From: Mizuhopecten yessoensis | Taxonomy: Eukaryota | Length of the DNA stretch: 64,000 nucleotides | NCBI RefSeq assembly: GCF_002113885.1 | Contig: NW_018408761.1 | Location: 997,580 to 1,061,579, forward strand | Reading direction: 5' to 3' | Shown: positions 1-64,000 of the stretch, one piece after another | How positions within the stretch are numbered: position 1 is the stretch's first letter | How the letters are laid out: every line of letters starts with the position of its first letter | Made by a program: the position numbers and the translations under genes | The notes under the pieces: model-generated | Seen by the model: the letters and a program-made list of their open reading frames with translations, nothing else | Database searches by the model: none | What the model was told of the DNA's origin: nothing

Positions 1-235
1 TAAACTTTAATATCTTGAGTATCTTTATAAATTTTAATATATTTAATATCTTTATAAACTTTAGTATCTTTAGTATCTTTATAACCTTTAATATCTTTTG
101 TATCTTTATAAACATTAATATCTTGAGTATCTTTATAAATTTTAATATATAAATATCTTTATAAACTTTAGTATCTTTAGTATCTTTATAACCTTTAATA
201 TCTTATAGCATCTTTAGCATCTTTATTGTTATACC
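1..235. repeat. AT-rich satellite, about 10-20 bp TATCTTTATAAAC-type subunits with an approximately 110 bp higher-order period
   Basis: Direct reading: TATCTTTATAAACTTTA(A/G)TATCTT units recur. Block 1-110 recurs nearly verbatim at about 111-225. Confidence 0.8.
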
Positions 236-1095
236 CCTTTACCATTGGTTAAGTCAAGTACAGCTATAAATTACAGACCAGACGTTATATTTTGTATCCC
301 AAAGGGAGACTAATCTACACAATGCATAAATAAGGGAGACCCATTTCTCTTTATAATATCAAACATGTATTGCCCTTGATTTATGGAAACACGACTCTTT
401 CTCTCCCTGAGTTTAATCGCACCATTAGTACCGTCTCTTTCAGTCACATAGAACAAAGTTGTGGTGCATCTAACTCATTTTCCAGAGAGAGTCCGAATAA
501 GGGAAAAGGACGGGGGAATTCGAGCGCGAGAGAGAAAGCGCAGTGTTGTGTGGACCAAACCAGATTTATCTCTGTGCAATTCACACGGAAACACAATATT
601 AGTTTACAACGAAATACAATTTAAAGATGAAAACGATGATTATTGGATAGATCAGTGATTATTTAAGTGGTTAATTGATTTTATTATAATAATCAAAGCA
701 ATAATCTATTATCGTTTTTATATAGAAAAAAAAGGCTAAAAGTCATTGACATCCAATTGCCCCACAGGTGTGTATAATTTGTGCAGATTTTTTTTTTAAG
801 AATAAAAAAACCCACTAAAGGCATGAAGCCCAACCTTGTTATCGTAATATCAAGACAATTGTTAATTCATCTTATCTGGAAGTCCTTTATTGAATCTTTG
901 AATCTAACAAGGATAGGGAGACTTAATGGAAGTTCAGGGAAATGACGAACTTTCTTAAACACATTCAATTCATTGATAAAAATATTCTGGTAGCTTCGCC
1001 CTCGTGAAATACGATTGATCTCAGGGAAACAAAGATTCATGTTTCTCTGCAGTAATATATTAACAAAACAGTAAATTACTATTTACGTAAAGCAG

Positions 1096-1101
1096 TTTAT
1101 T
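1096..1101 (-). terminator. Candidate AATAAA polyadenylation signal of the coiled-coil gene
   Basis: TTTATT on the + strand (AATAAA on -), about 126 nt downstream of the stop codon at 1229-1227. Confidence 0.3.
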
Positions 1102-1226
1102 TATGTGCGTGTTATCAAAGACATAATCAGCTTGAAGTTTTCCGTAGAAATAATATCAAAAGGATTACTAATCTTGGTAGATACAAATGTTCGCTTATTA
1201 GAATACCTTTTTACCACAGAAAGATA

Positions 1227-2519
1227 TCAATCTTCATCACCCCTCACGACACACGATGGCCGGCGTGACCTTGTTCTCATTTCTCGCATTTTCCTGTCCT
1301 GATTAGTTTCCGGAAGCAACTCAATTATCTTTGCTTTCTCCTTTCTGGCCTCTTCTTTAAAATCGACCCATTTTCCGTCAAATTTTGATAGAATCATCTG
1401 CCTCTGAACCCTACTCATCAGATTCTTCATAGACTCCCAAGCCACGTTTTTCTCTCGATCGACGTTTTCGCATTCTTGTATCCGACGCGTTTTTTCATCT
1501 GCGCATGCTTTCTCAACCCATTTTGCAGCAATTTTCCTAACAAGCTCTTCCTCTACTCTAGACTTTAGTTCTCTAACTTTCTCCTTGTAGCTTTCTTCTA
1601 TCCTTTCTTCCTCCTCTAATACTTGTTGATACATCCTTCTCATGTTGTCCAGGACCTTATCAAAATTTTGAATTGCTTTGGCTCTTTCCTTGTCTTTTAG
1701 CAGGTTATTCTGTTCCATCACACGTTCCTTCTGTTCATCCTCAAACAGCTTCTTCGTCACATCTCTATCCATATTTAAAACAATCCTGATAAGAGATTCA
1801 TCCAGCATCTCCATCATGGCTCCCCGGTAATCATCATCCAAACACTTTTCGTCGTCGACAAGCCTTCCGAACGCTTCTTCCAGATCACGATTGATGTAGG
1901 TCCTCTTCTGATTCGTTTCAGACATAGCGTCGACTAAATCTTCAACACTTGGAGACTTATCAACGTTGCTTAACATCGCTCGAAGCAATTTAATCTGATG
2001 AAAACGCTCTTCTTCTGTTTCCATGGCAACCAGACCAGCGTGCGTGTAGTTCAGAAGCTGAAGCTGCATGTCATCTTTGACCTTTGCCTGGTGGTTTTTC
2101 ACAGATGCTGTTTCCGTTTTCATCTTTTTCCCGCTGAATTTCATGGTATCATCGAATTCTTTGTTCATGGGACTAAGTGCTTCACTTGCCATTAACTTCT
2201 CAGTTTCCTCAAAATGAACCTTCCTGTCTTTCTCCTTGTCAACCTCGGCGTTAATATGATGAAGTGTCAGGCGTCGAGTCGCTCTGGCCATAGGAGCCAT
2301 CCCCTCGACATCCCAATGATTTCCACTGTACGTTTTCTCATCCAGTGATTTCTGCTTGCGATCCCGTAATTCATAAAACCCGGGTTGTTTCTTTATTCCG
2401 CTGTAGTTGTTTTGTAGATTTTTCGCCTGTCTAATACCCTGTCCAAAATCTCTGTTCAAATAACGCTTTATCTGAAATTCTTCAATGCTATCCGAATCAG
2501 AATCGCTATCCGACGACAT
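1227..2519 (-). CDS. Intronless gene for a charged coiled-coil protein (430 aa from the second Met; family not recognised)
   Basis: Uninterrupted 459-codon ORF 1227-2606. I place the start at Met30 (ATG 2519-2517, MSSDSDSDSDSIEEFQIKRY...) because the first ATG of the ORF lies inside a palindromic TGACGTCA motif. Long E/K/R-rich heptad-like region (..EEEERIEESYKEKVRELKSRVEEELVRKIAAKW..). Stop TGA at 1229-1227. Confidence 0.6.
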   Translation of the reverse strand: MSSDSDSDSDSIEEFQIKRYLNRDFGQGIRQAKNLQNNYSGIKKQPGFYELRDRKQKSLDEKTYSGNHWDVEGMAPMARATRRLTLHHINAEVDKEKDRKVHFEETEKLMASEALSPMNKEFDDTMKFSGKKMKTETASVKNHQAKVKDDMQLQLLNYTHAGLVAMETEEERFHQIKLLRAMLSNVDKSPSVEDLVDAMSETNQKRTYINRDLEEAFGRLVDDEKCLDDDYRGAMMEMLDESLIRIVLNMDRDVTKKLFEDEQKERVMEQNNLLKDKERAKAIQNFDKVLDNMRRMYQQVLEEEERIEESYKEKVRELKSRVEEELVRKIAAKWVEKACADEKTRRIQECENVDREKNVAWESMKNLMSRVQRQMILSKFDGKWVDFKEEARKEKAKIIELLPETNQDRKMREMRTRSRRPSCVVRGDED

Positions 2520-2597
2520 TTTCCTGACAGTATATAGACACAACACGCGAAACTGTCGTGTGACGGCAGCCGATGCGTCGTCAAGTAGCCCCGAGGA

Positions 2598-2661
2598 TGA
2601 CGTCACAATAGATAATAATCCGGTGATTAATTGTGACGTGGCCCATTCAGTCTATGACGCA
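2598..2661. promoter_or_regulatory. Cluster of CRE/ATF-type motifs at the 5' end of the coiled-coil gene (candidate core promoter)
   Basis: TGACGTCA 2598-2605 (perfect palindromic CRE), TGACGTG 2634-2640, TGACGCA 2655-2661. They lie 80-140 bp upstream (on -) of the proposed ATG at 2519. Confidence 0.4.
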
Positions 2662-3058
2662 GCCCAAATAAACAAGTACATATTTTCCATTGCTTTCATT
2701 GACATTTCTGAATAAAGACTGTTTATCTTAATGAAACCTTGAAATGACAATACACTTTATATAACTGTTTAGAAGTTGTGGAGATGTAACCAAACATGAA
2801 CAGAAGTGCAATATAAAATTTTCATAAAAAGAATTCAGTGTAAAAGCTATGGAAAGTCCGCTTGGAGGGACCATAAAAAGGATGAGTTCTTTTTTGTTTA
2901 TTTTTTTATTGTGTGTCTATTTCTTTGTAGGTAGGTGCCTAGGTTTTATCAAATGAAAAAAAATAAGGAAATATTTGTTCATCCACGACAACAATGGTCT
3001 AGGGGAGGCGATCCTGTCATCTGTAATATTTACCGCCAGATGGCAGAGCTAGTATATA

Positions 3059-3540
3059 ATGTTTATTTCCGGGGTTGTCTGCTTTTGTCATTTCTAAATT
3101 TAGATTTAGCTTGATTTGCAAAAAGTTAAATCACAATGTTTGAGTTCTACAAAACAATATGAAGGTATCTTGGCCACCTGACAAGATGACAGACATTGAC
3201 AAATGCCAAGTCCAGAAGTTTTCTTGGCCGAAGTGGACCAGTAGCAACTTGCATCTCACGAGCGTAGTGGCAGGAGTACCCACGAGTGGAGAGCTAGGTA
3301 CACTGCATTGTCCCTTTGCTAGTACGGAAGTTTTTGTGGATTTGTAAAATGCATGCTGTTATATGAATGACTTGCACGAGGTTTGCCAAGTGTTGAGCAA
3401 ATCAATATTAGACAATAAAAGTTTATAAAACTGTTACAGTTATACTAAAATAGTATCAGGTTTTGAATGCAGTTCACCTTTACTTTCACTTTCCTATATA
3501 AATCAATGGCCATCAGGCAGACAACCCCGGAAATAAATGT
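3059..3540. mobile_element. MITE-like element bounded by 24-bp inverted repeats
   Basis: ATGTTTATTTCCGGGGTTGTCTGC (3059-3082) versus GCAGACAACCCCGGAAATAAATGT (3517-3540): reverse complements with one mismatch. Confidence 0.45.
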
Positions 3541-4043
3541 TGACTGCCTGAATACATTTTACAAAAAATGGTGAAAAAATAGCAACACGCAAATACCGGT
3601 ATTTATTTATAGGCTATACATATAATGTTTAGATAAAAGATGTGTTGAATATTTTAAAGATTTCAGAATTATTGCTAACATCACGGAATTTAAGTCCGTG
3701 CTAGCATGGACATTTCCACTCTGTTATCAGTTTCAAGAGTGAGTTAATCAGTTGGTATAGTTGTCACTTGCAAAACTTTCCACTTTTACAGTAAATACTG
3801 GGTAGTCACCCAAAATTTTAACACCTGATGAGTCATATTGAAAGCCTGATGAAATGTTGGAATTAAGATACACATCTTAAATGTTAATAGAACTTGTATA
3901 GTACTGTAGTTTTTCAAATGACACATGTTGACATTAACACATTGTCTGTATAATATGGCACAAGGATCAATGTCTTCATAAAAAATACTTATTGGCTTGA
4001 TAGTGTGTCAGTCTCTTTGGGAAAAAAATGAATGCTGCGAAAT

Positions 4044-4580
4044 GACTAGCCCGAGTTTCCTCTGGCCCTGACACCAGACTTAGACATTTTGACAGAAAGA
4101 TGTCTGGTGTGGGGCCAGAGCACACTGCTATATAAAAATGTGGAATTATCTGACACCGTTTGGTATCAGGGAGTGACTAATCCGGGGGGGTGAACAAAAA
4201 GACATGGTCCGGAAATCTTCTGAACAATAATTATATATTCCGTTTTCAGTCCCGGTTTATTGATTAGACACGACCTACAAAAATGGCATTCGCTCAGGTG
4301 AGAAATTTTTAATGAATGAAAATCGAAGACTCGACTGAATAAATTTAGCAGCTGTTGGTGATATGAGAGCTGATTTTGATCAATAAATAATCCATTTGTC
4401 ATTATATGCGAGATATGTGTTGTGTCGTAGTAGATTTTTGTTGTCAGCACCTTATAACTCTCTGATACCAAACAGTGTCGGAGAACTCCACGTTTTCACA
4501 TAGCATTGCACTCTGGCCCCACACCACCAGACATCTATTTGTCTAAGCCTGGTGTCGGGGCCAGAGGAAACTTGGGCTAC
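4044..4580. mobile_element. Foldback/MITE element with approximately 125-bp inverted arms, 200 bp upstream of the PARP4-like start codon
   Basis: Left arm GACTAGCCCGAGTTTCCTCTGGCCCTGACACCAGACTTAGAC...GGTATCAGGGAG (4044-4170). It is the imperfect reverse complement of 4458-4580 (...CTCTCTGATACC...GGTGTCGGGGCCAGAGGAAACTTGGGCTAC). Confidence 0.6.
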
Positions 4581-4779
4581 AAAATGACATATTATCAAAC
4601 AAAATACAAAATTTGATTTGTTTTTTGTATTGGAAATTTGATGTGCATTCAAGCATAAACAGATAAAGGAGTCTTGCAAATGCATGACAATCTTGGAAAG
4701 CTAAGGGAATTCCCAATTTCATTATCTTTTTTCTTCTTTCCCTTTCTACCAACCAGAAAACCCTTTAGAGAAGAAAACC

Positions 4780-4914
4780 ATGAATTCCTCCATATTCCGA
4801 CGTCTTACTGTTGTGCTTGAGTTCAACTCAATGATGCCATTCAAGGAAAAAGCCAGATGGCGCAAGAAAATTACGGACAATGGTGGGACTGTGTCCTATA
4901 TCATAACAAAGAAG
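4780..4914 (+). CDS. PARP4: PARP4-like exon 1 (BRCT, N-terminal half)
   Basis: ATG at 4780. MNSSIFRRLTVVLEFNSMMPFKEKARWRKKITDNGGTVSYIITKK. Donor AAG|GTGAGC, phase 0. Aligns with the vertebrate PARP4 N-terminus (..IKENGGKFSF..). Confidence 0.85.
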
Positions 4915-5532
4915 GTGAGCATAAACTTAGAATATTGTCTCGGCTACGTATACATATTAGTCTCAAGTAGTATGGTACAAAACATAAGTTACAGGAAACA
5001 CTACCGCTCACAAGGGTAATGCAACTGCACTGCAACATCCTACTTTTGCACAATGTCCTGCAGATTATTGTTTGTTGAGGCTGTCAGAGAAGAGTTATAA
5101 TTAACAGGACTAAAAAAATGGTCCTGAGATTCAACTGAAATCTACTATTTCTAGATGAAGTCTATTGACTGTATGGATATGTGTAAAACTATATATAGCT
5201 ATAGTTTTCCTAAGCAGCAATATAACTTGCATTTCACTCCAGGTGCCACCATTTAGGGAATACAATTTTAATTTTTGTATACTAACCAGCAGGCAGATTT
5301 GTTTCTATCTCGTGAAATTTTCCACCCTGAACACTGTTAGCCAAACTCTTTACGGTTTTGTTTTCTTAACTTTAGAATAAAAACATACATTTTTTGTATA
5401 AATGTTTTTCCATGATTCATATCAAACAAAATTGTGCTTCTGATATTCTTTGTTTATTATTCCTTTGTTAGAAACGTTAACCTTCTCAGATTCTGTGATG
5501 ACATTTTGACAACATTTGTGATTTGTTTACAG

Positions 5533-5731
5533 ATATCCTGCCTGGTTTTATTTAACGACATGTTGGAGAAATCTACATACAAAGTTCGTCAGGCTAGAAG
5601 GTGCAGGGTGCCCGTGTTGAGGGCCGAGTTTATTGACGACAGTCTGCAGCAGCAGCAGAGACTGTCCATGACTACTTATATTGCTGGAGAGGCTATGGAG
5701 GGCAAGAATTTCCAGAAGGGAAAAATAATGA
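5533..5731 (+). CDS. PARP4: PARP4-like exon 2 (BRCT, C-terminal half)
   Basis: Acceptor TTGTTTACAG|. ISCLVLFNDMLEKSTYKVRQARRCRVPVLRAEFIDDSLQQQQRLSMTTYIAGEAMEGKNFQKGKIM. Donor ATGA|GTAAAT, ends in phase 1. Confidence 0.8.
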
Positions 5732-6052
5732 GTAAATCAATTCTTATTTAACCTTACATCTTATATAAAAAAAAATCTTGTACATATTGGCAACATATCT
5801 TTTTATTTGAACACAAAAAAAAAGGTCCGCTTTATATGAGTTTTGTAAAACATTATTATTTCTAATTCAATTTCCATGGAAGTATTGGTGTTATACACAG
5901 AAATATCATTTAGATTTTCTGCTCCACTTTCCATCCAGTCCTGTGTAACATTTGTTGACCTGTGATCTAGATATATGTTAGTTTGAACGTATTGACACTA
6001 TTGCATTTATTTTATTCCTGAACTTCACATGCACTTGGTTTGAATTTGACAG

Positions 6053-6195
6053 CCCCACAGCAGCGATTAGTACGGAAGAAGAAACGGAAAATACATATGA
6101 ACCTGAACAGCCTAGAGTGCTGGCCCCTTGGTGACCCAGATAGTCCTGAGTATGACGAGGAGGGATACTCTGTGGCCAAATGGGCGGTTCTCAAA
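6053..6195 (+). CDS. PARP4: PARP4-like exon 3 (linker with basic NLS-like RKKKRK)
   Basis: Acceptor TTTGACAG|. (T)PQQRLVRKKKRKIHMNLNSLECWPLGDPDSPEYDEEGYSVAKWAVLK. Donor AAA|GTAGGT. Phase is consistent with exon 2. Confidence 0.75.
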
Positions 6196-6442
6196 GTAGG
6201 TACTCACTTCTAGTCTGCCACGAAAAATCAAAATGATATCAGTAATATGTTTATTGATGATTTCAAATACTAAATTGTGTGTATGGTTCTTGAGAAAGTT
6301 GCTTATAAAACTTCATTCATATGTACACTCAGTATTAAAGCCAGCTTCCTTTAGTGTCATATAGAAATATTTGCTAAATATTACTTGTACTTGGTCAAAC
6401 TTGTGAACAGGTTAAGTACTTAAGTAACTAATTTACCCCATT

Positions 6443-6886
6443 TTTAGGTCAACTTAGCTTTAGCTCCTGACAAAGTGTTGATAGTTTTTCGGGTCAATCA
6501 GAAATCCAATATGGCCGCCACGGCCGCCATTTTGAAAAACTATTTCAAACTTAAAGTCAAGTTCTACTGGGCCGATTGAACTGAAACTTTGTAGGAATGA
6601 TCGACTCATGGTCCTGACAAAGTGTTATTATTATATTTCGGGTCGATCAGAAATCCAATATGGCTGCCACGGCCGTCATTTTGAAAAACTATTTCAAACT
6701 TAAAGTCAAGTTCTAATAGGCCGATTGAACTGAAAATTGGTCTAGGAATGATCAGTTCATGGTCCTGACAAACTTAAGTTAACGTTATACTTAACAATTT
6801 TTTACTCAAATTGGTACATATTTCAACAACAAAAATTAATACTGTAGGACTCAGGTGACCGTTAAGGCCCATGGACCTCTTGTTTT
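6443..6886 (+). mobile_element. Composite non-autonomous element, family B (ends TTAGGTCA... / CAGGTGACCGTTAAGGCCC.TGG.CCTCTTGTT) with internal approximately 131-bp tandem units
   Basis: Units GGTCCTGACAAAGTGTTG...TTCGGGTC.ATCAGAAATCCAATATGGCCGCCACGGCCGCCATTTTGAAAAAC...AATGATCGACTCATG appear about 2.5 times. The same unit and tail recur at 43240-43925 and 56229-56956. Confidence 0.65.
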
Positions 6887-7530
6887 ATGGTAAAATCCCC
6901 TTTAGGTTTTTGGGGGAAAGAATTAACCTTTTTGTTATCTAACTGTATGGGTCTTATGTAGAATTTCATGTTTTCCTTTATGTCTCCTAAATAGAGGAAA
7001 TTGGAGAAAACTGCATGTGCTACAACCTTTTTTTTCTTTTTCTTATATGTTTCTGGTATTTCTACCCAGTGTGGCCTTGTATGATATCACAGATAACAAA
7101 ATCCAAATTCTATTTATCAGAGATTGATGTATGAAAAGCATAAGATTTATTTTTTCTTACATTCAAAACCAGATTATAAAAGAAAACAATGCTGTGATGA
7201 AGACTTTGAAGGCTAATCTGAAGAAATAAATATATGTCGGAGTTGGGCCTACATATATAAATGTCTTTGATAGCCTGAACAAGACTTGTGTATAATGAAG
7301 TCTCAGTGAAAGTAAATGTAGTAAAACCTTTTTATACTGCCACCATTTGTTTGACAATAAATTGGAGTAATTGTTTAAAATAATTCTTAAGAAAACGAGA
7401 AAAGGGTCATTGAATTTTTTTGGCGATAAACGTGGTGCCAAATGAAACAAGGGGCATTATATCAAGGTTTTACTGTATAAACATTTCTAAAAATGTCTTA
7501 CAAAAATGTGTCCCATGTTCTCTTTTGCAG

Positions 7531-7632
7531 TCTAAAGAGTCTGTCCAGATCCTGGAGGTACACACCAGCCAGTGTGATGTTGATCTTCCCTACCGTCTAT
7601 ACTCTCAGGCAGGATCATTGTCAGAGAAAATG
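7531..7632 (+). CDS. PARP4: PARP4-like exon 4
   Basis: Acceptor CTTTTGCAG|. SKESVQILEVHTSQCDVDLPYRLYSQAGSLSEKM. Donor ATG|GTATGG. An earlier in-frame donor, GAG|GTACAC after 7557, is an alternative. Confidence 0.65.
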
Positions 7633-8024
7633 GTATGGTTTGGCAACACTTGCAAGAAAACATCTTGTTGTAATCCTACTGAGATTCAATTGTAACTGCT
7701 GTTCAGTGGAAAGACAGACATCTCCTCTTGATTAGCCAGTTTATTTATATCTTAGTAAGAAATTTCAAGAAATATTGGTACATTTTGTGCATGTTATACA
7801 GCCAGCATTTGTCTATAGAAATGATTACATTATAAAGAGGTTTGCCAATAAATTGAGGGGAATTTTTAAGAAAAAGAGAAATAGGAACCTTGAAATATGT
7901 TAGCAGTAAGCAAAGGGGAAAGGAACATGGTGCTTTATATCACAGTTTTACTGAATATCAGTGTTGCTTTGTTTAAACAGACTCACGACAACATGATATA
8001 TGTAAGTGTTTTATGTTTTGACAG

Positions 8025-8195
8025 ACTAGTGATAACAAAGACACTCCTGTAGCCTGGTATGTGAGCACGTCCGAGGAGGTTGTGAGTGGATATGAACAGT
8101 TGTACCAGCAATACACCTCACATCCCTATAACATGTCTGTATGGGATAACCCTGTGCTAACTAACAGTACCTTGGGGTCTCCCAAACTCCGACTG
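8025..8195 (+). CDS. PARP4: PARP4-like exon 5
   Basis: Acceptor TGTTTTGACAG|. TSDNKDTPVAWYVSTSEEVVSGYEQLYQQYTSHPYNMSVWDNPVLTNSTLGSPKLRL. Donor CTG|GTAGGT. Confidence 0.7.
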
Positions 8196-8299
8196 GTAGG
8201 TAGCTTGTCATCACAGAAATGTTTCTCTCAGAACATCATACTGGAGATCAGTTTTCCTTTTTTGAATAAAATGAATACTGATGTCTCATTTCCTGAAAC

Positions 8300-8700
8300 C
8301 TAAAAGATTCTTTCACTTTAGCCGTGGTTCTGTTATTTTGTCATATGTATCTCTATGCATTTTGGAATAGCTTACCATATGCTATTAGAAAGTCAAATAC
8401 CCTGGCTAAATTCAAGCAGAACATCAAAACACACCTCTTCACATCGACATCAAAACACACCTCTTCACGTCTGCATTTTAGGGTCTCTGTAAAGACGTCA
8501 TGTAAATACCACCCTTTATTTATTCATTTATGTACACATTGAGATGATTATCTGCTTGCTTAATGTATAATGGTTATTGTAAGCCTTTGTTTTTGTTTCA
8601 CAATTATAACTAATACTATTATCAATATGTTGTAAAGCGCTTTAGAGTAATTTTACAAATTATATAGGGCGCTATATAAATGTTGTATATTATTATCATG
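8300..8700 (+). mobile_element. 3' fragment of a LINE-type retrotransposon (ORF2 C-terminal tail motif)
   Basis: ORF 8324-8542 contains ..FWNSLPYAIRKSNTLAKFKQNIKTHLF... It is followed by ..AAGCGCTTTAGAG..GGGCGCTATATAAATG..ATTATTATC. This is a widespread non-LTR 3' end pattern (WN.LP....R......FK..LKTHLF). Boundaries are approximate. Confidence 0.45.
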
Positions 8701-9226
8701 GCAATGCTATGGTAACATGTCTGACATTGTTTACATTGTGACATTATTGGTATTGACATGCGATATAGTCAAACATCCATAAATCAAAATTCAAAGATTC
8801 AAATTTCTTGATGTGTCCAACTTGACAGAGCCCAGATTTTCCCCTTATATAACAATACTGATATTCCATTTATGAATTAAACTTTATTAAGTCAAATTTC
8901 TCACTGTTTCGAACTACAATCAATACCCAGTCATAAGGATAACATTGAAAATAACTACTAACAGATTGAAGTAGAACAATTAGCTGTACAAGAACATTGA
9001 AATGTCCCACAGTCATTTTAACACCTAAACATGCAATCTACAGTGTATAAATTTATGTAAAAATATTTTCTAATTACTTTGAATCCAATTTTTATCAATT
9101 CCAAATTTTTCTCGCATTGTGTTGCGTTACTTAACAATCAAATTTGGTCTTATGCAGTATATACAGGATCTCAAAGATGTTTTCATTTCTACTTTTGTGA
9201 GCCGAAGTTGTGATTTTGCAAATGTT

Positions 9227-9372
9227 TCTCATTGGTCCCCCAAAGTTCTCATTGGTCCTACAAAGTTCTCATCGGTCCCCCAAAGTTCTCATTGGTCCCA
9301 CAAAGTTCTCATTGGTCCCACAAAGTTCTCATTGGTCCCGCAAAGTTCTCATTGGTCCCCCAAAGTTCTCAA
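9227..9372. repeat. 20-bp minisatellite, 7 copies (TCATTGGTCCCNCAAAGTTC)
   Basis: Direct reading. It generates the repetitive ORFs 9119-9433 and 9210-9467. Confidence 0.9.
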
Positions 9373-9767
9373 CATCAGAAAGTTTGACTGTAGTTCTAAA
9401 ACTAAAGAGAAAGGGTCAAATGTATTTCAATAGGGTCACTTTCATTATCCCGTTCTCAATGGTGTGACTTGTTGGATTAGACTTTTTGTTCATGAAATTG
9501 TTGACTGATGTTGTTTTCAAGTGAGCCTTGACAAAGACTTTCAATGCATCATTTAATGTATATTTATATAAATCTCCGAGGGTTTTCCTCTGTAAATGTT
9601 TCCAATCATTTATTAGATGATGAACCAGTTGTTCTACATATACAAGAAAATAAAATGTTCTTTGGTAAAGAGAAAAACAGTATGAAATCCATCCTATAGA
9701 TTTTGTAAAGGATTGAGATCAGTCTGTATGGAAGGTGTTGTATTACATCATATCATATTTGTCACAG

Positions 9768-9905
9768 TTGCTGGGAGAGTTGTGTACCCTGACAACGGAG
9801 ATCAGTCCAGAGGTTGGTCAGCTGGTGGAACTGGTTTGGGCAGAGGCGAGTCACGAGGCTGAGACACAACTGAACACGAAACTCCAGCACATCAAGCAAG
9901 AAAAG
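9768..9905 (+). CDS. PARP4: PARP4-like exon 6 (helical region preceding the catalytic domain)
   Basis: Acceptor TTTGTCACAG|. LLGELCTLTTEISPEVGQLVELVWAEASHEAETQLNTKLQHIKQEK (compare vertebrate ..SQEVSDLVEMIWAEALGHLE..). Donor AAG|GTGACA. Confidence 0.8.
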
Positions 9906-11130
9906 GTGACAGAATTAGCATACACCAAGTTGTGCAAAATTTTTGGTTGACCAAGACTGGTTACATGAATCATAGGTCTTATAAGCCTGTTGTCTTGTTC
10001 TATCAATATTGTGAAACTATTGTCAGTAAAATTTGTCGAAATTGAAAACTAGATATTTGAATGTCAATATTGATTTGTTTTACCTGTTAAGCATGTATGC
10101 CCATATGGCATATCAATCTAGCCAGGGAATATGAGGGGAAACTTACACAGCCTTACTGACAAGCTAGCTTTCCAGCGATGTGGTATAACCCTGGGACATG
10201 CTCACTAGTTCTGCAACATAAAGCGTCAACACTATGACATCACTTTAGTTTACTTCTTCTGCCAGTAAAAGAAACATTGAGGGCAATTCCAGATATGAAT
10301 TTATTAGGATTCATAAGAATCGAGGTGGGCACAAATGATTTATAAAATATATTGGTGATGGTGTATCAAATGATACTTTATTAGACAAACTTTAGGGTGA
10401 TGGATATCACAAAAAACGTGTATTATATGAGTTTACCCTGACTTAACCTTGATCCTGTAGTCTTCAGTGACTAGCTTCCAGTGGTCCAGTAAAACATATT
10501 GGTAATGAACCCATGGGACCTCGGATACAAGTTTGATTTAAGTGTGAACACATGAACATTTATTTATAGGTTTTAGATGTACACAATATATACTATACAG
10601 ATTTCCAAAACATTGCCCACTCAAACACTTTCTGCAAGAAAAATGTCCAGCTTTACAGTATGTATAGAATTATGTTATACAGTTTGGTGTTCAAATCACT
10701 TCATTACAAGTAATAATTTACAATAAGAATATTATTATTTAACATTTAAGGCCATCACAATATATTGGAAAACTAGTATATATCGCAATTCACAGGCATA
10801 CCATATCGTATCGCAATATAGAAATGAAATATGGCTGTATCACAATATTTTCCAAAAGTTTATTTTTATGTACCTGCTGTGTGTTTTAGCTTTTGAAATT
10901 ACTACTGACAGTTTTAAAATCCATATAATAAATGCTTCAGTTTGATATCTGACCACAATTTCTTTTTAAATTGAACACCTTTTAATAAGATTTTCCTATG
11001 ACAATATATCGGGATATGTATCACAGTACATTCCTTCTGTATTGCAAAATACCTTGATACACTCTAGGGGTATTGTGACACCCCTGATAAGATGCATTAA
11101 ATTACTAAACATATTTTACTGTGTTGACAG

Positions 11131-11307
11131 GTTGAAGAAGCTGAGGCAGCACTGTTACAACTGAAGGCCTCAGTGATAGAAGGAGCTGACAACACCAAGA
11201 TAAGTGGTTTACTGGAGGAGTTCTACTCTGCAATGCCACATAAAGACATGTACAGAAAGGATACCATGTCACTTAAAGATATCTCGACGAAACAGGATCT
11301 CTGTCAG
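11131..11307 (+). CDS. PARP4: PARP4-like exon 7
   Basis: Acceptor GTGTTGACAG|. VEEAEAALLQLKASVIEGADNTKISGLLEEFYSAMPHKDMYRKDTMSLKDISTKQDLCQ (compare vertebrate ..MTEFYRLIPHKG...KKADLCQ). Donor CAG|GTATAT. See the finding on the exon 7/8 junction. Confidence 0.8.
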
Positions 11308-12033
11308 GTATATAGGTTACACCATCATATCACATACACACAGCTGTGGGATACCCCAACTAACACTTCAGTCCTGACAGATCACATTTAACGCTCTGAA
11401 CTTTTGAAATCACTATGAAATATTCTGAGATAACAATTGTCTTCTGATGTCAATTCAAGTACGCACTCAGGTGTTCAAAGATTTCAAATATCTTGTGATA
11501 TTATGTCCTAAACAATTATGTGTCTTAGGCCCCTTTCGTGTATCCGGTTGAACCTGAAAGAAAACGACAGGCGCAGATCTGAACCAAGGTTGACCTCCGG
11601 AATATTTGGCACGTGTAGATTGTGGGTTCCAGAGGTGCCTGACCGAAACTAAAATGCTGACTATTTTTAGTTTGCATTATTTCTTTATAAAACAAGGTCA
11701 ACCCACATATAGATTTTAAGCTACGTTATATAATTTACTTGACGCGTGAAAAAAGAACATATAATTCTAGATGTATTGTTTTCTGTTCTCCGAAACTGCA
11801 TTTTTAGCTCCACCTTCAGTTCGGTCCAAGTGCATTTGTTTATGGTGGAATATTTCTGGGCCACCTGAACCGTTTAGACTCGTATACACAAATGCGACCT
11901 TAATCTATATGTCTTGAATTCTCGAGGATTAAGCTTGTAATCTGTCCATGCTATAAGAAATGAGTACAGAATGAATAAAAAAATAACATTTTTTTGGCCG
12001 TAGCTTGTTAATGACATCCTAGGTGTGAGTGAG

Positions 12034-12164
12034 GCGACAGACTGGTCCGATGAGGCAACAACCAATGCCAAATATAGAGCTCTTCGATGTCATGTGACCA
12101 GTCTGGATCAATCATCAAAAGAGTTCCAAAATGTGTCTGAAATGGTGACAAGTACATCGGAAAG
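12034..12164 (+). CDS. PARP4: PARP4-like exon 8 (5' boundary ambiguous: 12023 or 12034)
   Basis: ATDWSDEATTNAKYRALRCHVTSLDQSSKEFQNVSEMVTSTSE. The AKYRALRC motif is shared with vertebrate PARP4. Donor AAAG|GTTTGT, phase 2. The strong acceptor CATCCTAG| (exon start 12023) fits only a weak phase-1 donor at 11302. The phase-0 solution uses a weak GAG| acceptor (start 12034). Confidence 0.65.
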
Positions 12165-12885
12165 GTTTGTAATGAGGTTTTTTCCTGAATAAAATAAATA
12201 CCACTAGAATCCATTATATTATTTCTAAAGTCAATCAGTTTGTGCAAGGCTGATTAGAAACAAGTTGAGTTTTGGTGATAACCTACCAAAAATATCAAAT
12301 TTTCTTCACCTTTTATAATACCAGCTCTCTGTGTTTTCTCGACAGTCTCCACTTATGGATGTGTCAATATCTAAATCAAACATTTTCTCTTCTACCTCTT
12401 TTCATTAATTTTTGCTTTAATTATTTGCCTGTTCTATGACTGTTTTGACTCTCCTTATGCCTTTGTGAAATTAATAGCCCATTAAAATCACATCATTCAA
12501 TAAATCAGGAGTCCTTTATTAAACCTGAAAAACTTCTATTAAGGCACTCTCTGCTTTAATTCGGCTGTTGATAGGACGTTAAACATACTAAACCAAACCA
12601 AACCATTGTGAAATATTTTTTTCATTAGAATACTATTATTCCAAAAGCAGATATCATCACTAACTTATCTGTCATTCCATACCATTATTGTGTGTGTTTC
12701 ATTGTTGGACAGGGAATAAAAAGTTGTGTATAGTTGCTAAGAAGTAAATACACCACTTAAAAGTACTTTTTTCGAGGACTTAACTTGGATTCACATTTGA
12801 AAATTCCTCGTAGTTACTTATAATGTGAAAACTTTTAGAAGAAATTAAGGTGTTCTTTTCGTAACCAAATTTTCCTTGTCCTCAG

Positions 12886-13014
12886 TGTTGAGGTGAAGAA
12901 TATCTACAGTGTCTGTCGCACATTGGAGGAGCTGGAATTTCAGTCGGACATTGGAAATGTAACCTCACTGATGCACGCATCTTCCACACATAACTTCCTA
13001 GGAATAATGTCTAG
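12886..13014 (+). CDS. PARP4: PARP4-like exon 9 (PARP catalytic, His)
   Basis: Acceptor CCTTGTCCTCAG|. (S)VEVKNIYSVCRTLEELEFQSDIGNVTSLMHASSTHNFLGIMS. Donor TAG|GTGAGT, phase 2. Confidence 0.9.
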
Positions 13015-13199
13015 GTGAGTTTATCATGCTTTACTATATTGACACAAGGACAAGGTAGCTAAAATCATGTCAAATCATATTTTCACCTAGGTAACCTTTT
13101 TAAGTTTTTGAGAAAAGTTTTGTATGACAAACTTTATTTTCTACAAAAAGAAAATATGAATTGAATGGCAATGGTATCCTTTAATTTTTTCCAATTTAG

Positions 13200-13298
13200 G
13201 GGTTTGTTGCTGCCGAACCTTGTGGAAAGCTCATTTGGGGTCACCCGAACAGATAGAGGCATGCTGGGATGTGGAATATACTTCTCTAACTCTGCCAG
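13200..13298 (+). CDS. PARP4: PARP4-like exon 10 (PARP catalytic, Tyr)
   Basis: Acceptor TTCCAATTTAG|. (R)GLLLPNLVESSFGVTRTDRGMLGCGIYFSNSA (compare vertebrate RGLLLPKVVEDRGVQRTDVGNLGSGIYFSDS). Donor CAG|GTAATT, phase 2. Confidence 0.9.
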
Positions 13299-13845
13299 GT
13301 AATTAATGATTGAATATTAAGTCAGAACCATTATAAACATAATTGCATAGGTTTTTATTTATAAGTAATTACGTCTCAATATCATGTGTAAAATTATATT
13401 GGACACAAACAGTAACATCTACAGTTGCCCTGGGTAACCGATGTTGTGCAACATCTCGAGAAAGTTGTCTGTTGCTGTTGGAATATTGCTAGACTATATT
13501 ATTCTCTATGTAATTTTATCTGCTATATATGCATGAAGTTACTGATAATGATAATAATAAAACTACTCTGATATCTAGAGATATAGATACAATCAAATTT
13601 CAGTATCTGATTCTGTTTTCTAAACTTGATCATTCTCACCTTTCTGAAATTATTTAAATGTAATTTCGAATTATTGAACAAAATTTAATTATGTCTATAG
13701 TTAATATCTTAAGAAATATATACAATATACTTTCAGACCTATATCTATAGCTGACAGTGAAGATACAAAGGAAACATTTCAAATAATCAATCTTTGTCTG
13801 TAATGATTTGATTGTAATGTCTAATGCACTTTCTCTGTCGTACAG

Positions 13846-14029
13846 CACTTGTTTAAAGTACTCCGTTCCGAGTCCCATCTATGGGTGTCGCCTTCTCCTG
13901 GTATGTGAGGTGGCACTGGGCCGACAGTGTCCTTACACAAGTACTGACTACTCCCTCACAGCATCTCCCACTGGTTACCATAGCACCCATGGGGTCAAAA
14001 GGTCATCTGATGTCAACAGTCACTTTGAG
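13846..14029 (+). CDS. PARP4: PARP4-like exon 11 (PARP catalytic)
   Basis: Acceptor CTCTGTCGTACAG|. (S)TCLKYSVPSPIYGCRLLLVCEVALGRQCPYTSTDYSLTASPTGYHSTHGVKRSSDVNSHFE. Donor GAG|GTCAGT. Confidence 0.9.
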
Positions 14030-14403
14030 GTCAGTATGATATTTGATGTTAGTATGATATTTTATCTCAATCAGATGAGGTACAATTTACCTCTAACCTG
14101 TAAGCAAAATAATGATTATGTTTTTTTTCTATCATTCTGCTCAATTATGTTTTTTGGAGTCCCCTACTAGTACTAAGTGAAGGACTAAGATAGGTTTGCA
14201 ATTCATCTGTCCATCTGTCTGTCCTTTATGGGACCCTTTGCTTTTACTTCAAACCTTTAACTACAAATGTAGGACTAAATTTGTTCTTTGACCATGGAAA
14301 TGATAGTTCAAGTTATTCTTATATATTTAACTTTTTGCCTTTTATCTGGAAAATATCGGTTAAGATATTATCCTTGAATGTCTGTCCTTTAATTGTTGAC
14401 CAG

Positions 14404-14563
14404 GATGATGAGTTTGTGGTGTACAGTCCGAGACAACAAAGGATCCGGTATGTGGTGGAGTTTTCTCTCCCTGAGGATCCCAAGGTGGCCGTCCCCTCGC
14501 TCAGCCTCCAGTCTGACAAAGACACCGAAAACGAAGACCTCTCCAGCAACCTAGCTGATATTG
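14404..14563 (+). CDS. PARP4: PARP4-like exon 12 (PARP catalytic, Glu; end of domain)
   Basis: Acceptor TTGTTGACCAG|. DDEFVVYSPRQQRIRYVVEFSLPEDPKVAVPSLSLQSDKDTENEDLSSNLADI. Donor ATTG|GTAAGA, phase 1. Confidence 0.9.
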
Positions 14564-14645
14564 GTAAGAGCTATATTTTTTACCATTTTTTCTCTTTTGG
14601 TCATCTAACAAATAGCAGTCAGGCACATATTTAACCCTTGTCAAT

Positions 14646-16213
14646 TTTTTAGGTCACCTGGTTGGATTTTTTTCAAACTTGGTCAGAATCATCCTTGGTA
14701 GATGAGGCTACAAAATTGTAAAATTGGGATTCCTACCCCAACCCCTGGGGCCAGGGCGGGGCCCCAAAGGGAAAATTAACCAATATTTCAAAAATCTTCT
14801 TCTTCAGACTCAGAGGTACTACATTTTCTCTACACGAAAAGAAAGATCATCAGTGGCTTTACTTAAATTGTAAATTTCAGGACCCCCAAGCTATCCGTTC
14901 TCCCTTGGGGAGGGGGTAAAGTTTACTATAGTTTATATAGGGAAATAACACTTTTGGGTATATTTTGACAACTTTCTGTAGGAAATTATTTTTACTTGGT
15001 GAGAATTATCCTTGGAGGTAGATGGTTTCAAATTGTAAAATTGAGATTCCTACCCCGACCCCTGGGGCCAGGGCGGGGCCCCAAAGGGAAAATTAATCAA
15101 TATTTCAAAAATCTTCTTCTCCAGACTCAGAGGTACTACAGTGATTTTCTCTACGTGGAAAGAAAGATCATCAGGGGCTTTACTTAAATTGTAAATTTCA
15201 GGACCCCCGAGCTATCCGTTCTCCCTTGGGGAGGGGGTAAAGTTTACTATAGTTTATATAGGGAAATAACACTTTTGGGTATATTTTGACAACTTTCTGT
15301 AGGAAATTATTTTTACTTGGTGAGAATTATCCTTGGAGGTAGATGGTTTCAAATTGTAAAATTGAGATTCCTACCCCGACCCCTGGGGCCAGGGCGGGGC
15401 CCCAAAGGGAAAATTAATCAATATTTCAAAAATCTTCTTCTCCAGACTCAGAGGTACTACAGTGATTTTCTCTACGTGGAAAGAAAGATCATCAGGGGCT
15501 TTACTTAAATTGTAAATTTCAGGACCCCCGAGCTATCCGTTCTCCCTTGGGGAGGGGGTAAAGTTTACTATAGTTTATATAGGGAAATAACACTTTTGGG
15601 TATATTTTGACAACTTTCTGTAGGAAATTATTTTTACTTGGTGAGAATTATCCTTGGAGGTAGATGGTTTCAAATTGTAAAATTGAGATTCCTACCCCGA
15701 CCCCTGGGGCCAGGGCGGGGCCCCAAAGGGAAAATTAACCAATATTTCAAAAATCTTCTTCTCCAGACTCAGAGGTATTACAGTCATTTTCTCTGCATGG
15801 ATGGAAAGATCACCAGGGGTTTTATTTAAATTGTAAATTTCAGGACCCCCGAGCTATCCGTTCTCCCTTGGGGAGGGGGTAAAGTTTACTATAGTTTATA
15901 TAGGGAAATAACACTTTTGGATATATATTTTATCCATTTTCAGCAGAAAATTACTCAAACTTAGTCAGAATCATCTTTGGTGAATGAGAGTATTACTTTG
16001 GGAATCCTGTCCCATCCCCAGGGGCTAGGGCGGGGCCCCAAAGGGAACATTTACCAATATTTTCAAATTCTTATCCTTTGATGTCATGACAAGTATTGTA
16101 TTTCACTTAGTTTACATGCTGATTTCCACTTCACATCTAAACAATAAAATAAAGCTACCAGTACCTATGATATAACTCAGGTGACCGCTAAGGCCCTTGG
16201 GCCTCTTGTTTTT
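14646..16213 (+). mobile_element. Composite non-autonomous element, family B, with internal 321-bp tandem array
   Basis: Head TTTTTAGGTCACCTGG (14646). Tail CTCAGGTGACCGCTAAGGCCCTTGGGCCTCTTGTTTTT (ends about 16213). Lies in intron 12. Confidence 0.7.
14680..16080. repeat. 321-bp tandem repeat, about 4.3 copies
   Basis: Two identical 63-codon ORFs and one variant copy start at 14996, 15317 and 15638, an exact 321-bp spacing. Partial diverged copies lie at both ends. Confidence 0.95.
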
Positions 16214-18305
16214 AAATGAATTGAAAAAACCTATACCATCAAACCTCATTAATCAAGTCTCTTTGGTTCTAAAATATTTTCCAGATTATTATACCCTAGT
16301 CAACTAATCGTTGAGGGTATATAGGGATCTGCCCGTACATTTTTTCATCCTACGTACATAGGTGTCCCAAATGGTGTCACTGCTCTACAGACTTCATTTC
16401 TTATTTGTTTTTCACAAAATTTTACACACATTTTGCAAACATCATTTCTTATTCAAAAAATGGTAGTTTCTACTTCTGCTTAGCGCTCAGCATTTTGGAA
16501 GTGGGACAACTGATTCGCCCAATGTCAGTATAATGTGACCGGGTGAGGTGTCCTGTTGGATGTCTTCGGTAGAATGCTTTAGTGCGGTAGTACTATAAAG
16601 TTGACATCAGTTCGCGCTATCACAAGAGGACAAACACGAACATAACACTTCACGCATGCATCTCGCACACCACAAAAATATATGCCGTCTCATCCCTGAT
16701 GTCGTGTATAATGTCGTGTATACACGACAATTAAGAGACTTTGGTGTTACCTGCCTTATTTTTAGCTAGTAATTGCACACGAAAGTCGCGTAATCAAATT
16801 AATTGTCGCTAAAATCACCACCCACTATTTGGAAAAAAAAAAAAATTTATAGGTGCAGGGTACACATTTTTCATCATGTGACCTATTGTTTTCAAATTTC
16901 CCACAAGATTTTTGCATTTACTGGTCTCCAACATACACAATATGGCGGCGACTTAATTCGGTACGAACACTCGTAATATTATCACTAATTATGTAATGAG
17001 ACTTTTGGAAGTAAATAGGAATATTATGTACAATAGTTGTTATATATGTACCAAAGAAAGGAAGCTATCTGGATACGCCGCAGTGGGCCAGTTCTAAATC
17101 GAGACGAGGGGGCTCAAAGACTCTCACGTCTATGACCAAGTGTTAACAAAGCGTAGCTGAACTGAGTCATTTCGGTACATATATAACAACTATTGTACAT
17201 ATACGTTTCCAGCGTAGCCGAAATCGACATAGATTTTATGGATAACTCGTACACATTTTACACCTTTGTGTGCATATGCTTCATTGGTCATTTGTCTGAT
17301 GAAGGTGACAGTGTACATATCGTACTAGTCATCGAAACGTCACATAGAAAATGTTATTGGTTGTGTAAAAAGAACTTCTCATAATCCATACTTACCAACC
17401 TGATTTTTTTTTTTAGAAAAAACAAAAGGAATCATATTGTTCGTGCCGGACAAATGTCGATTTCTCATTCATAATCAGTTGCAAGTTAGTCATAATGCTT
17501 CAGAAATGAAGATGTGTATGTCTTTAAACAATTCCATAAAACAGTAACAACATTTGTTCACGGTTACCTGTTTATTTCTTGCAGCAGTTACACCTCGTCT
17601 TAAAAGTACATTAATAATCCGCCATTTTTTTATATGTGCGGGGGCGATTTTAGTAAGGACATCGGATACGGAATCCGGACTGGAGTTGCGGTACGGAAGT
17701 AGTTAAACAATACAAACCAAACCTTATCCGATTGTCACGAAACTTCACACACCATAGACCATTTGATTAGGAATCTGCTGGGTTATTAATCTAACAGACT
17801 TTTATCACTATTCTAGTATTTATTGTAAGATTGACCACTTCAAAACTGTAATACAGATTTTTAATTCACACTTCTTAAAACCATTTATAATGAAGTGTTT
17901 TTTGGAGGAATCTGTATAGTTTTAATGAGCAACTGTTCAAGCTGTAAATTGCTTTCAATTTCATTTTTTCTCTGTTAATGAAATGAAGTTCATCTATAGT
18001 GGACATGGCTTTAAAATTTACAAATCGCATTCAAGATTAGATATTAGACAAATTTTGTTTACACAGAGAACTGTTGATTTATAGAACAATCTTCCGTCTA
18101 ATGTTGCCGGTTCAAGCATAGTTAAACAATATAAACAATAAGATGAACACTGGCAACACCAAATGCAGAAATACAGTGTTGAAGAAAAAATCGAAATCTT
18201 AATGTCAAAACTTGTGAAATATGTTTTTATTAAAATATTTTTTATTTAAGAGCTGACTATCAAAGGATTGTAAAATCCTAATTTTTCAACTAACCAATTT
18301 TTCAG

Positions 18306-18433
18306 ACATATCTGATGTTAAAGACCTTCCAGACCCTCTCCAGAAAGTCCCTGGGGGCCTGATTGGGGGTAAAAAATCAGTACCTCTCAAGTGTGTCCAT
18401 ATCAGGGCCAGTATGCTGGACATGGTGGCTAAG
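18306..18433 (+). CDS. PARP4: PARP4-like exon 13 (linker / start of VIT)
   Basis: Acceptor CAATTTTTCAG|. (D)ISDVKDLPDPLQKVPGGLIGGKKSVPLKCVHIRASMLDMVAK. Donor AAG|GTCAGT. Confidence 0.75.
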
Positions 18434-18652
18434 GTCAGTGAAATGCCAGAAACATCTGTGTTAAAAGTAAATCCATAGTTTTACAGATCAGACCTCTGTA
18501 AGTAATAAGTGAATGGTTTAAGGTTGGTCCATAAATATGAGGAGATGGAGTTGGTAGGTACTAATCTTTGTGTCCCCACCTGCTGCAATTAGTTTTTTGC
18601 ACAATTTCTGTCTTACTCTGATCTGTAAATTCTTTGGATCATTTAAATCAAT

Positions 18653-19404
18653 GGGCAGGTGAGCTAATGCCATGGCACAGCGTTCGTCGTTCTTCGTCCA
18701 TCCATCCATCAACTTTTCCTTTAAAACACTACTTGTCCTGAATGGCCTAGTAGATTTTGACTAAATTTGGTCTGGAGCATCTTTAGGCTAAGGGGACTCA
18801 ATGTTATATAAATGGTGGGTGTGGACTCCCTTGGGGCAGACGGGTGGGGACGAATAGGGGAAATTGAGGTAAAACATTTAAAATCCTTCTTCTACCATAG
18901 CAATTAAGGGATTATATCTTAATTTGGTCTGGAGCATCCTTGGACTAAGGGGACTCAATGTTGTATAAACGGTGGGTTTAGACCCCCTTGGGGCAGAGGG
19001 GTGGGGCCAAATAGGGGAAATAGAGGTAAACTTTTAATATATTTCTTTTACCATAGGGATCAAGGGATTTCATCCCAATTTATTTTTGGAGCATCCTTGG
19101 GCCAAGGGGACTCAATTTTATATAATTGGTGGGTTTGGACCTCCCTGGGGCAGAGTTGCATCACCCAATAGGGGAAATAGAGGTAAAAAACTTTGAAATC
19201 CTGCTTATACAATAGGGATCAATGGATTTCCGGGTGAGGCCTCTCTGGGTGCTGAGAGTTGCGGGGCCAAATAGGCAAAAGAGAAATTCGAGGTTTTAAT
19301 CTTTAAATTCTTTCTTCTTCTCCATTGGAGGGATTTTATGTAATAAAAATAATTTCCCATTATTGCTTTATTATCCAGGTGAGCGATACTGGGCCTCTTG
19401 TTTT
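18653..19404 (+). mobile_element. Composite non-autonomous element, family A (5'-truncated), with internal approximately 150-bp units
   Basis: Begins inside the head motif (GGGCAGGTGAGCTAATGCCATGGCACAGCG). There are 4 units of GGTCTGGAGCATCCTTGG.CTAAGGGGACTCAATGTT.TATAAA.GGTGGGT..GGAC.CCCTTGGGGCAGAG.GGTGGGGCCAAATAGGGGAAAT. Tail TCCAGGTGAGCGATACTGGGCCTCTTGTTTT. Confidence 0.6.
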
Positions 19405-19424
19405 ACTTTCAATTATCAACTCAG

Positions 19425-19590
19425 ATACATACAAACACTGTTAATGTTTTATCACAGATTCATACAAACACTGTTAATGTTTTATCACAGATACATACAA
19501 ACACTGTTAATGTTTTATTACAGTTACATACAAACACTGTTAATGTTTTATCACAGATACATACAAACACTGTTAATGTTTTATCACAAG
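19425..19590. repeat. 33-bp tandem repeat, 5 copies, 19 bp upstream of the exon 14 acceptor; each unit ends in a pyrimidine-rich ..TTTTATCACAG
   Basis: ATACATACAAACACTGTTAATGTTTTATCACAG five times. It explains the repetitive N-terminal part of track ORF 19363-19752. Confidence 0.95.
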
Positions 19591-19608
19591 AACTACTCTT
19601 TGTTCCAG

Positions 19609-19735
19609 GTTGTGGTTCTCCAGAAATACAGAAATGACAACGACTCGGCGATCGAGGCCAAGTACATCTTCCCACTGGATGACACAGCAGCTGTTTGTGG
19701 GTTTGAAGCATTCATTAATGGAAAACACATTGTTG
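19609..19735 (+). CDS. PARP4: PARP4-like exon 14 (VIT core)
   Basis: Acceptor CTTTGTTCCAG|. VVVLQKYRNDNDSAIEAKYIFPLDDTAAVCGFEAFINGKHIV, near-identical to the vertebrate PARP4 VIT core. Donor GTTG|GTGAGT, phase 1. Confidence 0.95.
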
Positions 19736-20030
19736 GTGAGTCATACATTTGATTATTAAAAACATTTTAAGATAAACATGGTCTGCTTATTAACAGTGTC
19801 CAGAGATTTTAATAATGTTTTGAATCAGGACTGTAGGATTGTACATTTTAATTAGTTGTATTAAACTCTATACCATATCAATGTGAAGCTAGTGAGACAT
19901 GTTTGCCAGCACTTTGTGGGCAAGATTTTGAGTGTCTTAAATATCATACTGAATTCTACACAAATGGTAAATAACTAATTATTGTATGAAAAAGAAAATT
20001 ACCAAATTTTGTGGACTGATTCGTTTTCAG

Positions 20031-20122
20031 GTAAGGTGAAGGAAAAGAAGACTGCCCACAAAGAGTACAAGGAGGCTATCAGTAAAGGACATGGTGCCTA
20101 CCTCATGGATGAGGAGGAGCCG
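20031..20122 (+). CDS. PARP4: PARP4-like exon 15 (VIT)
   Basis: Acceptor TCGTTTTCAG|. (G)KVKEKKTAHKEYKEAISKGHGAYLMDEEEP. Donor CCG|GTAAGA. Confidence 0.95.
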
Positions 20123-20570
20123 GTAAGATTATATAAACACCCATAACTGTCAACCCCTGCCTCATTAGGAGGAAGACCTCCTCATTTTGACCAAAATTTA
20201 CCAATTTCCCTCATTCAAGTCCAAACTCACACAAACGCAAAATCTACATCCTGTGGTCAAATGATCTCCTAGTTACTGCAGGGCGGTTGAGACGATCCTA
20301 ACAGGTATGTGTGAATCAAATGAAGTTTTTTTGGAGCTTATTTATTTGATGCATTAAAAGGGGAAAATAAATTGAGCAAATCAGTTTCTGTCATGTTTCA
20401 CACACTTTCCCCCTCGTTTGAAATGTGGAATGAGAGATCCCTGTCATTGGAGGTTTCAGAGGCTGACACCTACAAATACAGGGCAGACTTTTGTGTTCAT
20501 TCATGAGTCGTGGTGTATTTTGTTTTAATTGAATACTGTAAACATACACATTTTGGCAAACTTTTGATTT

Positions 20571-21494
20571 TTTAACTCACCTGCCCGAAGGGCAAGTGAG
20601 CTTATGCCATGGTGCGGCGTCCGTCGTCTGTCGTCCGTCTGTCCGGCGTCAACTTTTTACTTTAAACAACTTCTTTTCAGTAACCAAAAGGCCTAGGATG
20701 ATGATATTTGGCCAGTAGCATGCTGGGATGAAGGGCTACCAATTTTGTTCAAATGAATGACCTTGACCAATGTTCAAGGTCACAGGGGTCAAATGTCTTT
20801 AAATATTCAAACAACTTCTGCTCAATAACCAAAAGGCCCAGTGTACTGATATTGGGCCTGTAGCATGCTGGGATGAAGGACTGCCAAGTTTGTTCAAATG
20901 AATGACCTTGACCAACTTTCAAGGTCAAAGGGGTCAAATGTCTTAAAATCTTCAAACAACCTCTTCTCAATAACCAAAAGGCCAATGGAACTGATATTAG
21001 GCCTGTATCATGCTGGGATGAAGGGCTACCAAGTTTGTTCAAATAAATGACCTTGACCAACTTTGAAGGTCACTGGGGTCAGATGTCTTAAAATCTTCAA
21101 ACAACTTCTTCTCAATAACCAAAAGGCCCACGGTACTGATATTGAACCTGTAGCATGCTGGGATGAAGGACTACCAAGTTTGTTAAAATGAATGACCTTG
21201 ACCAATTTTCAGGGTCACAGGGGTCAAATGTCTTTAAATCTTCAAACGACTTCTTCTCAATAACCAAAAGGCCCAGGGTACTGAAATTGGACCTGTAGCA
21301 TGCTGGGATGAAGGACTACCAAGTTTGTTCAAATGAATGACCTTGACCAACTTTCAACCTAATGTCCTTGTTTGACAATCAAGGTCACAGGCATCATATG
21401 TTTAAATCTTTTAATAGGTTCTTATGAAATCTTATGATTACAAGTGTGAGATTAATACCAGGTGAGCGATGCAGGCCCATTGGGCCTCTTGTTT
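20571..21494 (+). mobile_element. Composite non-autonomous element, family A (ends TTAACTCACCTGCCCGAAGGGCAAGTGAGCTTATGCCATGG... / CCAGGTGAGCGATGCAGGCCCATTGGGCCTCTTGTTT), with internal approximately 120-bp units
   Basis: There are 6 units of ..AACAACTTCTTCTCAATAACCAAAAGGCCCA.GGTACTGATATTGGGCCTGTAGCATGCTGGGATGAAGG.CTACCAAGTTTGTTCAAATGAATGACCTTGACCAACTTTCAAGGTCACAGGGGTCAAATGTCTT. The termini are inverted (AGCTCACCTG / CAGGTGAGC). Confidence 0.7.
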
Positions 21495-21954
21495 AATGGA
21501 CTAATCCATTGATGAATGGGCACATCAACCAAATAAACTTCAATTTAGTGCAATCATAAAATTACACTAAGAAGCACTAAAATGTGAAATTACTGCTAAA
21601 ATATGTTCATTTCCAGTATCTTATAAAAAAATAATTAATTCAGGCGACATATTGCTCTTATTCCTTTTGCAAGATCTAATTAATTCCGAATTATCCTTGG
21701 GAGTAAGTTGTTGAAAAAAACAATCATGAAAAGAAGTATTTACAAAATTTAATGCTTTACAGTTTTTGTCTAAACATTGTCTGTAAACCTGAACCTTAAG
21801 TAGGTAGGAAAATCAAATTGTATTACAGATTTGCCGAAGCACTGTTTAAAAAAAGAATTCCTGAATAAATAGACTTTTCCCAGGAAAAGAATTTACGTTC
21901 TAAATCTGAAGATGAGTTAGAAATATGTCAGTGATTTTTGTCTTTGTATGACAG

Positions 21955-22119
21955 GATGTGTTTACAGTTAGCGTGGGTAACTTGCCACCTAAGTCAGATG
22001 TCCTGATCAAGATTACCTATATCACAGAGCTACAGGTGGAGGGAGAGAGCATCGCGTTCAGAGTGCCAGCCTCTGTTGCTCCATGGGTCAAAGATACAGC
22101 ACTGGCACAGCAGACTCAG
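21955..22119 (+). CDS. PARP4: PARP4-like exon 16 (VIT)
   Basis: Acceptor TTGTATGACAG|. DVFTVSVGNLPPKSDVLIKITYITELQVEGESIAFRVPASVAPWVKDTALAQQTQ. Donor CAG|GTGAGT. Confidence 0.95.
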
Positions 22120-22647
22120 GTGAGTGGTTCTCTTGTATAGAGATAATTTCAATATATGCTGTCCAAATTATCTTATTACAGCACATGGACTTAGGTACTG
22201 GTATATGCAGTCAGCTTACCTTGATGCCTCATACAAATGTGATGTACTTTTAAGAAAGTTTATTATCTCCAGTCTACCACAGAGCTTTATACCAGAATAG
22301 TCCATCAGCTATAACTCCCAGCCGTAGGTTCTTTGTTACAATGCATGTAAAAGACATCTGTAGAGGTTGATATCATTACTGAGGCTGCTTACTTCAAGAG
22401 TGACTAATGAGATGAGCAACATATGAAATATGTAGAAAGCTGCTGTCCTTACGTTTGTCTTGGGAAAGTTTTATATTCTATTTACTTTAAAGCAAATATA
22501 GCTTGTTCACAATATCAGAAAAAAAATGTTCCGACTCTATCGACCAACAAATTTTAAGTCTGGAAGCAGTCACATCTTTGAAAATATTTTTTCATATCTA
22601 AAAATTTAACATAAAAAGTATTACAGATGTTTATTTAACTTTTCAAG

Positions 22648-22770
22648 GTTGACCTTGACACACTCAAGATCCAAGATGGTGGAAGGTCATCACTGTCACT
22701 ACAGGTTTCCATGGAGATGCCTTTTGATATACGCAATGTTATGTCACCAACGCACCTGGTCAAATACAAG
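22648..22770 (+). CDS. PARP4: PARP4-like exon 17
   Basis: Acceptor AACTTTTCAAG|. VDLDTLKIQDGGRSSLSLQVSMEMPFDIRNVMSPTHLVKYK (compare vertebrate ..SFSLTMSIEMPYVI..). Donor AAG|GTAAAT. Confidence 0.85.
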
Positions 22771-22974
22771 GTAAATATTGTAGATAGAGCTGTCATACCT
22801 TTAAATACAAGGGAAATTCCCATTGGGATTAAGATTTTGTTTTGTTATATGAAAGTGAGGTTAGGTTTTTATACTTAATATGTAAAACCGATTATATAGC
22901 TTACTTACCATATTTCCAAACTATCATACATCTCTGGTGTAATTTTACGTACATTGGAATACTTTTTTGAATAG

Positions 22975-23109
22975 AAAACAGCCACAAAAGCCGTAGTAGA
23001 GCTCCCAAGGAATGCCCGACTGGACGATGGTTTTATTCTCCTGGTCACCTTGGCTGAAATCCATGTACCCCGTATGTGGGTGGAGAGACATCCAACCAAG
23101 GGCAGTCAG
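22975..23109 (+). CDS. PARP4: PARP4-like exon 18
   Basis: Acceptor CTTTTTTGAATAG|. KTATKAVVELPRNARLDDGFILLVTLAEIHVPRMWVERHPTKGSQ (compare vertebrate ..YLPRMWVEKHPEKESE). Donor CAG|GTAAGT. Confidence 0.9.
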
Positions 23110-23387
23110 GTAAGTGACATGATCAGTCATTGGGAAAAACACCCATTGGACCTTAAGCTTGTCTACATGGGGAATTTTCATTTATCCTGAATGATTGCTG
23201 TCTCTATGTTTAAAAAACATTTTTTCAAGGGGTTAAATCTGGCAAACCTGCAAAGGTTTATGCAAGCATTGTCATGGCTCATCAAAAAACAAACTGGGTT
23301 TATATATCTATTTGATTAATAAAACTTCTGGTCCAACTGAACTATTTAGGATGCGAGAAACATGAACATCCAGCTCCTTACTCGACC

Positions 23388-23567
23388 AGGGCCGTTTTCG
23401 TTTAAACGGTTGAACTGGTCAGACCACAGTTGTTCGTTCATGAAATAAGGTCAGACCTAGTAATCTAATGCTGCTTAAAACATATGCAGGTCCGCCAGGA
23501 TCTATACCCGAAACTGTTGCATTTAAAAATGGACAAACAGGTTGTTCCACATAAACAAACAGGCCCC
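23388..23567. mobile_element. MITE (imperfect TIR GGGCCGTTTTCGTTTA... / ...TAAACAAACAGGCCCC)
   Basis: A related copy lies at 59577-59801. Shared core: ..TCATGAAATAAG(G)TCAGACCTAGTAATCT(A/G)ATGCTG.. and ..TTGTTCC(A/G)CATAAACAAACAGGCCC. Confidence 0.55.
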
Positions 23568-23720
23568 AGATGTCAAAATCCAGCTTGAACAGTTTGAAAG
23601 GAAATTTTATTGAGGCAGTCTTTAAATGTTTATATAATTTTTTGTAATGAGTGGTGTCGGAGTTATCTGTGATTTTTTGCCCTGGATAAACGATTTTAGA
23701 TTTTTGTGGCTTTTCAATAG

Positions 23721-23840
23721 GCTTGTATGCTGGCGTTCTACCCCGAGTTTGAGGCGGAGTTAGAGGAGGACCCCGAGATTGTATTCCTGCTGGACATGTC
23801 TAATTCCATGAAGGGTCAGTCAGCTCGAGATGCAAAAAAG
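23721..23840 (+). CDS. PARP4: PARP4-like exon 19 (VWA, MIDAS DxSxS)
   Basis: Acceptor GCTTTTCAATAG|. ACMLAFYPEFEAELEEDPEIVFLLDMSNSMKGQSARDAKK. Donor AAG|GTAGGT. Confidence 0.9.
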
Positions 23841-24158
23841 GTAGGTTACAAGGATAAGCAAGTTCAAGTAAGGTCATGATAGATTGAAAAGTTTGAAACC
23901 TAATTTTGATCAATTTAGAATGTCAGAACCAATGTCTTTAAATGATAAAAATTTTACATTGTACCTAAAGGTTAACATAAGGGGAAAACATTAAAACTGT
24001 TATCTGTTTTTAGGTGTATATTGGGTATGAAAAGTATTGTGATAAGGCAAACCATATTTAAATCTTTATTTAACTCATCTGTTTTAGCTGAATATAAGGT
24101 ATGAGATCAGGTATTGTGATAACAAACAATAGTATACAGGTGATTACTTAACCAACAG

Positions 24159-24299
24159 GTGTTCCTGTTAGCTGTTGAAAAGTTACCAGAGAAAGCCCTC
24201 ATCAATGTAGTCAGTTTTGGCACATCTTACTCGGAACTCTTTCCTTCACCTCAAAAGATGACAAAACAGACTTTACAGAAAGTTACAGAATTTGTACAG
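24159..24299 (+). CDS. PARP4: PARP4-like exon 20 (VWA)
   Basis: Acceptor TTAACCAACAG|. VFLLAVEKLPEKALINVVSFGTSYSELFPSPQKMTKQTLQKVTEFVQ. Donor CAG|GTAAGA. Confidence 0.85.
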
Positions 24300-25165
24300 G
24301 TAAGATTTTCACTTTGTATGATTTCTTGTTCAAGGCATTATCTTACAATGATTTCACATTTCAGAACAGAAAGGACTTACCCAGTGAAACATGCTCACTC
24401 ACGCTTAGTTTCGATCACTTCATTATAATGGATTTTTTTTATGCTCCTTGAATGATTTTTTCGGTAGAAAATATATAACCATCACTTATATGAGCATTAT
24501 TTACAATATATTACATCGGATGAAATGTATTAGAGAAAACCACCTTAATTGTAAGTATCTTTTCTGTGCTTCATTTTAAACCTGGTTTACTTTGTATATA
24601 ATATAGCCCAAAACAGCTGAAAAGTATGTAGATTTATGGTTTATAGTTACAGTGCAATTGTTTTACTTAGTTTACAACACAAACTTTACATCAACATTTT
24701 AAACAGAAATATGTTACAGCAAATATTTCAAAATTAAGGAAAATATCAAGGAATATCAAGGTGACAGATGGGTCCATTTTCAATATAATTTTGATTAATT
24801 TTATTCAGCATTTTGGTGGCTTTTTAATCTAGAAAGTTGGATTTTGAGTTTTTAAAGTGAATTCAGACAGATGATTCTAGTACTTCTGTAAGTTTGAATA
24901 AACCACAAATAAGTTGAAATGATAGTTAAATGGGGATACACATGTTACAAGTCTACAATGTATCTCTGCCTAGTTGTTTAACAATACTACATTACATTAA
25001 TATTTCCCAGTTTAGATTCCAGAGGAAATTCCAAAATCCCATCAATGTTTTACTCAAATATAACATGAAACTGAATTTTAACATTGTACAAAAGAAGAAC
25101 TATGCTGAAACAAAAACTTCTTCCTTATAACTGAGGAAGTGTACCAAATCGCTGCTCCTTTTGCA

Positions 25166-25340
25166 TTATAGATCTACACCTGGAAAGGTTGTGGAATTTC
25201 TGTTTTCATCTCCAATAATTATGTTCGTTGAACCAGTAGTGGATGATTCAACAGGTAATGTTGTTGGATCCATAGGGTTTGAATCCCGAAGTATTAAACC
25301 AGTTGTTGTTGAATGAGTAGTTGAATCAGTTGTTATACGC
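25166..25340 (-). CDS. Candidate nested gene, exon 3 (Ser/Thr-rich tail)
   Basis: Acceptor TTTAAACTCGACAG|. (R)RITTDSTTHSTTTGLILRDSNPMDPTTLPVESSTTGSTNIIIGDENRNSTTFPGVDL. Stop TAA at 25168-25166. 594+200+175 = 969 nt = 323 codons, so the model is frame-consistent. Confidence 0.35.
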
Positions 25341-25384
25341 CTGTCGAGTTTAAAAGTGAATAAATATTAGATTGGAATAATGCA

Positions 25385-26977
25385 TCCTACCAGGATTGGC
25401 CCTAAGCTACTTCAAGGTCATAGGAGTCAACTATGTCAAAAACTTCTAACGACTTTTTCTAAAAAAACGAGGCCAAAAATTGTACTATTTGGCAAGCAGC
25501 TTCTTGGGAAAGAGCCCAATAAAGTTTGCAAACAAATATTACTTTGATCCACTTTCAAGGTTGCAGGGATCAGACATGCCAAATATTCAAACAACTTCTT
25601 TTGAAAAACAAAAATAACCAAGAGTCATGATATTTGGGTATAGGCTTTCTGGGGTACATTCAGCCAAAGTTTGCTAAATAAAATTACTTTGACTTACTTT
25701 CAAGTTGAAAGGGTTCAAAAGAAGGCATAGAATCATGATATTTGGCCAGTAGCTTTCTGGGACAGAGCCATACAATGTGTGTGGGGGGAAAAAGTGGGCT
25801 TGACCTACTTTGAAGGTCCCCAGAGTCAGATATAAAATAACTAGAGTCATGGTATCTTGCTGGTTGCTTTCTAGGATGGAGCCCATCATCATTTCCATGT
25901 CAAGAGTTGACCTTGACATACTTTCAAGGTCACAGACGTCAAATATGTCAAGAAATTCAAATGACTTCTTTCAAAAGGCCTGGAATCATGACAATTTGAA
26001 TGATCCCAAGAATGTATAGGTTGAAAAAAGAAATGACTGACCTTTGACTATCCAGGTCACAAACATAAAATTGTGCTGAGTCATTTAGGGCAAATAAGGT
26101 GTAGATTAAGTACATTCACAATTTCATATTACTGGTATTGTTGAAATAAACCAATTAAATATTACAGACGTCCACTAATATCTTGCACACCAAATCACTT
26201 TACACATTGGACAAGTGAGGAATACAGGCACTTTTTACCACCTGTTAGATTTAGGTCAATTATTACATCACCTTCATTATTTTCATTCTTGACTACCAAA
26301 AGGCCTAGGGTGATGATATTTGGCCAGTAGCATGCTGGAATAAAGGACTGGCAAGTTGTTCAAATGAATGACCCTGACCAATAGTCAAGGTCACAGGAGT
26401 CAAATTTATTGAAAAAATTCAAACAACTTCTTCTGAATAACCAAGAAGCATAGGGAGGTTATATTTGGCCAATAACATGCTGAGATGAAAGGTTATCAAG
26501 TTGAAGAGAATGAACTTCAACCGTATTCAAGGTCACAGGGTTCAAATTTGTTAAAAACTTCAAACAACTTCTTCTGAATAACCAAATGACATAGGGTAAT
26601 GTTATTTAGCCAGTAATATACTGCAATGCATGGTTATCAAATTTGTTCGAATGAATGACTTTGACCTATTTTCAAGGACACAGGGGTCAAATTTGTTTAT
26701 ATGATGTGTTAAAAGTGAATAAATAACTAGACTAACCATCTTTAGTTCAGATCAATAAAATATGTTCAAATCTTCCAACAAAGATTCACAAAGATACATA
26801 AGGTGTAGAGTAATAAAATGTTTTGAGGAAGACCCAAAAAAGTGTATAGCCTGTTTTAACAGCTAAATGAGTTTCTGATACTCCCTTTGATAAACATGTA
26901 TCGTATCCAAAAGGTTGAAAAATTAAAAAAAATAAAATTTAGGTGAGCTAGCTATCAAGGCCCCTGGGCAGTTTGTT
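25385..26977 (+). mobile_element. Degenerate family A-type element (diverged approximately 120-bp 'TTCAAGGTCACAGG.GTCAAAT' units)
   Basis: Diverged copies of the 20571-21494 unit run throughout. Tail-like TTAGGTGAGCTAGCTATCAAGGCCCCTGGGCAGTTTGTT ends about 26977. The 5' boundary is approximate. Confidence 0.5.
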
Positions 26978-27391
26978 GACTATGTTCTGCATTAAGGTTC
27001 ATGCAACTTTACATATTTATGTGCTTTTATCAGAAGAAAATGTCCCACAATATTTTTAAATCCTTGACTATGACCTTGACCTCTATGAAATTGCTTTGGG
27101 TCTTAAGTGTGGGAAGTGGACATCCCTGTCTAACAGACACATTTCTAGTTGAACCTGAAAAGAAGTTTCAGTCGTTCAATTGATGACAACCACGAATATG
27201 GGATTTACTCTGAAAAAGGCCTGTATTCTTTGTGTAAGATTAGAAAACAATGTTAGTATATAACAAAAATTCAAGTTATCTGACAGACACATGGTTTAAG
27301 CTGATTTAAGGCTAAGGGGCCAAGCAAATTATATCTCTACACTGAAAAACTTATTTAAAAAACAAAAACGCTAAGATGCAATAAAACTGAC

Positions 27392-27591
27392 CTTGAAATA
27401 GTTGATGGAGAACTTGGGTGTACTGGTGGTGTTAAGGGTTGTGTTACAGTACTCATCTGGTACATCCTGTAGTTGTAGTGTACATCTCCTAGTTGGACAC
27501 GGTTGCTGCCAGCCTGGTACACAAACTTAAACACTACCGCTGTGGTGGCAGCGGTGGGATGTGATAGGTCAGCACTGCATGTGGTGCCAAT
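27392..27591 (-). CDS. Candidate nested gene, exon 2
   Basis: Acceptor ATACCACTACAG|. IGTTCSADLSHPTAATTAVVFKFVYQAGSNRVQLGDVHYNYRMYQMSTVTQPLTPPVHPSSPSTIS. Donor CAAG|GTCAGT, phase 2. Confidence 0.4.
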
Positions 27592-27865
27592 CTGTAGTGG
27601 TATCACATCAGTGGAATAGCATGTCGATGTGAGATTTGTCCACGAGATGATGTCTGTTGTTGTTTAAATCCAAACTGTTTGTTTGGCCTCTTGTCAAATT
27701 TTAAAATGGTAACACTAGTTTTTGACTGACTAGTAGTAAGTTTTGACAAATCAGCCAGTTTGAGCAACTCAGTTGTTTCCATTGTTGCAACGTCCTCTTG
27801 ATTGGGATAAAAGTTCATATAAATCCCTGCCTCACTTAGATGGCTTTCCATGATGTACTTCTCAC

Positions 27866-28459
27866 GGTTGAATTTATCTGGACTCGAGAATTGTATAACA
27901 TTCTTTGAGTCAATAACACTAACACAAGAATAGAACCACTTAACATAATTGTTAGTCCAAGGATCTTGGTAAATAGCAGACATTTTGTGTCAGTTTTTCT
28001 CTTGTTTTTTGATAGTTTCGTGTTCTGCAAATCCTTTTTCGAAAATGTGACACTGATTATGGTCAAGACCTCTAACATCACTGCTATGGCCTTAACCATT
28101 TGTAAAATACTGACTGCCACCTTGCAACATCCTGCAATGTAGACATTAAGGAATATCAATGGAACATTTTCCCATACCAAAATCACATTTGCTCCGTCCA
28201 ATAGCCATGAGGGGAGGTGACTCTCATCCTTCACATCCATAATTATAACAATCACCTCTGTTATGTAAGTCATGGTTCCTATAACAGAGAAGGCAAGAAG
28301 TGATGACATCACACTACATGTACTAGGAAATGGTTCAAATACAAGGCCTTGTTCCAGGCCACTGACCTCATAATAAAACAGCCAATCACAAATTAGGTCA
28401 AAGGTCAACGCCAGAGATGAGATGATGAGAATCAAAATTTTGTTTGTGCGGGAATCCAT
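27866..28459 (-). CDS. Candidate nested antisense gene in PARP4 intron 20, exon 1: multi-pass membrane protein
   Basis: ATG at 28459. MDSRTNKILILIISSLALTFDLICDWLFYYEV...ILGLTIMLSGSILVLVLLTQRMLYNSRVQINST. Five hydrophobic 18-23 aa segments. Donor ACC|GTGAGA, phase 0 (the raw ORF runs on to a stop at 27836). Confidence 0.5.
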
Positions 28460-31334
28460 CTCTGTAGGAAATTCTTGATTTGTTTTGTCTCAACTGGTTA
28501 GTAAATCAAGTACGCTAGTGATGTCTGAAGTATATGTTATAAAATGACACCTCTTTTAGAGCCTATCACTTTTGGCCTCAACCCTTTTCCTATAATAACA
28601 AATGATGATAAATAGAAATACTTGGCGAAATAAAATTAGAGGTTATATATTTTGACAAAAATGATGTTACAAAATTTACTTGGTAAAGTTACCATTCTTG
28701 ATGCAAATCTATGAAGAAAATTGTTATCATTAAACATGTTTACCTATCAGCATTTTCCTGTAATTGTGTTTTTCAGCAAGAATGTTGGAATTTGAAAAAA
28801 TTCAAAAATGATGATATTGACTCTTAAATCAAATCTGGAAGACAAACATATTTTTCATTACACATGAATCGCATGTTGCTTATCGCTTACCTTTTGTAAC
28901 TTTAATAACAAATTTACCTGTATGCACATAGTGGTTTTCCTCGTCTTGAATGTTTATAATCAAGCTGTTTATCCTAGAGGACTTTGAGAAGAAAATGAAG
29001 CCCGCAATATCTTTCTACAACCATGGCTACAAATCTGTCTATTACTGAGATGTAGTAGATGGATTCTCAACAGTTATCTATTATATGAAGATGAGACTAA
29101 GACTGGTTAGTCCTAAGTGTATTTATTCTGTGTTGGGTGGCCCATGTTAAAAGTGATTATTACAGACATGTATTGTAAGTTTGTCTTGTCTTCTTTAAAT
29201 CATTATTGATCCATATGCATATATTTTGGTAATATTTTCTTAATTTAAAAATGATTGTTTACCGTATTCAGACTTCATGTTTGAGTTATGTTAATTTGAC
29301 CCTCCTGTACGGAACTGCAACTGTAGTTCTGGTAATATAACACTTCAGTGATTATTTAATTAAATATATATAAAAACAGATATTTAGCTTTTGACCTTGT
29401 TAACATTATCAATTTAAATTATAGGTTGTTTTTATATAATATGCAGCAATTTTTATGATTATGTGTGACAATATCCTTAATTTGGTAAACTCGTGACGAT
29501 ACAGAAATTGGCTTGTTCTCAGGGTTCACTGTTGGTGCTGTATGGTCTTTTTGTGAACATTGTTTACATTTGTATGAATTAAACATACACATCTCTGTAA
29601 AATTGTTTAGAAGTTTAAAAGTCCACCAGTATTTGTCCGTCCTGTTAACATACACATTTTGTGCTTGTCAGTTAATGTTATTTGTGACAGCTTTTCAACT
29701 GGATTTCTAAACAGTGATATAAGATATCTCTGTAGCTGTGGCTAAATCATCGGAGCAATGTAACGCTCTTTTTTCATTAAAACTGTGTTTAGGAAATAAT
29801 TTTTATGAACAAATTGAGGCAGCATAAGAGGGTTTTACGGTAATTCAACGTAAAGTTTGAAAATATTTATTCAATAAAAGAAAGGTTTTTTCTTATCAAA
29901 AAATTGTATAATTTTGATTTGTTAAATATACTTAAGTATTTGATAAAATATTAAATACTACTTCACTGTCTAAACCAGGCGGTTCAAATATAGATTTTTA
30001 TTTTGTCTAAAATAAGAATTTGGTTCCAGCAATGAAAATCTATTATACCGTTAAACAATTAGACTATCTACCATCCAGAACATGCAGGAAATCGGCTATC
30101 ATTGCTTGGTCCTAGCTAGGAGTGTTTGTCCACACTTATAGTTTTTGGTGATTATTTCAGAATCCAGAAGTCCAAAACTTATGAAATTTTATATGGTGAT
30201 TTACTGTTATATGCACATATGCAATGGTAGTTATAAAAGTTCATAAGGTCAAAGTCAATATGCACATGCATGTGCAATGGGAGTTTAAAAAGAGCGTAAG
30301 GTCAGTCACTATTGCTAAAACTTCATTGCCTGTGTGACCTGTCAGTGTTGCATTTTTAATTGTTGGTTATGCTTCATTTATACATTGTAGCACCATATAA
30401 CCTTGAACCCGTAATCCAAGATTGCAACAAGTCAAGGTCAAGGTCACTGATACTAATAATAAAACAGGAGTGATTTACTGTTAAAACTACATTTTATGAC
30501 TTGGTCAGTGTTTGTTATGATTGCAAATGTTACTTGGCAGATATCCTGTACATCTATAATGCCATATTTCCTTAATCCTGAAATCTAAGATGGCCGACAT
30601 CTATTGCTTCTGACTGGCTGAGACATAACTTTTGTTTTGTTAATACAATTTTGTTCATATGTCATGGAAAATGATGCTTATAAGGGACAGTCCATATGGT
30701 GAATATGAACATATTGTCCGATACCCATGAAACAAGTTGGCTGACATAGTTTCTCATTGGCTGGGGTTTCAACTTTGAAGTCATATTACCTAGTCTGTAA
30801 CTTTTTATTACAATGTTCCAAATTCCTAGTGATCACTGCATAAGACTTTTTCTTCGCAATTTTGCATTCTAGATAAACTGTCAGGATGGGGCCATTATTT
30901 GCTGACCTATATCTGAGTTCTATGTAATTGGTTCCTGATTTAAATACCTACTAAATTGTGTTCACATTGCATAAATCGCATTGTATATACTGCATTACCC
31001 CAAAATAATTTTGATTTTTCCTTATACATAATGTAATTGCATTAAAAAAGCCAAACAACACTTTCAAGGGCATAGTTAATGAATATTTATTCAAAAATAA
31101 TTTTGCACATAACACAGCATTAATGATTATGCTGTAACTTAATTCATCATCAAGCATCCATTCAGAATTTAAAATTAAAAATACTGCGACAAACATTGTG
31201 GTATAATTCACACCTGGGAAAATCATTGCAACAGTAAATATCACATGAAAGAAATGGGATGTTTAAATTTTGAATTGATGTGATTATTGAATAACGTCAA
31301 ATATACTGATTATAATGTTATAATGATATTTCAG

Positions 31335-31522
31335 GCTGTGCAGCCACATTTGGGAGGAAGCAATGTTGATTACCCAGTAGAGTCCTTGTTCCTTCTCAGT
31401 CCAGCAGAGGGCAGCAGGAGTGTCTTCCTCATCTCAGATGGTTACCTTAGCAACAGTGATGTGTTGCTGTCAACAATCAGGAAAGGAAATGCTAAAAATA
31501 GAGTCTTCACCATTGGTGTTGG
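31335..31522 (+). CDS. PARP4: PARP4-like exon 21 (VWA)
   Basis: Acceptor TGATATTTCAG|. AVQPHLGGSNVDYPVESLFLLSPAEGSRSVFLISDGYLSNSDVLLSTIRKGNAKNRVFTIGV(G). Donor TGG|GTAAAT, phase 2. Confidence 0.9.
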
Positions 31523-32388
31523 GTAAATATGGTATATGTAATGATTATTTTGTAAATTAAGATTTTATATGAAAAAGATAAGTTAAGTTTGATCGGTGCG
31601 TTTCATTTATGTTGAATTTCTACTAACCAGTTGGTATTATTCATGGAAGATTGAATTTTGCTATTTTCAAGGCCATTCAAAATTATGAAAATTTAACATC
31701 TAGCCAATATTTAATATTGCTGTCAATTATAACTGCTGTGACTATAAACAGGCCCACATAGAGTGTATAGACATGCTTATAATTACTGCTAAAAAAACAG
31801 GTGACCAAACTTCAACCAGCTGACCATGTTGTGGTGTTGTCGATGTCAGTTTGTTTTCAAACCTTTCCCAAGCAAGGTTGTTATTAAACAATTAGTAAAA
31901 ACAAATGTGATTTACACGCTTTTATTGAAAAGTAAATAAACCTCACCTGTAAATTGGACATGTCCATGACTTGAGGGTTGTGCGGTACTAATCTAACTTG
32001 CCTACAGTATTATAAATCAATTTTACCTAGTTTCAGAGAATTAGATGGGATTGCTATCTAAGTCTGTGCTAGTACCTATACCAAAGTAGCCAGTGACACT
32101 GAAGTTTTGACTTGCTGGTGTTTCAAAAATTTTCATCCCTGTGAAATAGTTCCAATCAAGATAGCTGCATAACATGAGCCCTTTAAAATTAGATTTGAAA
32201 TTAAACAACTATACAGTATGTAAATGGATGTGCAAGTGTTTCACAGGATAGAGGCAGGACGTATGATGTTGAGGTGTAGGCTATTGATTATCAATTGGAA
32301 TTGAAGCATGATGGGTTTTTTCAAAATGTATATAAAGGTATTTATGTGTAAAGTAAGTAATATTTTGAACTTTGATGTTTTTATGAAG

Positions 32389-32488
32389 ACAAAACGTGAA
32401 CCACCACCTGATGCGGAGCCTGGCGTCACGAGGAGGCGGTACCTATTACCATTACAACTATAAGACACGCTCCGTTTGGGAGGCCAGG
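32389..32488 (+). CDS. PARP4: PARP4-like exon 22 (VWA end)
   Basis: Acceptor GTTTTTATGAAG|. (G)QNVNHHLMRSLASRGGGTYYHYNYKTRSVWEAR (compare vertebrate STANRHVLRILSQCGAGVFEYFNAKSKHSWRKQ). Donor AGG|GTGAGT. Confidence 0.85.
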
Positions 32489-33507
32489 GTGAGTGATCCA
32501 GTCTCATCACCTTGTTGTATGAGGCTTTGTTATTGTTGGTTGTAAGCAAGGGAGAAACTCTCAGCATCATCCTGAGAAAATAATCTGACCCAAGCATCTG
32601 CACTAACAAATCTCATATGAAGGATTGTAATTTTAACACAGTACTGGGTCTCTTCTAAAGTGGTGGACGTTTTTTTGTTTCAAACATTACTATACTGTAG
32701 ACCTTGGTTTGAACTCTCATACTAGTAGAATGACTCAGGCATTTATATTCACAAAGTTCACTACAAAGCAAACAGTCATTTAAGTCAGAATGAACAAAAA
32801 ATATAACACTGAGTTCCTTGTTAAATTTCTTTTTGCAAATAATGTTAACGAGCTTTCCTTTAGCATAGGAAAGGGGGTGAGTCTAAATTACAGGTAACAA
32901 ACTTAGTGGTTAAACTATATCATAGTGATCTCAATGTCTTTACTCTAATATACAATTTCGCAACTTTCGTGTTGAGCGATAAACTTCATGTTTTTCCTGC
33001 CATATAATTTCACTGAACCTATTGGAACAGAAGATAATGCCCAAATTCTTCAAGAATTTCTTGAAGTCTCTCAAAAAACAGGGACATAATTCAAATCAGA
33101 GCTTAGTCAATGATTAAAGCTTAATAGGGTAGAAACATGCAGACTAGATCACAAATTAAAAACAAATTTTGCTACTGAAATCATCACATTACATATTGGA
33201 ATACTGGTAGAAGTGGTTCAGTATGATTTACAGAAACAATTATACATATAGATTTGAAATATAGCATTACAAAGAGACAATCTACAGGAAATACGTGTTT
33301 AAAGCTGTCAATCAATATCCATTCCCTTAGTTAACTCATTCACCCCTGATTTCATAATGAATTATTCCAAACTTTGAATTGGAAGAGTTCAAATGTGTCT
33401 TCAGGGGTAATTGAGTTAAATATGATCTCTGAAAATTTCATCTTTAAGAGATATTTAAGAGGTAGTCTTGTACTTCTATGTCACTTTTATGTTTTAATAC
33501 TCTCCAG

Positions 33508-33678
33508 ATGAACACTCAAGTTCAGAAGGCATGCCGTCCAGGTATTTCTGGTGTTAAAGTGGAGTGGCAGCAAAACATGGACACGACCAACAGACCTCTT
33601 CAGGCCCCTAATCACATCCCAAGTTTGTTTTCTGGGTCACGACAGGTCGTGTATGGCTTTGTACCTAACTGTACACAG
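33508..33678 (+). CDS. PARP4: PARP4-like exon 23
   Basis: Acceptor ATACTCTCCAG|. MNTQVQKACRPGISGVKVEWQQNMDTTNRPLQAPNHIPSLFSGSRQVVYGFVPNCTQ (compare vertebrate ..VSVKWQQ...LQAPAQVPSLF...LLVYGFIPHCTQ). Donor CAG|GTGAGA. Confidence 0.9.
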
Positions 33679-35760
33679 GTGAGAATTTTTATTACACTGA
33701 TGTGCTGGTAAGCAGGGGTTCAACTAGTTATATCTTTGTATGGCTTTGTACCTAACTGCACACAGGTGAGAATTTTTATTACACTGATGTGCTGGTAAGC
33801 AGGGGTTCAACTACTCCCCTCGGTAGGGACAAGTTATATCTTTGTATGGCTTTGTACCTAGCTGTACACAGGTGAGACTTTGTATTACACTGATGTACTG
33901 GTAAGCAGGGGTTCAACTACTCACCTCGTTAGGGACAAGTTATATCTTATCTTTGTATGGCTTTGTACCTAACTGTACACAGGCGAGAATTTTTATTACG
34001 AGGATGTGCTGGTAAGCAGGGGTTCAACTACTCGCCTCGTTAGGGACAAGTTATATCTTTGTATGGCTTTGTACCTGAATTTAGGCAGGGGAGGCTTTGT
34101 ATTACACTGATGTGCTGGTAAGCAGGGGCTCAACTACTCACCTCGGTAGGGACAAGTTATATCTTCATATGGCTTTGTACCTAACTGTACACAGGTGAGA
34201 ATTTTTATTACGAGGATGTGCTGGTAAGCAGGGTTTCAACTACTCACCTCGGTAGGGACAAGTTATATCTATGTATGGCTTTGTACCTAACTGTACACAG
34301 GTGAGACTTTTTATTACGAGGATGTGCTGGTAAGCAGGGGTTCAACTACTCCCCTCGGTAGGGACAAGTTATATCTTTGTATGGCTTTGTACCTGAATTT
34401 AGGCAGGGGAGGCTTTGTATTACACTGATGTGCTGGTAAGCAGGGGTTCAACTACTTATTTCTGGTGTTAAAGTGGAGTGGCAGCAAAACATGGACACGA
34501 CCAACAGACCTCTTCAGGCCCCAAATCACATCCCAAGTTTGTTTTCTGGGTCACGACAGGTCGTGTATGGCTTTGTACCTAACTGTACACAAGTGAGAAT
34601 TTTTATTACGAGGATGTGCTGGTAAGCAGGGTTTCAACTACTCACCTCGGTAGGGACAAGTTATATCTTCATATGGCTTTGTACCTAACTGTACACAGGT
34701 GAGAATTTTTATTACACTGATGTGCTGGTAAGCAGGGGTTCAACTACTCCCCTCGGTAGGGACAAGTTATATCTTTGTATGGCTTTGTGCCTAACTGTAC
34801 ACAGGTGAGACTTTGTATTACACTAATGTGCTGGTAAGCAGGGGTTCAACTACTCACATCGGTAGGGACAAGTTATATCACGCTTTATATCTAGATAAAA
34901 TAAAACGAGTTCATTACAAAGATGACCGGACAAAAAATGATGTATTCAATATCAATATCAATATTGATATATCTTTGTATGGCTTTGTACCTAACTGTAC
35001 ACAGGTAAGACTTTGTATTACACTGATGTACTGGTAAGCAGGGGTTCAACTACTTACCTCGTTAGGGACAAGTTATATCTTTGTATGGCTTTGTACCTAA
35101 CTGTGCACAGGTGAGACTTTGTATTACACTGATGTGCTGGTAAGCAGGGATTCAACTAGTTATATCTTTGTATGGCTTTGTACCTAACTGTACACTGGTG
35201 AGACTTTGTATTACGAGGATGTGCTGGTAAGCCGGGGTTCAACTACTCACCTCGGTAGGGACAAGTTATATCTATGTATGGCTTTGTACCTAACTGTACA
35301 CAGGTGACACTTTGTATTACGAGGATGTGCTGGTAAGCAGGGGTTCAACTACTCCCCTCGGTAGGGACAAGTTATATCTTTGTATGGCTTTGTACCTAAC
35401 TGCACACAGGTGAGAATTTTTATTACACTGATGTGCTGGTAAGCAGGGGTTCAACTAGTTATATCTTTGTATGGCTTTGTACCTAACTGCACACAGGTGA
35501 GAATTTTTATTACACTGATGTGCTGGTAAGCAGGGGTTCAACTAGTTATATCTTTGTATGGCTTTGTACCTAACTGCACACAGGTGAGAATTTTTATTAC
35601 ACTGATGTGCTGGTAAGCAGGGGTTCAACTAGTTATATCTTTGTATGGCTTTGTACCTAACTGTGCACAGGTGAGACTTTGTATTACACTGATGTGCTGG
35701 TAAGCAGGGGTTCAACTACTCACATCGGTAGGGACAAGTTATATCACGCTTTATATCTAG
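33543..35760 (+). repeat. Minisatellite (about 86-110 bp unit, about 19 copies) seeded from the last codons plus 5' splice site of exon 23; includes a 136-nt second copy of the exon 3' part at 34457-34592
   Basis: Each unit starts with TATGGCTTTGTACCTAACTGTACACAG|GTGAGA (YGFVPNCTQ plus donor). It continues with ATTTTTATTACACTGATGTGCTGGTAAGCAGGGGTTCAACTAC(TCACCTCGGTAGGGACAA)GTTATATCTTTG. Confidence 0.9.
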
Positions 35761-35920
35761 ATAAAATAAAACGAGTTCATTACAAAGCTGACAGGACCAA
35801 AAATGATGTATTCAATATCAATATCAATATTGATTATATTAGGAGACTGTAAGTGCAGAATTAAGTTCTTTGCAAAGGGGTTTTTAATGTGTGGTGGAAC
35901 TGGAATGGGTTGATTGTCGG

Positions 35921-36010
35921 TGGCCAGGTAGCTCAAATAGTAGTGTCTGTCTAGTGTTGTGAGGGTTCCAGGTTTGAACCCCAGTCTGGCCATTGCATTT
36001 CTGTTTTGCA
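35921..36010 (+). mobile_element. tRNA-derived SINE head (degenerate A and B boxes)
   Basis: GGCCAGGTAGCTCAAATAGTAG...GGTTCCAGGTTTGAACCCCAGTCTGGCCATTGCATTTC. A related, better preserved copy lies at 62690-62790. Confidence 0.45.
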
Positions 36011-36078
36011 ACAAATGTATTGTTGTGTCTGGTTGTAATTTGGTTAGTCTGTTTAATGAAGAAGGTAAAAAGGTTATA

Positions 36079-37118
36079 TTAGCTCACCTATGAGCTTATG
36101 GTATGGCGTGTTGTCACTCGTCTGTCATCCGCCCGTCATTGAGTCTGTCGTTCATCGTCCCATCAACGTTTTCTTTGAATGGCTTGTTCTCAAGAACTGG
36201 AGGACCTAGGGCCATGATATTTGTTCAGTAGGTACCTGGGACAGAGTGCTGTAATATTTTCTCAAATAAATGACCTTAACTTACTTTCTATGTCACAGGG
36301 GTTAAATATATAAAAAAACCTTTAAACAACTTCTTCTGAATAACCAGGAGGCCCAGAGTAATAATACTAGGTCAGTATGTACCTGGCATGAAGTGCTATA
36401 AAGTGTCCTCAAACAAATGACCTTGACTTACTTTCAAGGTCACAGGGGTCAAATGTGTTTAAAAACCTTTAAAACATCTTCTTCTGAATTTCTGAATAAC
36501 CAGTAGGCTAAGAGTCATGATATTTGGTTTGGCCAGTAGGTTCATGGGACAGAGTGCTATAAGTTTTCCTCCAATAAATAACCTTGACCTACTTTCAAGG
36601 TCATGGGTTAAATATGTAAAAAATAAATTAAACATCTTCTTCTAAATAACCAGGAAGCCCAAAGTAATAATACTTGGCCAGTAGGTACCTGGCATGAAGT
36701 GCTATAAAGTTTCCTCAAATAAATGATCTTGACATACTTTCAATGTCACAGGGTTCAAAATTGTAAAAATCTTTAAACAACTTCTTCTGAATAGCTAAGA
36801 GGCTTAGAGCAATGATATTTGGCTAGTAGGTACCTGGGACAGAATGCTATCACGTTTCCTCATATAAATTACCTAGACCTCCTTTACAGTCACAGGGTTC
36901 AAATATGTGAATACTTCTTCTGCAATACCAGGATGCCCTCATTGATGATGTTTGACAAGTAGCATGCTGGGATAGAGTAGTATAAAGCTTCATTTAGTCT
37001 GGAGCATTCTTAAGCCAAGGAAACTCAATATATTAAAATATTTACAAAAGTACTTTTATTGAGAATATTTTCCCATGATTGCTCAAATAACCAGGTGAGT
37101 GATAAGAGGGCCTCTTGT
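36079..37118 (+). mobile_element. Composite non-autonomous element, family A, with approximately 120-140-bp internal units
   Basis: Head TTAGCTCACCTATGAGCTTATGGTATGGCGTG. Tail AACCAGGTGAGTGATAAGAGGGCCTCTTGTA. The internal units are related to those at 20571-21494. Confidence 0.65.
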
Positions 37119-37340
37119 AAAATGATTAAAGAGTTTCTCCATTTCAGAATGTTGTCAGTCTGTTAGAGATATATATAGATGGTAATATTTGCCTCGGACA
37201 AATAACAAACTTACAATGTCGGATCATACCAAGGTAAATATCTCTTTGTAACAATAACAAACTTACAATGTCGGATCATAACAAGGTAAATATCTCTTTG
37301 TAACAATAACAAATTACAGCAACCATCATTTATTTTACAG

Positions 37341-37421
37341 GCCTATTTGAAGGCAACTGTGGACAACATGGAGGTTTCTACGATGGTAGCAACAACAGAA
37401 CTCAACATTACACAAGGAGAG
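37341..37421 (+). CDS. PARP4: PARP4-like exon 24
   Basis: Acceptor TTTATTTTACAG|. AYLKATVDNMEVSTMVATTELNITQGE (compare vertebrate ..EFRTMVSTTELQKTTGT). Donor GAG|GTAATC. Confidence 0.85.
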
Positions 37422-37803
37422 GTAATCAACATCAATTAGAAATGGAAAATGTATTCTATTATAATATCTCATTGCTTGTGAACAGAACTCCTTTTTCAAC
37501 ATCTCGTTCATTCAGATAAATTAAAGTCTATCTACCAGAAGCATAACATTTACATCAGACTTCCAAAGGTGAATTCAAAGCATTTCTCTTGGTTGTCATT
37601 TATATTTACTTGATATTTTGTACTTTACACCACAAGCTTTCTAGTTAATTAAATCAGATTATCAGGGCCCTAGCTGGTGATTTTTATGTGAGTAAATAAA
37701 TTCTACAACCTGTGTGAAAGTTTGATGGAATAGCAGCATTGAAAACAATGTTACCTGTTTTACATGTAGTTCTCTCCCCTGATTGGATATATTTTGTCCC
37801 CAG

Positions 37804-37884
37804 ATGCTGCATCAGCTGACGGCTCGTGCGGTGATCCGTGACTACGAGGATGGCATCCTTTGTGAGGACAAGATACAACAGCGG
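37804..37884 (+). CDS. PARP4: PARP4-like exon 25
   Basis: Acceptor TTTTGTCCCCAG|. MLHQLTARAVIRDYEDGILCEDKIQQR (compare vertebrate MIHKLAARALIRDYEDGILHE). Donor CGG|GTAGGT. Confidence 0.9.
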
Positions 37885-38640
37885 GTAGGTACTCGTGCAA
37901 ACATAATCTCTTATTTTGCAATTATTCAAATGCTATTGGTACAAATTCTCAAGAAACACAAAAAAAAAAATCATAACATTAAATTACTTTTGAATAATTG
38001 AAATAATACAGAGTTGGCTGTTGGCTGTCATTGACCGTGACAAAAGGTGGATTGTTGTTCTGATGGTACTTACCAAACATACAAAACTTGTTTGCAAAGC
38101 TGTCCTTTCTGGTTTGGTCCTCTATACATCAACTAGCCAAAGATATTGCAATGATTCCCATGAAGGTTTTGTTGTAATGATTGAATCATTGCAATTAACT
38201 TAGTCATGATGAATGGATACAACCAATATTTCAGATCTAGTATTATCAAAGTTTTGTTAGTGTATAACCTGTTTCTCCATGATCAAAGAATTTTAACGTG
38301 TTTGGTGCCAACTCATGCTGGATATCTTATAGACTCTATACTGCAGATAACTCTGACCAAGATCACTGTTTCCAAGTGCTTCCATTGTGCTAAACCCTTG
38401 GTTAACGGTTACTATCCCATTGTTCTATAGATTAACCTGAAGAGAAATTCCATCTAGCCGAATCAGTAACAAAGTTTCTAAATAATTCACCACTTTGACA
38501 TAGCCCTCCATGGAAGGACCTGACCCCTAAGACTTCAGTGACAACCATAATTATGCCTTTAAGAGTAAGGCTAAAGAGATGATAAAACATAGTATTGTGA
38601 TCACATTGTAAGCACCAGTGTATACGTAACTGAGATCCTT

Positions 38641-39365
38641 ATTTCTCTTACCCTGGACAGGTGTATACACACTTTTCCTGTTGTGAGTTTATAATAGAAT
38701 CTTTCACCCCAAAGGGTGAGATGAGGGAATCTCAACCCGAGGGGGAAGATTCTTAAGTTGACAGCAAAGCCTCAGGTTCGGCAACTTAGGAGAATCTCAA
38801 CCATTCTTTCCCTGAGGGTTGAGATTCTCCTATCTCACCCCCAGGGGGATGAGAGATTATTTTTCTCTTACCCTGTTCTTGCATTGTGTATAATATACAT
38901 ATTGTAATGTTACAGGCTAAATTCAGGGTTGACGTGACGTTGATGGATTGTTTATGTGACGTCATACCATTGTTATGAATAGGGGAATCCCCCCGTTTCA
39001 ACCCTAGGGTGTGACATTGATATATCACACCGGTAAAAGTGTGGATACACCTGTCCAGGGTAAGAGAAATCCTTGTCTTTCCTAGGGTTGAGACGGGGGG
39101 ATTCCCCTATTCATAACAACTGTATGACGTTACGTCAACATTACATCAGCATCATGTCAACAACGTATTATATGATACACAATGAGTGAACAGGGTATTA
39201 AGAGAAAAATAATTATTGACCCGCTTGTGGTTGAGATTGGGGAAATATTCTTAAGTTGCCTTACACTCGGCAAAACCTCATGTTTGTCAACTTAAGAATC
39301 GTCCCCATCATGTTGAGATTCCGCTATCTCACCCGCAAGGGGTGAGAGATTCTATTATTCCAAGT
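38641..39365. mobile_element. Long imperfect palindrome / foldback element in intron 25
   Basis: TTTCTCTTACCCTGGACAGGTGTATACACACTTTT (38641-38675) versus AAAAGTGTGGATACACCTGTCCAGGGTAAGAGAAA (39035-39069). Also about 38690-39010 is mirrored as a reverse complement at about 39078-39365. For example, TTGTTATGAATAGGGGAATCCCCCCGTTTCAACCCTAGG matches CCTAGGGTTGAGACGGGGGGATTCCCCTATTCATAACAA. Confidence 0.65.
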
Positions 39366-39537
39366 TCACCCGCTAGGTCTCTAATCCAGATTTACAAAAT
39401 TCAAATCCATTCTAAACTTTCTCCTAATTATCAGAGTCAACAAGTGATTAGATGCTTCTCTACTTTGACAATCAGAAAGCCAGTACTAGCTGAATAAGTT
39501 CTCAGAATTGATTTCAGTATGAACTGTGCTTCTTCAG

Positions 39538-39639
39538 GTGCTGAAACAGGAGAGAAAGAACACCATTATACAGCTGAGCACGGAGTACTCCATTGTGACC
39601 CCCTACACCAGCTTTGTGGCCATTGAGGAAAGAGATCAG
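39538..39639 (+). CDS. PARP4: PARP4-like exon 26
   Basis: Acceptor GTGCTTCTTCAG|. VLKQERKNTIIQLSTEYSIVTPYTSFVAIEERDQ (compare vertebrate ..LSKENSLITQFTSFVAVEKRDE). Donor CAG|GTATTT. Confidence 0.9.
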
Positions 39640-40474
39640 GTATTTACAGTGTTAATAACTTGTATCTCTTGTACAGATCTGGGAAATATTAAGGGATTCC
39701 TTTACAACCTTTGGTTGGTTGGTTCACATGTTTATCAGTCAGTGTGGGGGAGGGGGGTTAAGTGGCCTTTACAAACCCTCCTAGTCATGTGTGTCTATGC
39801 ATGATCCCCACGGCACTCCTATCCCTAAGCAATCCTGTGAATGCTTCTTATATATATATTTATATACCAGATGCAAATTAAAGTCAACCTGTCTTTGTCA
39901 GCACCTCTGTTAATAAGCAGACACTTCTCTAATCCTGCCACTGTTAAGGAATATAGTACTGTATAACATGAAATGTTCGATGTGTATAAACATTCGAGGT
40001 TTTCGTGGTTTCTATTGAATCACGAAAATAAATTCAAACAAATTTGAATGATATAAGTGTCTACTGTTTGTTATTATAGGATATCCACAAAAGTTTGTAC
40101 CATGAAACGATCTAAATGGCTTCAATCCACTAAGGAAAATAGCCACGAACATTTTGTGTTATACAGTATTATAGTTATAGTCAAACAATTAATTAGAACT
40201 TGTATAATAGCCACTTGTATTCAGCAGCCACTTTTGACGATCCCTAAATCAGGTTTTACCATACAATACCTTGTCGATCTTGAATAACTAGGCCCACTGA
40301 GGACGACTCATCTTACATATGAAACAACATCTGTTGATATCTGAAATAACACACAAAATTGTCCAACTGTAATGACTTTTTTATGCTGCTTGACATTGTT
40401 TTATCATATTATTGAACTTTTTATCAAACAGCACATGAAAACATAAAATTGTTTGTGTTTCTTACCATTGTCAG

Positions 40475-40582
40475 GATGAGCAGATAACAGATGGACCATC
40501 TATTGATGACCTGGTTGCTGAGGAATCTGTAGACATTTTGGATTATGTAGGCTGGCAGAACCCTGATTTCTTTGATGAAAAG
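40475..40582 (+). CDS. PARP4: PARP4-like exon 27
   Basis: Acceptor CTTACCATTGTCAG|. DEQITDGPSIDDLVAEESVDILDYVGWQNPDFFDEK (compare vertebrate ..ELIAKEDVDFLPYMSWQGEPQ). Donor AAG|GTAAGT. Confidence 0.75.
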
Positions 40583-41235
40583 GTAAGTTCACCATAACTC
40601 TCTCTTTTTGTTAGATTCCTGATGATACCTGATTTAGTTTGTTTTAAATTTTCAAAATTCTTCATTAATAGGTTTGAATATTTTGATATGGTGAAATGTC
40701 AGGATATGTTAGTTAAAAGAAATTCTGTAGAATTTTCACTTCAAAATTGTAGAAATAATTGGGTCCCAGTGGAGGATTTAAAGTAAATCTTGTAAATTCT
40801 ATTCCTTTAGTACCAATGTAAGGATATTCTTTTTATTAATGGAGGGTGTGGACCCACTTAGGGCTGAGAGACAGGGCTCAGTTAGGGAAGTAATGTCAAA
40901 TAAAAACTTGAAAATCCTATTCCTTTGATACTGGTTAAGTTCTTTTTACCAAAGTTATTCTGTGCTCCTTAAGGGGACTCAATAATGTATTAATGGAGGG
41001 TGTCGACCCTCTGAGGGTGGAGTGGCAGGGCTCAATTCGAAAAATAAAATGTTATTCTTCCTTTTTCAGTACTGGTTAAGGGATTTTAACCAAATTTGGT
41101 CTTGGGGCTTAGGGGAGGGAATTGATTGTTGCATAAACATTTAAGTGTGTAGCACAACAAAATTATGAATAAAAGTGAAGTACAATAAGATCAACATAGC
41201 ATTTAATTTTGTTTGCTTGTTTGATTCTGATCTAG

Positions 41236-41382
41236 GAGCCAGAAGAAATTGTAGAGGAACTGTTAAGAAAAGCTTTGATTGCAGAGAGCTTCTCACAACA
41301 GGAGGCAAATAGAACCTATGCCTCTATCTTAGATTACAAATCCTGTCTTCAAAACGATGCCAACAACGAACTCAAAGAAAAG
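41236..41382 (+). CDS. PARP4: PARP4-like exon 28 (lineage-specific linker; no homology recognised)
   Basis: Acceptor TTGATTCTGATCTAG|. EPEEIVEELLRKALIAESFSQQEANRTYASILDYKSCLQNDANNELKEK. Donor AAG|GTAACT. Phase 0 to 0. Confidence 0.6.
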
Positions 41383-41443
41383 GTAACTGCACTGAATTTG
41401 ATGAAAAACAAGTCAGCCATACTTTATAATTTGTCATTGCTTT

Positions 41444-41855
41444 TTATGCACCTACCATAAAATGGGGGGGGGGGGGGGCATATATAGTGTTGCCCATGTC
41501 TGTCCTGTCCCGTTCCGGTTCAATGTAAACACCCGTCCCGTCCCATCCCATCCCGTCACTCTTGTTGGCCCTTGCCACAACTCATACTGATCACTCTTGT
41601 TGGCCCTTGCCACAACTCATACTGATCACTCTAGATCTTGTTGGCCCTTGTTACAACTCATACTGATCATTCTTGTTGGCCCTTGTTACAACTCATACTG
41701 ATCACTCTTGTTGGCCCGGATGTTAGCGTGCAGGGAGTCTTACTGTTGGAGGAAACTAGTGTTCCCGGAGAAAACCCACATGATCGGGTTGGTGACCCAT
41801 ACCTTTTCACGTCTGATTGGGGAATCGAACCCTGGCCGCCTTAGTGAAATTGAAC
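41444..41855. mobile_element. Element sharing its head with 57419-58000 (TTATGC.CC.ACCATAAAATGGGG..GGCATATATAGTGTT.CCCATGTCTGTCC); poly-G tract, 4 copies of a 30-bp unit, tRNA-like end
   Basis: G14 run at about 41466-41479. Four copies of CTCTTGTTGGCCCTTGCCACAACTCATACTGATCA. The right end, ..GGGGAATCGAACCCTGGCCGCC, is the reverse complement of a T-arm-like GGGTTCGATTCCCC. The right boundary is uncertain. Confidence 0.45.
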
Positions 41856-41999
41856 ATTGATTAACGTGTAAGTTCATAGACTAAATTGAATAATGTGTCA
41901 AGACAGTCCTTGTAAAGCTTATATACATATATACTTAAATCAAGTGTTGAACAAGCTGGGAAGTATATATTTTTACCTTGTATGTTTTTGTTTTCAAAG

Positions 42000-42087
42000 G
42001 TTATGGAAGCAGCTGAAAGATTTTTCTCCTGTTCTAAAGATGACATTAGCCAAAATATGTTGGCAGAGTTTCGGAAAAGTTTTCCTT
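42000..42087 (+). CDS. PARP4: PARP4-like exon 29 (leader of the ubiquitin-like module)
   Basis: Acceptor GTTTTTGTTTTCAAAG|. VMEAAERFFSCSKDDISQNMLAEFRKSFP(F). Donor CCTT|GTAAGT, phase 1. This is the only frame compatible with both neighbouring exons. It contains an in-frame ATG at 42003. Confidence 0.6.
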
Positions 42088-42549
42088 GTAAGTATTAAAA
42101 TATGTTACTTAATATGTAAATGAGTGATAAGCTAGACAGACTATCCTGTATGTGCAGATTTGGCAGAGAAGTTAACACTCATGTCTCCCACAAACGCTGG
42201 AATGCAATCCCTTGAGCTATTTTAGCATGGATTTTCATTCCTCAGAGCTTTTGCAGCATAGATTTTTCAGAGAACATGTTTTTCTCCAATAATCCAGACG
42301 GAGAATTAAATTGTCTGCAGTGGGTGCTATAGTGACTGGGATGTAACAATCAAGTGAGATGTCACTGTGGTGAAAGATTTAATTAATACACCAGCCCACT
42401 GCACGACACAAACAAATGGAGATTTAGACGGAGCCTTTCCTTCTAATGTCTGTAGTTACTGTGTACCAGATGTTGATAATACTCTTTTCATATCAAAATA
42501 TATTTTGAAAAAAGAATTGATGAAAGTTTTACATTTATTCCCATTGCAG

Positions 42550-42726
42550 TCCCAATCGAGATACACACCCTGACTGGTAGGACTATCCCCGTGAGTGTGT
42601 CCGAGGGCGACACCGTGTCTGACTTGAAGAATAAGATCCATCAGATAGATGGACTTGACCCAGAGCAGCAGAGATTGATTGTTGGTGGGAAACCGCTGAA
42701 GGATCTCGCTGTTCTCTCCGATCTTG
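42550..42726 (+). CDS. PARP4: PARP4-like exon 30 (ubiquitin-like domain, first three quarters)
   Basis: Acceptor TTATTCCCATTGCAG|. (F)PIEIHTLTGRTIPVSVSEGDTVSDLKNKIHQIDGLDPEQQRLIVGGKPLKDLAVLSDL, which aligns with ubiquitin [58 protein letters not shown]. Donor CTTG|GTAATT, phase 1. Confidence 0.85.
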
Positions 42727-42744
42727 GTAATTATACCCCACATA

Positions 42745-43166
42745 ACGTTGTATAAACGGTGGGTCTGATCCCCATTTGGGACAGAGAGGCGGGGCTTTAA
42801 TATCCTTCTTCTTCCGTTGGGATGAAGGTATTTTGACCAAACTTGAACAGTAGCATCCTATGGGGAAGGGAAATCCATATTAGGTCTAATGCATCCTTGG
42901 GTGAAGGGGACCTAATTTTGTATCAATTGTGGGTCTAACCCTCCTATGGGCAAAGGGGCGGGGCCCAATAGAGGAAACATAGCAAATTCTTCAAATCCTC
43001 CTTTTCCTGTAGGAATGACAAGATTTTGTCCAATTGCATATAAATATAATCCCTGACTAATCATGTAATACATGTACATTTCCAGCATCATCTGGCTATT
43101 TCAACTTCAATTTTGCTAACATTTCCAGGTGAGCTATACAGGTCCTCTGGGCCTCTTGTTTTTTTT
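42745..43166 (+). mobile_element. Family A element, 5'-truncated, starting about 18 bp after the exon 30 donor
   Basis: Units of the ..TGTATAAA..GTGGGTCT.....CC......GGG.....GGGGC....AATAG.GGAAA type. Tail TTCCAGGTGAGCTATACAGGTCCTCTGGGCCTCTTGTTTTTT. Confidence 0.55.
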
Positions 43167-43239
43167 ATTTTATGAAACTCAACAAATGTAATCTTACACC
43201 ACACTCTGAAGTGTTGCTTTTCTTTTTTTCATCAAATAG

Positions 43240-43925
43240 TGGGCTGTTCAAATCACTATTCATCTGTGGTCTGTCTTCCATTCATCATTCAGTCCATCCA
43301 TCCATCCATTTGTCCTTAAACAATTCTTGATAGTGCTATTTCTCAGAGAGATCTTTCTCAAGTTTCACCTGAAGGTTCCCTTTGTTCCCTAGTTATGCTT
43401 ATCAAATTAAGGGTCCTGACAAAGTGTTGTTATTTTTCGGGTCGATCAAAATTCCAATATGGCCGACATGGCCACCATTTTGAAAAAAAACAATTTCAAA
43501 CTTAAGGTCAAGTTCTGCTGGGCCGATTAAACTTAAACTTTTTAGGAATGATCGACTTATTGTCCTGACAAAGTGTTGTTATATTTCGGGTCAATCAGAA
43601 ATCCAATATGGCCACCACGGCCCCCATTTTGAAAAACTATTTCAAACTTAAAGTCAAGTTCTAATGGGCCGATTAAACTGAAACTTTGTAGGAATGATCG
43701 ACTCATGGTCCTGACAAAGTGTTGTTATTTTTCGGGTCGATCAGAAATACAATTTGGCTGCCATGGCCGCTATTTTGAAAATAACTATTTCAAACTTAAA
43801 ATCAAGTTCTAATAGGCCCATTTAACTGAAACTCTTTCTAAGAATGATCAGCTCATGGTCCTGACAAACTTAAGTTAACGTTATACTTAACTATTTTTTA
43901 CTCAAATTGGTACATATTTCAACAA
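43240..43925 (+). mobile_element. Family B element (approximately 131-bp units, about 3.5 copies), 3'-truncated
   Basis: Same GGTCCTGACAAAGTGTTGTTATTTTTCGGGTCGATCA.AAAT.CAATATGGCC...GCC.CCATTTTGAAAA units as 6443-6886. No tail motif. Confidence 0.55.
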
Positions 43926-44738
43926 CAACAAAAAATCTTGGATTTCAACAGTTCAGTTTGTTGTCACTTTTTCCCATAAAGTCCTTAAACAATAAGCATT
44001 GTACTAGTAAATAGGTAAAACAACCAGCTCGCTTTGAAAGAACAGTGTCATACACAGCAGAATGAAGGCTTTGCTCAAAAGTTACCACAATTAAGGTGCG
44101 TTACTGTTAACGTGACTCAATCTTACAGATAAGAGAGAAAAGAAGAATCTTACATAGAATCTATGAAGATAATAAGAATAATATCTTTTATTTAACCAGG
44201 GTTACATATTTAGACAATGTCTAGTTTACAATATGGCGCTGAAGCAAACTATATATACAAGCATGACAACAATTTAAGATAACAGTATAACACTGCAGTA
44301 TATGGTATCATCACAGTCAATGTAACTTGAAGTTAAGTAATCCTAAATTAGAATTTAATAGTGAACACTTGCATATCACACGAGTGTTACTGAATGATAT
44401 GGTTAAAGCATAGTCAAATATACATAATATGTTAATATGGCAAAGCGTAAAAAATGACAAGATATACACCAATTAGTCCAATATAGTGTGTATTAAAATG
44501 AGACAAAGAAGTCGGTGGTGTGAAAAATAATAATTTATGATAGAAATATGATGGTACGATAGTCGGTGTCAAGGTCCCCCGGGGATCTCTTGTTTTAAAA
44601 GACAGAAAGATGTGAAAATGAAAATAAAGCATTAATGGGGAAAATAAAACACGAACTGCTAAAGAGGTTAATGTCGTTTTCTTTAAGGCAGTGGCCAATC
44701 ATATCGTCCACAGTCATATCTAAAAGCAGATCTATGCT

Positions 44739-46463
44739 TTTTAGCTCACCGGCCTGAAGGGCAAGTGAGCTTATGCTATGGCGCGGCGTCAGGCATCCGT
44801 CATCTTTTCCTAAAAAACGCTACTTGTCATAAACGACTGAGCAGATTTTGACCAAATTTGGTCAGAAGCATCCTTATGGGAAGGGGAACAAATTTTGTAT
44901 AAATGGTGGGTCTGGCCCCCTAGGGGCTGAGGGGTGGGGCCCAATAGGGAAAATATAGCAAATTCTTTAAAATCCTTCTTCTTTTGTAGGAATAAAAGGA
45001 TTGGTTCCATATTTGGTCTGAAGCATCCTTGGGGGAAGAGGAACCAATTTTGTATAAATGGGGGGTCTGGCCCCTGAGGGGCCTGAGCGACAGGCCAAAT
45101 AGGGGAAACATAGCAAATTCTTTAAAATCCTTCTTCTGTAGGAATGAAAGGATTTGTTCCATATTTAGTCTTAAGCATCCTTGGGTTAAGGGGAACCAAT
45201 TTTGTATAAACTGTGGGTCTGGCCCCTTTGGGGCCTGAGCGACGGGGCCCAATAGGGGAAACATAGCAAATTCTTTAAAATCTTTCTTCTGCAGGAATGA
45301 AAGGATTTGTTCCATATTTGGTCTGAAGCATCCTTGGGTGAAGTGGAACCGATTTTGTATAAGCAAGGGGTCTAGCCCCCATGGATCTGAGGGGCGGGGC
45401 CAAAAGGGGTCAATTGCGCTATATTGATTTAAGCGACTTCTTCTCTGGAACTAAGAGATGGATATCAACCATATTTGACTGGAAGCATCCCTCTGTAGTG
45501 GAGATTCACAATTGTACAAATGGTTGGGCTGACATCCCAGGGGGCTGAGGTGCGGGTCCAAAAGGGCGCAATTTGGCTATATTGGTGTACGACTTCTTCT
45601 GTAGCATTATACCATGGATATCGATCATATTTGGTCAGAAGCTTTCATGGGAAGTAGGGATTCAAAATTGTACAAATGGTGGGGCTGACCCCCCGTGCTA
45701 AGGGGTGGGGCCAAAAAAAGTTTATTACTTGGAAATGGTTGAGATCCCAACCATATAACCATATATATAATTGTGGAGTATGAAGAGAAGCATTCACATT
45801 TGCTTCAAGGATGGCCTAGGGTCTGGCCCCACCCTTTGAGACATAGTCCCTGGGTCATATCTTTGAAACGATTGAGATCCGCACCCCAGAACTATATATA
45901 CAAATGCTTGGCATAAAGAGACAAAAGTAGTCATGGTATTAAAATAGACCCTGGGGTCTGACCGAACCCCTAGGGACCTAGTTTCTTAGTCACAGCTTCG
46001 AAACAGTTGAGATCCCCACCCTATAACTATGCATATATACAATTGCTGAGTATAAAGAGATGAATGCACATATGCTTCCAGGATGGCCTTGGGGTCTGCC
46101 CAAACTTTGCAGACTTAACCCCTGGGTAAATATAACTTTGAAACAGTTGAGATCCCCACCCCAAGACTATAAATACAAATGCTAGACAAAAAGAGACGAA
46201 TATAGTCATGATATTATAATTGATCCTGGCGTCTGGCCACAACCCGAGGGATCTAGTTTCTGAGTCACAGCTTGGAAACAGTTGAGATCCCCACCCCATT
46301 ACCATACATTAAATTGCTGGGCATGAAAAATCTAATACAGACATACTACAAGAATTGACATTGGGGTCTGGCATATACCCTTGGATCTCATTTGGAGAAT
46401 ATTTTGCTTTTTGATTGCTTAGATATTCAGGTGAGGAATTCAGGCCCTCTGTGCCTCTTGTTT
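44739..46463 (+). mobile_element. Long family A composite element (three different internal tandem arrays), ending about 130 bp upstream of exon 31
   Basis: Head TTTTTAGCTCACCGGCCTGAAGGGCAAGTGAGCTTATGCTATGGCGCGGCGTC. Internal arrays of about 120 bp (44860-45400), about 165 bp (45400-45720) and about 150 bp (45720-46320). Tail TTCAGGTGAGGAATTCAGGCCCTCTGTGCCTCTTGTTT. Confidence 0.7.
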
Positions 46464-46593
46464 ACCATAAGAATACATCATATTTGATTGAGAGGATGTG
46501 CTTTTAGAGGTGGCAGCTGTTTTGATACAACGTTATGTGAGGGCATGAGTTAGCCTCTATATAACAATTGTATTTTTTTTCTATATTCTTCAG

Positions 46594-46694
46594 ATCTGGA
46601 GTATAATGCTGTCTTCCTGTTACCAAGGCTGCGAGGGGGACTTAGTTTTGGTCTCAAGGAAGATTTGAAAACAAAGCGTATTCTCGCGGAAAAC
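46594..46694 (+). CDS. PARP4: PARP4-like exon 31 (ubiquitin-like domain C-terminus with RLRGG)
   Basis: Acceptor TTTTCTATATTCTTCAG|. (D)LEYNAVFLLPRLRGGLSFGLKEDLKTKRILAEN. RLRGG is at 46626-46640. Donor AAC|GTATGA, phase 0. Read-through of the donor gives V then TGA. Confidence 0.8.
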
Positions 46695-46777
46695 GTATGA
46701 TATGACAATAAGACATAAAATGTGGATTCCACTCTCAAAAATCTAAGGGTGGGGTAGAAAGTGGTTTATTGGACATT

Positions 46778-48637
46778 TTTAGCTCACCTGCCCGAACGGC
46801 AAGTGAGCTTATGCCATGGCGCGGCGTCCAGCATCCTTCAACTTTTCCTAAAAATCGCTACTAGTCATAAACGACTGAGCAGATTTTGACCAAATTTGGT
46901 CAGAAGCATCCTTATGGGAAGGGGAACAAATTTTGTATAAATGGTGGGTCTGGCCCCCCTGGTGGCTGAGGGGTGTGGCCCAATAGGGAACACATAGTAA
47001 ATTCTTTAAAATCCTTCTCCTTCTGTAGGATTGAAAGGATTTGTTCCATATTTGGTCTGATGCATCCTTAGAGAAAGAGGAACCAATTTTGTATAAACCG
47101 TGGGTCTGGACCCCGAGGGGCCTGAGGGGTGGGGCCCAATAGGGAACACATAGTAAATTCTTTAAAAACCTTCCTCTTCTGTAGGAATGAAAGGATTTGT
47201 TCCATATTTGGTCTGAAGCATCCTTAGGGAAAGAGGAACCAATTTTGTATAAACCGCGGGTCTGGCCCCCGAGGGGCCTGAGGGGTGGGGCCCTATAGGG
47301 ATCACATAGTAAATTCTTTAAAATCCTTCCTCTTCTGTAGGAATAAAAGGATTTGTTCCATATTTAGTCTGAAGCATCCTTGGGTAAAGGGGAACCAATT
47401 TTTTATAAACCATGGGTCTGGCCCCACAGGGGCCTGAGCGACGGGGCCCAGTATGGGAAACTGAACAATTTCTTTAAAATCCTTCTTCTCTGTAGGAATG
47501 AAAGGATTTGTTCCATATTTGGTCGGAAGCATCCTTCGGTGAAGGGGAACCAATTTTGTATAAACAAGAGGTCTGGCCCCCAGGAACTTGAGGGGCGGGG
47601 CCAAAAGGGGGCAGTTGCGCTATATTAATTTAAGCGACTTCTTCTCTGGAACTAAGGGATAGATATCAACCATATTTGACTGAAAGCATCCCTCGGAAGA
47701 GGAGATTCAAAATTGTACAAATGGTTGGGCTGACCCCCCGTGCTAAGGGGTGAGGGTTGCTATTAACGACTTATTCTGTAGAATTATGCTAAGGATATCA
47801 ATCATATTTGGTCAGAAGTATTCATGGGAGGTAGGGATTCAAAATTGTACAAATGTTTGGGCTGACCCCCCTGTGCTAAGGGGTTGGGCCAAAAAAGGTT
47901 TATTACTTGGAAATGGTTGAGATCCCCGCGGTATAACCATATATACAATTGTGGAGTATAAAGGGAAGCATGCACATTTGCTCCCAGGATGGCCTAGGGT
48001 CTGGCCCCACCCTTTGAGACATAGTCCCTGGGTCATAACTTTGAAATGATTGAGATTTCCACCCCAGAACTATATATACAAATGCTTGGCATATAGAGAC
48101 AAAAGTAGTCATGGTATTAGAATAGACCCTGGGGTCTGACCGAACCCCTAGGGACCTAGTTTCTTAGGCAAAGCTTCGAAACAGTTGAGATCCCCACCCT
48201 ATAACCATGCATATATACAATTGCTGAGTATGAAGAGATGATTGCACATATGCTTCCAGGATGGCCTTGGGGTCTGCCCCACCCTTGCAGACTTAACCCC
48301 TGTGTCATAACTTTGAAACAGTTGAGATCCCCACTTTAAAACTATATACAAATGCTGGGCTTAAAGAGAAGAAACCAGTCATGATATTAAGAATTGATCC
48401 AGGGGTCTGGCCACAACCCTAGGGATCTAGTTTCTGAGTCACAGCTTGGAAACAGTTGAGATCCCCACCCCATAACCATACATTAAATTGCTGGGCATGG
48501 AAAATCTAATACAGACATACTACAAGAATTGGCATTTGGATCTGGCATATTCCCTTGGATCTCATTTGGAGAATATTTTGCCATGATTGCTTAGATATCC
48601 AGGTGAGCGATTCAGGCCCTCTGGGCCTCTTGTTTTT
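46778..48637 (+). mobile_element. Long family A composite element, starting about 84 bp downstream of exon 31
   Basis: Head TTTTTAGCTCACCTGCCCGAACGGCAAGTGAGCTTATGCCATGGCGCGGCGTC. Same array order as 44739-46463. Tail TCCAGGTGAGCGATTCAGGCCCTCTGGGCCTCTTGTTTTTT. Confidence 0.7.
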
Positions 48638-48765
48638 TAAATCTACTCTTCATGAATGATAGGTTTCTTCAGTACCTTTAAATTGTGAATGCAATTACCC
48701 TGATGTCTCCCATTCACCACTGGGAAGGGGGAAATTCTGCTACATTTCCTATGGTTATAACAGCT

Positions 48766-50481
48766 TTTAGCTCACCTGGTCCGAAGGACCAGGGTGAGCT
48801 TATGCCATACCATGGCATCCGTCGTCCGTACGTACGTCAACAATTTCTTTAAACGACTTCTTCTTCTTAACCACTGGTTGGAATTAAACTAATTTTGACT
48901 GGAAGCATCCCTAGGTGGTTGGGATTCAAAATTGTACAAATGGTGGGGCTGACTCCCCAGGGGGCTGAGGGGTGGGGCCAAAAGGGGTCAATTTGCCCAT
49001 ATTGCTGTAAGCGACTTCTTCTCTGGAACTAAGAATTGGATATCAACCATATTTGACTGGAAGCATCCCTAGGTGGTGGTGATTAAAAATTGTACAAATG
49101 GCGGGGCTGACTCCCCAGGGGGCTTAGGGGGGGCCAAAAGGGGGCAATTTTGCTATATTGCTACAAACGACTTCTTCTGTAGAACTGTGCACTGGATATC
49201 AATCATATTTGATCAAAAGCATTCCTGGGAGGCAGGGATTTAAAATTGTACAAATGGTGTGGCTGACCCCCCAGGGGGCTGAGGGGCAGGGCCAAAAAGG
49301 GTATTTGGCTATACTGCTTTAAGTGACTTCTTCTCTGGAACTAAGTGATGGATATCAACCTTATTTGACTGGAAGCATCTCTAGGTGGTGGAGATTCAAA
49401 ATTGTACAAACGGTTGGGCTGACCCCCCAGGGGGCTGAGGGGCGGGGCCAAAAGGGGGCAATTTGGTTATATTGCTATAAATGACTTCTTCTGCAGAACT
49501 ATGCCATGGATATTGATCATATTTGGTCGGAAGTATTCATGGGAGGCAGGGATTCAAAATTGTACAAATGGTGGGGCTGACCCCCCGGGCTAAGGGGTGG
49601 GGCCAATAAAATGTATTACTTGGAAATGGTTGAGATCCCCACCATATAACCATATATACAATTGCTGAGTATAAAGAGAAGAATGCACATTTGCTTCCAG
49701 GATGTCCCTAGGGTCTGGCCCCACCCTTGGAGACATAGTCCCTGGGCCATAACTTTAAAACGGTTGAGATCCCCACCCCAAAACTATATATACAAATGCT
49801 GGGCATAAAGAGACGAATGCAATCATGATATCAGAATAGACCCTGGGGTCTGACCGAACCCCTAGGGACCTAGTTTCTTAGTCACAGCTTGGAAACAGTT
49901 GAGAGCCCCACCCTATAACCGTATATATACAATTGCTGAGTATAAAGAGATGATTGCACATATGCTTCCAGGTTGGCCTTGGGGACTGCCCCACCCTTGG
50001 AGACTTAACCCCTGGGTCATAACTTTGAAATGGTTAATATCCCCACCCCAAAACTATATATACAATTGTTGGGCATAAAGAGACGAATGCAGTCATGACA
50101 TTAGAATTGATCCCAGGGTCTGCCCCACCCTTGCAGACTTGGCCCCTGGGTCATAACTTTGAAACGGTTGAGATCCCCACACCAAAACTTTATATACAAA
50201 TGCTTGGCAAAAAGAGACAAATGCAGTCACGATATTAGAATCGATCCTGGGGTCTGGCCACAACTCTAGGGACCTAGTTTCTGAGTCAAAGCTTGGAAAC
50301 AGTTGAGATCCCCACCCCATAACCATACATAAAATTGCTGGGCATGAAAAATTTAATATAGCTATGCTACAAGGATTGGCCTTGGGGTCTGGCATATTCT
50401 CTTGATCTCATTTGGAGAATAGTTTGCCATGATTGCTTAGGTATCCAGGTGAGCGATACAGGCCCTCTGGGCCTCTTGTTT
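48766..50481 (+). mobile_element. Long family A composite element (third consecutive copy)
   Basis: Head TTTTAGCTCACCTGGTCCGAAGGACCAGGGTGAGCTTATGCCATACCATGGCATCCGTCGTC. Tail TCCAGGTGAGCGATACAGGCCCTCTGGGCCTCTTGTTT. Confidence 0.7.
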
Positions 50482-50554
50482 ATTTATCCTCAGCAGAAAA
50501 TAATTCAGTTCAATTTTTGTTATGGCATGGCATCGATATAGAATCTATTTTAGT

Positions 50555-51060
50555 TGTTGTACAACATAAAGATTTGTGGTTAAATTCTAAGCTATGAGAT
50601 ATGAAGTCTCTCTTACTCACCGGTACTCAGTATAACATGAAGATTTGTGGTTAAATTCTTAGCTATGAGATATGAAGTCTCTCTTACTCACCGGTACTTA
50701 GTATAACATGAAGATTTGTGGTTAAATTCTTAGCTATGAGATATGAAATCTCTTTTACTTGCTGTATAACATGAAGATTTGTGGTTAAATTCTTAGCAAT
50801 GAGATATGAAATCTCTTTTACTTGCTGTATTATATGGAGATTTGTGGTTATATTCTCAGCTATATGATATAGAATCTCTTTTACTTGGTGTATAATATGG
50901 AGATTTGTAGTTATATTCTCAGCTATATGATATAGAATCTCTTTTACTTGCTGTATAACATGTAGATTTGTGGTTAAATTCTCAGACATGTGATATAGAA
51001 TATCCTTTACATGGGGAAAATATGAAGTTTGTTGGTAAATTATTAGCTATTTTTAGTGAA
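50555..51060. repeat. 62-71-bp minisatellite, about 8 copies, 170 bp upstream of exon 32
   Basis: The (A/G)AGATTTGTGGTTAAATTCT.AGCTATGAGATATGAA.TCTCT.TTACT.. units are spaced 71, 71, 63, 62, 65, 63 and 62 bp apart. This generates ORF 50684-50989 (-). Confidence 0.9.
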
Positions 51061-51232
51061 CATTGATTAATCAGCCTTAATATTTTTACTTTTGTCAGTT
51101 AAACTATATTTAGTCACTATACTCAATGTAAACTTCTTAATAATACCCACAAAAACCACAGAAGCAATGATTCATGAGTTTACTATTGTACAGTACAGGT
51201 ACATGTGAAGTATTAACATTTCTGTATTTCAG

Positions 51233-51459
51233 GACATGAATGAGTATGATCAGATATATGGTAAGAAGGTGCATACGGAAAAGGACAAAAGCTGTACTGA
51301 TGATGGAAAAAACCCGGTGAAGATGTCCTCATTGTTTTCTCCTTTTAGGCAATCCTTACGAATGATGGCTCCAAGGAAACAGTTAGCAACCAAAGCTGCC
51401 AGAAAATCTGCACCTGCAAACTTTGATGAAAATGAGGAGGAGCAGAATGAGGATGACAG

Positions 51460-51497
<38 letters not shown>

Positions 51498-54313
51498 TTG
51501 AAAAGATGGGCAACTTTAGCTGCATGGCACTTCCAGATGACAACGTGGTTGATGATGCTACGAACAAGAAACAGGAAGTGTCAGATGTAGGAAGAATACC
51601 AGACTCTCCACTCTCAGCAACACAGTTTGGCCCCTTGTCTCCAAAATGTTCAGATTCATTTGGTACAAACTTTGAAAAATTTGAAATCTCTCAGTATTTA
51701 GATGAAGACATGGAGATTGATTTAGATACTGAAGACCCGGCATTCCTCATTCTCACTTCTGAAATATCTGACATATTTTCACCTTCAATGGCAGGCCATT
51801 CTCAGGACACTCCAGCCTATATATCAACCTCCCCATCTTACAAACCAACTTCCCCATCCTATTCGCCCACTTCCCCATCTTACAAACCAACTTCCCCATC
51901 CTATTCGCCCACCTCCCCATCTTACAAACCAACTTCCCCATCCTATTCGCCCACCTCCCCATCTTACAAACCAACTTCTCTATCCTATTCGCCCACTTCC
52001 CCATCTTACAAACCAACTTCTCCATCCTATTCACCAAATAGAAGAGCACGAAGAGCCAAATCAACATTTGAGGATTTCCAACATGAATCAACATCAAACA
52101 ATAAAGATTTTGTGGTTTCAGGTTCAAGACAAGCAAAGTCAAGCAGCACATCTAGTGAACATGGTTTGTGTGGAGCTCCAGTGCAAGCAGAACCAGGCAG
52201 TAAACCAAGTCAGAGCTTCAATTTTAATGCTTCGCTACAAACAGCATCAAGCAATGAACCAACACAAAGTTTGGGATTGGGGGCTCCAAACCTAGCAGAA
52301 CTAGGCGGTAAACCAAGTCAGGGGTTCAATTTTAGTGCTCCTCTAGTAACAGCATCAAGAAATATATCAACACAAAGTTTGGGATTGGGGGCTCCAAACC
52401 TAGCAGAACCAAACACAATGCCAAGTCAAGGGTTTTCCTTTGGAGCTCGAATGCAAACAACTCAAAGCGCTTCACCAGCCGAAGGTTTCAGTTTTTCTCA
52501 GAATCAAACATTGCAGAGCATTACCAGTAAAGGAAGCCATTGTTTTGGATTTGGGACTTCAAAACCAGCCGGAGCAAGCAGAACGACAAGTCAAGGGTTT
52601 TCCTTTGGCGCTCAAATGCAGTCCCAACGATGCAATATACCAACCCAAGATTTCTATTTTGGAGCTTCAAATTCAGCAGGTTTTGGAGATGACGGTGACA
52701 GACGTGGTGGTTATGGAGGTGTCAGTGTTAGACCTGGTGGTTATGGAGATGACAGTGACAGACGTGGTGGTTATGGAGGTGTCAGTGTTAGACGTGGTGG
52801 TTATGGAGGTGTCAGTGAGGGACTTGGTGGTTATGGAGGTGTCAGTGTTAGACGTGGTAGTTATGGAGGTGACAGTGTTAGATGTGGTGGTTATGGAGGT
52901 GTCAGTGAGGAATGTGGTGGTTATGGAGGTGTCAGTGAGGGACTTGGTAGTTATGGAGGTGTCAGTGAGGGACTTGGTAGTTATGGAGATGACGGTGTCG
53001 GACGTGGTGGTTATGGAGATGACAGTGTCGGACGTGGTGGTTATGGAGGTGACAGTGTCGGAGGTGATGGTTATGGAGGTGTCAGTGAGGGATTTGGTGG
53101 TTATGGAGGTGACAGTGAGGGATGTGGTGGTTATGGAGGTGTCAGTGTTAGATGTGGTGGTTATGGAGGTGTCAGTGAGGGACGTGGTGGTTATGGAGGT
53201 GACAGTGAGGGACGTGGTGGTCCTAGACTTGCTGGTTCTAAAGATGGACATGTTTCTTACATAGAAACAGCACCAACATTTACATATTTGAAGGATCTTG
53301 ACTTGAATTTAGCAAAACATGATCCAAAAACTAGGATATTGAAGGAAAATGACAGAAGACCTTCCAGTGTAACAGAGAAGGATCTGCCTTCACAGCCTTT
53401 CAGACATGTACAGGATAAAATGTTCCCACCAGACTTTGATGAATCCTTATTACCTAAACAAAAGAGAAAAATTCCTCCTGTTGGAAGAGGAGGTTCTGGA
53501 TTCACTGCAAGGAATGACCAGGGTCCTGCTGAAACAACCAAAGAACAAGGTCGAAGGTCATTAAAGTCAGTCAGAGGCGCAATGCATGGTGCAAGATCAA
53601 GAGACAGAAATAGGGAACAATCTCGTGAGCTTATTGTGCTGGATAAGAGTAAAAAACTAAGTTTGAGTCATGACAGAAGGCGGAGGAGTTTGAGTAGAAG
53701 TTTGAGTCGAGACAGAAGACAGAGGAGTTTGAGTAGAAGTTTGAGTCGAGACAGAAGGCGGAGGAGTTTGAGTAGAAGTTTGAGTCGAGACAGAAGGCGG
53801 AGGAGTTTGAGTAGAAGTTTGAGTCGAGGAAGGGGGAGAAGAGACTTGGAAAGATGTTACAGTAGAGATAGAGCAAGAAAGGAAAATAAAAAAATGCACA
53901 GATCAAGTGGAAATAATGATACAAACAGTAGGAATAAAAATAGGGACAAAGCAGGAAGCAAAATAGACAGAGATCCTGCAAGAGAAAGTAAGAAACAGAT
54001 AAAGCATAAAAATGAAAAGAAGGAGCAAACAAAGGCTGATGAACAGGTTGTCAAAACATTTGGGAAAAAAGGGAAGAAAAGGGAACAGACAAGGGATGAT
54101 GAAGAGATTGTCAAAACTGGAGGGAAGAACCTGTCAGGAAAGTTGGAATATGATGATCATGAGAAAATGGACTTTACAGTGGACATGGCACCAACTTTGA
54201 AAGTCTGGGATGTAACATCAGAGACAGGCAAGGACATTGTGAAATTCATAAAGTATATTTCTGATTCAATCTTCTTTTATATACAAAAGATCTGTAATTT
54301 TCTACAAATTCAA
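51233..54313 (+). CDS. PARP4: PARP4-like exon 32: 3081-nt low-complexity exon (H3-tail copy, poly-Asp, CTD-like heptads, FG-like, GGYGG, RS and Lys-rich modules)
   Basis: Acceptor TTCTGTATTTCAG| with phase 0 from exon 31. Single open frame of 1027 codons (the track ORF 51236-54337 is the same frame). Donor CAA|GTGAGC after ..KICNFLQIQ (compare vertebrate PARP4 ..SCFLQIK..). An alternative weaker donor is ATCT|GTAATT after 54293. Confidence 0.8.
51368..51418 (+). other. Histone H3 tail copy: [17 protein letters not shown] (identical to H3 residues 15-31)
   Basis: Direct translation of GCT CCA AGG AAA CAG TTA GCA ACC AAA GCT GCC AGA AAA TCT GCA CCT GCA in the exon 32 frame. Confidence 0.9.
51461..51496 (+). 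repeat. (GAT)12 coding microsatellite, poly-Asp tract
   Basis: Twelve uninterrupted GAT codons within [18 protein letters not shown]. Confidence 0.95.
51824..52039 (+). repeat. RNA polymerase II CTD-like heptad array (42-bp two-heptad unit, about 10 heptads)
   Basis: [72 protein letters not shown]. Confidence 0.9.
52214..52687 (+). other. FG-nucleoporin-like segment
   Basis: SFNF, GFNFS, GFSFG, GFSFS, CFGFG, GFSFG, FYFG and AGFG motifs, separated by uncharged S/T/Q/N/A/G/P-rich spacers. Includes a 34-aa duplicated unit ([20 protein letters not shown]). Confidence 0.7.
52700..53221 (+). repeat. 30-bp coding tandem repeat, about 17 copies of the decapeptide (R/L/C)GGYGG(V/D)S(V/E)(R/G)
   Basis: [50 protein letters not shown]...[14 protein letters not shown]. 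Other frames on both strands stay open across it because of the repeat. Confidence 0.9.
53657..53833 (+). repeat. 42-bp coding tandem repeat, 4 copies of [14 protein letters not shown] (RS-domain-like)
   Basis: [62 protein letters not shown]. Confidence 0.9.
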
Positions 54314-54344
54314 GTGAGCTTAAGTGAACTTTCTTGATTAGCTT

Positions 54345-54975
54345 GTAATGATATACAGTCCTGCAGTAAAACTTGTCTAAGAACTCACCTGTCTAAATCA
54401 TCTTGTAGTGTTACAGTCCTACAGTAAAACTTGTCTTAGAACTCACCTGTCTAAATCATCTTGTAATTATATTTATACAGCCCTACAGTAAAACTTGTCT
54501 AAGAACTCACCTGTCTAAATCATCTTGTAATTATATATATACAGTCCTACAGTAAAACTTGTCTTAGAACTCACCTGTCTAAATCATCTTGTAATTATAT
54601 ATATACAGCCCTACAGTAAAACTTGTCTAAGAACTCACCTGTCTAAATCATCTTTTAGTGTTACAGCCCTACAGTAAAACTTGTCTAAGAACTCACCTCT
54701 CTTAATCATCTTGTAATTATATATATACAGTCCGACAGTAAAACTTGTCTTAAAACTCACCTGTCTAAATCATCTTTTAGTGTTACAGCCCTACAGTAAA
54801 ACTTGTCTAAGAATTCACCTGTCTAAATCATCTTGTAGTGTTACAGTACTACAGTAAAACTTGTCTAAGAATTCACCTGTCTAAATCATCTTGTAGTGTT
54901 ACAGCCCTACAGTAAAACTTGTCTAAGAACTCACCTGTCTTAATCATCTTGTAATTATATATATACAGTCCTACA
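54345..54975. repeat. 57-65-bp minisatellite, about 10 copies, starting about 30 bp after the exon 32 donor
   Basis: CCTACAGTAAAACTTGTCT(A/T)AGAACTCACCTGTCTAAATCATCTTGTA(GTGTTACAG / ATTATATATATACAG) repeated. Confidence 0.9.
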
Positions 54976-55605
54976 GCATTTCATGTCTCAGAATCGATTT
55001 GTGTAAACCAACTTGTGTCCATGTTATATTTCATGGTAATCTCAAAATCCAAGATGGTTGCCCTTAGTTATCCTTTTCATTGGGTAAAACCCTTCCTCTG
55101 AGACATTTTCAATTTTTGTATACTAGAAAATGTTTCTTATGTGAAACTCAAATAATGTTGTTACTTTTCATGACAAAAATACAAGATAGCCACCAATGGC
55201 TCCGATTTGCAGACAGTTGCTATTTCTCTATAACAGTAGCAATTGACTTCTAACTAATCTAAATGATTCAAATTTAATGTTCCTGTATTGTTTAAAAAAA
55301 ATGTAATTCATGTGAGCGTTAAAGCTTATTTCGTTTCTTGTTATTATACATATATCTACACTGTCCATAACAACCAAATGCATGCTCAAGGAAAGGCTAA
55401 CTGTTAAAACAGAATCTGATGTCATGCACTTTTTTCCCATATTGATCATTAAGTTTCATTCAACAAACCTTAATCGTTGGATATGGAAAAAATATCCTAG
55501 AATAGATAACAAACTACAGTTTAGAAGTATCATAAATCATTTGGTATATCTAGAACATCTAATTAAAAAGAAAAGAGAATAATAACATTTGTTCTATTGT
55601 TACAG

Positions 55606-55640
55606 GTGAAGCAGCTCCCTCCTCAGTTCCTGCGATGTAA
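55606..55640 (+). CDS. PARP4: PARP4-like exon 33 (mini-exon; donor choice uncertain)
   Basis: Acceptor TTCTATTGTTACAG|. VKQLPPQFLRC(N) using donor TAA|GTATGA (ends 55640, phase 2). An alternative frame, (C)EAAPSSVPA(I), uses donor GAT|GTAAGT (ends 55636). It is also phase-consistent if exon 32 ends at 54293. Confidence 0.55.
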
Positions 55641-55733
55641 GTATGACAATGTTGAAGTTGGACTGTCTAAAGAAATATTAAACTTACTTATTGAAGAAAT
55701 GAAGAAAACTATTAAGAAAATCAATTTTGTGGT

Positions 55734-56228
55734 TTTTAGCTCACCTGGCCCCTTGGCCCATGCCGTGGTGCGGCATCCGGCGTCAATATTTTACTTTAAA
55801 CAACTTCTCAATAACCAAAAGGCCCTAGGTACTGATATTGGGCCTGCAGCATGCTGGGATGAAGGGCTACCAAGTTTGTTCAAATGAATGACCTTGACCC
55901 ACTTTCAAGGTCACAGGAGTCAAATATCTTAAAATCTTCAAACAACTTCTTCTCAATAACCAAAAGGCCCAGGGTACTGATATTGGGCCTGTAGCATGCT
56001 GGGATGAAGGGCTACCAAGTTTGTTCAAATGAATGACCTTGACCCACTTTCAACCCAATATCCTTGTTCGACATTCAAGGTCACAGGCGTCATATGTTTA
56101 AATCTTGTAATAGGATCTTATGAATCAAACACTGATATTCTGCCTGTAGCTGTATTTTAGTCCACTCTTAAGATTACAAGTGTGAAATAATACCAGGTGA
56201 GCGATGCAGGCCCATTGGGCCTCTAGTT
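55734..56228 (+). mobile_element. Family A composite element, about 94 bp after exon 33
   Basis: Head TTTTTAGCTCACCTGGCCCCTTGGCCCATGCCGTGGTGCGGCATCC. About 120-bp units as in 20571-21494. Tail ACCAGGTGAGCGATGCAGGCCCATTGGGCCTCTAG. Confidence 0.65.
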
Positions 56229-56956
56229 TTTAGGTCACTTGAGCTTAAGCTCAATTGACCTATTGTTATCCGTCTTTGTCCGTCGTCTTCCGTCGTGCGT
56301 CGTCAGTCGTGTGTCGTCATTTTACATTTTCAACTTAAGCTGAAATACTGGCAAAGGGATTTCATTAATATTTCATGGGAAGTTTACTGACATTTTCCAG
56401 ACAAAGTGTTAATATTTTTCGGGTCAATCAGAAATCCAATATGGCCACCACGTCTGCTATTTTGAAAAACTATTTCAAACTTAAAGTCAAGTTCTGCTAA
56501 GCCGATTGAACTGAAACTTTGTCGGAATGATCGACTCATGGTCCTGACAAAGTATTGTTATTTTTCGGGTTGATCCGAAATCTGATATGGCCGACATGGC
56601 CGCCATTTTGAAAAACTCTTTCAAACTTAAAGTCAAGTTCTACTGGGCCGATTGAACTAAAACTTAATAGGAATGATCGACTCATGGTCCTGACAAAGTG
56701 TTGTTATTTTTCGGGTCGATCAGAAATCCAATATGGCCACCAAGGCCGCCATTTTGAAAATAACTATTTCAAACTTAAAGTCAAGTTCTGCTAGGCCGAT
56801 TTAACTGAATCTTTTTAGGAATTATTGACTCATGGTCCTGACAAACTTAAGTTAACGTTATACTTAACTATTTTTTACTCAAATTGGTACATATTTCAAC
56901 AACAAAAATAAATACTGTAGGACTCGGGTGACCGTTAAGGCCCATGGGCCTCTTGT
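56229..56956 (+). mobile_element. Family B composite element directly abutting the previous element
   Basis: Head TTTTTAGGTCACTTGAGCTTAAGCTCAATTGACC. About 131-bp units, about 3.5 copies. Tail CTCGGGTGACCGTTAAGGCCCATGGGCCTCTTGTT. Confidence 0.65.
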
Positions 56957-57305
56957 TATAATTATGTTTTAAGTACAATAATGCATACAGAAGTATTTTG
57001 TTTTCTTTTATTATCTTTTAGGATAGCTATTTAAATGTTTTGTTCATGAGTAACTGTAATGGAAACCAGCCTTCAGGAGAATATTCTCTTATTTATTTGC
57101 TTTTTATTACAAGGGCTTCTGTATACCACTAGGTATCCTCCTTAAACCTAGAAGAAGAATGTAATACTTCGATGTATAATGGATATTCGATTTCTACACT
57201 TGATTTCAACTCATTAATTATTGGAAACATTACAGAATTCTGCTGCTGATATATCACACATTAAATCAAATTGAATTAAATTTGAATGCAAAATTCACTT
57301 TCAGT

Positions 57306-57393
57306 TGTGAGGATGTCGGGATCTGGAAAGGCATTGTACGAAAGATTTCAAAAGTCCCTAACACTGAGGATCTCCTGCAACACATTAATACGG
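57306..57393 (+). CDS. PARP4: PARP4-like exon 34 (C-terminal vault-interaction-like region)
   Basis: Acceptor AAATTCACTTTCAG|. (N)CEDVGIWKGIVRKISKVPNTEDLLQHINT (compare vertebrate ..WQDAVPWTELLSLQTED). Donor ACG|GTACAG, phase 0. The other frames hit stops here or in exon 35. Confidence 0.7.
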
Positions 57394-57418
57394 TACAGAA
57401 ATAGTTAGTCTTGTTTTT

Positions 57419-58000
57419 TATGCCCCCACCATAAAATGGGGAGGCATATATAGTGTTACCCATGTCTGTCCCGTCGCGTCCCGTCCCGTCCCGATTCAAT
57501 GTAAACACTTGGCAGCTTCATTCTTCGACAGATTTTGGTCAAACTTTATACAAAGGTCAAGTATGAGTATACTTCGGACATCGTTTTATTTCAGGGATCC
57601 AAGGTCAAGGCCAAGATCACACTTGCTATATATAGAAAATCATCAACTGATACAATTTAAACACTTAGCAACTTCATTCTTTCAAGGATTTTGGTCAAAC
57701 TTTATGCAAAGGTCAAGTATGAGTATACTTCGGACATTGTTGTGTTTCAGGGTTCCAAGGTCAAGGCCCAGGTCAATGTTGCTATATATAGAAAATCATC
57801 TACTGATTAAATTTAAATGCTTAGCAACTTCATTCAATATGTTATGGAGATGGTAATAACATACAGAAAATACATATGAATATTAAAATCAACTTTAAGT
57901 GTAGTACCTTGTGTGTGTGCATGTTTCAGGGTATCAAGATCAAAGTGGTTGTAACTTTTTATAGAACACAGAAACTAATTTCACATGGCAGTGGGGGCAT
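57419..58000. mobile_element. TIR element (ATGCCCCCAC ... GTGGGGGCAT) with internal approximately 140-bp tandem units, starting about 26 bp after the exon 34 donor
   Basis: ATGCCCCCAC at 57421-57430 and GTGGGGGCAT at 57991-58000. The internal duplicated unit produces the repetitive ORF 57509-57856. Confidence 0.6.
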
Positions 58001-58426
58001 TTATGTCTTATAGACATTTTCTCGTTATAAGTAAGATACACTGAGAAATAGTTAGTCCATCTCACTTTTCAGTGAGGTACGTTAAGAAACAGGGTCACTA
58101 CCTGTGTTACTTATCAGTAAGGTACATCAAGAAGTATTTAGTCGGTCCTCAGTTGAGAAATAAAACACTCGATCCTACTGATTTAATGTGTTTACTGGTA
58201 TTAGATCACCTTGCCGATCAAGTGAGCATATGAAATGGAGAATTGTCCATCTTTCAAGTTTCATCTAAAACCTTATCTTGATCCGACTGCCCCGTATATA
58301 CTGTAAAACTTTAGAGCACTGATTGAAAGCAGACTTCAAGTTTGGTGCAATACAATGATCGGGTCTAGTGGAGAGGTCCTGCACTGGAAACTAACTCTTG
58401 AGTAACTCTGTAAAAGTCGCATTTTT

Positions 58427-58840
58427 GTGTCGCCTGCAACACGAGGCGACATATAGGTATTACTTTGTCTGCGTCGTCAGAAACAAGGTTTCGGTGTGAT
58501 AACTTGAGTTCCTTTGGGTTGATTGAACTCGACTTTGGTACACGTATGGCATACCAACAAAACTCAGACAGGTACGTATTTCAGAAGTTTACATGCATCT
58601 TTAGTGGAGTTATGCCCCTTTTATTGCCAGATAAGGGCATTGTGTTGTAAATTTATGCAAGAACTTTTTTATTTTATCAATTCCTTTCAAATTTTGTACG
58701 GTAATGCTAGAAGCAATAATGTTCAACATATATTATGGGTTTTTCTGTCGAGTTTCAACATTCCGCGTTTTGGCATATCTGTTTACGTGATAACTCAAGC
58801 CAAAACACTTTTCCTACTAAAAGCGCTGTGCAGGCGACAC
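58427..58840. mobile_element. MITE with TIR GTGTCGCCTGCAAC / GTGCAGGCGACAC, ending about 73 bp upstream of exon 35
   Basis: GTGTCGCCTGCAACACGAGGCGACAT at 58427 onward, versus ..GCTGTGCAGGCGACAC ending at 58840. Confidence 0.5.
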
Positions 58841-58913
58841 ATCCACTTCCGTGGAATTCTTGTTTATTTCTGTGTTGTTGGAAAATCATTTTGTATATTC
58901 TTGTGTTTCACAG

Positions 58914-59013
58914 GGACAATATTGGGAACTGACTCCAGAGCTGTGTCAAACCCTCGGTGTTTTCTACATCAAGGTCACCAACCAGCTGAAGCTACATGGC
59001 CTGTACTCCTTAG
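58914..59013 (+). CDS. PARP4: PARP4-like exon 35 (C-terminal vault-interaction-like region)
   Basis: Acceptor TTCTTGTGTTTCACAG|. GQYWELTPELCQTLGVFYIKVTNQLKLHGLYSL(G) (compare vertebrate DGFWKLTPELGLILNLNTNGLHSFLKQKGIQSLG). Donor TTAG|GTATGT, phase 1. Confidence 0.85.
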
Positions 59014-59576
59014 GTATGTATACAGACCCTTGAGGGTTCTCGTAATTATGTCACAATATACGTCTTTGGTCATACAGCTCACACGTCTTGAGCTCAATAT
59101 GGCTTGACATCCATCGTCTATCAGCCATCTGTCAACTTTTTATTTAAATGACTCCTTGTCCAGAAAAGTTAAACTGATTTCAATTAAATATGATGTGGAC
59201 AATTCCTTGTAAATGGGACTCAACATTGTATCAACTTAGTGTGTGGTTGTTTTGCCTACTTGCCAACTTTTTGAAATTTCCATGGGGGAGATAATGCATG
59301 CTCAGAATGAAAACCATTAATAAAATGTGTGTATCATCAGGTCATAGAAAATAGGTAGAGTTTAGCAAATTAAATGGTTAAAAATCATTTTTGGGTCCAA
59401 AATCGAGAGTCTCCCTCTAAAATAAGGAGAGTTGACAAGTATGCTTGTGGGGGCAGAGAGATGGGGCCTGATACAGGAAATAGAAGTTCAATTTTCAGAG
59501 GACTTCTCCTTCAGTATTAGTGAAGGGAATCAATTTTAAGTAATAAGTAATAAAGGATCCCTTGACCAAGGAGACT

Positions 59577-59801
59577 AGGGCTGCTTTCGTTAATCGCGAT
59601 TCGAAATGTTGAACAGGTTTGGACCATTGTTGTTCCTTTATGAAATAAGTCAGACCTAGTAATCTGATGCTGTTTTCAGGCGAGCTTTGACTATGCCTTG
59701 CAAGGCCTGCATTTATATTTGCAGGTCAGCCAGTATTTATACCTGAAAATGTCACATTTAAAAACAGACAAACCGATTGTTCCGCATAAACAAACAGGCC
59801 C
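59577..59801. mobile_element. MITE, second copy of the 23388-23567 family
   Basis: GGGCTGCTTTCGTTAATCG...TTTATGAAATAAGTCAGACCTAGTAATCTGATGCTG...TTGTTCCGCATAAACAAACAGGCCC. Confidence 0.55.
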
Positions 59802-60475
59802 TTATGTTTATTAAGGGAAGACTCTTGCTCCCTATGGGGACAGAGGGGTGGGTCCAGATACAGATAATAGGGGTTAAATCTTTAAAATACTAAGCCTCCA
59901 GTAGGAGGGAAACAGTTTTAATCCAATTTGCTTGAAATGATCTCTTGACCATGGAACTTAATACTATTGTAAAAGAAGGGTGTGGACCCCTTGGAGCAGA
60001 GAGGAGGGGCATACAATAGGGAAATATGGGGAATTCTTTTAAAATGTTATTTAAACAAATTGTTTGCCTGCCTTAACTTTTTTGGAACAATGGTGTGGGG
60101 CTCAATAGTGTAAACTAAGGTCAATTTGAACAATAAATACATAACAATGTTATATAAATACACAAAAGCATTCTGAGAATATAGAATAATCAGCTTTAAA
60201 TTGAAGTATGCTATTACAGTTCAGATAATCTTTGAATTACTGTATATTGTTCAATGCAGTTTAACTTAAGCCATTTTGCCCTCGGTAATGACAGCAAATT
60301 TATCATGACAGCAACTATTGATACACGCTATACTATACATAGCCATTGCATGAGAGGGCAAAAATAACACTTGGTGAAAAATTTTACAAGTAAATGGCGA
60401 CAGTTTCCCAGCTGTAAACAGTATGGTTTTACAGTATGAAATGTAGTCACTTGTAAAAATAAATCTGTGTTGTAG

Positions 60476-60843
60476 GAAGCCATGCTGCATCCTTAGGAGA
60501 AAACATGGTAGCAACATATCTTGTGGTCCTCAAGATAATACAGATCATTTACCAGCAGATGAACAGAAAACCACTGAAATTGGACCTGGCCGGATTTGCG
60601 TCTTTGGACTTGATGAACTGGACATTGAATTGTAACAATACCCTGTCCATCAAGTTAGATACTACGCGGTCAACAGGATGCTCAGCGGTGTTGTATCTCC
60701 ACAATGAAATATCAGGTGTTCACAAATGGTTGACCGAGAAGCGTGGTGAACATGAACGACTCTGTAGGCAGTTAGAACTAGGACATTCCTTACAAACTTT
60801 CACTTGGAACCTTTTCTGTGCTCTCAACGAAAAGCCAGTCTGA
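60476..60843 (+). CDS. PARP4: PARP4-like exon 36 (last coding exon)
   Basis: Acceptor AATCTGTGTTGTAG|. (G)SHAASLGENMVATYLVVLKIIQIIYQQMNRKPLKLDL...SAVLYLHNEISGVHKWLTEKRGEHERLCRQLELGHSLQTFTWNLFCALNEKPV. Stop TGA at 60841-60843. Compare vertebrate ..LLDLIATMLVLQFIRTRLEKEG...AFEAIKQASEWVRRTEGQYPSICPRLELGNDW. Confidence 0.85.
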
Positions 60844-61703
60844 TTGTTAAATTTTCATTTATATCCTTGAAAAGGAAGAAAGACATGCATATACATTTGA
60901 ACAAAACCTATGCAACTGAAATGGAAATCCTCGTGAAGTTTCAGATAATTCTGTTATTTAAAGTATGATGTTATAATGTTGGTTTGAGATCACAGAATGG
61001 TACTGTTGAGAGATTGTTCCTTTTTTTAATTGCAGTGATTGTGATAATGTAGTTTACAGTACAACATATCCTACATATAATCAGAGAGACCTCTCATTCG
61101 CATTGTTTGCATTAGAGCATGTTGTATGTATACATATAAACAACATGACAATCTTGTTTTTGTATAGTGATTACCGGTATCCCATATACATTTAAGTATA
61201 AATGTTTTATTATTTCCTTCTTGAATGTTCAGCTTATTTCAATTTACGTGATGTATTGTTTAACCATGCTAAAGATAGAAGCTGTATTTATATTGAAATG
61301 AACAGAGAAGATGAACTTAAGTTCCTGATGAATGAGCAAGGCCTGCAGCTTTAAGTAGCTTAGTGTATATATAGCATGATGCGTAGACCCAGGTTGCTAA
61401 GTATTTAAGTGTATATATATATTTGACTTAATACAATATCGTGGATATTATCTGATATATTAATTAATTTTAAGCATGTACATTTTAATATAACATCATC
61501 TTTTAGAATGTATTATCATAGGCCTATATAATATCTGATATATTTTAAGTGTGTACATTTCGTCATTTTTTTAGAGTGTCTCATAGGCCAACTATGGCCG
61601 GATGTTAATACATCATGATATATAATTAGAAATGAAGATATTTTAATTTTCCATTTTAAAATGTCATTGTTTTAGTATGTATTAACATGTGACATTATGA
61701 TAA

Positions 61704-61709
61704 AATAAA
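61704..61709 (+). terminator. Candidate AATAAA polyadenylation signal of the PARP4-like gene
   Basis: First canonical AATAAA I found after the stop codon (about 860 nt downstream), followed by a T/G-rich stretch (TTGTTTTGTATTGT). Confidence 0.3.
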
Positions 61710-62239
61710 TTGTTTTGTATTGTACTGGTCTGCAGATCATACATAGCAGTATACATTGAAGATTTAAAGATGAAATGGTATATTTTTTGGGAATTGTCAT
61801 GTCTGTATGAAGTGCAATAGGGTTTATATATGGCATCTATTTAGAATTTCAATACACTTACATGTAGTATAAGTATATAGTAGAGTATATTAGAATAAGT
61901 TTTGAATATGTCTGCAAGTCACTGCTTACCATTCTATTTAGTGTGTATGTACCGAGTAGTACCATTACATAACTACAAGCCTATTGTCTGTGATAAGATA
62001 CCATCAGGAGTCGCCCTCATCACAGTATACAGGGAACTTTTGGTACGTCACTAGTGAAGTCTATATTCGCCCATCAAAAATGTTACCCTTCACATGTTAT
62101 AATTATATATAATCAACTCACCGTTACCTCACCGTTGTCGACGCCATACCATTGATCTACGACTATACTATTGACACATCTACTGGTGTAACTGGTACAC
62201 ACTCCCGGTCTGTACCTCCCGCTCTGTAGCATGCGGGGC

Positions 62240-62640
62240 TAAAGTTGCCTGGGTGTTCCTTTCATGCACGGTTCAGTCTTGACTACCGTTCAATAAAGGC
62301 AGTGTTTACAATTTCAGGTGTTAGATTGTTCCAGAGTTCTTTAGTCACACGGTGTGAAAAAGCGTTTCCTCTTAGTTTTGTTCCAAAACGTTTTTTGTTG
62401 TGTCCTCTAGTGTTGTGCATGTTCTGTCCAGTCGCGAATATTGTGAATTTATCTACATTGGCCTCCACCAGACCGTTTATTTTATGGTGTGAATTAATAT
62501 TTGCTGTCAGGATAAATTTGCAGTCATTATGGACAGCTAAAAAGGCTAAAGTTAAACTGCTCCGAACATTTCCCGATATACAGTGTAACTGCTTAGGGAA
62601 TGAGAGTTGGAGGTACGTGTTGTAAATAGTTTATATCTTC
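62240..62640 (-). mobile_element. 3' fragment of a LINE-type retrotransposon
   Basis: The - strand ORF 62283-62468 reads ..NTRGHNKKRFGTKLRGNAFSHRVTKELWNNLTPEIVNTAFIER. This is a degenerate form of the common non-LTR ORF2 C-terminal pattern TRGH..KL.......R..FFS.RV...WN.LP..VV.A.S...F. Boundaries are approximate. Confidence 0.45.
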
Positions 62641-62689
62641 GGGGGCAAAGACTTAGGAAAAGGATTGTTAAATATAGCAGAACTGGACT

Positions 62690-62790
62690 GGGTCGATCTC
62701 GGCGACCAGGTAGCTCAGTTGGTATAGCGTCCGTCAAGAGTTCGGAGGTACTAGGGTTCGAACCCCAGTCTGGCCGTTGCATTTCAGACT
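62690..62790 (+). mobile_element. tRNA-derived SINE head (not a functional tRNA)
   Basis: GACCAGGTAGCTCAGTTGGTATAGCGTCCGTCAAGAGTTCGGAGGTACTAGGGTTCGAACCCCAGTCTGGCCG has A-box and B-box-like motifs. However, the D, anticodon and T stems are mismatched and position 33 is not T. Confidence 0.5.
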
Positions 62791-63532
62791 TTCTACTGTT
62801 ACACAGATATGATATACATTATGTTTCAGTTGTGTATCTTGTTATTATTATTATATAACATAATTGTGTGGAACCCAAACTACTTCAAACGAAATTATTC
62901 TAAGGTGCTTCATATTCAAGAAATGATGTACAGCATTCCACACAGAAGAGTGTGGGAACATCCTTACTGAAGCCCATCATACAACTTGATTCTCATTAGT
63001 GCCTTTGTGAGGGTGTGCGAGTGTGTATTAAAGGATGTATAGGTGTTCTGCTTGTTTTGCGTCAGTATTTTTAACAGCTCATTTATCATGCTTTAACAGT
63101 GGACTACTGCAGCATGGAAACCATAAAACTAACATACTACAGGTTTTATATTGTGTTACGGTTACAGAATTTGATGTGCAGTATTATTTTATACTAGTTG
63201 AAGGTTCAAAATATTAAGCACCATACTACAGTTTTGTAAAAACTTTTTTTCTGAGAATTATTCATCCAAAATAATATTCATGAAGGTTCAGATTCAAGAA
63301 GGAGCAAAAAGTTATATATGTTTAAATATTTTCTTAAAGGGGCATCACGGTGAAGTAACTTTATTTTTTGTCTTTTTTTCAAATACTACATAAACATATC
63401 AAGTGAGACTTCTTATGGAAAAAAACGATCGGATTTGGCTGAAATAGATTCATAAAAATGATTAAATCTAAGAAAATCATCGGTATTTCTACCTGTCTGA
63501 CCAACGTTTTGTTCAGGGATTTCCCTCTACTG

Positions 63533-63542
63533 GCGCATGCGC
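63533..63542. promoter_or_regulatory. GCGCATGCGC palindrome (NRF1-type motif), possible promoter of a gene continuing beyond the window
   Basis: Exact GCGCATGCGC. About 30 bp downstream lies CAAAATGACTGGCCGTGTGAA|GTAAGC (an ATG followed by a strong donor). Confidence 0.25.
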
Positions 63543-64000
63543 ATAGCACACCATTTCTTTGTAAACAAAATGACTGGCCGTGTGAAGTAAGCGAAAGAAA
63601 AGTGTTGTACCGTGTCAGCTACGAAACGAAAAGTTGCCAAATGGTCAAAAGATAGCGCAAGGAGTACGTTACGGTATCATTTTTGCAGGTGGGCAGTATT
63701 CAAAGGAGAAAATAACTGCCGTAGCAGTTAGTACGGTGCATGTATTCTTCCGGATAGCCGGTTAAGCTGAAATGGAATCGACAGAAATGCTAGCGCTGTT
63801 TATGTTATGAATAAATATCTAAAACTATTAAGCTCGCTAGTATCTTTGTCTGAGTTTGAACACAGATGAACTTAGTTTAATATGTTAATGGGCATGTATT
63901 GGAGAGAGTTTACTTTGTGTTTCTATAATTATACAGTGGTTTATGCGAAAGGAAGGGATAAGTGACTGGTTAGTTTGATTTTTCCATGAGGCCCTCCAAG

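Follow-up and report, generated by a model that had tools for sequence, protein, structure and literature searches.

DUF8357 (PF27623) is a mollusc-restricted, intron-less and uncharacterised protein family in which a beta domain containing conserved cysteines comes after five transmembrane (TM) helices. Its members are ~415-500 aa long and are tagged PF27623 in precomputed annotations. The named members are exclusively molluscan (Pecten, Ylistrum, Argopecten, Mizuhopecten, Littorina and Biomphalaria) and include XP_060066476.1 of Ylistrum balloti ('mucin-3A-like'), XP_033756636.1 of Pecten maximus ('mucin-5AC-like'), and LOC110446033 and LOC110446052 of Mizuhopecten yessoensis. All four genomic loci that we examined carry the coding sequence as one uninterrupted exon (2511 nt in Pecten maximus, 1512 and 1278 nt in Ylistrum balloti, 1260 nt in Argopecten irradians), and the whole family HMM lies in a single frame in each of the three scanned loci, as it does in a 1.8-kb Logan contig whose molecule type is unstated. 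The parent protein would begin with an N-terminal bundle of five TM helices and continue into an all-beta domain of ~230 residues, probably extracellular and bearing conserved cysteines, beyond which some paralogues would bear a mucin-like Ser/Thr/Pro tail, as the close relatives P0002 and P0003 do. The Lys/Arg-rich loop that precedes helix 5 marks the cytoplasmic side, which probably places the N-terminus inside and the C-terminus outside.

Members of this family can lie inside other genes. LOC132552504 of Ylistrum balloti (P0011, locus L005) is an intact single-exon DUF8357 gene placed antisense in the gene of a 487-aa NLE/WD40 protein, which spans the whole 21-kb locus; therefore, such placement occurs for working members too. 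Here we describe a copy that is likewise nested antisense in another gene, a PARP4-like gene of Mizuhopecten yessoensis, but that, unlike LOC132552504 with its uninterrupted 1278-nt ORF, is broken across three reading frames. The copy lies in a 64,000-nt stretch of contig NW_018408761.1 (hereafter the window, from whose first letter all positions are counted). Judged from its sequence, it is very probably a frameshifted, 3'-truncated and non-functional relic of an intron-less mollusc DUF8357 gene.

Results

The host is a PARP4-like gene on the + strand whose 7-kb intron (24300-31334, phase 0, with the borders CAG/gtaaga and ttcag/GCT) divides its vWA domain. Joining the exon at ~23778 to those at 24159-24299 and 31335-~31522 gives a single unbroken match to VWA_3 (E 6.7e-23), exons for PARP and VIT precede the intron on the same strand, and the relatives found with the host exons carry the PARP4 name. 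The nested antisense placement in a PARP4-like intron that an earlier sequence-only reading of this DNA had proposed is thereby borne out.

Within this intron, on the - strand, an ATG at 28459 starts a 207-codon ORF (28459..27836) that ends with the TAA at 27838-27836, and the two next ORFs (27983..27603 and 27606..27355) occupy the other two frames, all as the sequence-only reading had listed them. The five hydrophobic helices that it had claimed are recovered by a Kyte-Doolittle scan as five hydrophobic segments, and these align with five long helices in the AlphaFold (AF2) model of P0001, the closest intact relative. It had recognised no family and had suggested a protein search; when this was carried out with phmmer against 1.84 billion representative proteins, it returned 76 relatives of the ORF (best E 7e-41), identifying the family as DUF8357. 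A word-index protein search with the 207-aa ORF gave no match, which is a failure of sensitivity given the 76 relatives from the exhaustive search. A Pfam scan of the three window ORFs also gave no match; the library searched did not hold PF27623, and the family members themselves go unmatched for it. Because only five stop-to-stop stretches in the six frames of the whole window reach at least 200 aa, and because the database relatives have E values up to 7e-41, the ORF is not a product of chance. It is the undamaged 5' part of a gene copy, with the reading continued as far as the first out-of-frame stop. The exact 207-aa product is unrecorded in a public collection of assemblies, which weighs little, as an identical PARP4 was also absent there in the host-exon search.

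A family HMM built from 47 members matches the window copy collinearly through the successive frames A, B, C and then A again, in agreement with tblastn. Segment A (27911..28459, - strand, frame A) retains the ATG and the complete five-helix TM domain, makes up residues 1-183 of the conceptual protein and covers HMM positions 6-195 (132 bits, E 4e-39; tblastn concurs), so that the earlier suggestion of a 5-TM protein holds for the gene from which the copy derives. Near 27911, between 'LVLVLL' and 'DSKNVIQ', the homology passes into frame B with a -1 shift, and ~4 family residues are also lost there. Segment B (27660..27911, - strand), which reads DSKNVIQFSSPDKF...AGIYMNF...LLKLADL...FGFKQ, opens the C-terminal beta domain and matches HMM positions 186-270 (E 4e-8); residues ~182-297 of P0002, P0003, P0095 and P0097 map to its frame by tblastn. 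A further -1 shift near 27660, within the run TTTAAACAACAACAGAC, leads into segment C (27457..27660, - strand, frame C), which reads TTDIISWTNLTSTCYSTDVIPLQIGTTCSADL...VVFKFVYQAGSNRVQLGDVHYNYRMYQ, matches HMM positions 275-343 (E 2e-9) and is 44-54% identical to residues ~264-348 of the closest relatives in tblastn. After a third shift near 27455, equivalent to -1, frame A resumes in segment A' (27374..27454, - strand), whose sequence EYCNTTLNTTSTPKFSINYFKVSFIAS fits the family motif 'C.........P.FSL.YFKV'. This segment is the best-scoring piece for a C-terminal sub-HMM and is weak alone (5.1 bits); its tblastn HSPs are collinear (P0002 343-362 with 27454-27386, P0097 340-355 with 27436-27389), and adding it carries the repaired alignment to HMM position 365. 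Detectable homology stops at an in-frame TAG (27371..27373, - strand).

When the four segments are joined, the repaired translation gives one alignment over HMM 6-365 with 214.3 bits. On either side of each shift the sequence is homologous with nothing intervening, which leaves no space in which an intron could lie. The last ~60 family positions (WKTG..C..TG..P..D....C), which in the family alignment (A2) hold the invariants W388, T390, G391, C395, G399 and P403, are absent from all frames of the whole window by both the full HMM and the C-terminal sub-HMM, and a scan of the - strand between 20000 and 27560, down to very short stop-to-stop pieces, found only the 27454-27374 piece for the C-terminus. 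The copy is thus 3'-truncated. It combines clear family homology with disabling lesions (three frameshifts, the TAG and the loss of ~60 C-terminal codons), which is what marks a pseudogene. The first 549 nt, comprising the start and the full TM domain, are free of lesions, and the next 540 nt hold all three.

The copy resembles the DUF8357 members in the order of its TM motifs (D.W, GLVFxP, W.E..P.I, KA) and in the collinear beta-domain motifs that follow, (Y)..(V)GIYMNF, CY....TC, F.FVY, GD..YNY and C...P.FS..YFKV; it is 42-51% identical to the closest members and, like them, intron-less. With protein identity to the nearest relative at only ~50%, synonymous sites would be saturated. It thus possesses the five-helix TM domain of the family with its motifs. 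Unlike the members, however, it has no single uninterrupted reading frame, needing A, B, C and A again before the in-frame stop, and its beta domain extends only to HMM ~365, without the WKTG..C..TG..P..C block.

The substitutions in the copy turn GLVFGP into GLVFEP, CRE into CCK, a conserved Y into H and a W into L; the G to E and CRE to CCK changes fall at near-invariant positions of the TM domain. At columns conserved in at least 80% of members, 25/33 residues are kept (0.76, against a member median of 0.91), a score that is low yet within the range of the members, 9 of the 68 database members being equally low. The window copy has the longest branch within its subfamily, and Tajima relative-rate tests on 15 triples found m1 > m2 for the unique-change counts in every one, with chi-square > 3.84 in 5/15. 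Together, the residue losses and the long branch provide moderate evidence that constraint on the copy may have been relaxed.

Discussion

The sequence-only reading had offered two accounts of this locus. In one of them, three exons (28459-27866, 27591-27392 and 25340-25166) form a functional antisense gene for a 322-aa 5-TM protein with a Ser/Thr-rich tail, and its arithmetic is valid: the model is 969 nt long, in frame, and bordered by GTGAGA and GTCAGT donors and CAG acceptors. As a gene structure, however, it fails against an intron-less family (4/4 genomic loci examined) and deletes conserved coding sequence, as 'intron 1' (27865-27592) removes ~95 conserved positions (~195-288) that are encoded there in frames B and C. 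The three-exon product accordingly scores 152.1 bits in two pieces, against 214.3 bits for the repaired translation, and the final ~65 nt of its 'exon 2' are read outside the ancestral frame. Donor 1 (CGT GAG) is the Arg-Glu of 'FNREKY', acceptor 1 (CAG, 27592) is the Gln of 'PLQIG' inside segment C, and donor 2 (AAG GTC AGT, with GTCAGT at 27391) corresponds to Lys-Val-Ser in the conserved '..YFKVS' motif. Within the homologous body, the model's GT/AG sites are coincidental dinucleotides in ancestral codons. Most of 'intron 2' is an interspersed repeat of ~141-145-bp units (25397..26702). The mucin-like tail in the model has a real counterpart in P0002 and P0003, and 'exon 3' (25166..25340, - strand; stop-to-stop 25366..25169, 66 codons) is unusual in composition, its S+T fraction of 0.37 being equalled by 2/397 window pieces of at least 50 aa. 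Nevertheless, it has no detectable family homology (HMM score 0.8), and open stretches of this size are no rarity, the window containing 157 of at least 66 codons. The stretch might descend from a mucin-like tail, or it might simply be low-complexity DNA. We consider it barely credible that the three exons form a functional gene. The other account had been raised as a complication, namely that three overlapping ORFs in three frames might be a frameshifted, decaying intron-less copy, in which case the intact protein would require the frame of 27603-27983. The HMM and tblastn homology across the frames bears this out, the intact protein indeed requiring that frame.

The apparent damage of the copy might instead be technical, or its undamaged part still in use. 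An intact, functional intron-less DUF8357 gene, with the three frameshifts being indel errors of sequencing or assembly, would be in keeping with shifts that are all of one sense, each a base short modulo three, like deletion-biased long-read errors, with the location of frameshift 2 in TTTAAACAACAACA, and with homologous segments that are free of internal in-frame stops. Repairing all three shifts, however, still leads to the TAG at 27373, and nowhere does the window encode the conserved ~60 residues with which the family proteins end. Frameshifts 1 and 3 also lie outside homopolymers, frameshift 1 is accompanied by the ~4-residue gap, near-invariant residues are substituted, and the assembly is not indel-ridden, given the ORFs of 3.1 kb and 1.4 kb and the uninterrupted host PARP, VIT and vWA exons elsewhere in the window, all of which makes this reading exceedingly unlikely. 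Alternatively, the copy might have decayed while the 207-codon ORF that survives in it continues to yield a truncated protein of the TM domain alone, whether as a remnant or in a newly co-opted role; this draws on the start codon and five-helix domain that are intact over 183 family positions, every lesion being downstream. A chance of ~1 in 8 that all three lesions fall in one half is compatible with accident, though, and near-invariant positions of the TM domain itself have changed (G to E in GLVFGP, CRE to CCK). Apart from short entries that may be fragments, the 76 relatives yielded no complete TM-only family member. From these sequence comparisons we regard such a protein as highly improbable. 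Partial salvage in a wider sense, in which either this ORF or a transcript whose splicing bypasses the frameshifted middle would be expressed antisense in the PARP4-like intron, seems very unlikely; if true, a DUF8357 gene in decay would have given rise to a novel membrane protein of reduced length. Separately, frameshift 2 sits in a short homopolymer-rich run, and an assembly error at that one site is conceivable.

We therefore return to the reading of the locus as a pseudogene, for which we infer both the loss of function and the following order of events. A gene copy would have come to lie antisense in the PARP4-like intron that splits the vWA domain, where it kept its start codon and the entire TM domain in one frame. 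Three frame-disrupting indels, each amounting to one base lost modulo three, may then have arisen near 27911, 27660 and 27455, with the in-frame stop at 27373, the disappearance of the last ~60 codons and the substitution of near-invariant residues completing the putative decay.

How the copy reached this intron may be considered against processed pseudogenes, which it resembles in being intron-less, disabled and away from the other family loci seen. However, its lack of introns is uninformative on retroposition, because the parent family is itself intron-less. Retrocopies are usually truncated at the 5' end, whereas this copy is truncated at the 3' end, and no poly(A) tract was found downstream of it in the sequence read. 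There is also no conserved synteny with PARP4, as LOC132552504 has a different host. Of the four genomic relatives examined, none is situated in PARP4; the neighbours called for them are a desaturase, a Kv channel and the NLE/WD40 host gene, and no gene is called within 10 kb of the Pecten locus.

For genome annotation, the locus should be labelled as a DUF8357-family pseudogene and given no gene model. It also illustrates how GT/AG sites can be strung into a frame-consistent model across an intron-less copy that is in fact frameshifted. The interest of the uncharacterised DUF8357 group pertains to the family and not to the dead copy in the window. The window ORF has no Pfam match to the XK-related family (PF09815), which includes the lipid scramblases XKR8, XKR9 and XKR4, and the best DUF8357 member reaches 15.8 bits (E 0.007) against it, below the gathering score of 24.8 bits. 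Further copies of the ~141-145-bp repeat occur at ~20.7-21.3 kb, 36.2-36.9 kb and 55.8-56.0 kb of the window. The TM domain of the family may resemble the XK-related scramblases, with a weak but repeated similarity.

Family identity and gene structure

The 207-codon minus-strand ORF described in the sequence-only reading (ORF A, ATG 28459 to 27836) was recovered by ORF scanning, as were the two ORFs that follow it downstream, 27983..27603 and 27606..27355 (-), which occupy the remaining two frames; a hydropathy scan also recovered its five hydrophobic segments. Only five stop-to-stop stretches of at least 200 codons occur across the six frames of the 64-kb window. ORF A had no match in a local copy of Pfam or in a word-index protein search, and yet an exhaustive HMMER search (phmmer, 1.84 billion representatives) returned 76 relatives, the best of which, P0001, shares 52% identity (E 7e-41). 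The relatives missed by the word index include NCBI proteins that are 41-45% identical to ORF A and have several 5-residue words in common with it, and with the indexed search alone ORF A would have been wrongly taken for an orphan. The relatives are mostly 400-500 aa long, with the part matching ORF A at the N-terminus, and carry the precomputed Pfam tag PF27623 (DUF8357), of which no mention was found in the literature searched. All source-named members are molluscan, coming from the scallops Pecten maximus, Ylistrum balloti, Argopecten irradians and Mizuhopecten yessoensis and from the gastropods Littorina saxatilis and Biomphalaria; automatic annotation names two members 'mucin-like' on account of their long Thr/Ser/Pro tails.

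In four genomic loci of relatives the CDS exceeds three times the protein length by three nucleotides: L001 in Pecten (2511 nt), L002 in Ylistrum (1512 nt), L004 in Argopecten (1260 nt) and L005 in Ylistrum (1278 nt), the evidence for L005 being the called gene range against protein length only. On direct translation L001, L002 and L004 have no internal stop and carry the entire family HMM (built from 47 full-length members, 426 positions) in one frame, as does L003, a 1.8-kb Logan contig. Together, these observations indicate that the DUF8357 family is intron-less in its coding part.

Collinear homology across three frames

Since ORF A falls about 200 residues short of its relatives, the window was searched for the remainder of the protein. 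By tblastn with family members, residues ~7-180 align at 28441-27914 in frame A, ~185-297 at 27914-27567 in frame B, ~264-348 at 27675-27427 in frame C and ~340-362 at 27454-27386 in frame A again, all on the minus strand. In the family HMM search, frame A covers positions 6-195 (E 4e-39), frame B 186-270 (E 4e-8) and frame C 275-343 (E 2e-9). The frame changes (-) at ~27911 (shift 1, ...GSILVLVLL / DSKNVIQFSSP...), ~27660 (shift 2, ...NKQFGFKQ / TTDIISWTNLTSTCY...) and ~27455 (shift 3, ...GDVHYNYRMYQ / EYCNTTLNTTSTPKFSINYFKV...), and a TAG stop lies at 27373-27371 (-). At each shift the homologous codons directly adjoin, leaving no room for introns. The repaired four-segment translation (362 aa) covers HMM positions 6-365 in one piece with 214.3 bits; ORF A by itself scores 132.8 bits. 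The terminal block of the family (invariant W-K-T-G, Cys, T-G, Pro and a final Cys) was not found in any frame of the whole window with the full HMM, a dedicated C-terminal HMM or very short pieces.

Interpretation of the disrupted locus

The locus is very probably a frameshifted, 3'-truncated, intron-less DUF8357-family pseudogene lying antisense in a PARP4-like intron, an ordinary finding. The sequence-only reading had proposed a three-exon gene (28459-27866, 27591-27392, 25340-25166, -) with the caveat that a frameshifted, decaying intronless copy would look alike, and the successive-frame homology in tblastn and the family HMM bears out that caveat. The arithmetic of the model is correct (969 nt, in frame, donors GTGAGA and GTCAGT, acceptors CAG). 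The spliced gene itself is not supported, given that the family CDS is intron-less and that the splice sites within the homologous body are plain ancestral codons: donor 1 (CGT-GAG) encodes R-E of 'FNREKY' in frame B, acceptor 1 (CAG) the Q of 'PLQIG' in frame C, and donor 2 (AAG-GTC-AGT) K-V-S of '..YFKVS' in frame A. Its product scores 152.1 bits in two pieces, with positions 195-288 absent, versus 214.3 bits for the repaired translation. Family homology was not detected in the proposed 'exon 3' (25340-25166), whose Ser/Thr richness is unusual within the window and which may descend from a mucin tail or be low-complexity sequence. Expression of the intact TM-only ORF, or of a spliced salvage product, is quite unlikely.

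That the three shifts are errors of the assembly is conceivable but very unlikely. In favour of it, each shift falls one base short modulo three and shift 2 sits in TTTAAACAACAACA; against it, even with every shift repaired the frame still meets TAG and the conserved C-terminus is still missing; moreover, a ~4-residue gap accompanies shift 1, and shifts 1 and 3 lie outside homopolymers. Elsewhere in the window, a 3.1-kb and a 1.4-kb ORF run uninterrupted, and the PARP, VIT and vWA exons of the host give clean domain matches when joined.

The pseudogene appears to have decayed beyond its frameshifts. In a 68-member alignment it retains 25 of the 33 columns of at least 80% conservation (0.76; member median 0.91), a score as low being reached by only 9 of the 68 members. 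Lost are the Gly of GLVFGP, the Arg-Glu of CRE (now CCK), one conserved Tyr and one conserved Trp. The change of PQI to PLI was rejected as decay, since P0002 and P0003 share it and it is thus a subfamily trait. A neighbour-joining tree places the window copy inside a scallop subfamily (P0001, P0095, P0096, P0097, P0002) on the longest branch, and Tajima relative-rate counts are skewed toward it in 15 of 15 triples, significantly in 5. Residue loss, branch length and rate skew lend moderate support to decay.

Architecture of the parent protein

An AlphaFold2 model of P0001 (13-sequence alignment, mean pLDDT 80.6, pTM 0.74) has five long helices (5-33, 46-75, 82-110, 117-147, 159-181) followed by an all-beta domain (182-417). 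Because of a Lys/Arg-rich loop before helix 5, conserved beta-domain cysteines and mucin-like tails in some paralogues, the parent is most likely an N-in/C-out membrane glycoprotein whose beta domain is extracellular. Foldseek against the PDB gave nothing at E <= 0.001 (top match TAS2R14, E 0.021), and a PDB sequence-profile search gave no match. Three of 27 members have sub-threshold Pfam XK-related matches at the W.ED.PQ helix, a lead about the family that carries no claim of membership.

Host gene and other features of the window

The PARP4-like host on the plus strand comprises a PARP catalytic exon (~13.8 kb), VIT exons (~19.6 and ~22.0 kb) and vWA exons (~23.8 kb, 24159-24299 and 31335 to about 31522); the concatenated vWA exons match VWA_3 (E 6.7e-23), and the host's database relatives bear the name PARP4. 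The antisense nesting noted earlier holds, with the pseudogene inside the host intron 24300-31334 (donor CAG/gtaaga, acceptor ttcag/GCT). PARP4 does not host any of the intact relatives that were examined. P0011 (LOC132552504), an intact single-exon DUF8357 gene of Ylistrum balloti (L005 10001-11278, JAUZWB010000944.1), lies antisense inside a gene that extends over all of the 21-kb locus and encodes a 487-aa NLE/WD40 protein. This case suggests that nested placement is a habit of the intron-less family, not peculiar to the window locus, and that working members too can nest in host-gene introns.

The proposed 'intron 2' consists mostly of ~141-145-bp tandem repeat units (25397-26702; consensus starting ACCTATATTCAAGGTCACAGGGGTCAAATTTG...), which recur at 20660-21357, 36205-36908 and 55795-56053; the repeat has four or more sites in the window, all of them inside the introns of the PARP4-like gene or close to them.

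A 459-codon ORF at 1227-2606 (-) (474 codons stop to stop), Glu/Lys/Arg-rich with a coiled-coil look and without a Pfam match, is probably a large exon of an adjacent opposite-strand gene. At 51236-54337 (+), a 1033-codon ORF of mosaic composition, also without a Pfam match, shares with histone H3 an identical 17-residue stretch (H3 residues 15-31) that takes in the K27 'ARKS' site (H3 peptides, E 3e-5 in a PDB sequence search). It further contains an acidic run and about 10 tandem heptads resembling the RNA polymerase II CTD, along with FG-type repeats, GGYGG repeats, RS-rich repeats and a Lys-rich tail. The ORF is possibly a histone-tail and CTD mimic, and may either form the final exon of the PARP4-like gene or belong to a gene of its own. 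On the host strand, the open stretch 42573-42700 (+) reads 'TGRTIPVSVSEGDTVSDLKNKIHQIDGLDPEQQRLIVGGKPLKD', which we take to resemble a ubiquitin-like domain exon.

Follow-up and report, generated by a model that had tools for sequence, protein, structure and literature searches.

The 64-kb window (the whole stretch of DNA that was analysed) carries a gene which, as judged from its sequence, is PARP4-like (vault PARP) and of the PARP/VIT/VWA type. Sixteen exon segments upstream of the exon discussed here were mapped by homology. Searches of the neighbouring upstream exons with Pfam gave a weak PARP match (20 bits, a 48-aa fragment), a VIT domain (E = 1e-12) and a VWA_3 domain (E = 3e-11), the PARP catalytic, VIT and VWA domains following one another in that order on one strand. 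The exons of the window are, in addition, collinear with those of two metagenomic loci (L004 and L005), whose products contain PARP, VIT and VWA, and the JGI name of one homologue is poly [ADP-ribose] polymerase; taken together, these data point to a PARP4-like host. A search of the protein database found no sequence of the same species, the best matches being 38-65% identical and belonging to other species. In the same window, positions 51236-54337 hold an ORF of 1033 aa consisting mostly of repeats, with (S/K)PTSPSY and GGYGG(V/D)S units and a third unit of 12 letters. The (S/K)PTSPSY units resemble the heptad of the RNA polymerase II CTD, and the ORF could represent the terminal exon of the PARP4-like gene or belong to another gene.

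The limits of the intron discussed below were set by homology to orthologues (Table 1), and its length of 3662 nt agrees with the 3.66 kb, with the next exon at 37341, that were given in the initial annotation of this DNA. The acceptor position of the authentic exon is common to the window and to one of the orthologous loci, L002. The intron preceding this exon is present in the window and in L002 and absent from L001 (3650-3900), and the homologues P0007 and P0008 have no intron at the ...CTQ/A... site (here and below, the slash marks a junction), so that intron positions vary among orthologues.

Table 1. Features of the exon-intron junction and of the intron downstream of it (positions in the window)
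Feature	Position	Strand	Details
Authentic exon	33508..33678	+	171 nt, phase 0; encodes MNTQVQKACRPGISGVKVEWQQNMDTTNRPLQAPNHIPSLFSGSRQVVYGFVPNCTQ; translation and tblastn to orthologous loci L001-L008
Authentic 5′ splice site CAG/GTGAGA	33676..33684	+	8/9 consensus positions; U1 duplex -11.1 kcal/mol
Host intron	33679..37340	+	3662 nt; limits set by homology to orthologues
Junction-derived minisatellite	33650..35747	+	19 units, 2.1 kb; unit 1 (33650-33736) is the real junction
Second donor-like motif CTG/GTAAGC	33705..35707	+	19 copies, one per unit; U1 duplex -8.0 kcal/mol
Long exon copy	34457..34592	+	134/136 identical to 33543-33678, with CAA/GTGAGA next
Internal copy of the 3′ flank of the array	34880..34968	+	97% identity of 34762-34968 to 35628-35834
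Original 3′ flank of the array	35746..35834	+	unique intron sequence, continuing downstream
Next exon	37341..37421	+	AYLKATVDNMEVSTMVATTELNITQGE; donor GAG/GTAATC

The array at the beginning of the intron is built from the exon-intron junction itself. Each unit joins 29 nt from the exon end (33650-33678) to the 58 or 77 nt with which the intron begins; the real donor lies inside unit 1, between 33678 and 33679, and 18 copies then follow head-to-tail. The periods reported by TRF were 87 and 106. When the array was cut at TGTATGGC, 19 units resulted, with spacings of 87 nt (five times), 106 nt (eleven times) and 111 nt (once) and two long intervals, of 186 and 200 nt, containing inserted material. 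The 87- and 106-nt units differ by a 19-nt indel, CTCCCCTCGGTAGGGACAA. As to the long intervals, in unit 8 (186 nt) a truncated unit is extended by 107 additional nucleotides of exon sequence, while in unit 11 (200 nt) a unit is succeeded by 89 nt copied from the 3′ flank of the array. The junction 33-mer TATGGCTTTGTACCTAACTGTACACAGGTGAGA was matched 17 times with at most one mismatch, always on the + strand and between 33652 and 35676, against 0 matches expected from 100 shuffles. A fuzzy search with a junction-straddling 33-mer (TATGGCTTTGTACCTAACTGTACACAG/GTGAGA) retrieved 19 copies, all of them on the + strand within the same interval and two of them with 7 mismatches, and found none elsewhere in the 64-kb window. 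The repetition of the exon 3′ end and its donor about 19 times, which had been noticed at the outset, thus stands as the junction and 18 copies of it; of the further details of the unit, the shared exon part has to be corrected from 27 to 29 nt and the end of the array from about 35760 to about 35747. A head-to-tail tandem array of units of minisatellite size, with the authentic exon-intron junction as one of its end units, has the structure of the minisatellites known as 'mirages', to which we return below.

The long exon copy is formed by the extra 107 nt of unit 8 together with the 29 exon nt of the next unit. Comparison of 34457-34592 with 33543-33678 located the same two changes as had been described initially, 33609 T>A (CCT>CCA) and 33678 G>A (CAG>CAA), both of them synonymous, and the same intact GTGAGA. 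The synonymous character of both changes carries little weight, because there are only two of them and one probably comes from the constrained real exon: two orthologues have CCA, and it is therefore in the real exon that the CCT/CCA change probably arose. On its left the copy adjoins the truncated unit by an abrupt junction (..CAACTACT/TATTTCTGG..), and no part of the upstream intron or of the acceptor was found to be copied along with the 136 nt.

It could be supposed that the array, especially from the 136-nt copy onward, was created by the assembly, two haplotypes or collapsed reads having been joined in tandem. The copy and the exon are 1.5% different, as alleles of highly heterozygous invertebrates may be. 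At its left junction, however, the copy is dissimilar to the sequence upstream of 33543, and this lack of similarity makes an overlap-based mis-join unlikely. Although a mirage mis-assembly was reported for the amphioxus draft genome (PMC3087553), the units in the window differ from one another by many distinct substitutions and form three subtypes, the copies of the duplicated flank are 3% diverged, there are no Ns, and an array of the same kind is present on an independent contig of long reads, belonging to another species (L003, see below). All this makes an assembly artefact very improbable.

The units themselves bear the marks of a history. Their mean core identity is 91.7%, and three sequence subtypes can be distinguished among them; units 2, 16, 17 and 18 are identical over a 76-nt core, from which unit 1 deviates by one base. 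The array thus combines homogenised blocks with diverged variants, as is expected of the turnover of mirages. Over 207 nt comprising unit and flank, 34762-34968 and 35628-35834 are 97% identical, and since this match includes the flank, the duplicated block must have comprised ~866 nt of array and flank. We infer that the subtypes, the identical neighbouring units and the higher-order duplications reflect ordinary minisatellite turnover. From this anatomy, the following scenario may be proposed: a segment comprising 29 nt from the exon end and ~77 nt from the intron start would have been duplicated in tandem, and the junction-spanning duplicate would then have been amplified by slippage or unequal exchange. 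A larger duplication, whose left breakpoint lay in the exon, 136 nt from the junction, would have supplied the 136-nt exon copy, a second one (~866 nt) would have taken in the 3′ flank of the array, and a 19-nt indel would account for the 87-bp and 106-bp unit variants.

The direction of this process can be judged from eight orthologous junctions (L001-L008) of other species, which were collected by homology searches and contig look-ups. All of them end in ...VVYGF(V)xxC(T/M)Q/GT at the same place (...VVYGFVPNCTQ/GT in the window), that is, the donor position is conserved in nine species, the window included. In seven of the eight orthologues no junction repeat was found within the 180-10,000 nt available past the exon, and the intron sequences of the window and of the orthologues are unalignable. 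The conservation of the exon end in eight other species, together with the absence of the array from seven of them, indicates that the exon is ancestral and the array derived and lineage-specific. The comparison with orthologous introns, which had been recommended as a check, has thereby been made, and its result agrees with the initial proposal that a satellite was born from an exon-intron junction. The conservation of the nucleotides of the last codons (AAC TGT ACA CAG) was also considered as a possible signal and dismissed, as it extends to 5 of the 9 species only and is a lineage effect.

The opposite direction, in which a pre-existing satellite or mobile-element array gave rise to the end of the exon or a mobile element captured a fragment of it, is suggested by the many element-borne arrays of the window, with 134-157-bp units at several sites. 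Yet the peptide YGFVPNCTQ, encoded by the end of the exon with the 29 shared nt, is conserved in nine species, where the donor also keeps its position, and the unit occurs at a single site in the window, on one strand and contiguous with the exon. Furthermore, reading of the sequence at 33300-36100 disclosed no terminal repeats or other hallmarks of an element on either side of the array. With the junction present in nine species and the unit confined to it within the window, an origin from the gene itself is preferred, and a foreign origin seems to us extremely improbable.

Altogether, the window contains 22 separate tandem arrays, covering 18% of its length. Downstream of the junction-derived array, the intron harbors a repeat element built internally of 145-bp tandem units (36214-36908). 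It also contains 2.3 repeats of a 52-bp unit (37201-37318), which stop 22 nt short of the next exon's acceptor and carry a donor-like AAG/GTAAAT in each copy. Tandem array families with units of 145-157 bp recur in the window (36214-36908 and 20660-21357; 18764-19228, 44852-45362, 46890-47609 and 48894-49606; 43412-43868 and 56396-56845), which suggests that they are internal repeats of dispersed elements. Two other arrays were considered as candidates for a similar origin and rejected. The 321-bp array at 14677-15926 lies ~110 nt past the donor and looks like a dispersed, mobile-element-like repeat. The 33-bp array at 19422-19588 (five units) cannot strictly be called a mirage, its unit being without exon sequence; it lies directly upstream of the VIT-domain exon (acceptor between 19608 and 19609), and its units end in the acceptor-like TTTTATCACAG, the last copy reading CAA. 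As for the tRNA-like look of 35925-35990, ARAGORN found no tRNA in 33000-38000, and Rfam at its gathering thresholds gave no match in the whole window.

Among the eight orthologues, the only one with an array at the same donor is L003, a 522-kb long-read contig from a distant species. Its array (10197-11539) consists of 24 repeats of 56 bp, each made of the last 46 nt of the exon and the first 10 nt of the intron, and GT is kept in all 23 copies. One of them, at offset +168, stays in frame without a stop and could add 56 aa. The arrays of the window and of L003 have different unit boundaries and unrelated intron parts, the proteins are 57% identical in this exon, and species devoid of the array are at least as close to the window and to L003 as these two are to each other. 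These differences and the equally close array-less species lead us to infer, from the sequences compared, that the two arrays originated independently.

In the same gene, L003 has three more mirages, situated on the acceptor side (5596-5933, 8395-8905 and 15349-16020), with units of 67, 74 and 62 bp that comprise the acceptor and the first 15-43 nt of an exon. Two other arrays of this contig, 18193-18802 and 19507-19656, were evaluated as boundary-derived and rejected. Thus 4 of the 10 arrays of L003 lie over an exon boundary, against ~0.7 expected under random placement of the founding unit (post hoc P ~0.003-0.007). The window does not display such an excess: among its 22 arrays there is one boundary hit, which is within expectation for a sequence so rich in tandem arrays. 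The independent reiteration of one orthologous donor in two distant species and the boundary arrays of L003 could be taken to mean that, in certain invertebrate genomes, minisatellites arise by preference at exon boundaries and do not hit them at random; we regard this as unlikely. If this were the case, splice-site regions or co-transcriptional processing would be mutationally linked to tandem duplication, and boundary arrays could be a source of intron gain and of new exons beyond cephalochordates. One junction hit twice and one orthologue with four mirages are a comparative hint that makes the origin of such arrays testable genome-wide. As to the recurrence at the same donor, it was also considered as evidence of function and set aside: one donor-side mirage among the ten mapped donors of L003 gives P ~0.1 for hitting this particular one, and so the recurrence is not significant.

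Within the array, GT is kept in 15 of the 18 copies of the authentic donor, the remaining three having GC (one copy) or GG (two copies). Eleven of the 15 are exactly CAG/GTGAGA, one is CAG/GTAAGA (-11.0 kcal/mol) and three are weakened, so that 12 copies equal the true donor in U1 pairing; the initial statement that most units have a consensus-looking donor is hence justified. The nearest of these decoys lies 87 nt from the true donor. In addition, CTG/GTAAGC, invariant, stands 29 nt after the junction-derived donor in every unit, and the real intron accordingly opens with two strong donors in tandem. The strength of this second motif falls inside the range of the other real donors of the gene (-6.7 to -9.2 kcal/mol). 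The first in-frame stop past the true donor is a TAA at 33709-33711, 31 nt into the intron and part of the first GTAAGC motif, which means that the use of any decoy would give a premature stop. Counted per column, variants number 0.46-0.85 in the part derived from the exon, 0.56-1.0 across the 9-mer of the donor and 1.0-1.07 in the part derived from the intron. With respect to the rest of the unit, the decoy donors have neither decayed nor been preserved, and no sign of selection on them is seen. Folding of the RNA of the junction and the first units produced structures no more stable than those of shuffled sequences (z = -0.92), and no structure distinguishing the real donor was found in it.

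Can the array nevertheless be functional in splicing, as the initial annotation asked when it proposed a splicing buffer or a substrate of recursive splicing? The copies might serve as a U1 platform that buffers or tunes the donor, lead to unproductive splicing with nonsense-mediated decay (NMD), protect from premature polyadenylation, or act as zero-length recursive sites (AG/GTGAGA). The means are at hand: a stretch of 2 kb offers 12 full-strength and three weaker GT copies besides 19 GTAAGC sites, AATAAA motifs are present in the intron, and the orthologous donor of L003 has been reiterated independently. Moreover, the length of the ABCA7 VNTR is reported to affect splicing (PMC5954066). 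The array is, however, missing at seven of the eight orthologous junctions, the donor columns are not preferentially conserved, and the copies are silent in the analogues that were tested (F7, LMNB2, PDGF and amphioxus genes). The recursive form has additional arguments on its side, as each copy (..CCTAACTGTACACAG/GTGAGA) juxtaposes a 3′ and a 5′ splice-site motif and the pyrimidine fraction of the copies, 0.6, equals that of two real acceptors among the three examined. With a CTAAC motif present as well, recursive use is conceivable as far as motifs go; this CTAAC is, however, the sole clear candidate for a branch site and has its A ~11 nt from the AG, and the intron measures 3.66 kb. Known recursive splicing proceeds through ratchet points that are conserved and lie in very long introns. 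The copies in the window are in an intron of 3662 nt and are missing from seven of the eight orthologues. In view of the short intron, the absence of the array from most relatives, the lack of an excess of donor conservation and the lack of a special RNA structure, the buffer and the recursive substrate are not supported, and we hold a function of the array in splicing to be very unlikely in any of these forms.

We consider it very likely that the array is a neutral, lineage-specific intronic 'mirage' minisatellite, in the presence of which the first donor would be used and the rare products of decoys would be removed. By analogy with human and amphioxus genes, the exon would be defined by its acceptor and the first donor downstream, so that the authentic, most upstream donor would be chosen, and the 15 GT-bearing copies and the 19 GTAAGC sites would stay largely silent. 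A decoy used occasionally would leave the TAA in a transcript with a premature termination codon (PTC), which would be eliminated by NMD. The array would have no function of its own, and at most its length may modestly tune the efficiency of splicing. The silence of the decoys is assumed from these analogous genes; against it one can cite the 12 decoys that match the real donor in strength, and the proximal decoys that are used in IFI6, CBS and ABCA7 (PMC1557585, PMC5954066).

The array could provide a natural test of 5′ splice-site choice, with 12 competitors of equal strength at 87-1992 nt, each of which would lead to a PTC. It also calls for caution with gene predictors and assemblers, as a decoy donor may be taken for a real one, or the 136-nt copy for an exon.

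Arrays of this kind are not without precedent. Exon-boundary 'mirage' minisatellites are a described class, to which the array in the window belongs in all structural respects and to which it adds a well-preserved boundary-spanning example in a PARP4-like gene. Minisatellites whose first monomer spans the exon-intron boundary and reiterates the donor are known from several sources (PMC1557585, PMC3087553, PMC3902484, PMC5954066). A parallel for donor choice is intron 7 of human F7 (IVS7), with a 37-bp unit repeated 5-9 times, in which the pseudo-sites are functional and only the most upstream donor is chosen, as was demonstrated experimentally and termed 'oriented scanning' (Borensztajn et al., 2006, PMC1557585). 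The question of how splice-site choice is kept faithful, raised initially, is not new, having been answered by experiment in F7, where the most upstream donor wins (PMC1557585). As in F7, the first monomer in the window spans the boundary and pseudo-donors follow the authentic donor; those of F7 are identical to it and its unit includes 4 exon nt in 5-9 copies, while the unit in the window includes 29 exon nt and its 19 copies have diverged.

In unit size and copy number, the array is similar to those of LMNB2 (100 bp, 10-15 copies) and PDGF intron 4 (81 bp, 16-18 copies), which also reiterate an exon-intron junction and in which the authentic donor alone is used (cited in PMC1557585), although these are vertebrate genes without homology to the locus in the window. 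Like the VNTRs of IFI6, CBS and ABCA7, it contains the donor. In IFI6 (6-16), with 25 pseudo-sites, and in CBS intron 13, with 15-20 repeats, two pseudo-sites are used too (PMC1557585), and the ABCA7 intron 18 VNTR, which includes the donor, gives a PTC when one unit is retained, the length of the array correlating with changes in splicing (PMC5954066). The units of these three VNTRs are, however, 12-31 bp long, which places decoys very near the true donor, whereas in the window the nearest one is 87 nt away and every product contains a stop. With recursive splice sites, the copies share a juxtaposed AG/GTRAGT that would regenerate a 5′ splice site; unlike ratchet points, they are recent, lie in a 3.66-kb intron and are missing from relatives.

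The array also resembles the amphioxus mirages, described in Adh3, the globins BflGb6 and BflGb9, TnC (troponin C) and PGBD5, where splicing is reported to be undisturbed and a route of intron gain has been proposed (PMC3087553, PMC3902484). These, too, are tandem duplications across an exon-intron boundary that reiterate AG or GT signals, with units of tens to ~160 bp that are 81-100% identical and evolve in concert within an array. The array in the window differs from them in its PARP4-like host gene and in its greater length (19 units, 2.1 kb), its higher-order duplications and its 136-nt exon copy.

Follow-up and report, generated by a model that had tools for sequence, protein, structure and literature searches.

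The window (the whole 64,000-nucleotide stretch of Mizuhopecten yessoensis DNA analysed here) raises the question of why a PARP4-like gene should carry a ubiquitin-like domain (UBL) and a giant low-complexity exon between its post-VWA block and its vault-anchoring end. The initial annotation, which recognized this arrangement, interpreted exons 29–32 as an inserted, frame-neutral cassette. We find that these exons are not a private insertion and that, taken together, they are not frame-neutral. The best explanation as a whole, to which we assign a probability of about 0.42, joins the gene anatomy described below with a tail that would serve as a bait array.

Gene model and domain architecture

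The window carries a pectinid scallop's orthologue of PARP4 (vault PARP). Once the junction 54227>55606 is in place, the gene consists of 36 exons in a single open frame that encodes 2584 aa and ends at a natural stop (60841–60843; Table 1). The protein has the domain order BRCT-PARP-VIT-VWA, a 93-aa linker, the UBL, a disordered collage of ~1000 aa and the MINT vault-docking domain. All of the BRCT, PARP, VIT and VWA domains were matched by Pfam, in agreement with the first assignment to PARP4, and the contexts of the H, Y and E motifs of the PARP domain are present (LMHASS, GIYFS and DEFVVY); judged from the sequence, its catalytic residues are intact. AG/GT sites were found at exons 29, 30 and 31, at the acceptors of exons 32 (51233) and 33 (55606) and at the donor of exon 28, which follows 41382. 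These sites of exons 28–33 join without a stop, and the exon order is the same as in mollusc PARP4 proteins.

Table 1. Features of the PARP4 gene (positions are those of the window)
Feature	Positions	Strand	Basis
Exons 1–28: BRCT, PARP catalytic domain, VIT, VWA, post-VWA block	4780..41382	+	Exon model, Pfam, orthologue exon order
Exon 28: start of 93-aa linker conserved among bivalves	41236–41382	+	Exon model
Exon 29 (88 nt): second half of linker, VMEAAERFF...FRKSFP, in-frame ATG at 42003	42000..42087	+	AG/GT sites
Exon 30 (177 nt): N-terminal two thirds of UBL	42550..42726	+	Pfam PF00240
Exon 31 (101 nt): UBL end; PRLRGG up to 46640, then LSFGLKEDL...	46594..46694	+	Splice sites, alignment
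Exon 32 (2995 nt): disordered collage; in phase 0, out phase 1; GC donor CAG/GCAAGG	51233..54227	+	Ylistrum comparison
Histone H3 tail mimic, 17/17 identical to H3 residues 15–31	51368..51418	+	Sequence comparison
Acidic run (...VEK)	51419..51505	+	Translation, repeat analysis
Acidic + hydrophobic segment, 36 aa, non-repetitive, also in Ylistrum	51671..51778	+	Comparison
Pol II CTD-like array, 10 heptads, YSPTSPS and YKPTSPS alternating	51818..52039	+	Motif count
FxFG-type region, 8 FxF/FG motifs such as SQGFSFGA	52208..52696	+	Motif count, repeat analysis
RGG/GYGG array, 14 GYG + 7 RGG, 43% Gly	52697..53221	+	Composition
Basic KQKRK motif	53450–53503	+	Translation
RS array, about 5 copies of 13-aa unit	53657..53845	+	Composition
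K/E/R-rich stretch preceding junction	53846..54142	+	Translation
Exon 33 (31 nt), read (G)EAAPSSVPA, GTAAGT donor	55606..55636	+	Same-place 31-nt exon in Ylistrum
Exon 34: part of MINT/MVPID-like vault-docking domain	57305–57392	+	Exon model
Exon 35: part of MINT/MVPID-like vault-docking domain	58914–59013	+	Exon model
Exon 36: part of MINT/MVPID-like domain, includes stop	60476–60843	+	Exon model

The Ylistrum balloti protein LOC132555562 (3048 aa) is 82% identical in its best local alignment (56% of the query covered) and has the same domain order and the same order of collage modules. Between these genera (dS ~0.95–1), dN/dS is 0.086 in the enzyme-half exons 1–28, 0.24 in the MINT exons, 0.42 in the UBL and 0.45 in exon 32, although the repeat alignment underlying the last figure is unreliable; by dN/dS, evolution of the tail is about fivefold faster than that of the enzyme half.

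Human MINT docks PARP4 inside the vault. A profile built from bivalve sequences only matches human PARP4 residues 1580–1703 (E=9.3e-6), as well as the human PARP4 MINT in PDB entries 9bw6, 9bw7 and 11jf, which places the UBL and collage, as first proposed, ahead of the vault-anchoring end. Among the human residues that contact MVP, Ser1614 is kept, Lys1618 is replaced by His and Arg1689 by Gln, with an Arg one position earlier. With two of these three named residues changed, vault docking of the scallop protein is putative. The anatomy of a scallop PARP4 with a UBL, a giant collage exon that cannot be skipped in frame and four short MINT-encoding 3' exons is nonetheless very well founded.

The linker and the ubiquitin-like domain

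Exon 28 had been considered a lineage-specific linker, but the segment encoded by exons 28–29 is 93 aa in scallops, mussels, oysters and unionids alike, and exon 29 is 76% identical to that of Ylistrum. The UBL predicted downstream of it was recovered in a domain search with the Pfam ubiquitin family (PF00240, E=1.1e-15; score 57.5 bits, threshold 25.4), and exon 30 aligns with the UBL of PARP4-like proteins of Littorina and Batillaria. Its best relatives of solved structure are ubiquitin itself, in an alignment that runs through RLRGG, and the recognition surfaces of ubiquitin (Leu8, Ile44, Val70) are kept together with this tail. Across 17 PARP4 UBLs, Leu8, Arg42, Val70 and Leu73–Gly76 are each retained in 16 or 17, and Lys63 in just two; the residue after GG is Pro in ten. 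The domain occupies the same position of PARP4 in bivalves, gastropods and one sponge, which speaks against a recent insertion; venerid clams have no UBL at this place.

The collage exon

Exon 32 lies in a stop-free run of 1042 codons (51209–54334), the chance of which, from base composition, is ~5e-32. Its modules follow one another as H3 tail, acidic run, acidic/hydrophobic segment, Pol II CTD, FxFG, RGG/GY, RS and K-rich stretch; the motif classes that the initial annotation had named (H3 tail, CTD, FG, RGG/GY and RS) were confirmed, like the UBL. The repeat periods in the DNA are 42, 108, 30 and 39 nt, with 87–96% identity between repeats: the CTD-like array, whose top database matches are RPB1 proteins, is a 42-nt repeat (4.9 copies, 96% matches), the RGG/GYGG array a 30-nt repeat (18 copies) and the RS array a 39-nt repeat (4.4 copies, 95% matches). 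The FxFG stretch consists to 69% of S/T/N/Q/G/A/P. Comparison of the acidic/hydrophobic segment (51671..51778) to the RPB1 linker gave no match. Copy numbers of the repeats differ between scallop and Ylistrum, and the Ylistrum protein has six matches to the H3-tail motif, as repeated copies. By its position and size, exon 32 appears to be the counterpart of human PARP4 exon 30.

A possible bait array

Modules of these kinds recur across phyla. The annotated PARP4 tails of molluscs, a sponge, lancelet, hemichordates and sea urchins bear differing combinations of host-like modules: ubiquitin, H3 and H4 tails, CTD heptads, FG, RS, 14-3-3, a calmodulin lobe, an actin N-terminal fragment, the ribosomal P-stalk tail, a VAMP SNARE motif, the clathrin N-terminal propeller and the HSP70 substrate-binding domain (for other species, these lists rest on annotated gene models). 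The core conserved among H3 mimics of different species is ARKS/ARKST. Scored against these motif patterns, vertebrate PARP4 tails come out near zero. Two PARP4 of Dysidea have roughly 95% identical enzyme halves (scattered substitutions, read by eye) and unrelated tails. Literature searches found no paper on this tail architecture, as the initial annotation had supposed.

The similar collages in PARP4 of many invertebrates suggest that the tail may be a bait array that captures proteins binding or modifying ubiquitin, histone tails, CTD, FG, RGG or RS. The likeliest prey would be pathogen effectors, with host enzymes as a further possibility. Once captured, such proteins would sit beside the PARP domain, at or within vaults, open to ADP-ribosylation or sequestration. 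The identity of all 17 H3 residues and the preserved ubiquitin surface and RLRGG point to selection on resemblance. The recurrence of module kinds in other phyla, the fast tail turnover seen in the Dysidea pair, the giant exons that stay open with their module order kept at dS ~0.95, and the positive selection and pathogen contact reported or proposed for human exon 30 (PMC4038475) all favour such a mechanism. Against it, two of the three MVP-contact residues differ, and every scallop module has a nuclear or RNP theme, which would also fit a role in endogenous transport, condensates or targeting. We know of no mollusc pathogen effector that targets these motifs. We put this bait or decoy mechanism, which resembles the integrated decoys of plant immune receptors, forward tentatively.

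An endogenous scaffold or adaptor, whose array recruits host readers and writers to PARP4 and vaults in normal nucleocytoplasmic and RNP physiology, is a serious but rather doubtful alternative. Its candidate partners would be karyopherins (binders of H3 tail, RGG, RS and FG), CTD kinases, SRPKs and PRMTs; variants have the array direct PARP4 to nuclear pores, speckles or transcription condensates, or form a selective phase in the vault lumen. Known import signals include the H3-tail, RGG and RS types, and transport receptors bind FG repeats, which matches the module types, all nuclear or RNP in the scallop and in the same order in both genera. The title of one paper, 'PARP4 interacts with hnRNPM to regulate splicing', points in the same direction. 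Disordered regions of PARPs have also been tied to condensates and short linear motifs (PMC10450202). However, the actin, 14-3-3, calmodulin, VAMP, P-stalk, clathrin and HSP70 fragments of other species lie off the nuclear-transport theme, and one would expect more stability of a housekeeping adaptor than is seen in tails whose module sets differ even between near-identical paralogues, that evolve at about five times the rate of the enzyme half and whose vertebrate counterpart is positively selected.

It is unlikely that the VWA–MINT region is simply a tolerant linker that passively gathers shuffled exon fragments and expanding repeats without function. The youth of the repeat arrays, their variable copy numbers and the dN/dS of ~0.45 in exon 32 would agree with this, but not the 1042-codon frame open in both genera at dS ~1, the conserved module order, the H3 identity, the retained ubiquitin features or the independent recurrence of the same hub proteins in distant phyla. 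Slightly less probable still is an intramolecular role, with the tail providing tethered acceptor sites, such as the H3 ARKS serine, or pseudo-substrates that tune auto-modification. In histone H3, the ARKS motif is among the main sites of serine ADP-ribosylation by PARP1/HPF1, ARKS/ARKST is the part that H3 mimics conserve and the catalytic motif contexts are intact; this role, however, leaves the folded modules (ubiquitin, 14-3-3, clathrin propeller, calmodulin) and the CTD, FG and RS arrays unexplained.

Splicing of the collage exon

Across the exon 32/33 junction, the Ylistrum protein reads ...LKVWNGPANTGETVSSPVSEIFEDAGIWKG, and its genome has an ACAG/GCAAGC donor followed by a 31-nt exon ending in AT/GTAAGT. 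The window mirrors this pattern, with CAG/GCAAGG at 54227/54228 and exon 33 at 55606–55636. A donor at 54313, the original choice, breaks the frame and leads to a stop in exon 35. The borders first drawn are thus confirmed for exons 29–31 and for the points where exons 32 and 33 begin, and the exon order agrees with mollusc orthologues; the end first drawn for exon 32 and the frame first given to exon 33 are not confirmed. With the conserved GC donor, exon 32 is 2995 nt rather than 3081 nt and leaves in phase 1 rather than 0, so that exons 29–32 amount to 3361 nt (remainder 1 mod 3) instead of the supposed 3447 nt. Splicing 28>33 or 31>33 shifts the frame, with a premature stop in exon 35 and loss of MINT; exon 32 therefore looks obligatory, like human exon 30.

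This makes it very unlikely that exons 29–32 form an optional cassette skipped via 28>33 and accompanied by an internal-promoter isoform starting at ATG 42003. Exons 29–31 are indeed, as stated initially, a phase 0-0 block of 366 nt that can be skipped in frame, venerid clams lack the UBL here, and a tail cassette of 150 aa distinguishes isoforms X1 and X2 of Physella. Such symmetry says little in this gene, however, because 23 of its 35 introns are phase 0. The ATG exists, but oysters have Leu and unionids Tyr in place of its Met, so conservation gives the internal start no support. A separate gene, pseudogene or assembly chimera within a PARP4 intron can practically be dismissed: the window's own protein was not found in the protein collection searched, but the exons share one strand, canonical junctions and one frame through 36 exons, and the same arrangement is annotated in Ylistrum, with its conserved unusual splice features, and in many molluscs.

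Comparison with known systems

Human PARP4 exon 30, the largest exon of the gene, encodes disordered sequence, is under positive selection and is included in every case; contact with a pathogen factor, for ADP-ribosylation or sequestration in vaults, has been proposed for it (PMC4038475). A later paper suggested that viruses cleave or modify the protein at this site (PMC10450202). Vertebrate PARP4 shares with the scallop protein the order BRCT-PARP-VIT-VWA-disordered-MINT and one very large disordered exon, always included in humans (PMC4038475) and non-skippable without frame loss in the scallop, followed by a few small MINT exons. The vertebrate exon, however, is ~360 aa, nondescript and without recognisable mimics, whereas the scallop exon is ~1000 aa of motif classes with a UBL upstream. 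The only published host-protein module that we found in a PARP4 tail is 14-3-3, which follows VIT-VWA in clade-5 PARPs of amoebae, Capsaspora, lancelet and sea urchin (Perina et al. 2014, PMC4245714). There it was a single domain, read as signalling, without ubiquitin, histone tails, CTD, FG, RS, actin or combinations of these. Common to both cases is a conserved host hub protein fused into the tail.

The modules of PARP4 tails are lineage-variable and turn over fast, as in the integrated decoys of plant NLRs (RRS1-WRKY, RGA5-HMA), in which copies of pathogen-targeted host proteins are fused into a defence protein. In PARP4 the carrier is an ADP-ribosyltransferase, putatively docked to a vault, rather than an NLR, and many modules are short linear motifs rather than folded domains; effector binding and an immune output would be predictions. 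NLRP1 is said to act as a 'tripwire', in which a rapidly evolving disordered stretch of a defence protein mimics the target of a pathogen enzyme. Purely hypothetically, deubiquitinase-type proteases of viruses or bacteria might cut the scallop RLRGG/L, which would split the enzyme half from the vault anchor. Unlike a tripwire, ten of the 17 PARP4 UBLs have Pro after GG, and ubiquitin fusions of this kind resist cleavage. Short H3-tail-like ARKS motifs in non-histone proteins are familiar from histone mimics such as the ARSK tail of influenza NS1 and the ARKT of G9a; the scallop differs in having 17 consecutive H3-identical residues within a longer series of mimics, with up to six copies in Ylistrum.

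Finally, in recombinant vaults, MINT fusions load cargo placed N-terminal to MINT into the lumen (PMC12280208). These engineered fusions have the same topology as the natural collage-MINT protein of the scallop, whose MINT–MVP docking is putative. Read as a bait array, the scallop PARP4 collage would offer a testable clue to the function of vaults.

Gene structure and domain architecture

Mollusc PARP4 proteins were mapped onto the window and the splice sites were then refined, which gave a gene of 36 exons whose 2584 codons are open with conserved junctions; one of the 28 exons of the upstream half had been overlooked by an initial tblastn search. The predicted protein has the domain order of PARP4, with Pfam matches to BRCT (residues 3–83), PARP (393–567, E=3.6e-24), VIT (628–737, E=1e-37) and VWA (875–1026), and its top database matches are PARP4 orthologues. 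The Pfam search suggested by the initial annotation thus matched all the domains it named, including ubiquitin (see below). The H-Y-E contexts of the catalytic domain are present (LMHASS at 437, GIYFS at 477 and DEFVVY at 548), these motifs being presumed equivalent to H862, Y896 and E988 of PARP1, and the catalytic residues are predicted to be intact.

A homology query with exon 32 only was swamped by matches to the RPB1 CTD; a repeat-masked query of 2459 aa recovered full-length orthologues of 2000–3300 aa. The best orthologue was LOC132555562 of Ylistrum balloti (3048 aa; 82% identity, the best local alignment covering 56% of the query), and a partial protein of Pecten maximus showed 76% identity. 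The Ylistrum match places the window in a different pectinid scallop. The Ylistrum protein is collinear with exons 29, 30 and 32 and with three more exons at ~57.3, 58.9 and 60.5 kb.

Exons 29–32 as first proposed have canonical splice sites, and the donor of exon 28 (after 41382) and the acceptor of exon 33 (at 55606) are canonical too; the exon 32 donor first placed at 54313 is not the conserved one. With the original boundaries the four exons do join into an open frame, and the long exon lies within a stop-free run expected by chance with a probability of ~5e-32 from base composition, but use of the donor at 54313 shifts the frame and brings a stop into exon 35. In this part the Ylistrum protein reads ...LKVWNGPANTGE-TVSSPVSEI-FEDAGIWKG..., and the Ylistrum genome has the donor ACAG/GCAAGC and then a 31-nt exon ending in AT/GTAAGT. 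Its counterpart in the window has the same GC donor pattern, and exon 32 is accordingly 2995 nt long, with phase 1 at its end.

Exons 29–31 are frame-neutral, as had been claimed (366 nt, a multiple of 3, with equal flanking phases), although this says little, given that phase 0 applies to 23 of the 35 introns of the gene. The same claim fails for exons 29–32 together (3361 nt) and for exon 32 by itself, as skipping of either gives a premature stop. Since loss of exon 32, alone or with exons 29–31, destroys the C-terminal domain, this exon looks obligatory in the transcript. The orthologue comparison that had been recommended revealed a PARP4 gene with the same module order in Ylistrum and, at the same time, corrected the end first given to exon 32 and the frame of exon 33. 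The region is a genuine part of the scallop PARP4 gene, and its giant exon is unskippable without loss of frame; the initial observation is partly confirmed and its interpretation partly supported.

No Pfam family matched the C-terminal 224 aa, and the MINT domain could be demonstrated only by means of profiles searched against PDB. A profile made from the C-termini of six bivalves (window sequence in the first row) matched residues 1580–1703 of human PARP4 (E=9.3e-6), whose MINT/MVPID comprises residues 1562–1724 (PMC12280208); human PARP4, in entries 9bw6, 9bw7 and 11jf, was the sole significant PDB match of this bivalve-only profile. A mixed invertebrate and vertebrate profile reached E=1.4e-41 against the human MINT, and the C-terminal sequence of the window alone found the correct MINT region at E=0.11. 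GLxSLG and RxLELG are conserved in the domain. With regard to the human residues that contact MVP, Ser1614 (the Ser of SLG) is kept, Lys1618 aligns with His, and Gln stands in place of Arg1689, directly preceded by an Arg; this pattern is invariant in the six bivalves. These profiles identify the C-terminus as a MINT/MVPID domain, which by homology would dock to the vault.

The bivalve-conserved linker of 93 aa encoded by exons 28–29 had its best PDB profile match in the C-terminal ARM10 of importin-alpha3 (E=0.15, non-significant), with the oyster linker sequence ENRDLAEKVLEAIDQFFSSQD as alignment partner; the resemblance might be a further mimic, or chance. Because deuterostome and sponge PARP4s carry 14-3-3 at that position, we also considered the segment as a decayed 14-3-3 domain, an idea that was rejected when the bivalve profile gave no 14-3-3 match in PDB.

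Features of the PARP4 gene and neighbouring sequence in the window
Feature	Position	Strand	Remarks
Open frame upstream of gene	1230–2651	-	474 aa, Ser/Asp-rich, without Pfam match
Upstream half of gene	4780–41382	+	28 exons
Tandem repeat, intron 12	14677–15926		321-bp unit, 3.9 copies, 96% identity
Open frame in 7-kb intron 20	27839–28489	-	217 aa, hydrophobic, without Pfam match
Tandem array, intron after exon 23	33650–35720		87/106-bp units, roughly 20 copies
Partial second copy of exon 23 body	34458–34601
Exon overlooked at first	37341–37421	+	81 nt
Linker, exons 28–29	41236–42087	+
UBL–tail junction	46623–46643	+
Stop-free run containing exon 32	51209–54334	+	1042 codons
Exon 32	51233–54227	+
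Best-conserved non-repetitive piece of exon 32	51671–51778	+	Ends ...ISDIF
Exon 32 donor	54227/54228	+	CAG/GCAAGG
Tandem array, intron 32	54346–54976		58/122-bp units, ~10 copies
Exon 33	55606–55636	+	31 nt, then GTAAGT
Natural stop	60841–60843	+
Satellite families, 145–156 bp	18764–19228, 20660–21357, 36214–36908, 43412–43868, 44852–45362, 46890–47691, 48894–49606, 56396–56845

Several introns are rich in repeats. Each copy of the array that follows exon 23 contains the last ~27 nt of this exon and a GT donor (YGFVPNCTQ/gtgag), which produces a long row of duplicate donors directly downstream of the real one. The array in intron 32 begins 9 nt beyond the stop at the end of the exon 32 open frame. 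The satellites pack several introns, among them the two long ones within the UBL block, and explain the rise in GC at 44–50 kb.

The ubiquitin-like domain and the modules of exon 32

The ubiquitin-like domain (UBL) matches PF00240 with E=1.1e-15 (57.5 bits; cut-off 25.4). Its best PDB relatives are ubiquitin chains, with an alignment that runs through RLRGG and 33 of 76 residues identical to ubiquitin; it ends in PRLRGG and has both a ubiquitin-type tail and the Leu8/Ile44/Val70 patch. In a set of 17 PARP4 UBLs, L8 and V70 are each found in 16 and L73, R74 and G75 in all, and Arg42 and the L73–G76 tail are near-invariant, but Lys63 is not. A UBL occupies the same position in mussels, oysters, unionids, Dreissena, caenogastropods, heterobranchs, the sponge Dysidea and one transcriptome-derived protein. 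The domain is internal to the protein, and the residue that follows GG is Leu in both scallops but Pro in 10 of the 17. Since ubiquitin–Pro junctions are resistant to deubiquitinases, the junction in the scallops, unlike most others, may be open to cleavage.

Translation bore out the modules initially listed, namely the UBL, H3 tail, CTD heptads, FG, RGG/GY and RS. The H3 module is identical to H3 residues 15–31 at 17 of 17 positions; no histone Pfam match was found on exon 32 and the sequence flanking the module is acidic and of low complexity, as expected of a mimic and not of a histone. A poly-Asp run is also part of the collage. The residues ahead of the H3 mimic, RQSLRMM, were considered as a copy of H3 residues 4–10 carrying K9M (cf. 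RTNQTARMSTGGKAP of Littorina), an idea dropped because the resemblance is too slight and the Ylistrum sequence at this point is RRATGGKG. The CTD module consists of 10 heptads, among them four exact YSPTSPS and four YKPTSPS in alternation. RPB1 proteins are its top database matches, but RPB1 domains are absent and the acidic segment before the heptads is dissimilar to RPB1 linkers, which led us to reject a linker copied along with the CTD. The FG module is a stretch of 163 aa with 8 FxF/FG motifs, in which charged residues make up 8.6% and S/T/N/Q/G/A/P 69%; no nucleoporin Pfam family was detected on exon 32. Likewise, the GYGG/RGG array and the RS array, built of a 13-residue unit, are accompanied by no RRM or other RNA-binding Pfam domain on this exon. 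The DNA repeats that underlie the arrays (42, 108, 30 and 39 nt, at 87–96% identity) are young. The best-conserved non-repetitive piece of the exon resembles acidic activation domains in composition and matched none of the candidates tested.

Comparison with Ylistrum and other animals

The order of modules is common to both scallop genera: UBL, H3 mimic(s) with acidic runs, an acidic/hydrophobic segment, CTD-like repeats, FG, RGG, RS, a K-rich stretch and MINT. Copy numbers vary, as Ylistrum has six matches to the H3-tail motif in repeated copies and far longer RGG and RS arrays. Against the Ylistrum genomic locus, dS is ~0.95, so that an unselected 3-kb sequence would not remain open in both genera. 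The dN/dS ratio is 0.086 for exons 1–28, 0.42 for the UBL (exons 30–31), 0.24 for the MINT exons 34–36 and 0.45 for exon 32, the last from 821 aligned codons in which the alignment of repeats is unreliable.

Similar modules occur in PARP4 tails of other molluscs and of other phyla, as read from annotated gene models. The tail of Mytilus combines Q-rich and FG sequence, three H3 stretches (including residues 36–54), CTD, RGG, RS and a diverged clathrin N-terminal propeller, and that of Mercenaria a calmodulin lobe, H3 and H4 tails, CTD and RS. Dreissena has a UBL, an actin fragment, H3 residues 2–17 exactly, CTD, poly-Pro and an HSP70 substrate-binding fragment, and Elysia, Aplysia and Batillaria carry a ribosomal P-stalk tail of the EEEFGFGLFDDD type. 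The P-tail is also present in Dysidea (with a UBL, actin, a VAMP SNARE motif and WH2), in Branchiostoma (with 14-3-3, CTD, a VAMP-like segment, FG and H3) and in sea urchins (with poly-Pro, CTD, FG and RS). When 154 PARP4 tails were scanned for patterns of this kind, the motifs proved to be almost confined to invertebrates, the vertebrate tails scoring about zero.

Tails can also differ within a species. Two Dysidea avara proteins have enzyme halves that are, by reading, ~95% identical with scattered substitutions, and unrelated tails; these substitutions exclude splice variants, as the labels "isoforms" X2 and X3 would imply, and indicate paralogues or haplotypes instead. Isoforms of Physella differ by a tail cassette of 150 aa. 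Two Amphiura filiformis proteins, compared by their Pfam lists only, have differing tail modules. The members of the Dysidea pair, and likewise those of the Amphiura pair, are reported from contigs of identical size, and either pair may represent tandem paralogues, or haplotypes between which tails were swapped.

Discussion

What vaults and PARP4 do has been an open question since the 1980s and 1990s, and the sole evolutionary clue known to us until now came from mammals, in which a featureless disordered exon is under positive selection (PMC4038475). The scallop exon, in contrast, is legible, as it spells ligands of the ubiquitin, H3 tail, CTD, FG, RGG and RS types on the same chain as the enzyme and the vault anchor. 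From the vague notion of a disordered region that contacts something, it leads to defined experiments in which modules with known binders are used as bait.

We infer that exon 32 corresponds in position to human exon 30 and that the tail is displayed at or inside vaults. The fused modules of the scallop and of other phyla resemble host hub proteins, and hub proteins are pathogen targets in other systems, a generality that we apply here to molluscs. The reading we favour, at a probability of about 0.35–0.4, is that the tail is a bait array for proteins that must bind invariant host hubs, adjoining a PARP domain that looks catalytically intact from its sequence. More speculatively, and in our opinion less probably than not, PARP4 and the vault may constitute an ancient surveillance device across invertebrates, of which vertebrates would have a reduced form. 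On this view the variable tail shows copies of the hubs and tails that are most conserved in the cell, namely ubiquitin, H3/H4 tails, Pol II CTD, FG, RGG, RS, actin, 14-3-3, calmodulin, the ribosomal P-stalk tail, VAMP, clathrin and HSP70. Effectors and toxins of pathogens, which need to bind such hubs, would be caught on it, ADP-ribosylated by the neighbouring PARP domain and locked into vaults.

The main rival is an endogenous function, either as an adaptor for transport receptors and modifying enzymes or as a condensate-forming targeting region. The nuclear theme shared by the scallop modules agrees with such a function, but the actin, 14-3-3, calmodulin, VAMP, P-tail and clathrin modules of other animals do not fit it, nor does the rapid turnover of modules, and we regard it as somewhat less probable than the bait array. 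Less likely explanations are that the tail serves as a tethered substrate of the PARP domain, that fragments accumulated passively, that the exons form the optional cassette first envisaged, in spite of the frame lost on skipping, or that the collage is an artefact. In the annotated models of other species, the fragments embedded in the tails are diverged copies with PARP4 sequence on both sides, which argues against erroneous joining of neighbouring genes.

Either outcome would be informative. An endogenous scaffold would link vaults directly to nuclear transport and RNP biology; a bait array, if real, would add a new class to the innate-immune architectures of animals, and a surveillance device would give the vault particle a function.

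The architecture had been thought undescribed, and our literature search indeed found no account of a ubiquitin/histone/CTD/FG/RGG/RS collage in PARP4, nor of the decoy idea for this protein. Perina et al. 2014 (PMC4245714) described PARP4-like proteins with an appended 14-3-3 domain in amoebae, Capsaspora, lancelet and sea urchin. In vertebrate PARP4, the largest, disordered exon is under strong positive selection, and was proposed to bind a pathogen factor for ADP-ribosylation or vault sequestration (Daugherty et al. 2014, PMC4038475); viral cleavage or modification has been suggested within it (Suskiewicz et al. 2023, PMC10450202). Exon 30 is reported to occur in every human PARP4 isoform (PMC4038475), and the obligatory-looking exon 32 of the scallop matches this. 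If the surveillance reading is true, the device would be an animal counterpart of the integrated decoys of plants.

What the first reader, a model, noticed from the sequence alone, without database searches (positions are those of the whole stretch)
42550..46640. Internal ubiquitin-like domain with an intact ubiquitin C-terminus (LPRLRGG) inside a PARP
Exons 30 and 31 encode PIEIHTLTGRTIPVSVSEGDTVSDLKNKIHQIDGLDPEQQRLIVGGKPLKDLAVLSDLDLEYNAVFLLPRLRGG. By eye this is about 40 percent identical to ubiquitin over the full 76 residues. It keeps the TLTG (L8) turn, the QQRLI.GK (I44, K48) patch, K27/K29 equivalents and the terminal RLRGG. The K6, K11, K33 and K63 equivalents are not conserved. Unlike ordinary integral UBLs it retains the di-glycine, and unlike free ubiquitin it is followed in frame by more than 1100 further codons (LSFGLKEDL...). 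That is the layout of ubiquitin-fusion precursors, which are cleaved after GG (established for polyubiquitin, UBA52 and RPS27A). Inference: processing after GG would release BRCT-PARP-VIT-VWA-UBL with a conjugatable GG end from the disordered vault-anchored half. The domain is split by a 3.9 kb TE-filled intron exactly before the last beta strand. If the exon 31 donor is not used, the frame ends after one more codon (AEN-V-stop at 46695-46700). That would give a natural short isoform ending 19 residues after GG.
Basis: partly seen in the sequence, partly recalled or inferred. Interest (0 to 1): 0.8.

Follow-up and report, generated by a model that had tools for sequence, protein, structure and literature searches.

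The report
Ubiquitin look-alike inside a vault PARP
Two exons of a mollusc-type PARP4 (vault PARP) gene encode a real ubiquitin-like domain that keeps ubiquitin's RLRGG tail; relatives from molluscs and unnamed eukaryotes carry the same module, mostly with a proline after GG that hinders cleavage, so it is more likely a permanently attached ubiquitin mimic than a precursor made to be cut.

Summary
Exons 42550-42726 and 46594-46694 splice in frame and encode a ubiquitin-family domain (Pfam E=5e-16, 44% identical to ubiquitin) ending in RLRGG-Leu. The domain lies inside a BRCT-PARP-VIT-vWA (PARP4-like) gene, upstream of a 3.1-kb disordered exon.

The domain is not unique to this gene. Fourteen PARP4-like proteins carry a UBL at the same position, including Sinanodonta, Biomphalaria, Plakobranchus and unnamed eukaryotes. 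In 12 of their 15 UBL copies the LRGG tail is kept. In 8 of those 12, from several clades, GG is followed by Pro, the residue after which ubiquitin fusions are cleaved inefficiently. The four copies without Pro, this window among them, are the most diverged from ubiquitin.

I therefore read it as a tethered ubiquitin mimic whose GG junction is normally protected. Here the Pro is lost, so cleavage is possible but unproven.

The UBL is one of a series of host-protein copies in PARP4 tails: 14-3-3, actin N-terminus, ribosomal P-stalk motif, HSP70, VAMP, Pol II CTD heptads and the H3 tail. I found no paper describing this, and it suggests a bait or decoy function.

The parts
4792..39639 (+). Upstream exons of the PARP4-like gene: BRCT, PARP catalytic, VIT, vWA and the conserved post-vWA region.
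   Evidence: tblastn of Solemya velum P0001 (Pfam BRCT, PARP, VIT, VWA) gives 22 collinear HSPs from 4792 to 34610. Other PARP4-like proteins extend the match to 39639. The top hits of the protein search are PARP4 or PARP4-like.
40475..40582 (+). Exon encoding DEQITDGPSIDDLVAEESVDILDYVGWQNPDFFDEK. This is the last motif shared by all PARP4-like proteins ('VD.LPYMGW').
   Evidence: Phase 0-0, acceptor tgtcag|, donor |gtaagt.
41236..41382 (+). Linker exon (EPEEIVEELLRKALIAESF...ELKEK).
   Evidence: It aligns with the Sinanodonta P0146 linker (39% identity).
42000..42087 (+). Linker exon (VMEAAERFFSCSKDDISQNMLAEFRKSFP + 1 nt). It is a remnant of 14-3-3 helices 8-9 and sets phase 1 for the UBL exon.
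   Evidence: acceptor ttttcaaag|, donor |gtaagt. A family linker profile matches 14-3-3 zeta residues 177-226 with hhalign probability 86% and E=4.9e-6; the window row lies in the aligned columns. P0141 and P0148 have clear 14-3-3 hits directly before their UBL.
42550..42726 (+). UBL exon A, equivalent to ubiquitin residues 1-59 (F-PIEIHTLTG...LSDL). It is a symmetric 1-1 exon of 177 nt.
42727..46593 (.). Phase-1 intron of 3867 nt, rich in interspersed repeats.
   Evidence: 64% of it has copies elsewhere in the window, with up to 14 copies of the segment 44738-46464.
46594..46694 (+). UBL exon B, equivalent to ubiquitin residues 60-76 (DLEYNAVFLLPRLRGG) plus LSFGLKEDLKTKRILAEN.
46626..46643 (+). 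Codons for RLRGG (46626-46640) and the P1' residue Leu (46641-43). This is the putative protease junction.
   Evidence: Read directly from the sequence. In the family alignment this column is Pro in 8 of the 12 relatives that keep GG.
46695..46700 (+). GTA TGA: Val-stop, read only if the exon B donor is not used.
   Evidence: No nearby polyadenylation signal.
51233..54334 (+). Giant open exon of up to 1034 codons, with a probable donor at 54202|gt. It is disordered and has no Pfam hit. In order it holds: a copy of the H3 tail (51368-51418), poly-Asp, Pol II CTD-like heptads, FG-like repeats, RGG/YGG repeats, RS repeats and a Lys-rich end.
   Evidence: The H3-like, CTD-like and RS motifs are shared with Sinanodonta P0146.
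58914..59006 (+). Part of the conserved C-terminal domain (GQYWELTPELCQTLG...), after acceptor cacag|.
   Evidence: tblastn with the Sinanodonta C-terminus: 42% identity, E=0.007; sequence. Its identity as an MVP-interaction domain was not shown.

Best explanation
The two exons encode an integral ubiquitin-fold module of a PARP4 (vault PARP) orthologue. The module is old and patchily retained in this protein family. It sits after a degenerate 14-3-3 remnant and before the giant disordered exon.

What the module keeps is what other proteins use to recognise ubiquitin: the L8-I44-V70 hydrophobic patch, R42, and the flexible R72-L73-R74-G75-G76 tail.

Most likely mechanism (inferred): it is a permanently tethered ubiquitin look-alike. 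It would act as a docking or bait surface for proteins that bind or act on ubiquitin, such as ubiquitin receptors, DUB-type proteases and ubiquitin-modifying enzymes. That would bring them to PARP4 and, presumably, to the vault.

The GG|X bond is a protease-type junction that evolution has watched. Most relatives guard it with Pro at P1'. In this gene the guard is replaced by Leu. The bond is then either no longer recognised, because the domain has diverged, or is a latent cleavage site. If it is cut, the catalytic N-terminal part of about 1450 residues would separate from the tail, and the tail would begin with Leu, a destabilising N-terminal residue in the Arg/N-degron pathway.

Shown here: the domain's identity, its reading frame, the conservation of the module and of its tail across relatives, and the P1' pattern.
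Inferred: binding partners, lack of constitutive cleavage, and any link to vaults.
For: Identity and frame:
- Ubiquitin family membership.
- Unbroken reading frame with canonical splice sites from the vWA exons through the UBL into the 3.1-kb exon.
- No ATG upstream in the UBL frame, so it is not a stand-alone gene.

The same architecture in relatives:
- Fourteen PARP4-like proteins carry a UBL 7-160 residues (50-160 in all but the fragment P0241) after the 'VD.LPYMGW' motif.
- They include Sinanodonta woodiana KAL3858028.1, Biomphalaria glabrata A0A2C9KRG3 and Plakobranchus ocellatus GFO43316.1.
- In an NJ tree of the vWA/post-vWA region the window pairs with Sinanodonta. UBL-bearing proteins are scattered over at least five clades.

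Conservation (15 copies aligned: 14 from relatives plus the window):
- L8 14/15, R42 13/15, L43 14/15, I44 12/15, L73 14/15, R74 14/15, G75 13/15, G76 12/15.
- The chain-acceptor lysines are not conserved: K29 2/15, K48 9/15, K63 4/15.

The P1' residue (13 GG-keeping copies, counting the window):
- Pro in 8; Leu, Leu, Arg and Gly in the others. Positions P2' onward vary freely.
- Pro-bearing copies are 53-78% identical to ubiquitin. Non-Pro copies are 36-53% identical (one-sided Mann-Whitney p=0.005, not corrected for phylogeny).
- Ubiquitin followed by Pro is cleaved inefficiently (PMC9634822 Appendix 1).

Structure: an AF2 model of the Sinanodonta orthologue's UBL has mean pLDDT 84.5 and a beta-beta-alpha-beta-beta-beta grasp fold. 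The residues after GG (85-92) have pLDDT below 50, and the 10-residue block holding the RLRGG tail averages 83, so the junction is modelled as flexible. The best PDB matches are ubiquitin, TM about 0.8 and rmsd 1.6-2.2 A.

Context: PARP4 tails in many taxa hold other copies of conserved host proteins or motifs. The equivalent disordered exon of mammalian PARP4 evolves under positive selection (PMC4038475).
Against: - No experiment and no RNA or protein data for this species.
- The window itself has Leu, not Pro, after GG, so the family argument does not apply directly to it.
- Pro is not an absolute lock. A USP that cleaves the ubiquitin-proline bond efficiently has been described (Gilchrist et al. 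1997, cited in PMC9634822). GG-Pro could therefore mark regulated cleavage rather than none.
- Ordinary ubiquitin-binding domains do not need the RLRGG tail. Its strict conservation fits enzymes that thread the tail into an active site at least as well as it fits pure docking.
- The structure of the window's own domain could not be predicted, because the tool refuses spliced sequences.
- The P1'/divergence correlation rests on 12 sequences, which amount to perhaps 3-5 independent events.
Confidence: 0.45

Rival explanations
1. Cleavable ubiquitin-fusion junction. A host DUB or ULP cuts after RLRGG, constitutively or on a signal. This releases BRCT-PARP-VIT-vWA-UBL with a free GG end from the disordered tail.
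For: - GG is followed by Leu, a residue that DUBs accept.
- RLRGG is kept although the rest of the domain has drifted to 44% identity.
- The tail is modelled as flexible in the orthologue.
- The very conservation of Pro at P1' in relatives implies that DUB-type enzymes do see this junction.
- In all four copies without Pro the tail is still intact, and P1' is L, L, R or G.
- FUBI-eS30 shows that a UBL only about 37% identical to ubiquitin can have a dedicated processing DUB (established knowledge, not tested here).
Against: - The UBL is internal, not N-terminal.
- Positions that many USPs use are changed: F4E, L71P and one deletion near H68.
- The closest named orthologue, Sinanodonta, has GG-Pro.
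- There is no sign of a separate gene or isoform for either half.
- Conjugation of a 1500-residue UBL-ended protein would need E1 recognition, for which there is no evidence.
Confidence: 0.3
2. Decaying relic. The UBL is an ancestral module on its way to being lost in this lineage and no longer has a function. Its tail is retained by chance.
For: - Most PARP4-like proteins have lost the UBL. About 65 of about 80 proteins with at least 250 residues after the post-vWA motif lack it.
- Lottia shows none within 10 kb downstream of a compact gene.
- The window's copy is among the most diverged.
Against: - The hydrophobic core, K27, G10, G47, L50, L69 and five of the six tail residues are intact.
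- The frame is open and the splice sites are canonical.
- RLRGG is shared with Sinanodonta although the two domains are only 42% identical overall.
Confidence: 0.1
3. Built-in degron. An uncleaved ubiquitin moiety is extended on K29/K48 by UFD-type ligases (TRIP12/UFD4-like), which sets the half-life of PARP4.
For: - K27, K29 and K48 are kept in the window.
- Non-cleavable ubiquitin fusions are UFD substrates (PMC6423620; PMC9634822).
Against: Across the family K29 is kept in only 2 of 15 copies and K48 in 9 of 15. The known UFD signal is an N-terminal ubiquitin, not an internal one.
Confidence: 0.05
4. Gene-model artefact. The two exons are not part of the PARP4 mRNA, for example a fragment of a ubiquitin pseudogene lying in an intron.
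For: No RNA evidence is available for this window. The region is repeat-rich.
Against: - Phases and splice sites fit on both sides.
- There is no start codon in the UBL frame.
- Annotated proteins of Sinanodonta, Biomphalaria and Plakobranchus have the same order of linker, UBL and tail.
- An intron-free ORF in a metagenome contig encodes VIT-vWA-UBL-UBL in one piece.
Confidence: 0.03

Closest known systems
Human PARP4 / vPARP (BRCT-PARP-VIT-vWA, disordered largest exon, MVP-binding domain)
   Same: Same order of BRCT, PARP catalytic, VIT and vWA domains and the same post-vWA motif. One very large disordered exon lies between the vWA and the C-terminal domain, like human exon 30, which evolves under positive selection (PMC4038475).
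   Different: Vertebrate PARP4 sequences in my sample have no UBL. The window's disordered exon is about three times longer. An MVP-interaction domain could not be demonstrated here.
Ubiquitin-fusion precursors (polyubiquitin, UBA52, RPS27A, FAU/FUBI-eS30)
   Same: A ubiquitin-type domain ending in (R)LRGG is followed in frame by further polypeptide, with a non-Pro residue after GG in this window.
   Different: In those precursors the ubiquitin moiety is N-terminal and, except for FUBI, identical to ubiquitin, and the junction is cleavable in all species. Here the UBL is internal and 44% identical, and the junction carries Pro in most relatives.
Integral (type-2) UBL domains of RAD23, ubiquilin, parkin, BAG6 and others
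   Same: A beta-grasp domain embedded in a larger protein, which most likely acts by being bound.
   Different: Those domains have lost the LRGG tail. This family keeps it in 12 of 15 copies in relatives.
Non-cleavable ubiquitin fusions (Ub-Pro-X, UbG76V-X) of the UFD pathway
   Same: In relatives the ubiquitin moiety is protected from DUBs by Pro at P1' (PMC9634822).
   Different: Those are engineered N-terminal fusions that act as degrons. Here the fusions are natural and internal, the acceptor lysines are not conserved, and the window itself lacks the Pro.
Integrated decoys of plant NLRs and protease 'tripwires' of NLRP1/CARD8 (functional analogy only)
   Same: An immune-suspected protein carries copies of host targets or cleavage-site mimics in a rapidly evolving region.
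   Different: There is no homology. No pathogen factor, cleavage event or signalling output is known for PARP4 tails. This is a hypothesis, not a test.

Membership tests
Ubiquitin family (Pfam PF00240) | Profile match above the curated threshold | tested here: met
   58.6 bits against a cutoff of 25.4, E=5.3e-16. PDB ubiquitin chains match at E about 1e-14.
Ubiquitin family (Pfam PF00240) | Beta-grasp fold with a conserved hydrophobic core | tested here: inconclusive
Core positions I3, V5, I13, L15, V17, I23, V26, I30, L43, L50, L56, I61, L67 and L69 are identical or conservatively replaced. The Sinanodonta orthologue models as ubiquitin: pLDDT 84.5, TM about 0.8.
Conjugatable ubiquitin-like modifiers (type-1 UBL) | C-terminal di-glycine exposed as a free carboxyl end after processing | not testable with these tools
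   GG is present (46635-46640) but lies inside the polypeptide. Exposure would need a cleavage that cannot be shown in silico.
Ubiquitin-fusion precursors (UBA52, RPS27A, polyubiquitin, FAU) | Ubiquitin moiety at the N-terminus of the precursor | tested here: not met
   About 30 exons, roughly 1450 residues, precede the UBL in frame.
Ubiquitin-fusion precursors (UBA52, RPS27A, polyubiquitin, FAU) | A cleavable junction (a non-Pro residue after GG) conserved among orthologues | tested here: not met
   The window has Leu, but 8 of the 12 related UBL copies that keep GG have Pro, including the closest named orthologue, Sinanodonta.
Integral (type-2) UBL domains | Embedded in a larger protein and lacking the GG processing site | tested here: not met
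   It is embedded, but RLRGG is retained here and LRGG in 12 of the 15 UBL copies in relatives.
PARP4 / vault PARP | BRCT, PARP catalytic, VIT and vWA domains in that order | tested here: met
   Collinear tblastn with P0001. The best database hits are PARP4 proteins with these Pfam domains.
PARP4 / vault PARP | C-terminal MVP-interaction domain (anchoring to the vault) | tested here: inconclusive
   A C-terminal domain is shared with Sinanodonta but gives no Pfam or PDB hit. In Plakobranchus the downstream gene model has only a weak PF26156 PARP4_MVP-ID hit.
UFD-type non-cleavable ubiquitin fusion | Pro (or G76V) blocking DUB cleavage, and K29/K48 used as chain acceptors | tested here: not met
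   P1' is Leu in the window. K29 is kept in 2 of 15 and K48 in 9 of 15 copies across the family.

The most novel reading that the evidence does not exclude
The variable tail of PARP4, from dictyostelid amoebae to animals, may be an array of integrated copies of the cell's most conserved hub proteins and motifs. The copies seen are 14-3-3, ubiquitin with its RLRGG tail, actin residues 2-73, the ribosomal P-stalk C-terminal peptide, the HSP70 substrate-binding domain, the VAMP SNARE motif, Pol II CTD heptads, the H3 tail, and FG and RS repeats. These would serve as baits or decoys for pathogen toxins, proteases and effectors that target those hubs, with PARP4 and the vault acting as guard. That would be an animal and amoebozoan counterpart of the integrated decoys of plant NLRs. 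On this reading the UBL of this window is the ubiquitin bait. Its GG junction would be a tripwire that host DUBs are kept from cutting, by Pro or by divergence.
Probability: 0.18. Interest if true: 0.9.

Novelty: new variant of a known kind. Interest (0 to 1): 0.62.

Why it matters
PARP4 is the least understood PARP, and the function of vaults is an old open question. The disordered exon of PARP4 is a hotspot of positive selection in mammals (PMC4038475), but nobody knows what it contacts.

A ubiquitin look-alike whose tail and junction residue are under visible selection gives a concrete, testable handle. One can ask which ubiquitin-binding or ubiquitin-cleaving proteins dock there. The natural Pro/Leu difference between species is a ready-made experiment on cleavability.

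The wider pattern is that PARP4 tails collect copies of 14-3-3, ubiquitin, actin, the P-stalk motif, HSP70, VAMP, the CTD and the H3 tail. If that pattern holds, it would recast PARP4 and the vault as a platform that displays host-target mimics. It would also make the 'vaults in immunity' idea directly testable.

Tried and rejected
1.. I searched the 5.8-billion protein set with the UBL plus tail at E<=1e-10 and got no hits. The threshold was too strict for that database size, and no close relative of the species is present. The search was wasted.
2.. A profile of the linker plus UBL from 13 family members was searched against the same set. The list was swamped by polyubiquitins and gave no new PARP4-UBL members.
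3.. The representative search and the structure predictor refuse spliced window sequences. I used a P0115 substring as the query and the Sinanodonta orthologue as a structural proxy.
4. Looking for UBL exons downstream of truncated mollusc gene models:
   - Solemya L001: none within 10 kb. One post-vWA exon lies on the opposite strand, which suggests an assembly inversion.
   - Candidula L003: none within the 7.4 kb that remain after the GW exon.
   - Lottia L004: none within 10 kb of a compact gene, so it is probably truly absent.
5.. The Sinanodonta locus could not be fetched because the gene range exceeds 100 kb. The intron position in its UBL is therefore unknown.
6.. The C-terminal domain was compared with Pfam, PDB and vertebrate PARP4 C-termini. 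Nothing significant came back, so the 'vault-anchored' claim stays untested.
7.. A more sensitive UBL profile run against all 261 collected proteins found no degenerate UBLs beyond those already seen.
8. Considered and rejected:
   - A recent retro-copy of a ubiquitin gene: the domain is 44% identical, split by an intron, and shared with distant taxa.
   - A stand-alone UBL gene nested in an intron: there is no start codon and the exon is symmetric in phase.
9.. Literature searches found no paper describing a UBL, or other host-protein copies, in PARP4.

Full report
**What is in the sequence.**
Reading 42400-42900 and 46450-46850 shows two exons with canonical boundaries.
- Exon A is 42550-42726: acceptor cccattgcag|, donor |gtaatt.
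- Exon B is 46594-46694: acceptor ttcttcag|, donor |gtatga.
RLRGG is encoded at 46626-46640 and the next codon (46641-43) is Leu. Reading through the exon B donor gives GTA TGA, Val then stop, as stated.

**It is a ubiquitin-family domain, far beyond chance.**
- Pfam ubiquitin (PF00240) matches at E=5.3e-16, 58.6 bits against a curated cutoff of 25.4.
- phmmer against PDB sequences finds ubiquitin chains at about 1e-13 to 1e-14, aligned over residues 3-74 with one single-residue gap before beta5.
- In a MAFFT alignment the domain is 33/75 = 44% identical to human ubiquitin.
- All hydrophobic core positions are identical or conservatively replaced.
- L8, K27, K29, R42, I44, K48, R72, L73, R74, G75 and G76 are kept.
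- K6, K11, K33 and K63 are replaced by H, R, I and Y. F4 is Glu, L71 is Pro, and one residue near H68 is missing.
As a proxy I modelled the UBL of the closest named orthologue, Sinanodonta woodiana. Mean pLDDT was 84.5, the fold was a beta-beta-alpha-beta-beta-beta grasp, and the residues after GG had low confidence, meaning a flexible junction. The best PDB matches were ubiquitin, with TM about 0.8 and rmsd 1.6-2.2 A.

**The gene and the reading frame.**
- A rough concatenation of the open segments upstream retrieves PARP4 and PARP4-like proteins with BRCT, PARP, VIT and vWA domains.
- tblastn of the best hit (Solemya velum, P0001) gives 22 collinear matches from 4792 to 34610. Other homologues extend this to 40567.
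- I then fixed the exon boundaries by hand from 31335 onward: 31335-31522, 32389-32488, 33508-33678, 37341-37421, 37804-37884, 39538-39639, 40475-40582, 41236-41382, 42000-42087, 42550-42726, 46594-46694 and 51233-54334.
- All twelve have AG/GT boundaries, and their concatenation is one open frame of 1482 codons.
- The 88-nt exon at 42000-42087 is essential. It ends in phase 1 and supplies the T of the TTC (Phe) codon that precedes PIEIH.
- The UBL frame has no ATG upstream, so this is an internal exon pair and not a nested gene.
- The UBL exon of 177 nt is symmetric (1-1). The three exons 42000-42087, 42550-42726 and 46594-46694 sum to 366 nt, a 0-0 cassette. In-frame skipping is therefore possible. 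This is an observation, not evidence of use.
- The intron inside the UBL is 3867 nt, and 64% of it recurs elsewhere in the window. It interrupts the codon equivalent to ubiquitin residue 60, a few residues before beta5.

**The module is shared with other PARP4-like proteins.**
- A full HMMER scan of 1.84 billion representative proteins used the vWA-to-linker part of P0115 as query. P0115 is a metagenomic VIT-vWA-UBL-UBL protein found. The scan returned 150 PARP4-like sequences.
- Scanning these locally for ubiquitin domains found 14 proteins with a UBL. It always lies shortly after the conserved 'VD.LPYMGW' motif, 50-160 residues in all but the fragment P0241, where it follows directly.
- The named ones are Sinanodonta woodiana (KAL3858028.1, 2293 aa), Biomphalaria glabrata (A0A2C9KRG3, 1924 aa) and Plakobranchus ocellatus (GFO43316.1).
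- About 65 of about 80 proteins that have at least 250 residues after the motif lack the UBL. These include all vertebrate ones, Nematostella, Hydra, Mytilus and Magallana.
- Lottia shows none within 10 kb downstream of a compact gene.
- In an NJ tree of the vWA/post-vWA region the window pairs with Sinanodonta. UBL-bearing proteins fall in at least five separate clades.
- One old acquisition followed by many losses is the simplest reading. Repeated capture of ubiquitin at the same place cannot be excluded.
- The Sinanodonta protein has the same order of linker, UBL and tail as my exon chain, and it aligns to the window's linker exons. This supports the gene model.
- Plakobranchus encodes the whole UBL in one exon with a donor right after RLRGGGEIT, so the intron in the window's UBL is lineage-specific. 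There the tail continues in the next gene model, which has a weak PARP4_MVP-ID hit.

**What selection has kept.**
Across 15 family copies (14 from relatives plus the window) the best-conserved columns are these:
- G10, K27, Q41, G47, L50 and L69, all 15/15;
- L8, L43, L73 and R74 14/15; R42 and G75 13/15; I44 and G76 12/15.
The chain-acceptor lysines are not conserved: K29 2/15, K48 9/15, K63 4/15. What is preserved is therefore ubiquitin's recognition surface and its C-terminal tail, not its capacity to carry chains.

The most telling column is the residue after GG. Among the 12 relatives' copies that keep GG it is Pro in 8: P0115b, P0121, P0141, P0146 (Sinanodonta), P0151, P0173, P0194 and P0254. 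The positions after it vary freely. The exceptions are Biomphalaria (Leu), P0241 (Arg) and Plakobranchus (Gly). The window (Leu) is a further exception.

Ubiquitin followed by Pro is cleaved inefficiently, and such uncleaved fusions enter the UFD pathway (PMC9634822 Appendix 1; PMC6423620). The copies with Pro are 53-78% identical to ubiquitin. Those without are 36-53% identical (one-sided Mann-Whitney p=0.005, not corrected for phylogeny).

My reading is as follows. Where the module still looks very much like ubiquitin, it needs the Pro to avoid being clipped by general DUBs. Where it has drifted, the Pro can be lost. The caveat is that a USP which cleaves the ubiquitin-proline bond efficiently is known (Gilchrist et al. 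1997, cited in PMC9634822). Pro could therefore mean restricted rather than absent cleavage.

**How it most likely works.**
I commit, at about 45%, to a permanently tethered ubiquitin look-alike. It would be a docking or bait surface for proteins that bind or act on ubiquitin, displayed between the enzymatic body of PARP4 and its disordered tail. Its GG|X bond would be a guarded protease-type junction.

In this gene the guard is missing. It is favoured by the intact RLRGG and by Leu at P1'. It is disfavoured by the internal position, by F4E, L71P and the deletion, and by GG-Pro in the closest named orthologue.

If cleavage does occur, the tail fragment would start with Leu. Leu is a destabilising residue in the Arg/N-degron pathway (established knowledge), so the tail would probably be short-lived. 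Conjugation of the released PARP fragment has no support.

The remaining rivals are less likely: a decaying relic (about 10%), a UFD-like degron (about 5%) and a gene-model artefact (about 3%).

**Context found on the way.**
- The linker exon just before the UBL is a remnant of 14-3-3. A profile of the family's linkers matches 14-3-3 zeta helices 8-9, with hhalign probability 86% and E=4.9e-6, and the window's row lies in the aligned columns.
- P0141 and P0148 have direct 14-3-3 hits ending 3-7 residues before their UBL.
- Dictyostelid PARP4-like proteins (Cavenderia, Synstelium) have a nearly complete 14-3-3 domain at that place.
- Pfam scans of 55 non-vertebrate-type PARP4-like proteins, together with local searches, show further recurrent insertions in the tail:
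  - actin residues about 2-73, in 7 proteins including the Nematostella and Hydra RefSeq models, Mytilus and Magallana;
  - the ribosomal P-stalk C-terminal peptide (acidic run plus MGFGLFD), matched by the motif pattern in 15 proteins including dictyostelid-type ones, some matches being loose;
  - the HSP70 substrate-binding domain, in 4;
  - the VAMP SNARE motif, in 5 including lungfish;
  - exact Pol II CTD heptads.
- The window's own 3.1-kb exon has no Pfam hit. Read directly, it is a string of such motifs: a 17/17 copy of histone H3 residues 15-31 ([17 protein letters not shown], 51368-51418), poly-Asp, about ten CTD-like heptads, FG-like repeats, RGG/YGG repeats and RS repeats.
- Sinanodonta shares the H3-like, CTD-like and RS elements.
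- I found no paper describing any of this.
- The equivalent exon of mammalian PARP4 is under strong positive selection (PMC4038475). The most novel reading not excluded is therefore that the tail is an array of baits for pathogen factors that attack conserved host hubs, with the UBL as its ubiquitin element. I give that about 18%.

**Known or new.**
The UBL is visible in automatic annotations of a few database entries: Pfam ubiquitin on KAL3858028.1 and on P0115. It does not appear in the PARP evolution literature I could read. Citarelli et al. 2010 describe clade 5 as BRCT-PARP-VIT-vWA only (PMC2964712).

It fails the tests for a ubiquitin-fusion precursor, because the position is not N-terminal and the junction is not conserved as cleavable. 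It also fails the test for an ordinary integral UBL, because it keeps LRGG. I file it as a new variant of a known kind: an integral ubiquitin mimic with a conserved, guarded GG junction in PARP4.

**Limits.**
- There are no RNA or protein data for this species.
- The window's own domain could not be modelled.
- The vault-binding role of the C-terminal domain is unverified.
- The comparative sample is 15 UBL copies in 14 relatives plus the window's own, several of them from unnamed metagenomic eukaryotes.
- Two database searches were uninformative.

Noticed in passing
window 51233-54334 (+); H3-like motif at 51368-51418: The giant exon after the UBL is a patchwork of well-known motifs. It holds a 17/17 identical copy of histone H3 residues 15-31 ([17 protein letters not shown], with K18, K23, K27 and S28). 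It also holds poly-Asp, about ten Pol II CTD-like heptads ([14 protein letters not shown]), FG-like GFSFGA repeats, RGGYGG repeats, RS-domain repeats ([13 protein letters not shown]) and a Lys-rich end. It has no Pfam hit. Sinanodonta P0146 shares the H3-like ([17 protein letters not shown]), CTD-like and RS elements.
   Followed up: partly
related proteins P0020-P0254 (tails after the 'VD.LPYMGW' motif); window 42000-42087: PARP4-like tails from dictyostelids to vertebrates carry recurring copies of conserved host proteins, in roughly the same order. First comes 14-3-3 (17 proteins), then ubiquitin-like (14) and actin residues 2-73 (7). These are followed by the ribosomal P-stalk motif (D/E run plus MGFGLFD; motif pattern matched in 15, some loosely) and the HSP70 substrate-binding domain (4). 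The VAMP SNARE motif (5, including lungfish) and exact CTD heptads also recur. Several of these are RefSeq models (Nematostella, Hydra, Protopterus). No publication was found. Single hits to Ras, a protein kinase, Slu7 and IRS-PTB may be gene-model fusions.
   Followed up: partly
window 33650-35718 (+), intron after exon 33508-33678: The intron holds about 20 tandem units of 87 or 106 bp. Each unit copies the last 29 nt of the exon (…VYGFVPNCTQ) together with its GTGAGA donor site, which makes an array of decoy 5' splice sites. A second copy of most of the exon lies at 34458-34610.
   Followed up: partly
window 44738-46464, 46851-47625, 18923-19168, 20752-21069, 25677-25970 and others: One interspersed repeat family fills many introns of the gene, with up to 14 copies of one segment in the window. 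Its minus-strand ORFs (…GPDPPFIQNWF.FPQGCFRPNMEQILSFLQKKDFKEF…) give no Pfam hit.
   Followed up: partly
window 1230-2651 (-) and 27839-28489 (-): There are two long minus-strand ORFs. One of 474 aa lies upstream of the PARP4-like gene and is Ser/Asp-rich at its start. One of 217 aa lies inside an intron and has hydrophobic, membrane-like stretches. Neither matches Pfam, and I did not pursue them.
   Followed up: partly
L005 (Plakobranchus ocellatus) 37377-37622 and 45411-45623: The public annotation splits the sea-slug PARP4 into two gene models at the exon boundary right after RLRGGGEIT. The downstream model of 842 aa carries a weak PARP4_MVP-ID hit. The apparent 'PARP4 ending in a UBL' is therefore an annotation break and not a natural C-terminus.
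   Followed up: yes
L001 (Solemya velum) 56057-56137: The exon for the post-vWA motif LHQLTAKAVIRDY lies on the opposite strand 2.5 kb downstream of the truncated gene model. This suggests an assembly inversion or a rearranged gene.
   Followed up: no
L002 (ENA contig) 10001-12793: An intron-free ORF encodes VIT-vWA-UBL-UBL (P0115) with no PARP domain in the called protein. It lies next to THAP/THAP9-like genes. The second UBL is 78% identical to ubiquitin and ends in RLRGG-Pro. The organism is unknown.
   Followed up: partly

Follow-up and report, generated by a model that had tools for sequence, protein, structure and literature searches.

The window analysed here, 64,000 nucleotides of Mizuhopecten yessoensis contig NW_018408761.1, contains a PARP4-like gene and at least 12 non-autonomous Helentrons (HINEs), a family whose bivalve names are pearl/CvA, DTC84 and Cg_HINE. 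Three consecutive copies, E1 to E3, are placed in two neighbouring introns of this gene (Table 1). They are decaying copies of a known non-coding bivalve transposon of the CvA/pearl type, a Helentron-associated HINE. A preliminary description of the locus had reported three blocks on one strand with a common head, tail and order of internal arrays. This is confirmed, and the block limits it gave are off by no more than the junctional T-runs. The "identical architecture" ascribed to all three holds for E1 and E2 only, as E3 has no A array and a different left flank.

Table 1. Positions of elements, their parts and neighbouring features in the window
Feature	Position	Strand	Description
H3	18653-19405	+	5'-truncated HINE; left flank and A-like monomers homologous to E1/E2 left flank and A module
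H4	20569-21494	+	complete HINE, subTIR family of E1-E3; clean (GTCY)n microsatellite, 145-bp array
E1	44738-46463	+	complete but decayed HINE/CvA copy; ends CTTGTTT at 46463
E1 T-run	44738-44742		
E1 5' subTIR	44743-44752		AGCTCACCGG, 1 substitution
E1 IR	44764-44771		AGTGAGCT
E1 degenerate GTCN tract	~44782-44808		
E1 A/B array	44852-45718		A, A, A, A/B hybrid, B2, partial B
E1 C array	45738-46414		c1-c5
E1 3' subTIR	46428-46436		CAGGTGAGG, mutated
E1 palindrome region	46442-46456		broken (GTGCC)
Spacer 1	46464-46776		313 bp; unique, unlike other flanks or anything else in the window
Candidate exon	46594-46694	+	101 bp, coding (..LEYNAVFLLPRLRGGLSFGLKEDLKTKRILAEN)
E2	46777-48638	+	intact-looking HINE/CvA copy; CTTGTTT(TTT) end at 48635-48638
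E2 T-run	46777-46781		
E2 5' subTIR	46782-46791		AGCTCACCTG
E2 IR	46802-46809		AGTGAGCT
E2 degenerate GTCN tract	~46820-46845		
E2 A/B array	46890-47903		A x4, A/B hybrid, B2 with internal deletion, partial B
E2 C array	47916-48584		
E2 3' subTIR	48599-48609		CCAGGTGAGCG
E2 palindrome	48614-48628		AGGCCCTCTGGGCCT
Spacer 2	48639-48764		~126 bp; unique
E3	48765-50481	+	HINE/CvA copy, sister sub-type without A array; end 50481
E3 T-run	48765-48768		
E3 5' subTIR	48769-48779		AGCTCACCTGG
E3 IR	48793-48800		GGTGAGCT
E3 microsatellite	~48815-48838		CCGTCGTCCGTACGTACGTC
E3 B array	48890-49608		B1, B2, B1, B2, partial B; dimer 312 bp
E3 C array	49629-50430		c1-c3, extra hybrid, c4, c5 (6 C monomers)
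E3 3' subTIR	50445-50455		CCAGGTGAGCG
E3 palindrome	50460-50474		
H13	55733-56229	+	abuts H14 head to tail via shared T5 run
H14	56227-56958	+	abuts H13

Each element opens with a T-run and an 11-nt subterminal inverted repeat (subTIR) that has a complementary repeat close by. A degenerate (GTCN)n microsatellite and co-oriented tandem arrays follow, and on the 3' side an inverted repeat precedes a 6-bp palindrome and the closing CTTGTTT. Both inverted repeats are subterminal but placed asymmetrically, the first 4-5 nt from the 5' end and the second about 26 nt from the 3' end, with the palindrome in the latter interval. Intact left and right flanks were judged against H4. The head TTTTAGCTCACCTG...GCAAGTGAGCTTATGCCATGG given in the preliminary description is exact in E2 and carries two substitutions in E1; in E3 it reads GCCATACCATGG, with the subterminal repeat as in the other two and a different loop. 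The tail CCAGGTGAGCGAT.CAGGCCCTCTGGGCCTCTTGTTT is likewise exact in E2 and E3 and mutated in E1, in both the repeat (GAGGAAT) and the palindrome (GTGCC), and the inverted termini AGCTCACCTGG / CCAGGTGAGCG were recovered as described. The head and tail motifs have six matches each, against 0.08 and 0.00 expected by chance. The 5' inverted repeats fold into hairpins of -8.7 to -13.9 kcal/mol (z -2.7 to -5.2), with a longer compensated stem (GGTCC/GGACC) in E3. The 3' palindrome has only a 6-bp stem and is energetically unexceptional (z ~ -1), so its proposed role rests on conservation across copies. The elements have no coding capacity: their open reading frames hold no Pfam domain, and tRNA and Rfam searches gave no match inside them.

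The internal arrays follow the order originally described, E2 repeating the series of E1 with one more A monomer and E3 starting at the second array type with B and then C. E1 and E2 differ by this extra 157-bp monomer as an indel, and are 90.7% identical overall and about 92% when averaged over the five C monomers. Monomer variants are specific to their position and occur in a set order: between copies, identity of orthologous monomers is 87-95%, whereas neighbouring C monomers within a copy are only 58-83% identical. Each composite therefore moved ready-made, as one unit. All three copies have in common a truncated B-to-C junction (92-94% identity), and in their shared 3' module private substitutions amount to 3.9%, 3.3% and 5.7%. 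E1 and E2 are chimeric, with the join to the E3 type inside a hybrid monomer (E1.4/E2.5), in which approximately the first 95 nt are A-like and the rest B1-like, and which is 90% conserved between the two copies. Their left flank is homologous to that of H3, an element of the type that donated the 5' half of the chimera.

The exon 31 previously placed between the first two blocks was found again as the 101-bp candidate exon within the 313-314-bp spacer, 130 bp past the end of E1 and 82 bp before the start of E2, on the strand of the PARP and VIT exons. Its acceptor is the best in spacer 1 (14/16 pyrimidines plus CAG), and its frame is closed by a TGA at 46698, leaving the GT at 46695 as the only usable donor. 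A homology check of 46594-46694 did not confirm it as an expressed exon. The elements leave its core splice signals untouched. The effect that can be seen on the host is a longer intron: of the roughly 4.5 kb downstream of the candidate exon, about 3.6 kb is taken up by E2 and E3.

Across the 64-kb window, the 12 element tails that can be recognised and the 41 related monomers all have the orientation of the host gene. The common orientation of the three copies claimed at the outset is thus borne out, but it is a coincidence not special to them, since every HINE in the window is oriented that way. The junction between H13 and H14 shows that the 3' T-run of one element can be a target for the next.

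E1 to E3 are very probably three separately inserted copies in the introns of the PARP4-like gene. The preliminary description had offered two alternatives, separate insertions in the same orientation or a segmental duplication of element plus flank, and the evidence supports the former, because homology ends at the termini and the flanks are unrelated. The junctions of E1 to E3 are T-runs, at which no target-site duplication or direct repeat was found. Between E1 and E2, homology starts at 44738/46776 and breaks off precisely at 46463/48635. Copying of an element and its flank by tandem duplication would suit the same orientation, similar size and close spacing of the copies. However, elements 88-91% identical would leave flanks of similar identity, and all six comparisons of the 128-200-bp flanks gave Smith-Waterman scores at shuffle level (z -0.65 to 1.35). 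Both spacers are unique as well, and the alignment of copies and flanks proposed earlier revealed no duplicated flank, which makes such a duplication very improbable. The unrelated flanks also argue against misassembly, whether of one array, as the preliminary description had considered, or of two haplotypes assembled into three blocks. Repeats are abundant in the region and bivalve assemblies are prone to haplotype duplication, but head and tail are complete in every block, and the blocks diverge from one another by 9-22% and by particular indels: E2 has one A monomer more and a deletion in E2.6, and E3 has an additional hybrid C monomer. Nor would duplicated haplotypes give unique, unrelated spacers, and an artefact of this kind is extremely improbable.

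A resident copy could have acted as donor for nearby re-insertions, or the 5' end of E1 and the 3' end of E2 could have bounded a compound unit, so that the three copies would be related by short-range events and not by independent arrivals. The C array and this right-flank sub-type occur only in E1 to E3, consecutively, among at least 12 HINEs in the window, an adjacency that we estimate at about 3% by chance if sub-types were randomly scattered; the insertions may accordingly not be independent draws from distant donors. E1 and E2 are mutually closest, composite transposition has a published precedent, and the mutated 3' signals of E1 would favour read-through to the intact end of E2. On the other hand, the private divergence of 3-6% per copy and the near star-like three-way pattern are just as compatible with copies of a dispersed sub-family, E3 belongs to another sub-type and has its own left flank, and neither spacer 1 nor the candidate exon has a second copy within the 64-kb window. 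A local origin is possible, though unlikely. Classical cut-and-paste movement is distinctly improbable. Early literature interpreted pearl and DTC84 as MITEs with a 2-bp AA/TT target-site duplication, and inverted repeats near both ends with T residues on either side would agree with that reading. However, the T-runs at the junctions vary in length (3-6 T), and asymmetric subterminal repeats followed by a palindrome are the Helentron signature, on which the family was reclassified.

For three separate HINE insertions, the published Helentron/HINE model would have elements that encode nothing mobilised by the Rep-helicase-endonuclease of an autonomous Helentron. As the 64-kb window contains no autonomous partner, we infer mobilisation in trans from the literature. 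Likely cis signals are, at the 5' end, the T-run and the subTIR, which forms a stable hairpin with the complementary repeat next to it, and the inverted repeat, short palindrome and CTTGTTT at the 3' end. Judged from the junctions, integration would occur into oligo-T without target-site duplication. The internal arrays are very probably passengers: their monomers are old position-specific variants, so each composite of left flank, A/B, C and right flank was copied ready-made instead of growing in place. The E1/E2 type very probably arose from the E3 type by in-register recombination with an H3-like A-array element, the exchange falling inside homologous 156-bp monomers and leaving the hybrid. 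Smaller changes probably came later, a monomer being duplicated in E2 and a hybrid C monomer added in E3. The termini of E1 decayed.

The family had been named in the preliminary description as pearl or Helentron-associated, tandem-repeat-carrying, non-autonomous and bivalve, and this proved correct. All HINE/Cg_HINE-defining features testable in the window are present. Designed on Chlamys farreri CvA, the primer AGAGGGCCTGTATCGCTCACC has no mismatch to E3 (21/21 bases at 50448-50468 in its tail), one to E2 and three to E1. Three contigs from a gill metagenome of Pecten maximus contain the 37-nt tail, with flanks that differ from contig to contig, and the A/B monomers show homology (z 9-13) to the CL1/Cg170 monomer that Cg_HINE carries in Crassostrea gigas. 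The bivalve family was first described as pearl/CvA and later reclassified as Helentron-associated. A close relative is scallop CvA/pearl (Gaffney et al. 2003), with copies in Chlamys farreri, Pecten maximus, Mizuhopecten and Adamussium colbecki (PMC5874043). That source gives it 156-bp core monomers and 312/314-bp dimers like the B array here, and subterminal inverted repeats and a tetranucleotide microsatellite as in E1 to E3; the 3' flank of E3 is identical to its C. farreri-based primer. In the literature the element is written on the opposite strand. The accessible part of the source describes one core array of 2-6 monomers, whereas E1 to E3 have two or three array types, with successive A, B and unrelated 134-bp C arrays and an A/B hybrid monomer.

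Cg_HINE of Crassostrea gigas (Vojvoda Zeljko et al. 2020, PMC7492417), nearest in Cg_HINE_10_13 and Cg_HINE_11_12, arranges its modules as E1 to E3 do (5' subTIR, IR, GTCY-type microsatellite, tandem repeats, 3' subTIR, palindrome). Like them it lies at T-rich sites, with no target-site duplication, and has monomers related to Cg170/HindIII satellite DNA. Cg_HINE belongs to another species, with other flank sequences and monomers of 138-181 bp (156 and 134 bp here). Both orientations are reported for it, against a single one in the window. Its elements carry one array, exceptionally two, either related (10_13) or unrelated (11_12), compared with three in E1 and E2, two related and one unrelated. 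DTC84 of the clam Donax trunculus, originally interpreted as a MITE with an AA target-site duplication (Satovic and Plohl 2013, PMC3879986), has unrelated flanks and, unlike E1 to E3, a single array of at most five repeats. DINE-1/HINE elements of Drosophila, mites and mosquitoes (Thomas et al. 2014, PMC4067079) share the defining architecture, with TT or T-string boundaries, central repeats and no coding function, but no sequence similarity, and partner Helentrons have been identified for them. Canonical Helitrons likewise have a 3' hairpin near the end, no target-site duplication and presumed rolling-circle mobilisation. They differ in their 5'-TC...CTRR-3' termini and A/T insertion, whereas E1 to E3 have T-run/AGCTC... 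and ...CTTGTTT ends, an oligo-T target and subterminal inverted repeats.

The three composite blocks E1, E2 and E3 are new copies of a known transposon family, and the three-array sub-type is perhaps new. The preliminary description had reported three same-strand blocks with shared ends and had read them as repeat-carrying mobile elements; the observation is confirmed, and the anatomy of non-autonomous Helentrons (HINEs) together with separate insertions supports the interpretation. The left flank of each block begins with a run of four or five T residues, followed by the 11-nt repeat AGCTCACCTGG, a short loop, its complement AGTGAGCT or GGTGAGCT, the sequence GCTTATGCCATGG and a (GTCN)n tract. 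The tandem arrays come next, then about 30 nt of unique sequence and CCAGGTGAGCG, the inverted partner of the 5′ repeat. The right end is completed by the palindrome AGGCCC-TCT-GGGCCT and the terminal CTTGTTT. These are subterminal inverted repeats (subTIRs): in E2 and E3 the 5′ copy is set back 4-5 nt from the left end of the element and the 3′ copy about 26 nt from its right end.

The head and tail strings described earlier are present in exact form in E2; E3 has the exact tail and a different hairpin loop, and E1 carries point mutations at both ends. Six occurrences of the tail motif are observed against 0.00 expected in shuffled sequence, and six of the head motif against 0.08. The 5′ repeat and the neighboring complementary repeat fold as DNA hairpins (-8.7 to -13.9 kcal/mol, z -2.7 to -5.2), and pairing of the inner stem is preserved as TGCC/GGCA in E2 and as GGTCC/GGACC in E3. 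The (GTCN)n microsatellite is clean in E3 (CCGTCGTCCGTACGTACGTC), clear in two other HINEs of the window (H4 and H14), and eroded in E1 and E2 (GGCGTCCAGCATCC). The 3′ palindrome, a 6-bp stem whose folding energy by itself is unexceptional, is separated from the end of E2 and E3 by 7 nt and recurs at the matching place in 7-9 other elements or tails and in three scallop contigs. E1 looks immobile because its palindrome is broken and each of its two subTIRs carries one substitution.

Coordinates of the HINE copies and accompanying features (window positions, except for the NSIT01 contigs)
Feature	Positions	Strand	Description
E1	44738-46463	+	HINE copy, eroded ends
E2	46777-48638	+	HINE copy, reference-exact head and tail strings
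E3	48765-50481	+	HINE copy, exact tail, different hairpin loop
H3	18653-19405	+	HINE
H4	20569-21494	+	HINE
H13	55733-56229	+	HINE
H14	56227-56958	+	HINE
12 HINE tails	6849, 16174, 19373, 21456, 26941, 37089, 43123, 46425, 48597, 50443, 56191, 56922	+	
Second subTIR family	6441-6887; 14645-16213; 56227-56958		5′ AGGTCACCTG, 3′ CAGGTGACC
HINE tail in NSIT01 contigs	L001 650-685; L002 1582-1617; L003 1360-1395		tail-pattern match
Candidate exon	46594-46694	+	101 bp, in the E1-E2 spacer
Exon fragment	13787-14167	+	matches PARP catalytic domain
Tandem array	33650-35736		2 kb, 106/87-bp units
Tandem array	50535-51050		63-bp units, 8 copies
Tandem array	54311-54976		58/122-bp units
Long open frame	51209-54334	+	1042 codons
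Open frame	1230-2651	-	474 codons
tRNA-Ser(AGA)-like call	62703-62777	+	ARAGORN

The internal arrays, mapped with TRF and nhmmer monomer profiles (a 156-bp monomer profile for types A and B), follow a common plan. The A/B portion reads A-A-A-T-B2-B′ in E1, A-A-A-A-T-B2(deleted)-B′ in E2 and B1-B2-B1-B2-B′ in E3, where T is a hybrid monomer resembling A for roughly the first 95 nt and B1 in the remainder. In every copy B′ is truncated at one common position, about 95-104 nt, and is followed by the 134-bp C monomers c1-c5, with one additional hybrid monomer in E3. The orientation of the central repeats with respect to the flanks is fixed. Between copies, monomers from corresponding positions show 87-95% identity, against only 58-83% for adjacent C monomers inside one copy. 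Since identity by position exceeds identity between neighbors, the array layout is older than the three copies, and the composites were copied whole. The exception among neighbors is the pair E2.2/E2.3, at 95%, a recent duplication that accounts for the additional 157 bp of E2. Private substitutions in the common 3′ module amount to 3.9% in E1, 3.3% in E2 and 5.7% in E3; the three copies are thus old insertions, roughly alike in age.

H3 has its left flank and A monomers in common with E1 and E2, and the left flank of E3 leads directly into B monomers. Between E1 and E2, T is 90% conserved. One in-register exchange, marked by this hybrid monomer, would have joined an A-type front to a B-C-type back.

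The earlier assignment to the pearl/Helentron-associated, non-autonomous, tandem-repeat-carrying elements holds, both through the HINE features and through a scallop CvA primer that matches the tails. HINE, DINE-1 and Cg_HINE are defined as non-coding elements with subTIRs of 11-15 nt (the 5′ one close to the terminus), a short inverted repeat within 1-22 nt that is complementary to the 5′ subTIR, a GTCY-type microsatellite at the inner end of the left flank, central tandem repeats and a 3′ palindrome (PMC4067079, PMC7492417). The three blocks show this anatomy, that of a family first named in bivalves as pearl/CvA or as "tandem-repeat-containing MITEs". A canonical Helitron, with 5′-TC and CTRR-3′ ends, A/T insertion and no inverted repeats, is rejected by the termini (a T-run with AGCTC... 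and ...CTTGTTT) and by the presence of subTIRs. A cut-and-paste MITE would have terminal inverted repeats and a target-site duplication of fixed length; it is likewise rejected, since the inverted repeats here are placed asymmetrically inside the ends and the flanking T-runs, the sole direct repeats, range from 3 to 6 nt. A tRNA-derived SINE would have a tRNA-related head and pol III boxes; neither ARAGORN nor Rfam finds a tRNA or RNA family within the elements, and this class is rejected as well. The longest open reading frames within E1-E3 are read-through of repeats and contain no Pfam family, the one match (E 0.0055) falling under the cut-off. No Rep/helicase frame occurs in the 64-kb window, and literature searches with the head and tail strings return only unrelated primer matches.

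How three such copies came to lie in succession was left between independent insertion and segmental duplication in the preliminary description, and separate same-orientation insertions are now favored. Homology between E1 and E2 starts at 44738/46776 and stops at 46463/48635, and is thus limited to the elements themselves. The spacers (313 bp between E1 and E2, about 126 bp between E2 and E3) are each single-copy in a window-wide comparison. Flanks of 128-200 bp on both sides of the three copies align at shuffle level in all six comparisons (z -0.65 to 1.35). Duplication of an element plus its flank should have left 88-91% identical elements with similarly identical left flanks, yet the flanks are unrelated, and this explanation is rejected. 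The same unrelated flanks and unique spacers dispose of a haplotype or array misassembly, so that the three blocks are not one misassembled array. The junctions are T-runs of 3-6 nt without any other flanking direct repeat. Helentrons and Cg_HINEs insert into oligo-T or T-rich sites with no target duplication (PMC4067079, PMC7492417), and the junctions seen here agree with such a mode, as far as sequence can indicate. A search for an empty-site orthologue with the long open frame 730 bp downstream of E3 was dominated by RNA polymerase II CTD matches and gave no orthologue.

The window is eukaryotic in character (37% G+C) and contains a PARP4-like gene on the + strand. In addition to the fragment matching the PARP catalytic domain, VIT-domain exons are located at about 19.6-22.1 kb (+); homologues of this domain are annotated as poly(ADP-ribose) polymerase, and a protein search with these exons retrieves PARP/VIT fragments at no more than 84% identity. 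The candidate exon between E1 and E2 begins at the strongest acceptor of the spacer, and its open frame is closed by a TGA three bases beyond the proposed donor. Acceptor strength and the TGA just past the donor leave the boundaries proposed earlier as the only consistent ones. Comparison of the candidate peptide with solved structures gives no match. E1 ends 130 bp upstream of the exon and E2 starts 82 bp downstream, so its core splice signals are untouched, and the visible effect of the elements on the host is intron growth. A 474-codon open frame that precedes the PARP4-like gene, on the - strand, contains an SDSDSDSD run and matches no Pfam family.

E1-E3 are not alone within the window. 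At least 12 elements with a recognizable tail are present, plus several degraded arrays, and about 24% of the sequence is HINE-derived. Two subTIR families occur, AGCTCACCTG/CAGGTGAGC versus AGGTCACCTG/CAGGTGACC (5′/3′ repeats), and the single base that distinguishes them is changed at both ends in a complementary manner. H13 and H14, which belong to different families, adjoin head to tail via a common T5 run at 56225-56231 (..GGGCCTCTAGTTTTTAGGTCACTTG..) and overlap at 56227-56229. The T-run at the end of one was the insertion site of the other. An element's T-tail can therefore be the next target, which offers a route to composites.

The window contains several other arrays. The unit of the 2-kb array contains CAGGTGAG and, about 55 nt on, CTCACCTC; this inverted pair resembles HINE subTIRs, and the array could derive from element termini. 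The 63-bp array directly downstream of E3, ahead of the long open frame, is unrelated to the E3 arrays. Directly after the stop codon of that frame, the unit of the 58/122-bp array has AACTCACCTGTC, which resembles the HINE 5′ repeat, and the inverted-repeat-like CAAGTGAGCTTAAG stands at 54311 ahead of the array. The long open frame itself is made of look-alikes of known low-complexity modules and has no Pfam family. It contains a poly-Asp run, about ten heptads resembling the RNA polymerase II CTD, FG-type GFSFGA/GFNFSA repeats, 18 decapeptides, further short repeats and a K/E-rich tail. One 17-residue stretch is identical to residues 15-31 of histone H3. A protein search with this frame returns RPB1 proteins only. 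The tRNA-Ser(AGA)-like call may represent either a tRNA gene or a SINE head of tRNA origin.

Complete strand bias is the sole observation here with possible wider importance. All 12 HINE tails and all 41 A/B-superfamily monomers in the 64-kb window lie on the + strand and so share the sense of the PARP4-like gene, two of the tails being downstream of that gene's last open frame; the two-sided binomial probability of 12/12 is about 5e-4. Oyster Cg_HINEs are reported in both orientations (PMC7492417). Asymmetry of the targets is insufficient as a cause: the oligo-T excess on the + strand is only 58-61%, and the 158:116 ratio of oligo-T to oligo-A runs in non-HINE sequence would give about 0.002 for 12/12. 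Avoidance of cryptic exons is unsupported, with 14 sense versus 15 antisense acceptor-donor pairs (a rough count from human-derived splice matrices). It is conceivable and, in our judgment, improbable that Helentron-type elements integrate or survive only when they have a particular orientation with respect to how the host region is transcribed or replicated; data from one window do not distinguish selection from integration coupled to transcription or to replication. As a corollary, co-oriented E1 and E2 around the exon, with the 3′ signals of the upstream copy damaged, would be the set-up expected before a read-through (compound) transposition that removes the exon. In bats, a compound Helitron captured host DNA from a geometry like E1-exon-E2. 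No sign of exon capture is seen here, the spacer being single-copy in the window.

Annotation of the locus should mask about 5.3 kb as CvA/pearl-type HINE, and the "satellite-like arrays" require no explanation of their own. The locus illustrates two published ideas, namely that Helentron derivatives carry tandem arrays as fixed, ordered units and that in-register recombination of related arrays makes new composites, the hybrid monomer being the joint in this case. Work on oyster and clam is thereby extended to a scallop-like genome, with the existing picture unchanged.

Relatives in other bivalves place the elements more closely. The primer AGAGGGCCTGTATCGCTCACC, based on CvA sequences of Chlamys farreri, was applied in Adamussium colbecki (PMC5874043). 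Its reverse complement matches E3 at 50448-50468 without a mismatch, E2 with one and E1 with three. A 36-nt tail pattern matches three contigs of metagenome project NSIT01 (king scallop Pecten maximus, gill tissue), deposited as an Endozoicomonas-infected gill metagenome. Each contig has a different flank after the tail, and two of the three carry related monomers (72-78% identity); the contigs probably represent DNA of the scallop host, not of bacteria. A tail scan of viral contigs gave no match. The primer site, the monomer lengths and the Pecten maximus tails together tie E1-E3 to the scallop CvA lineage, for which the primer study describes 156-bp monomers and 312/314-bp dimers (PMC5874043), the lengths found in the B array here. 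A pectinid is therefore the probable source of the window. Against the Crassostrea gigas CL1 monomer (Cg170/HindIII, a BIV160-type satellite), the A, B and H3 monomers align at z 7.7-12.8 (z 9-13 for A and B), with 75-82% identity over aligned columns, and the D145 monomer at z 6.8; the C and E146 monomers do not align to it (z about 0.2-0.3). The oyster Cg_HINE elements carry a CL1/Cg170 monomer that is homologous to A and B of the present elements and not to C.
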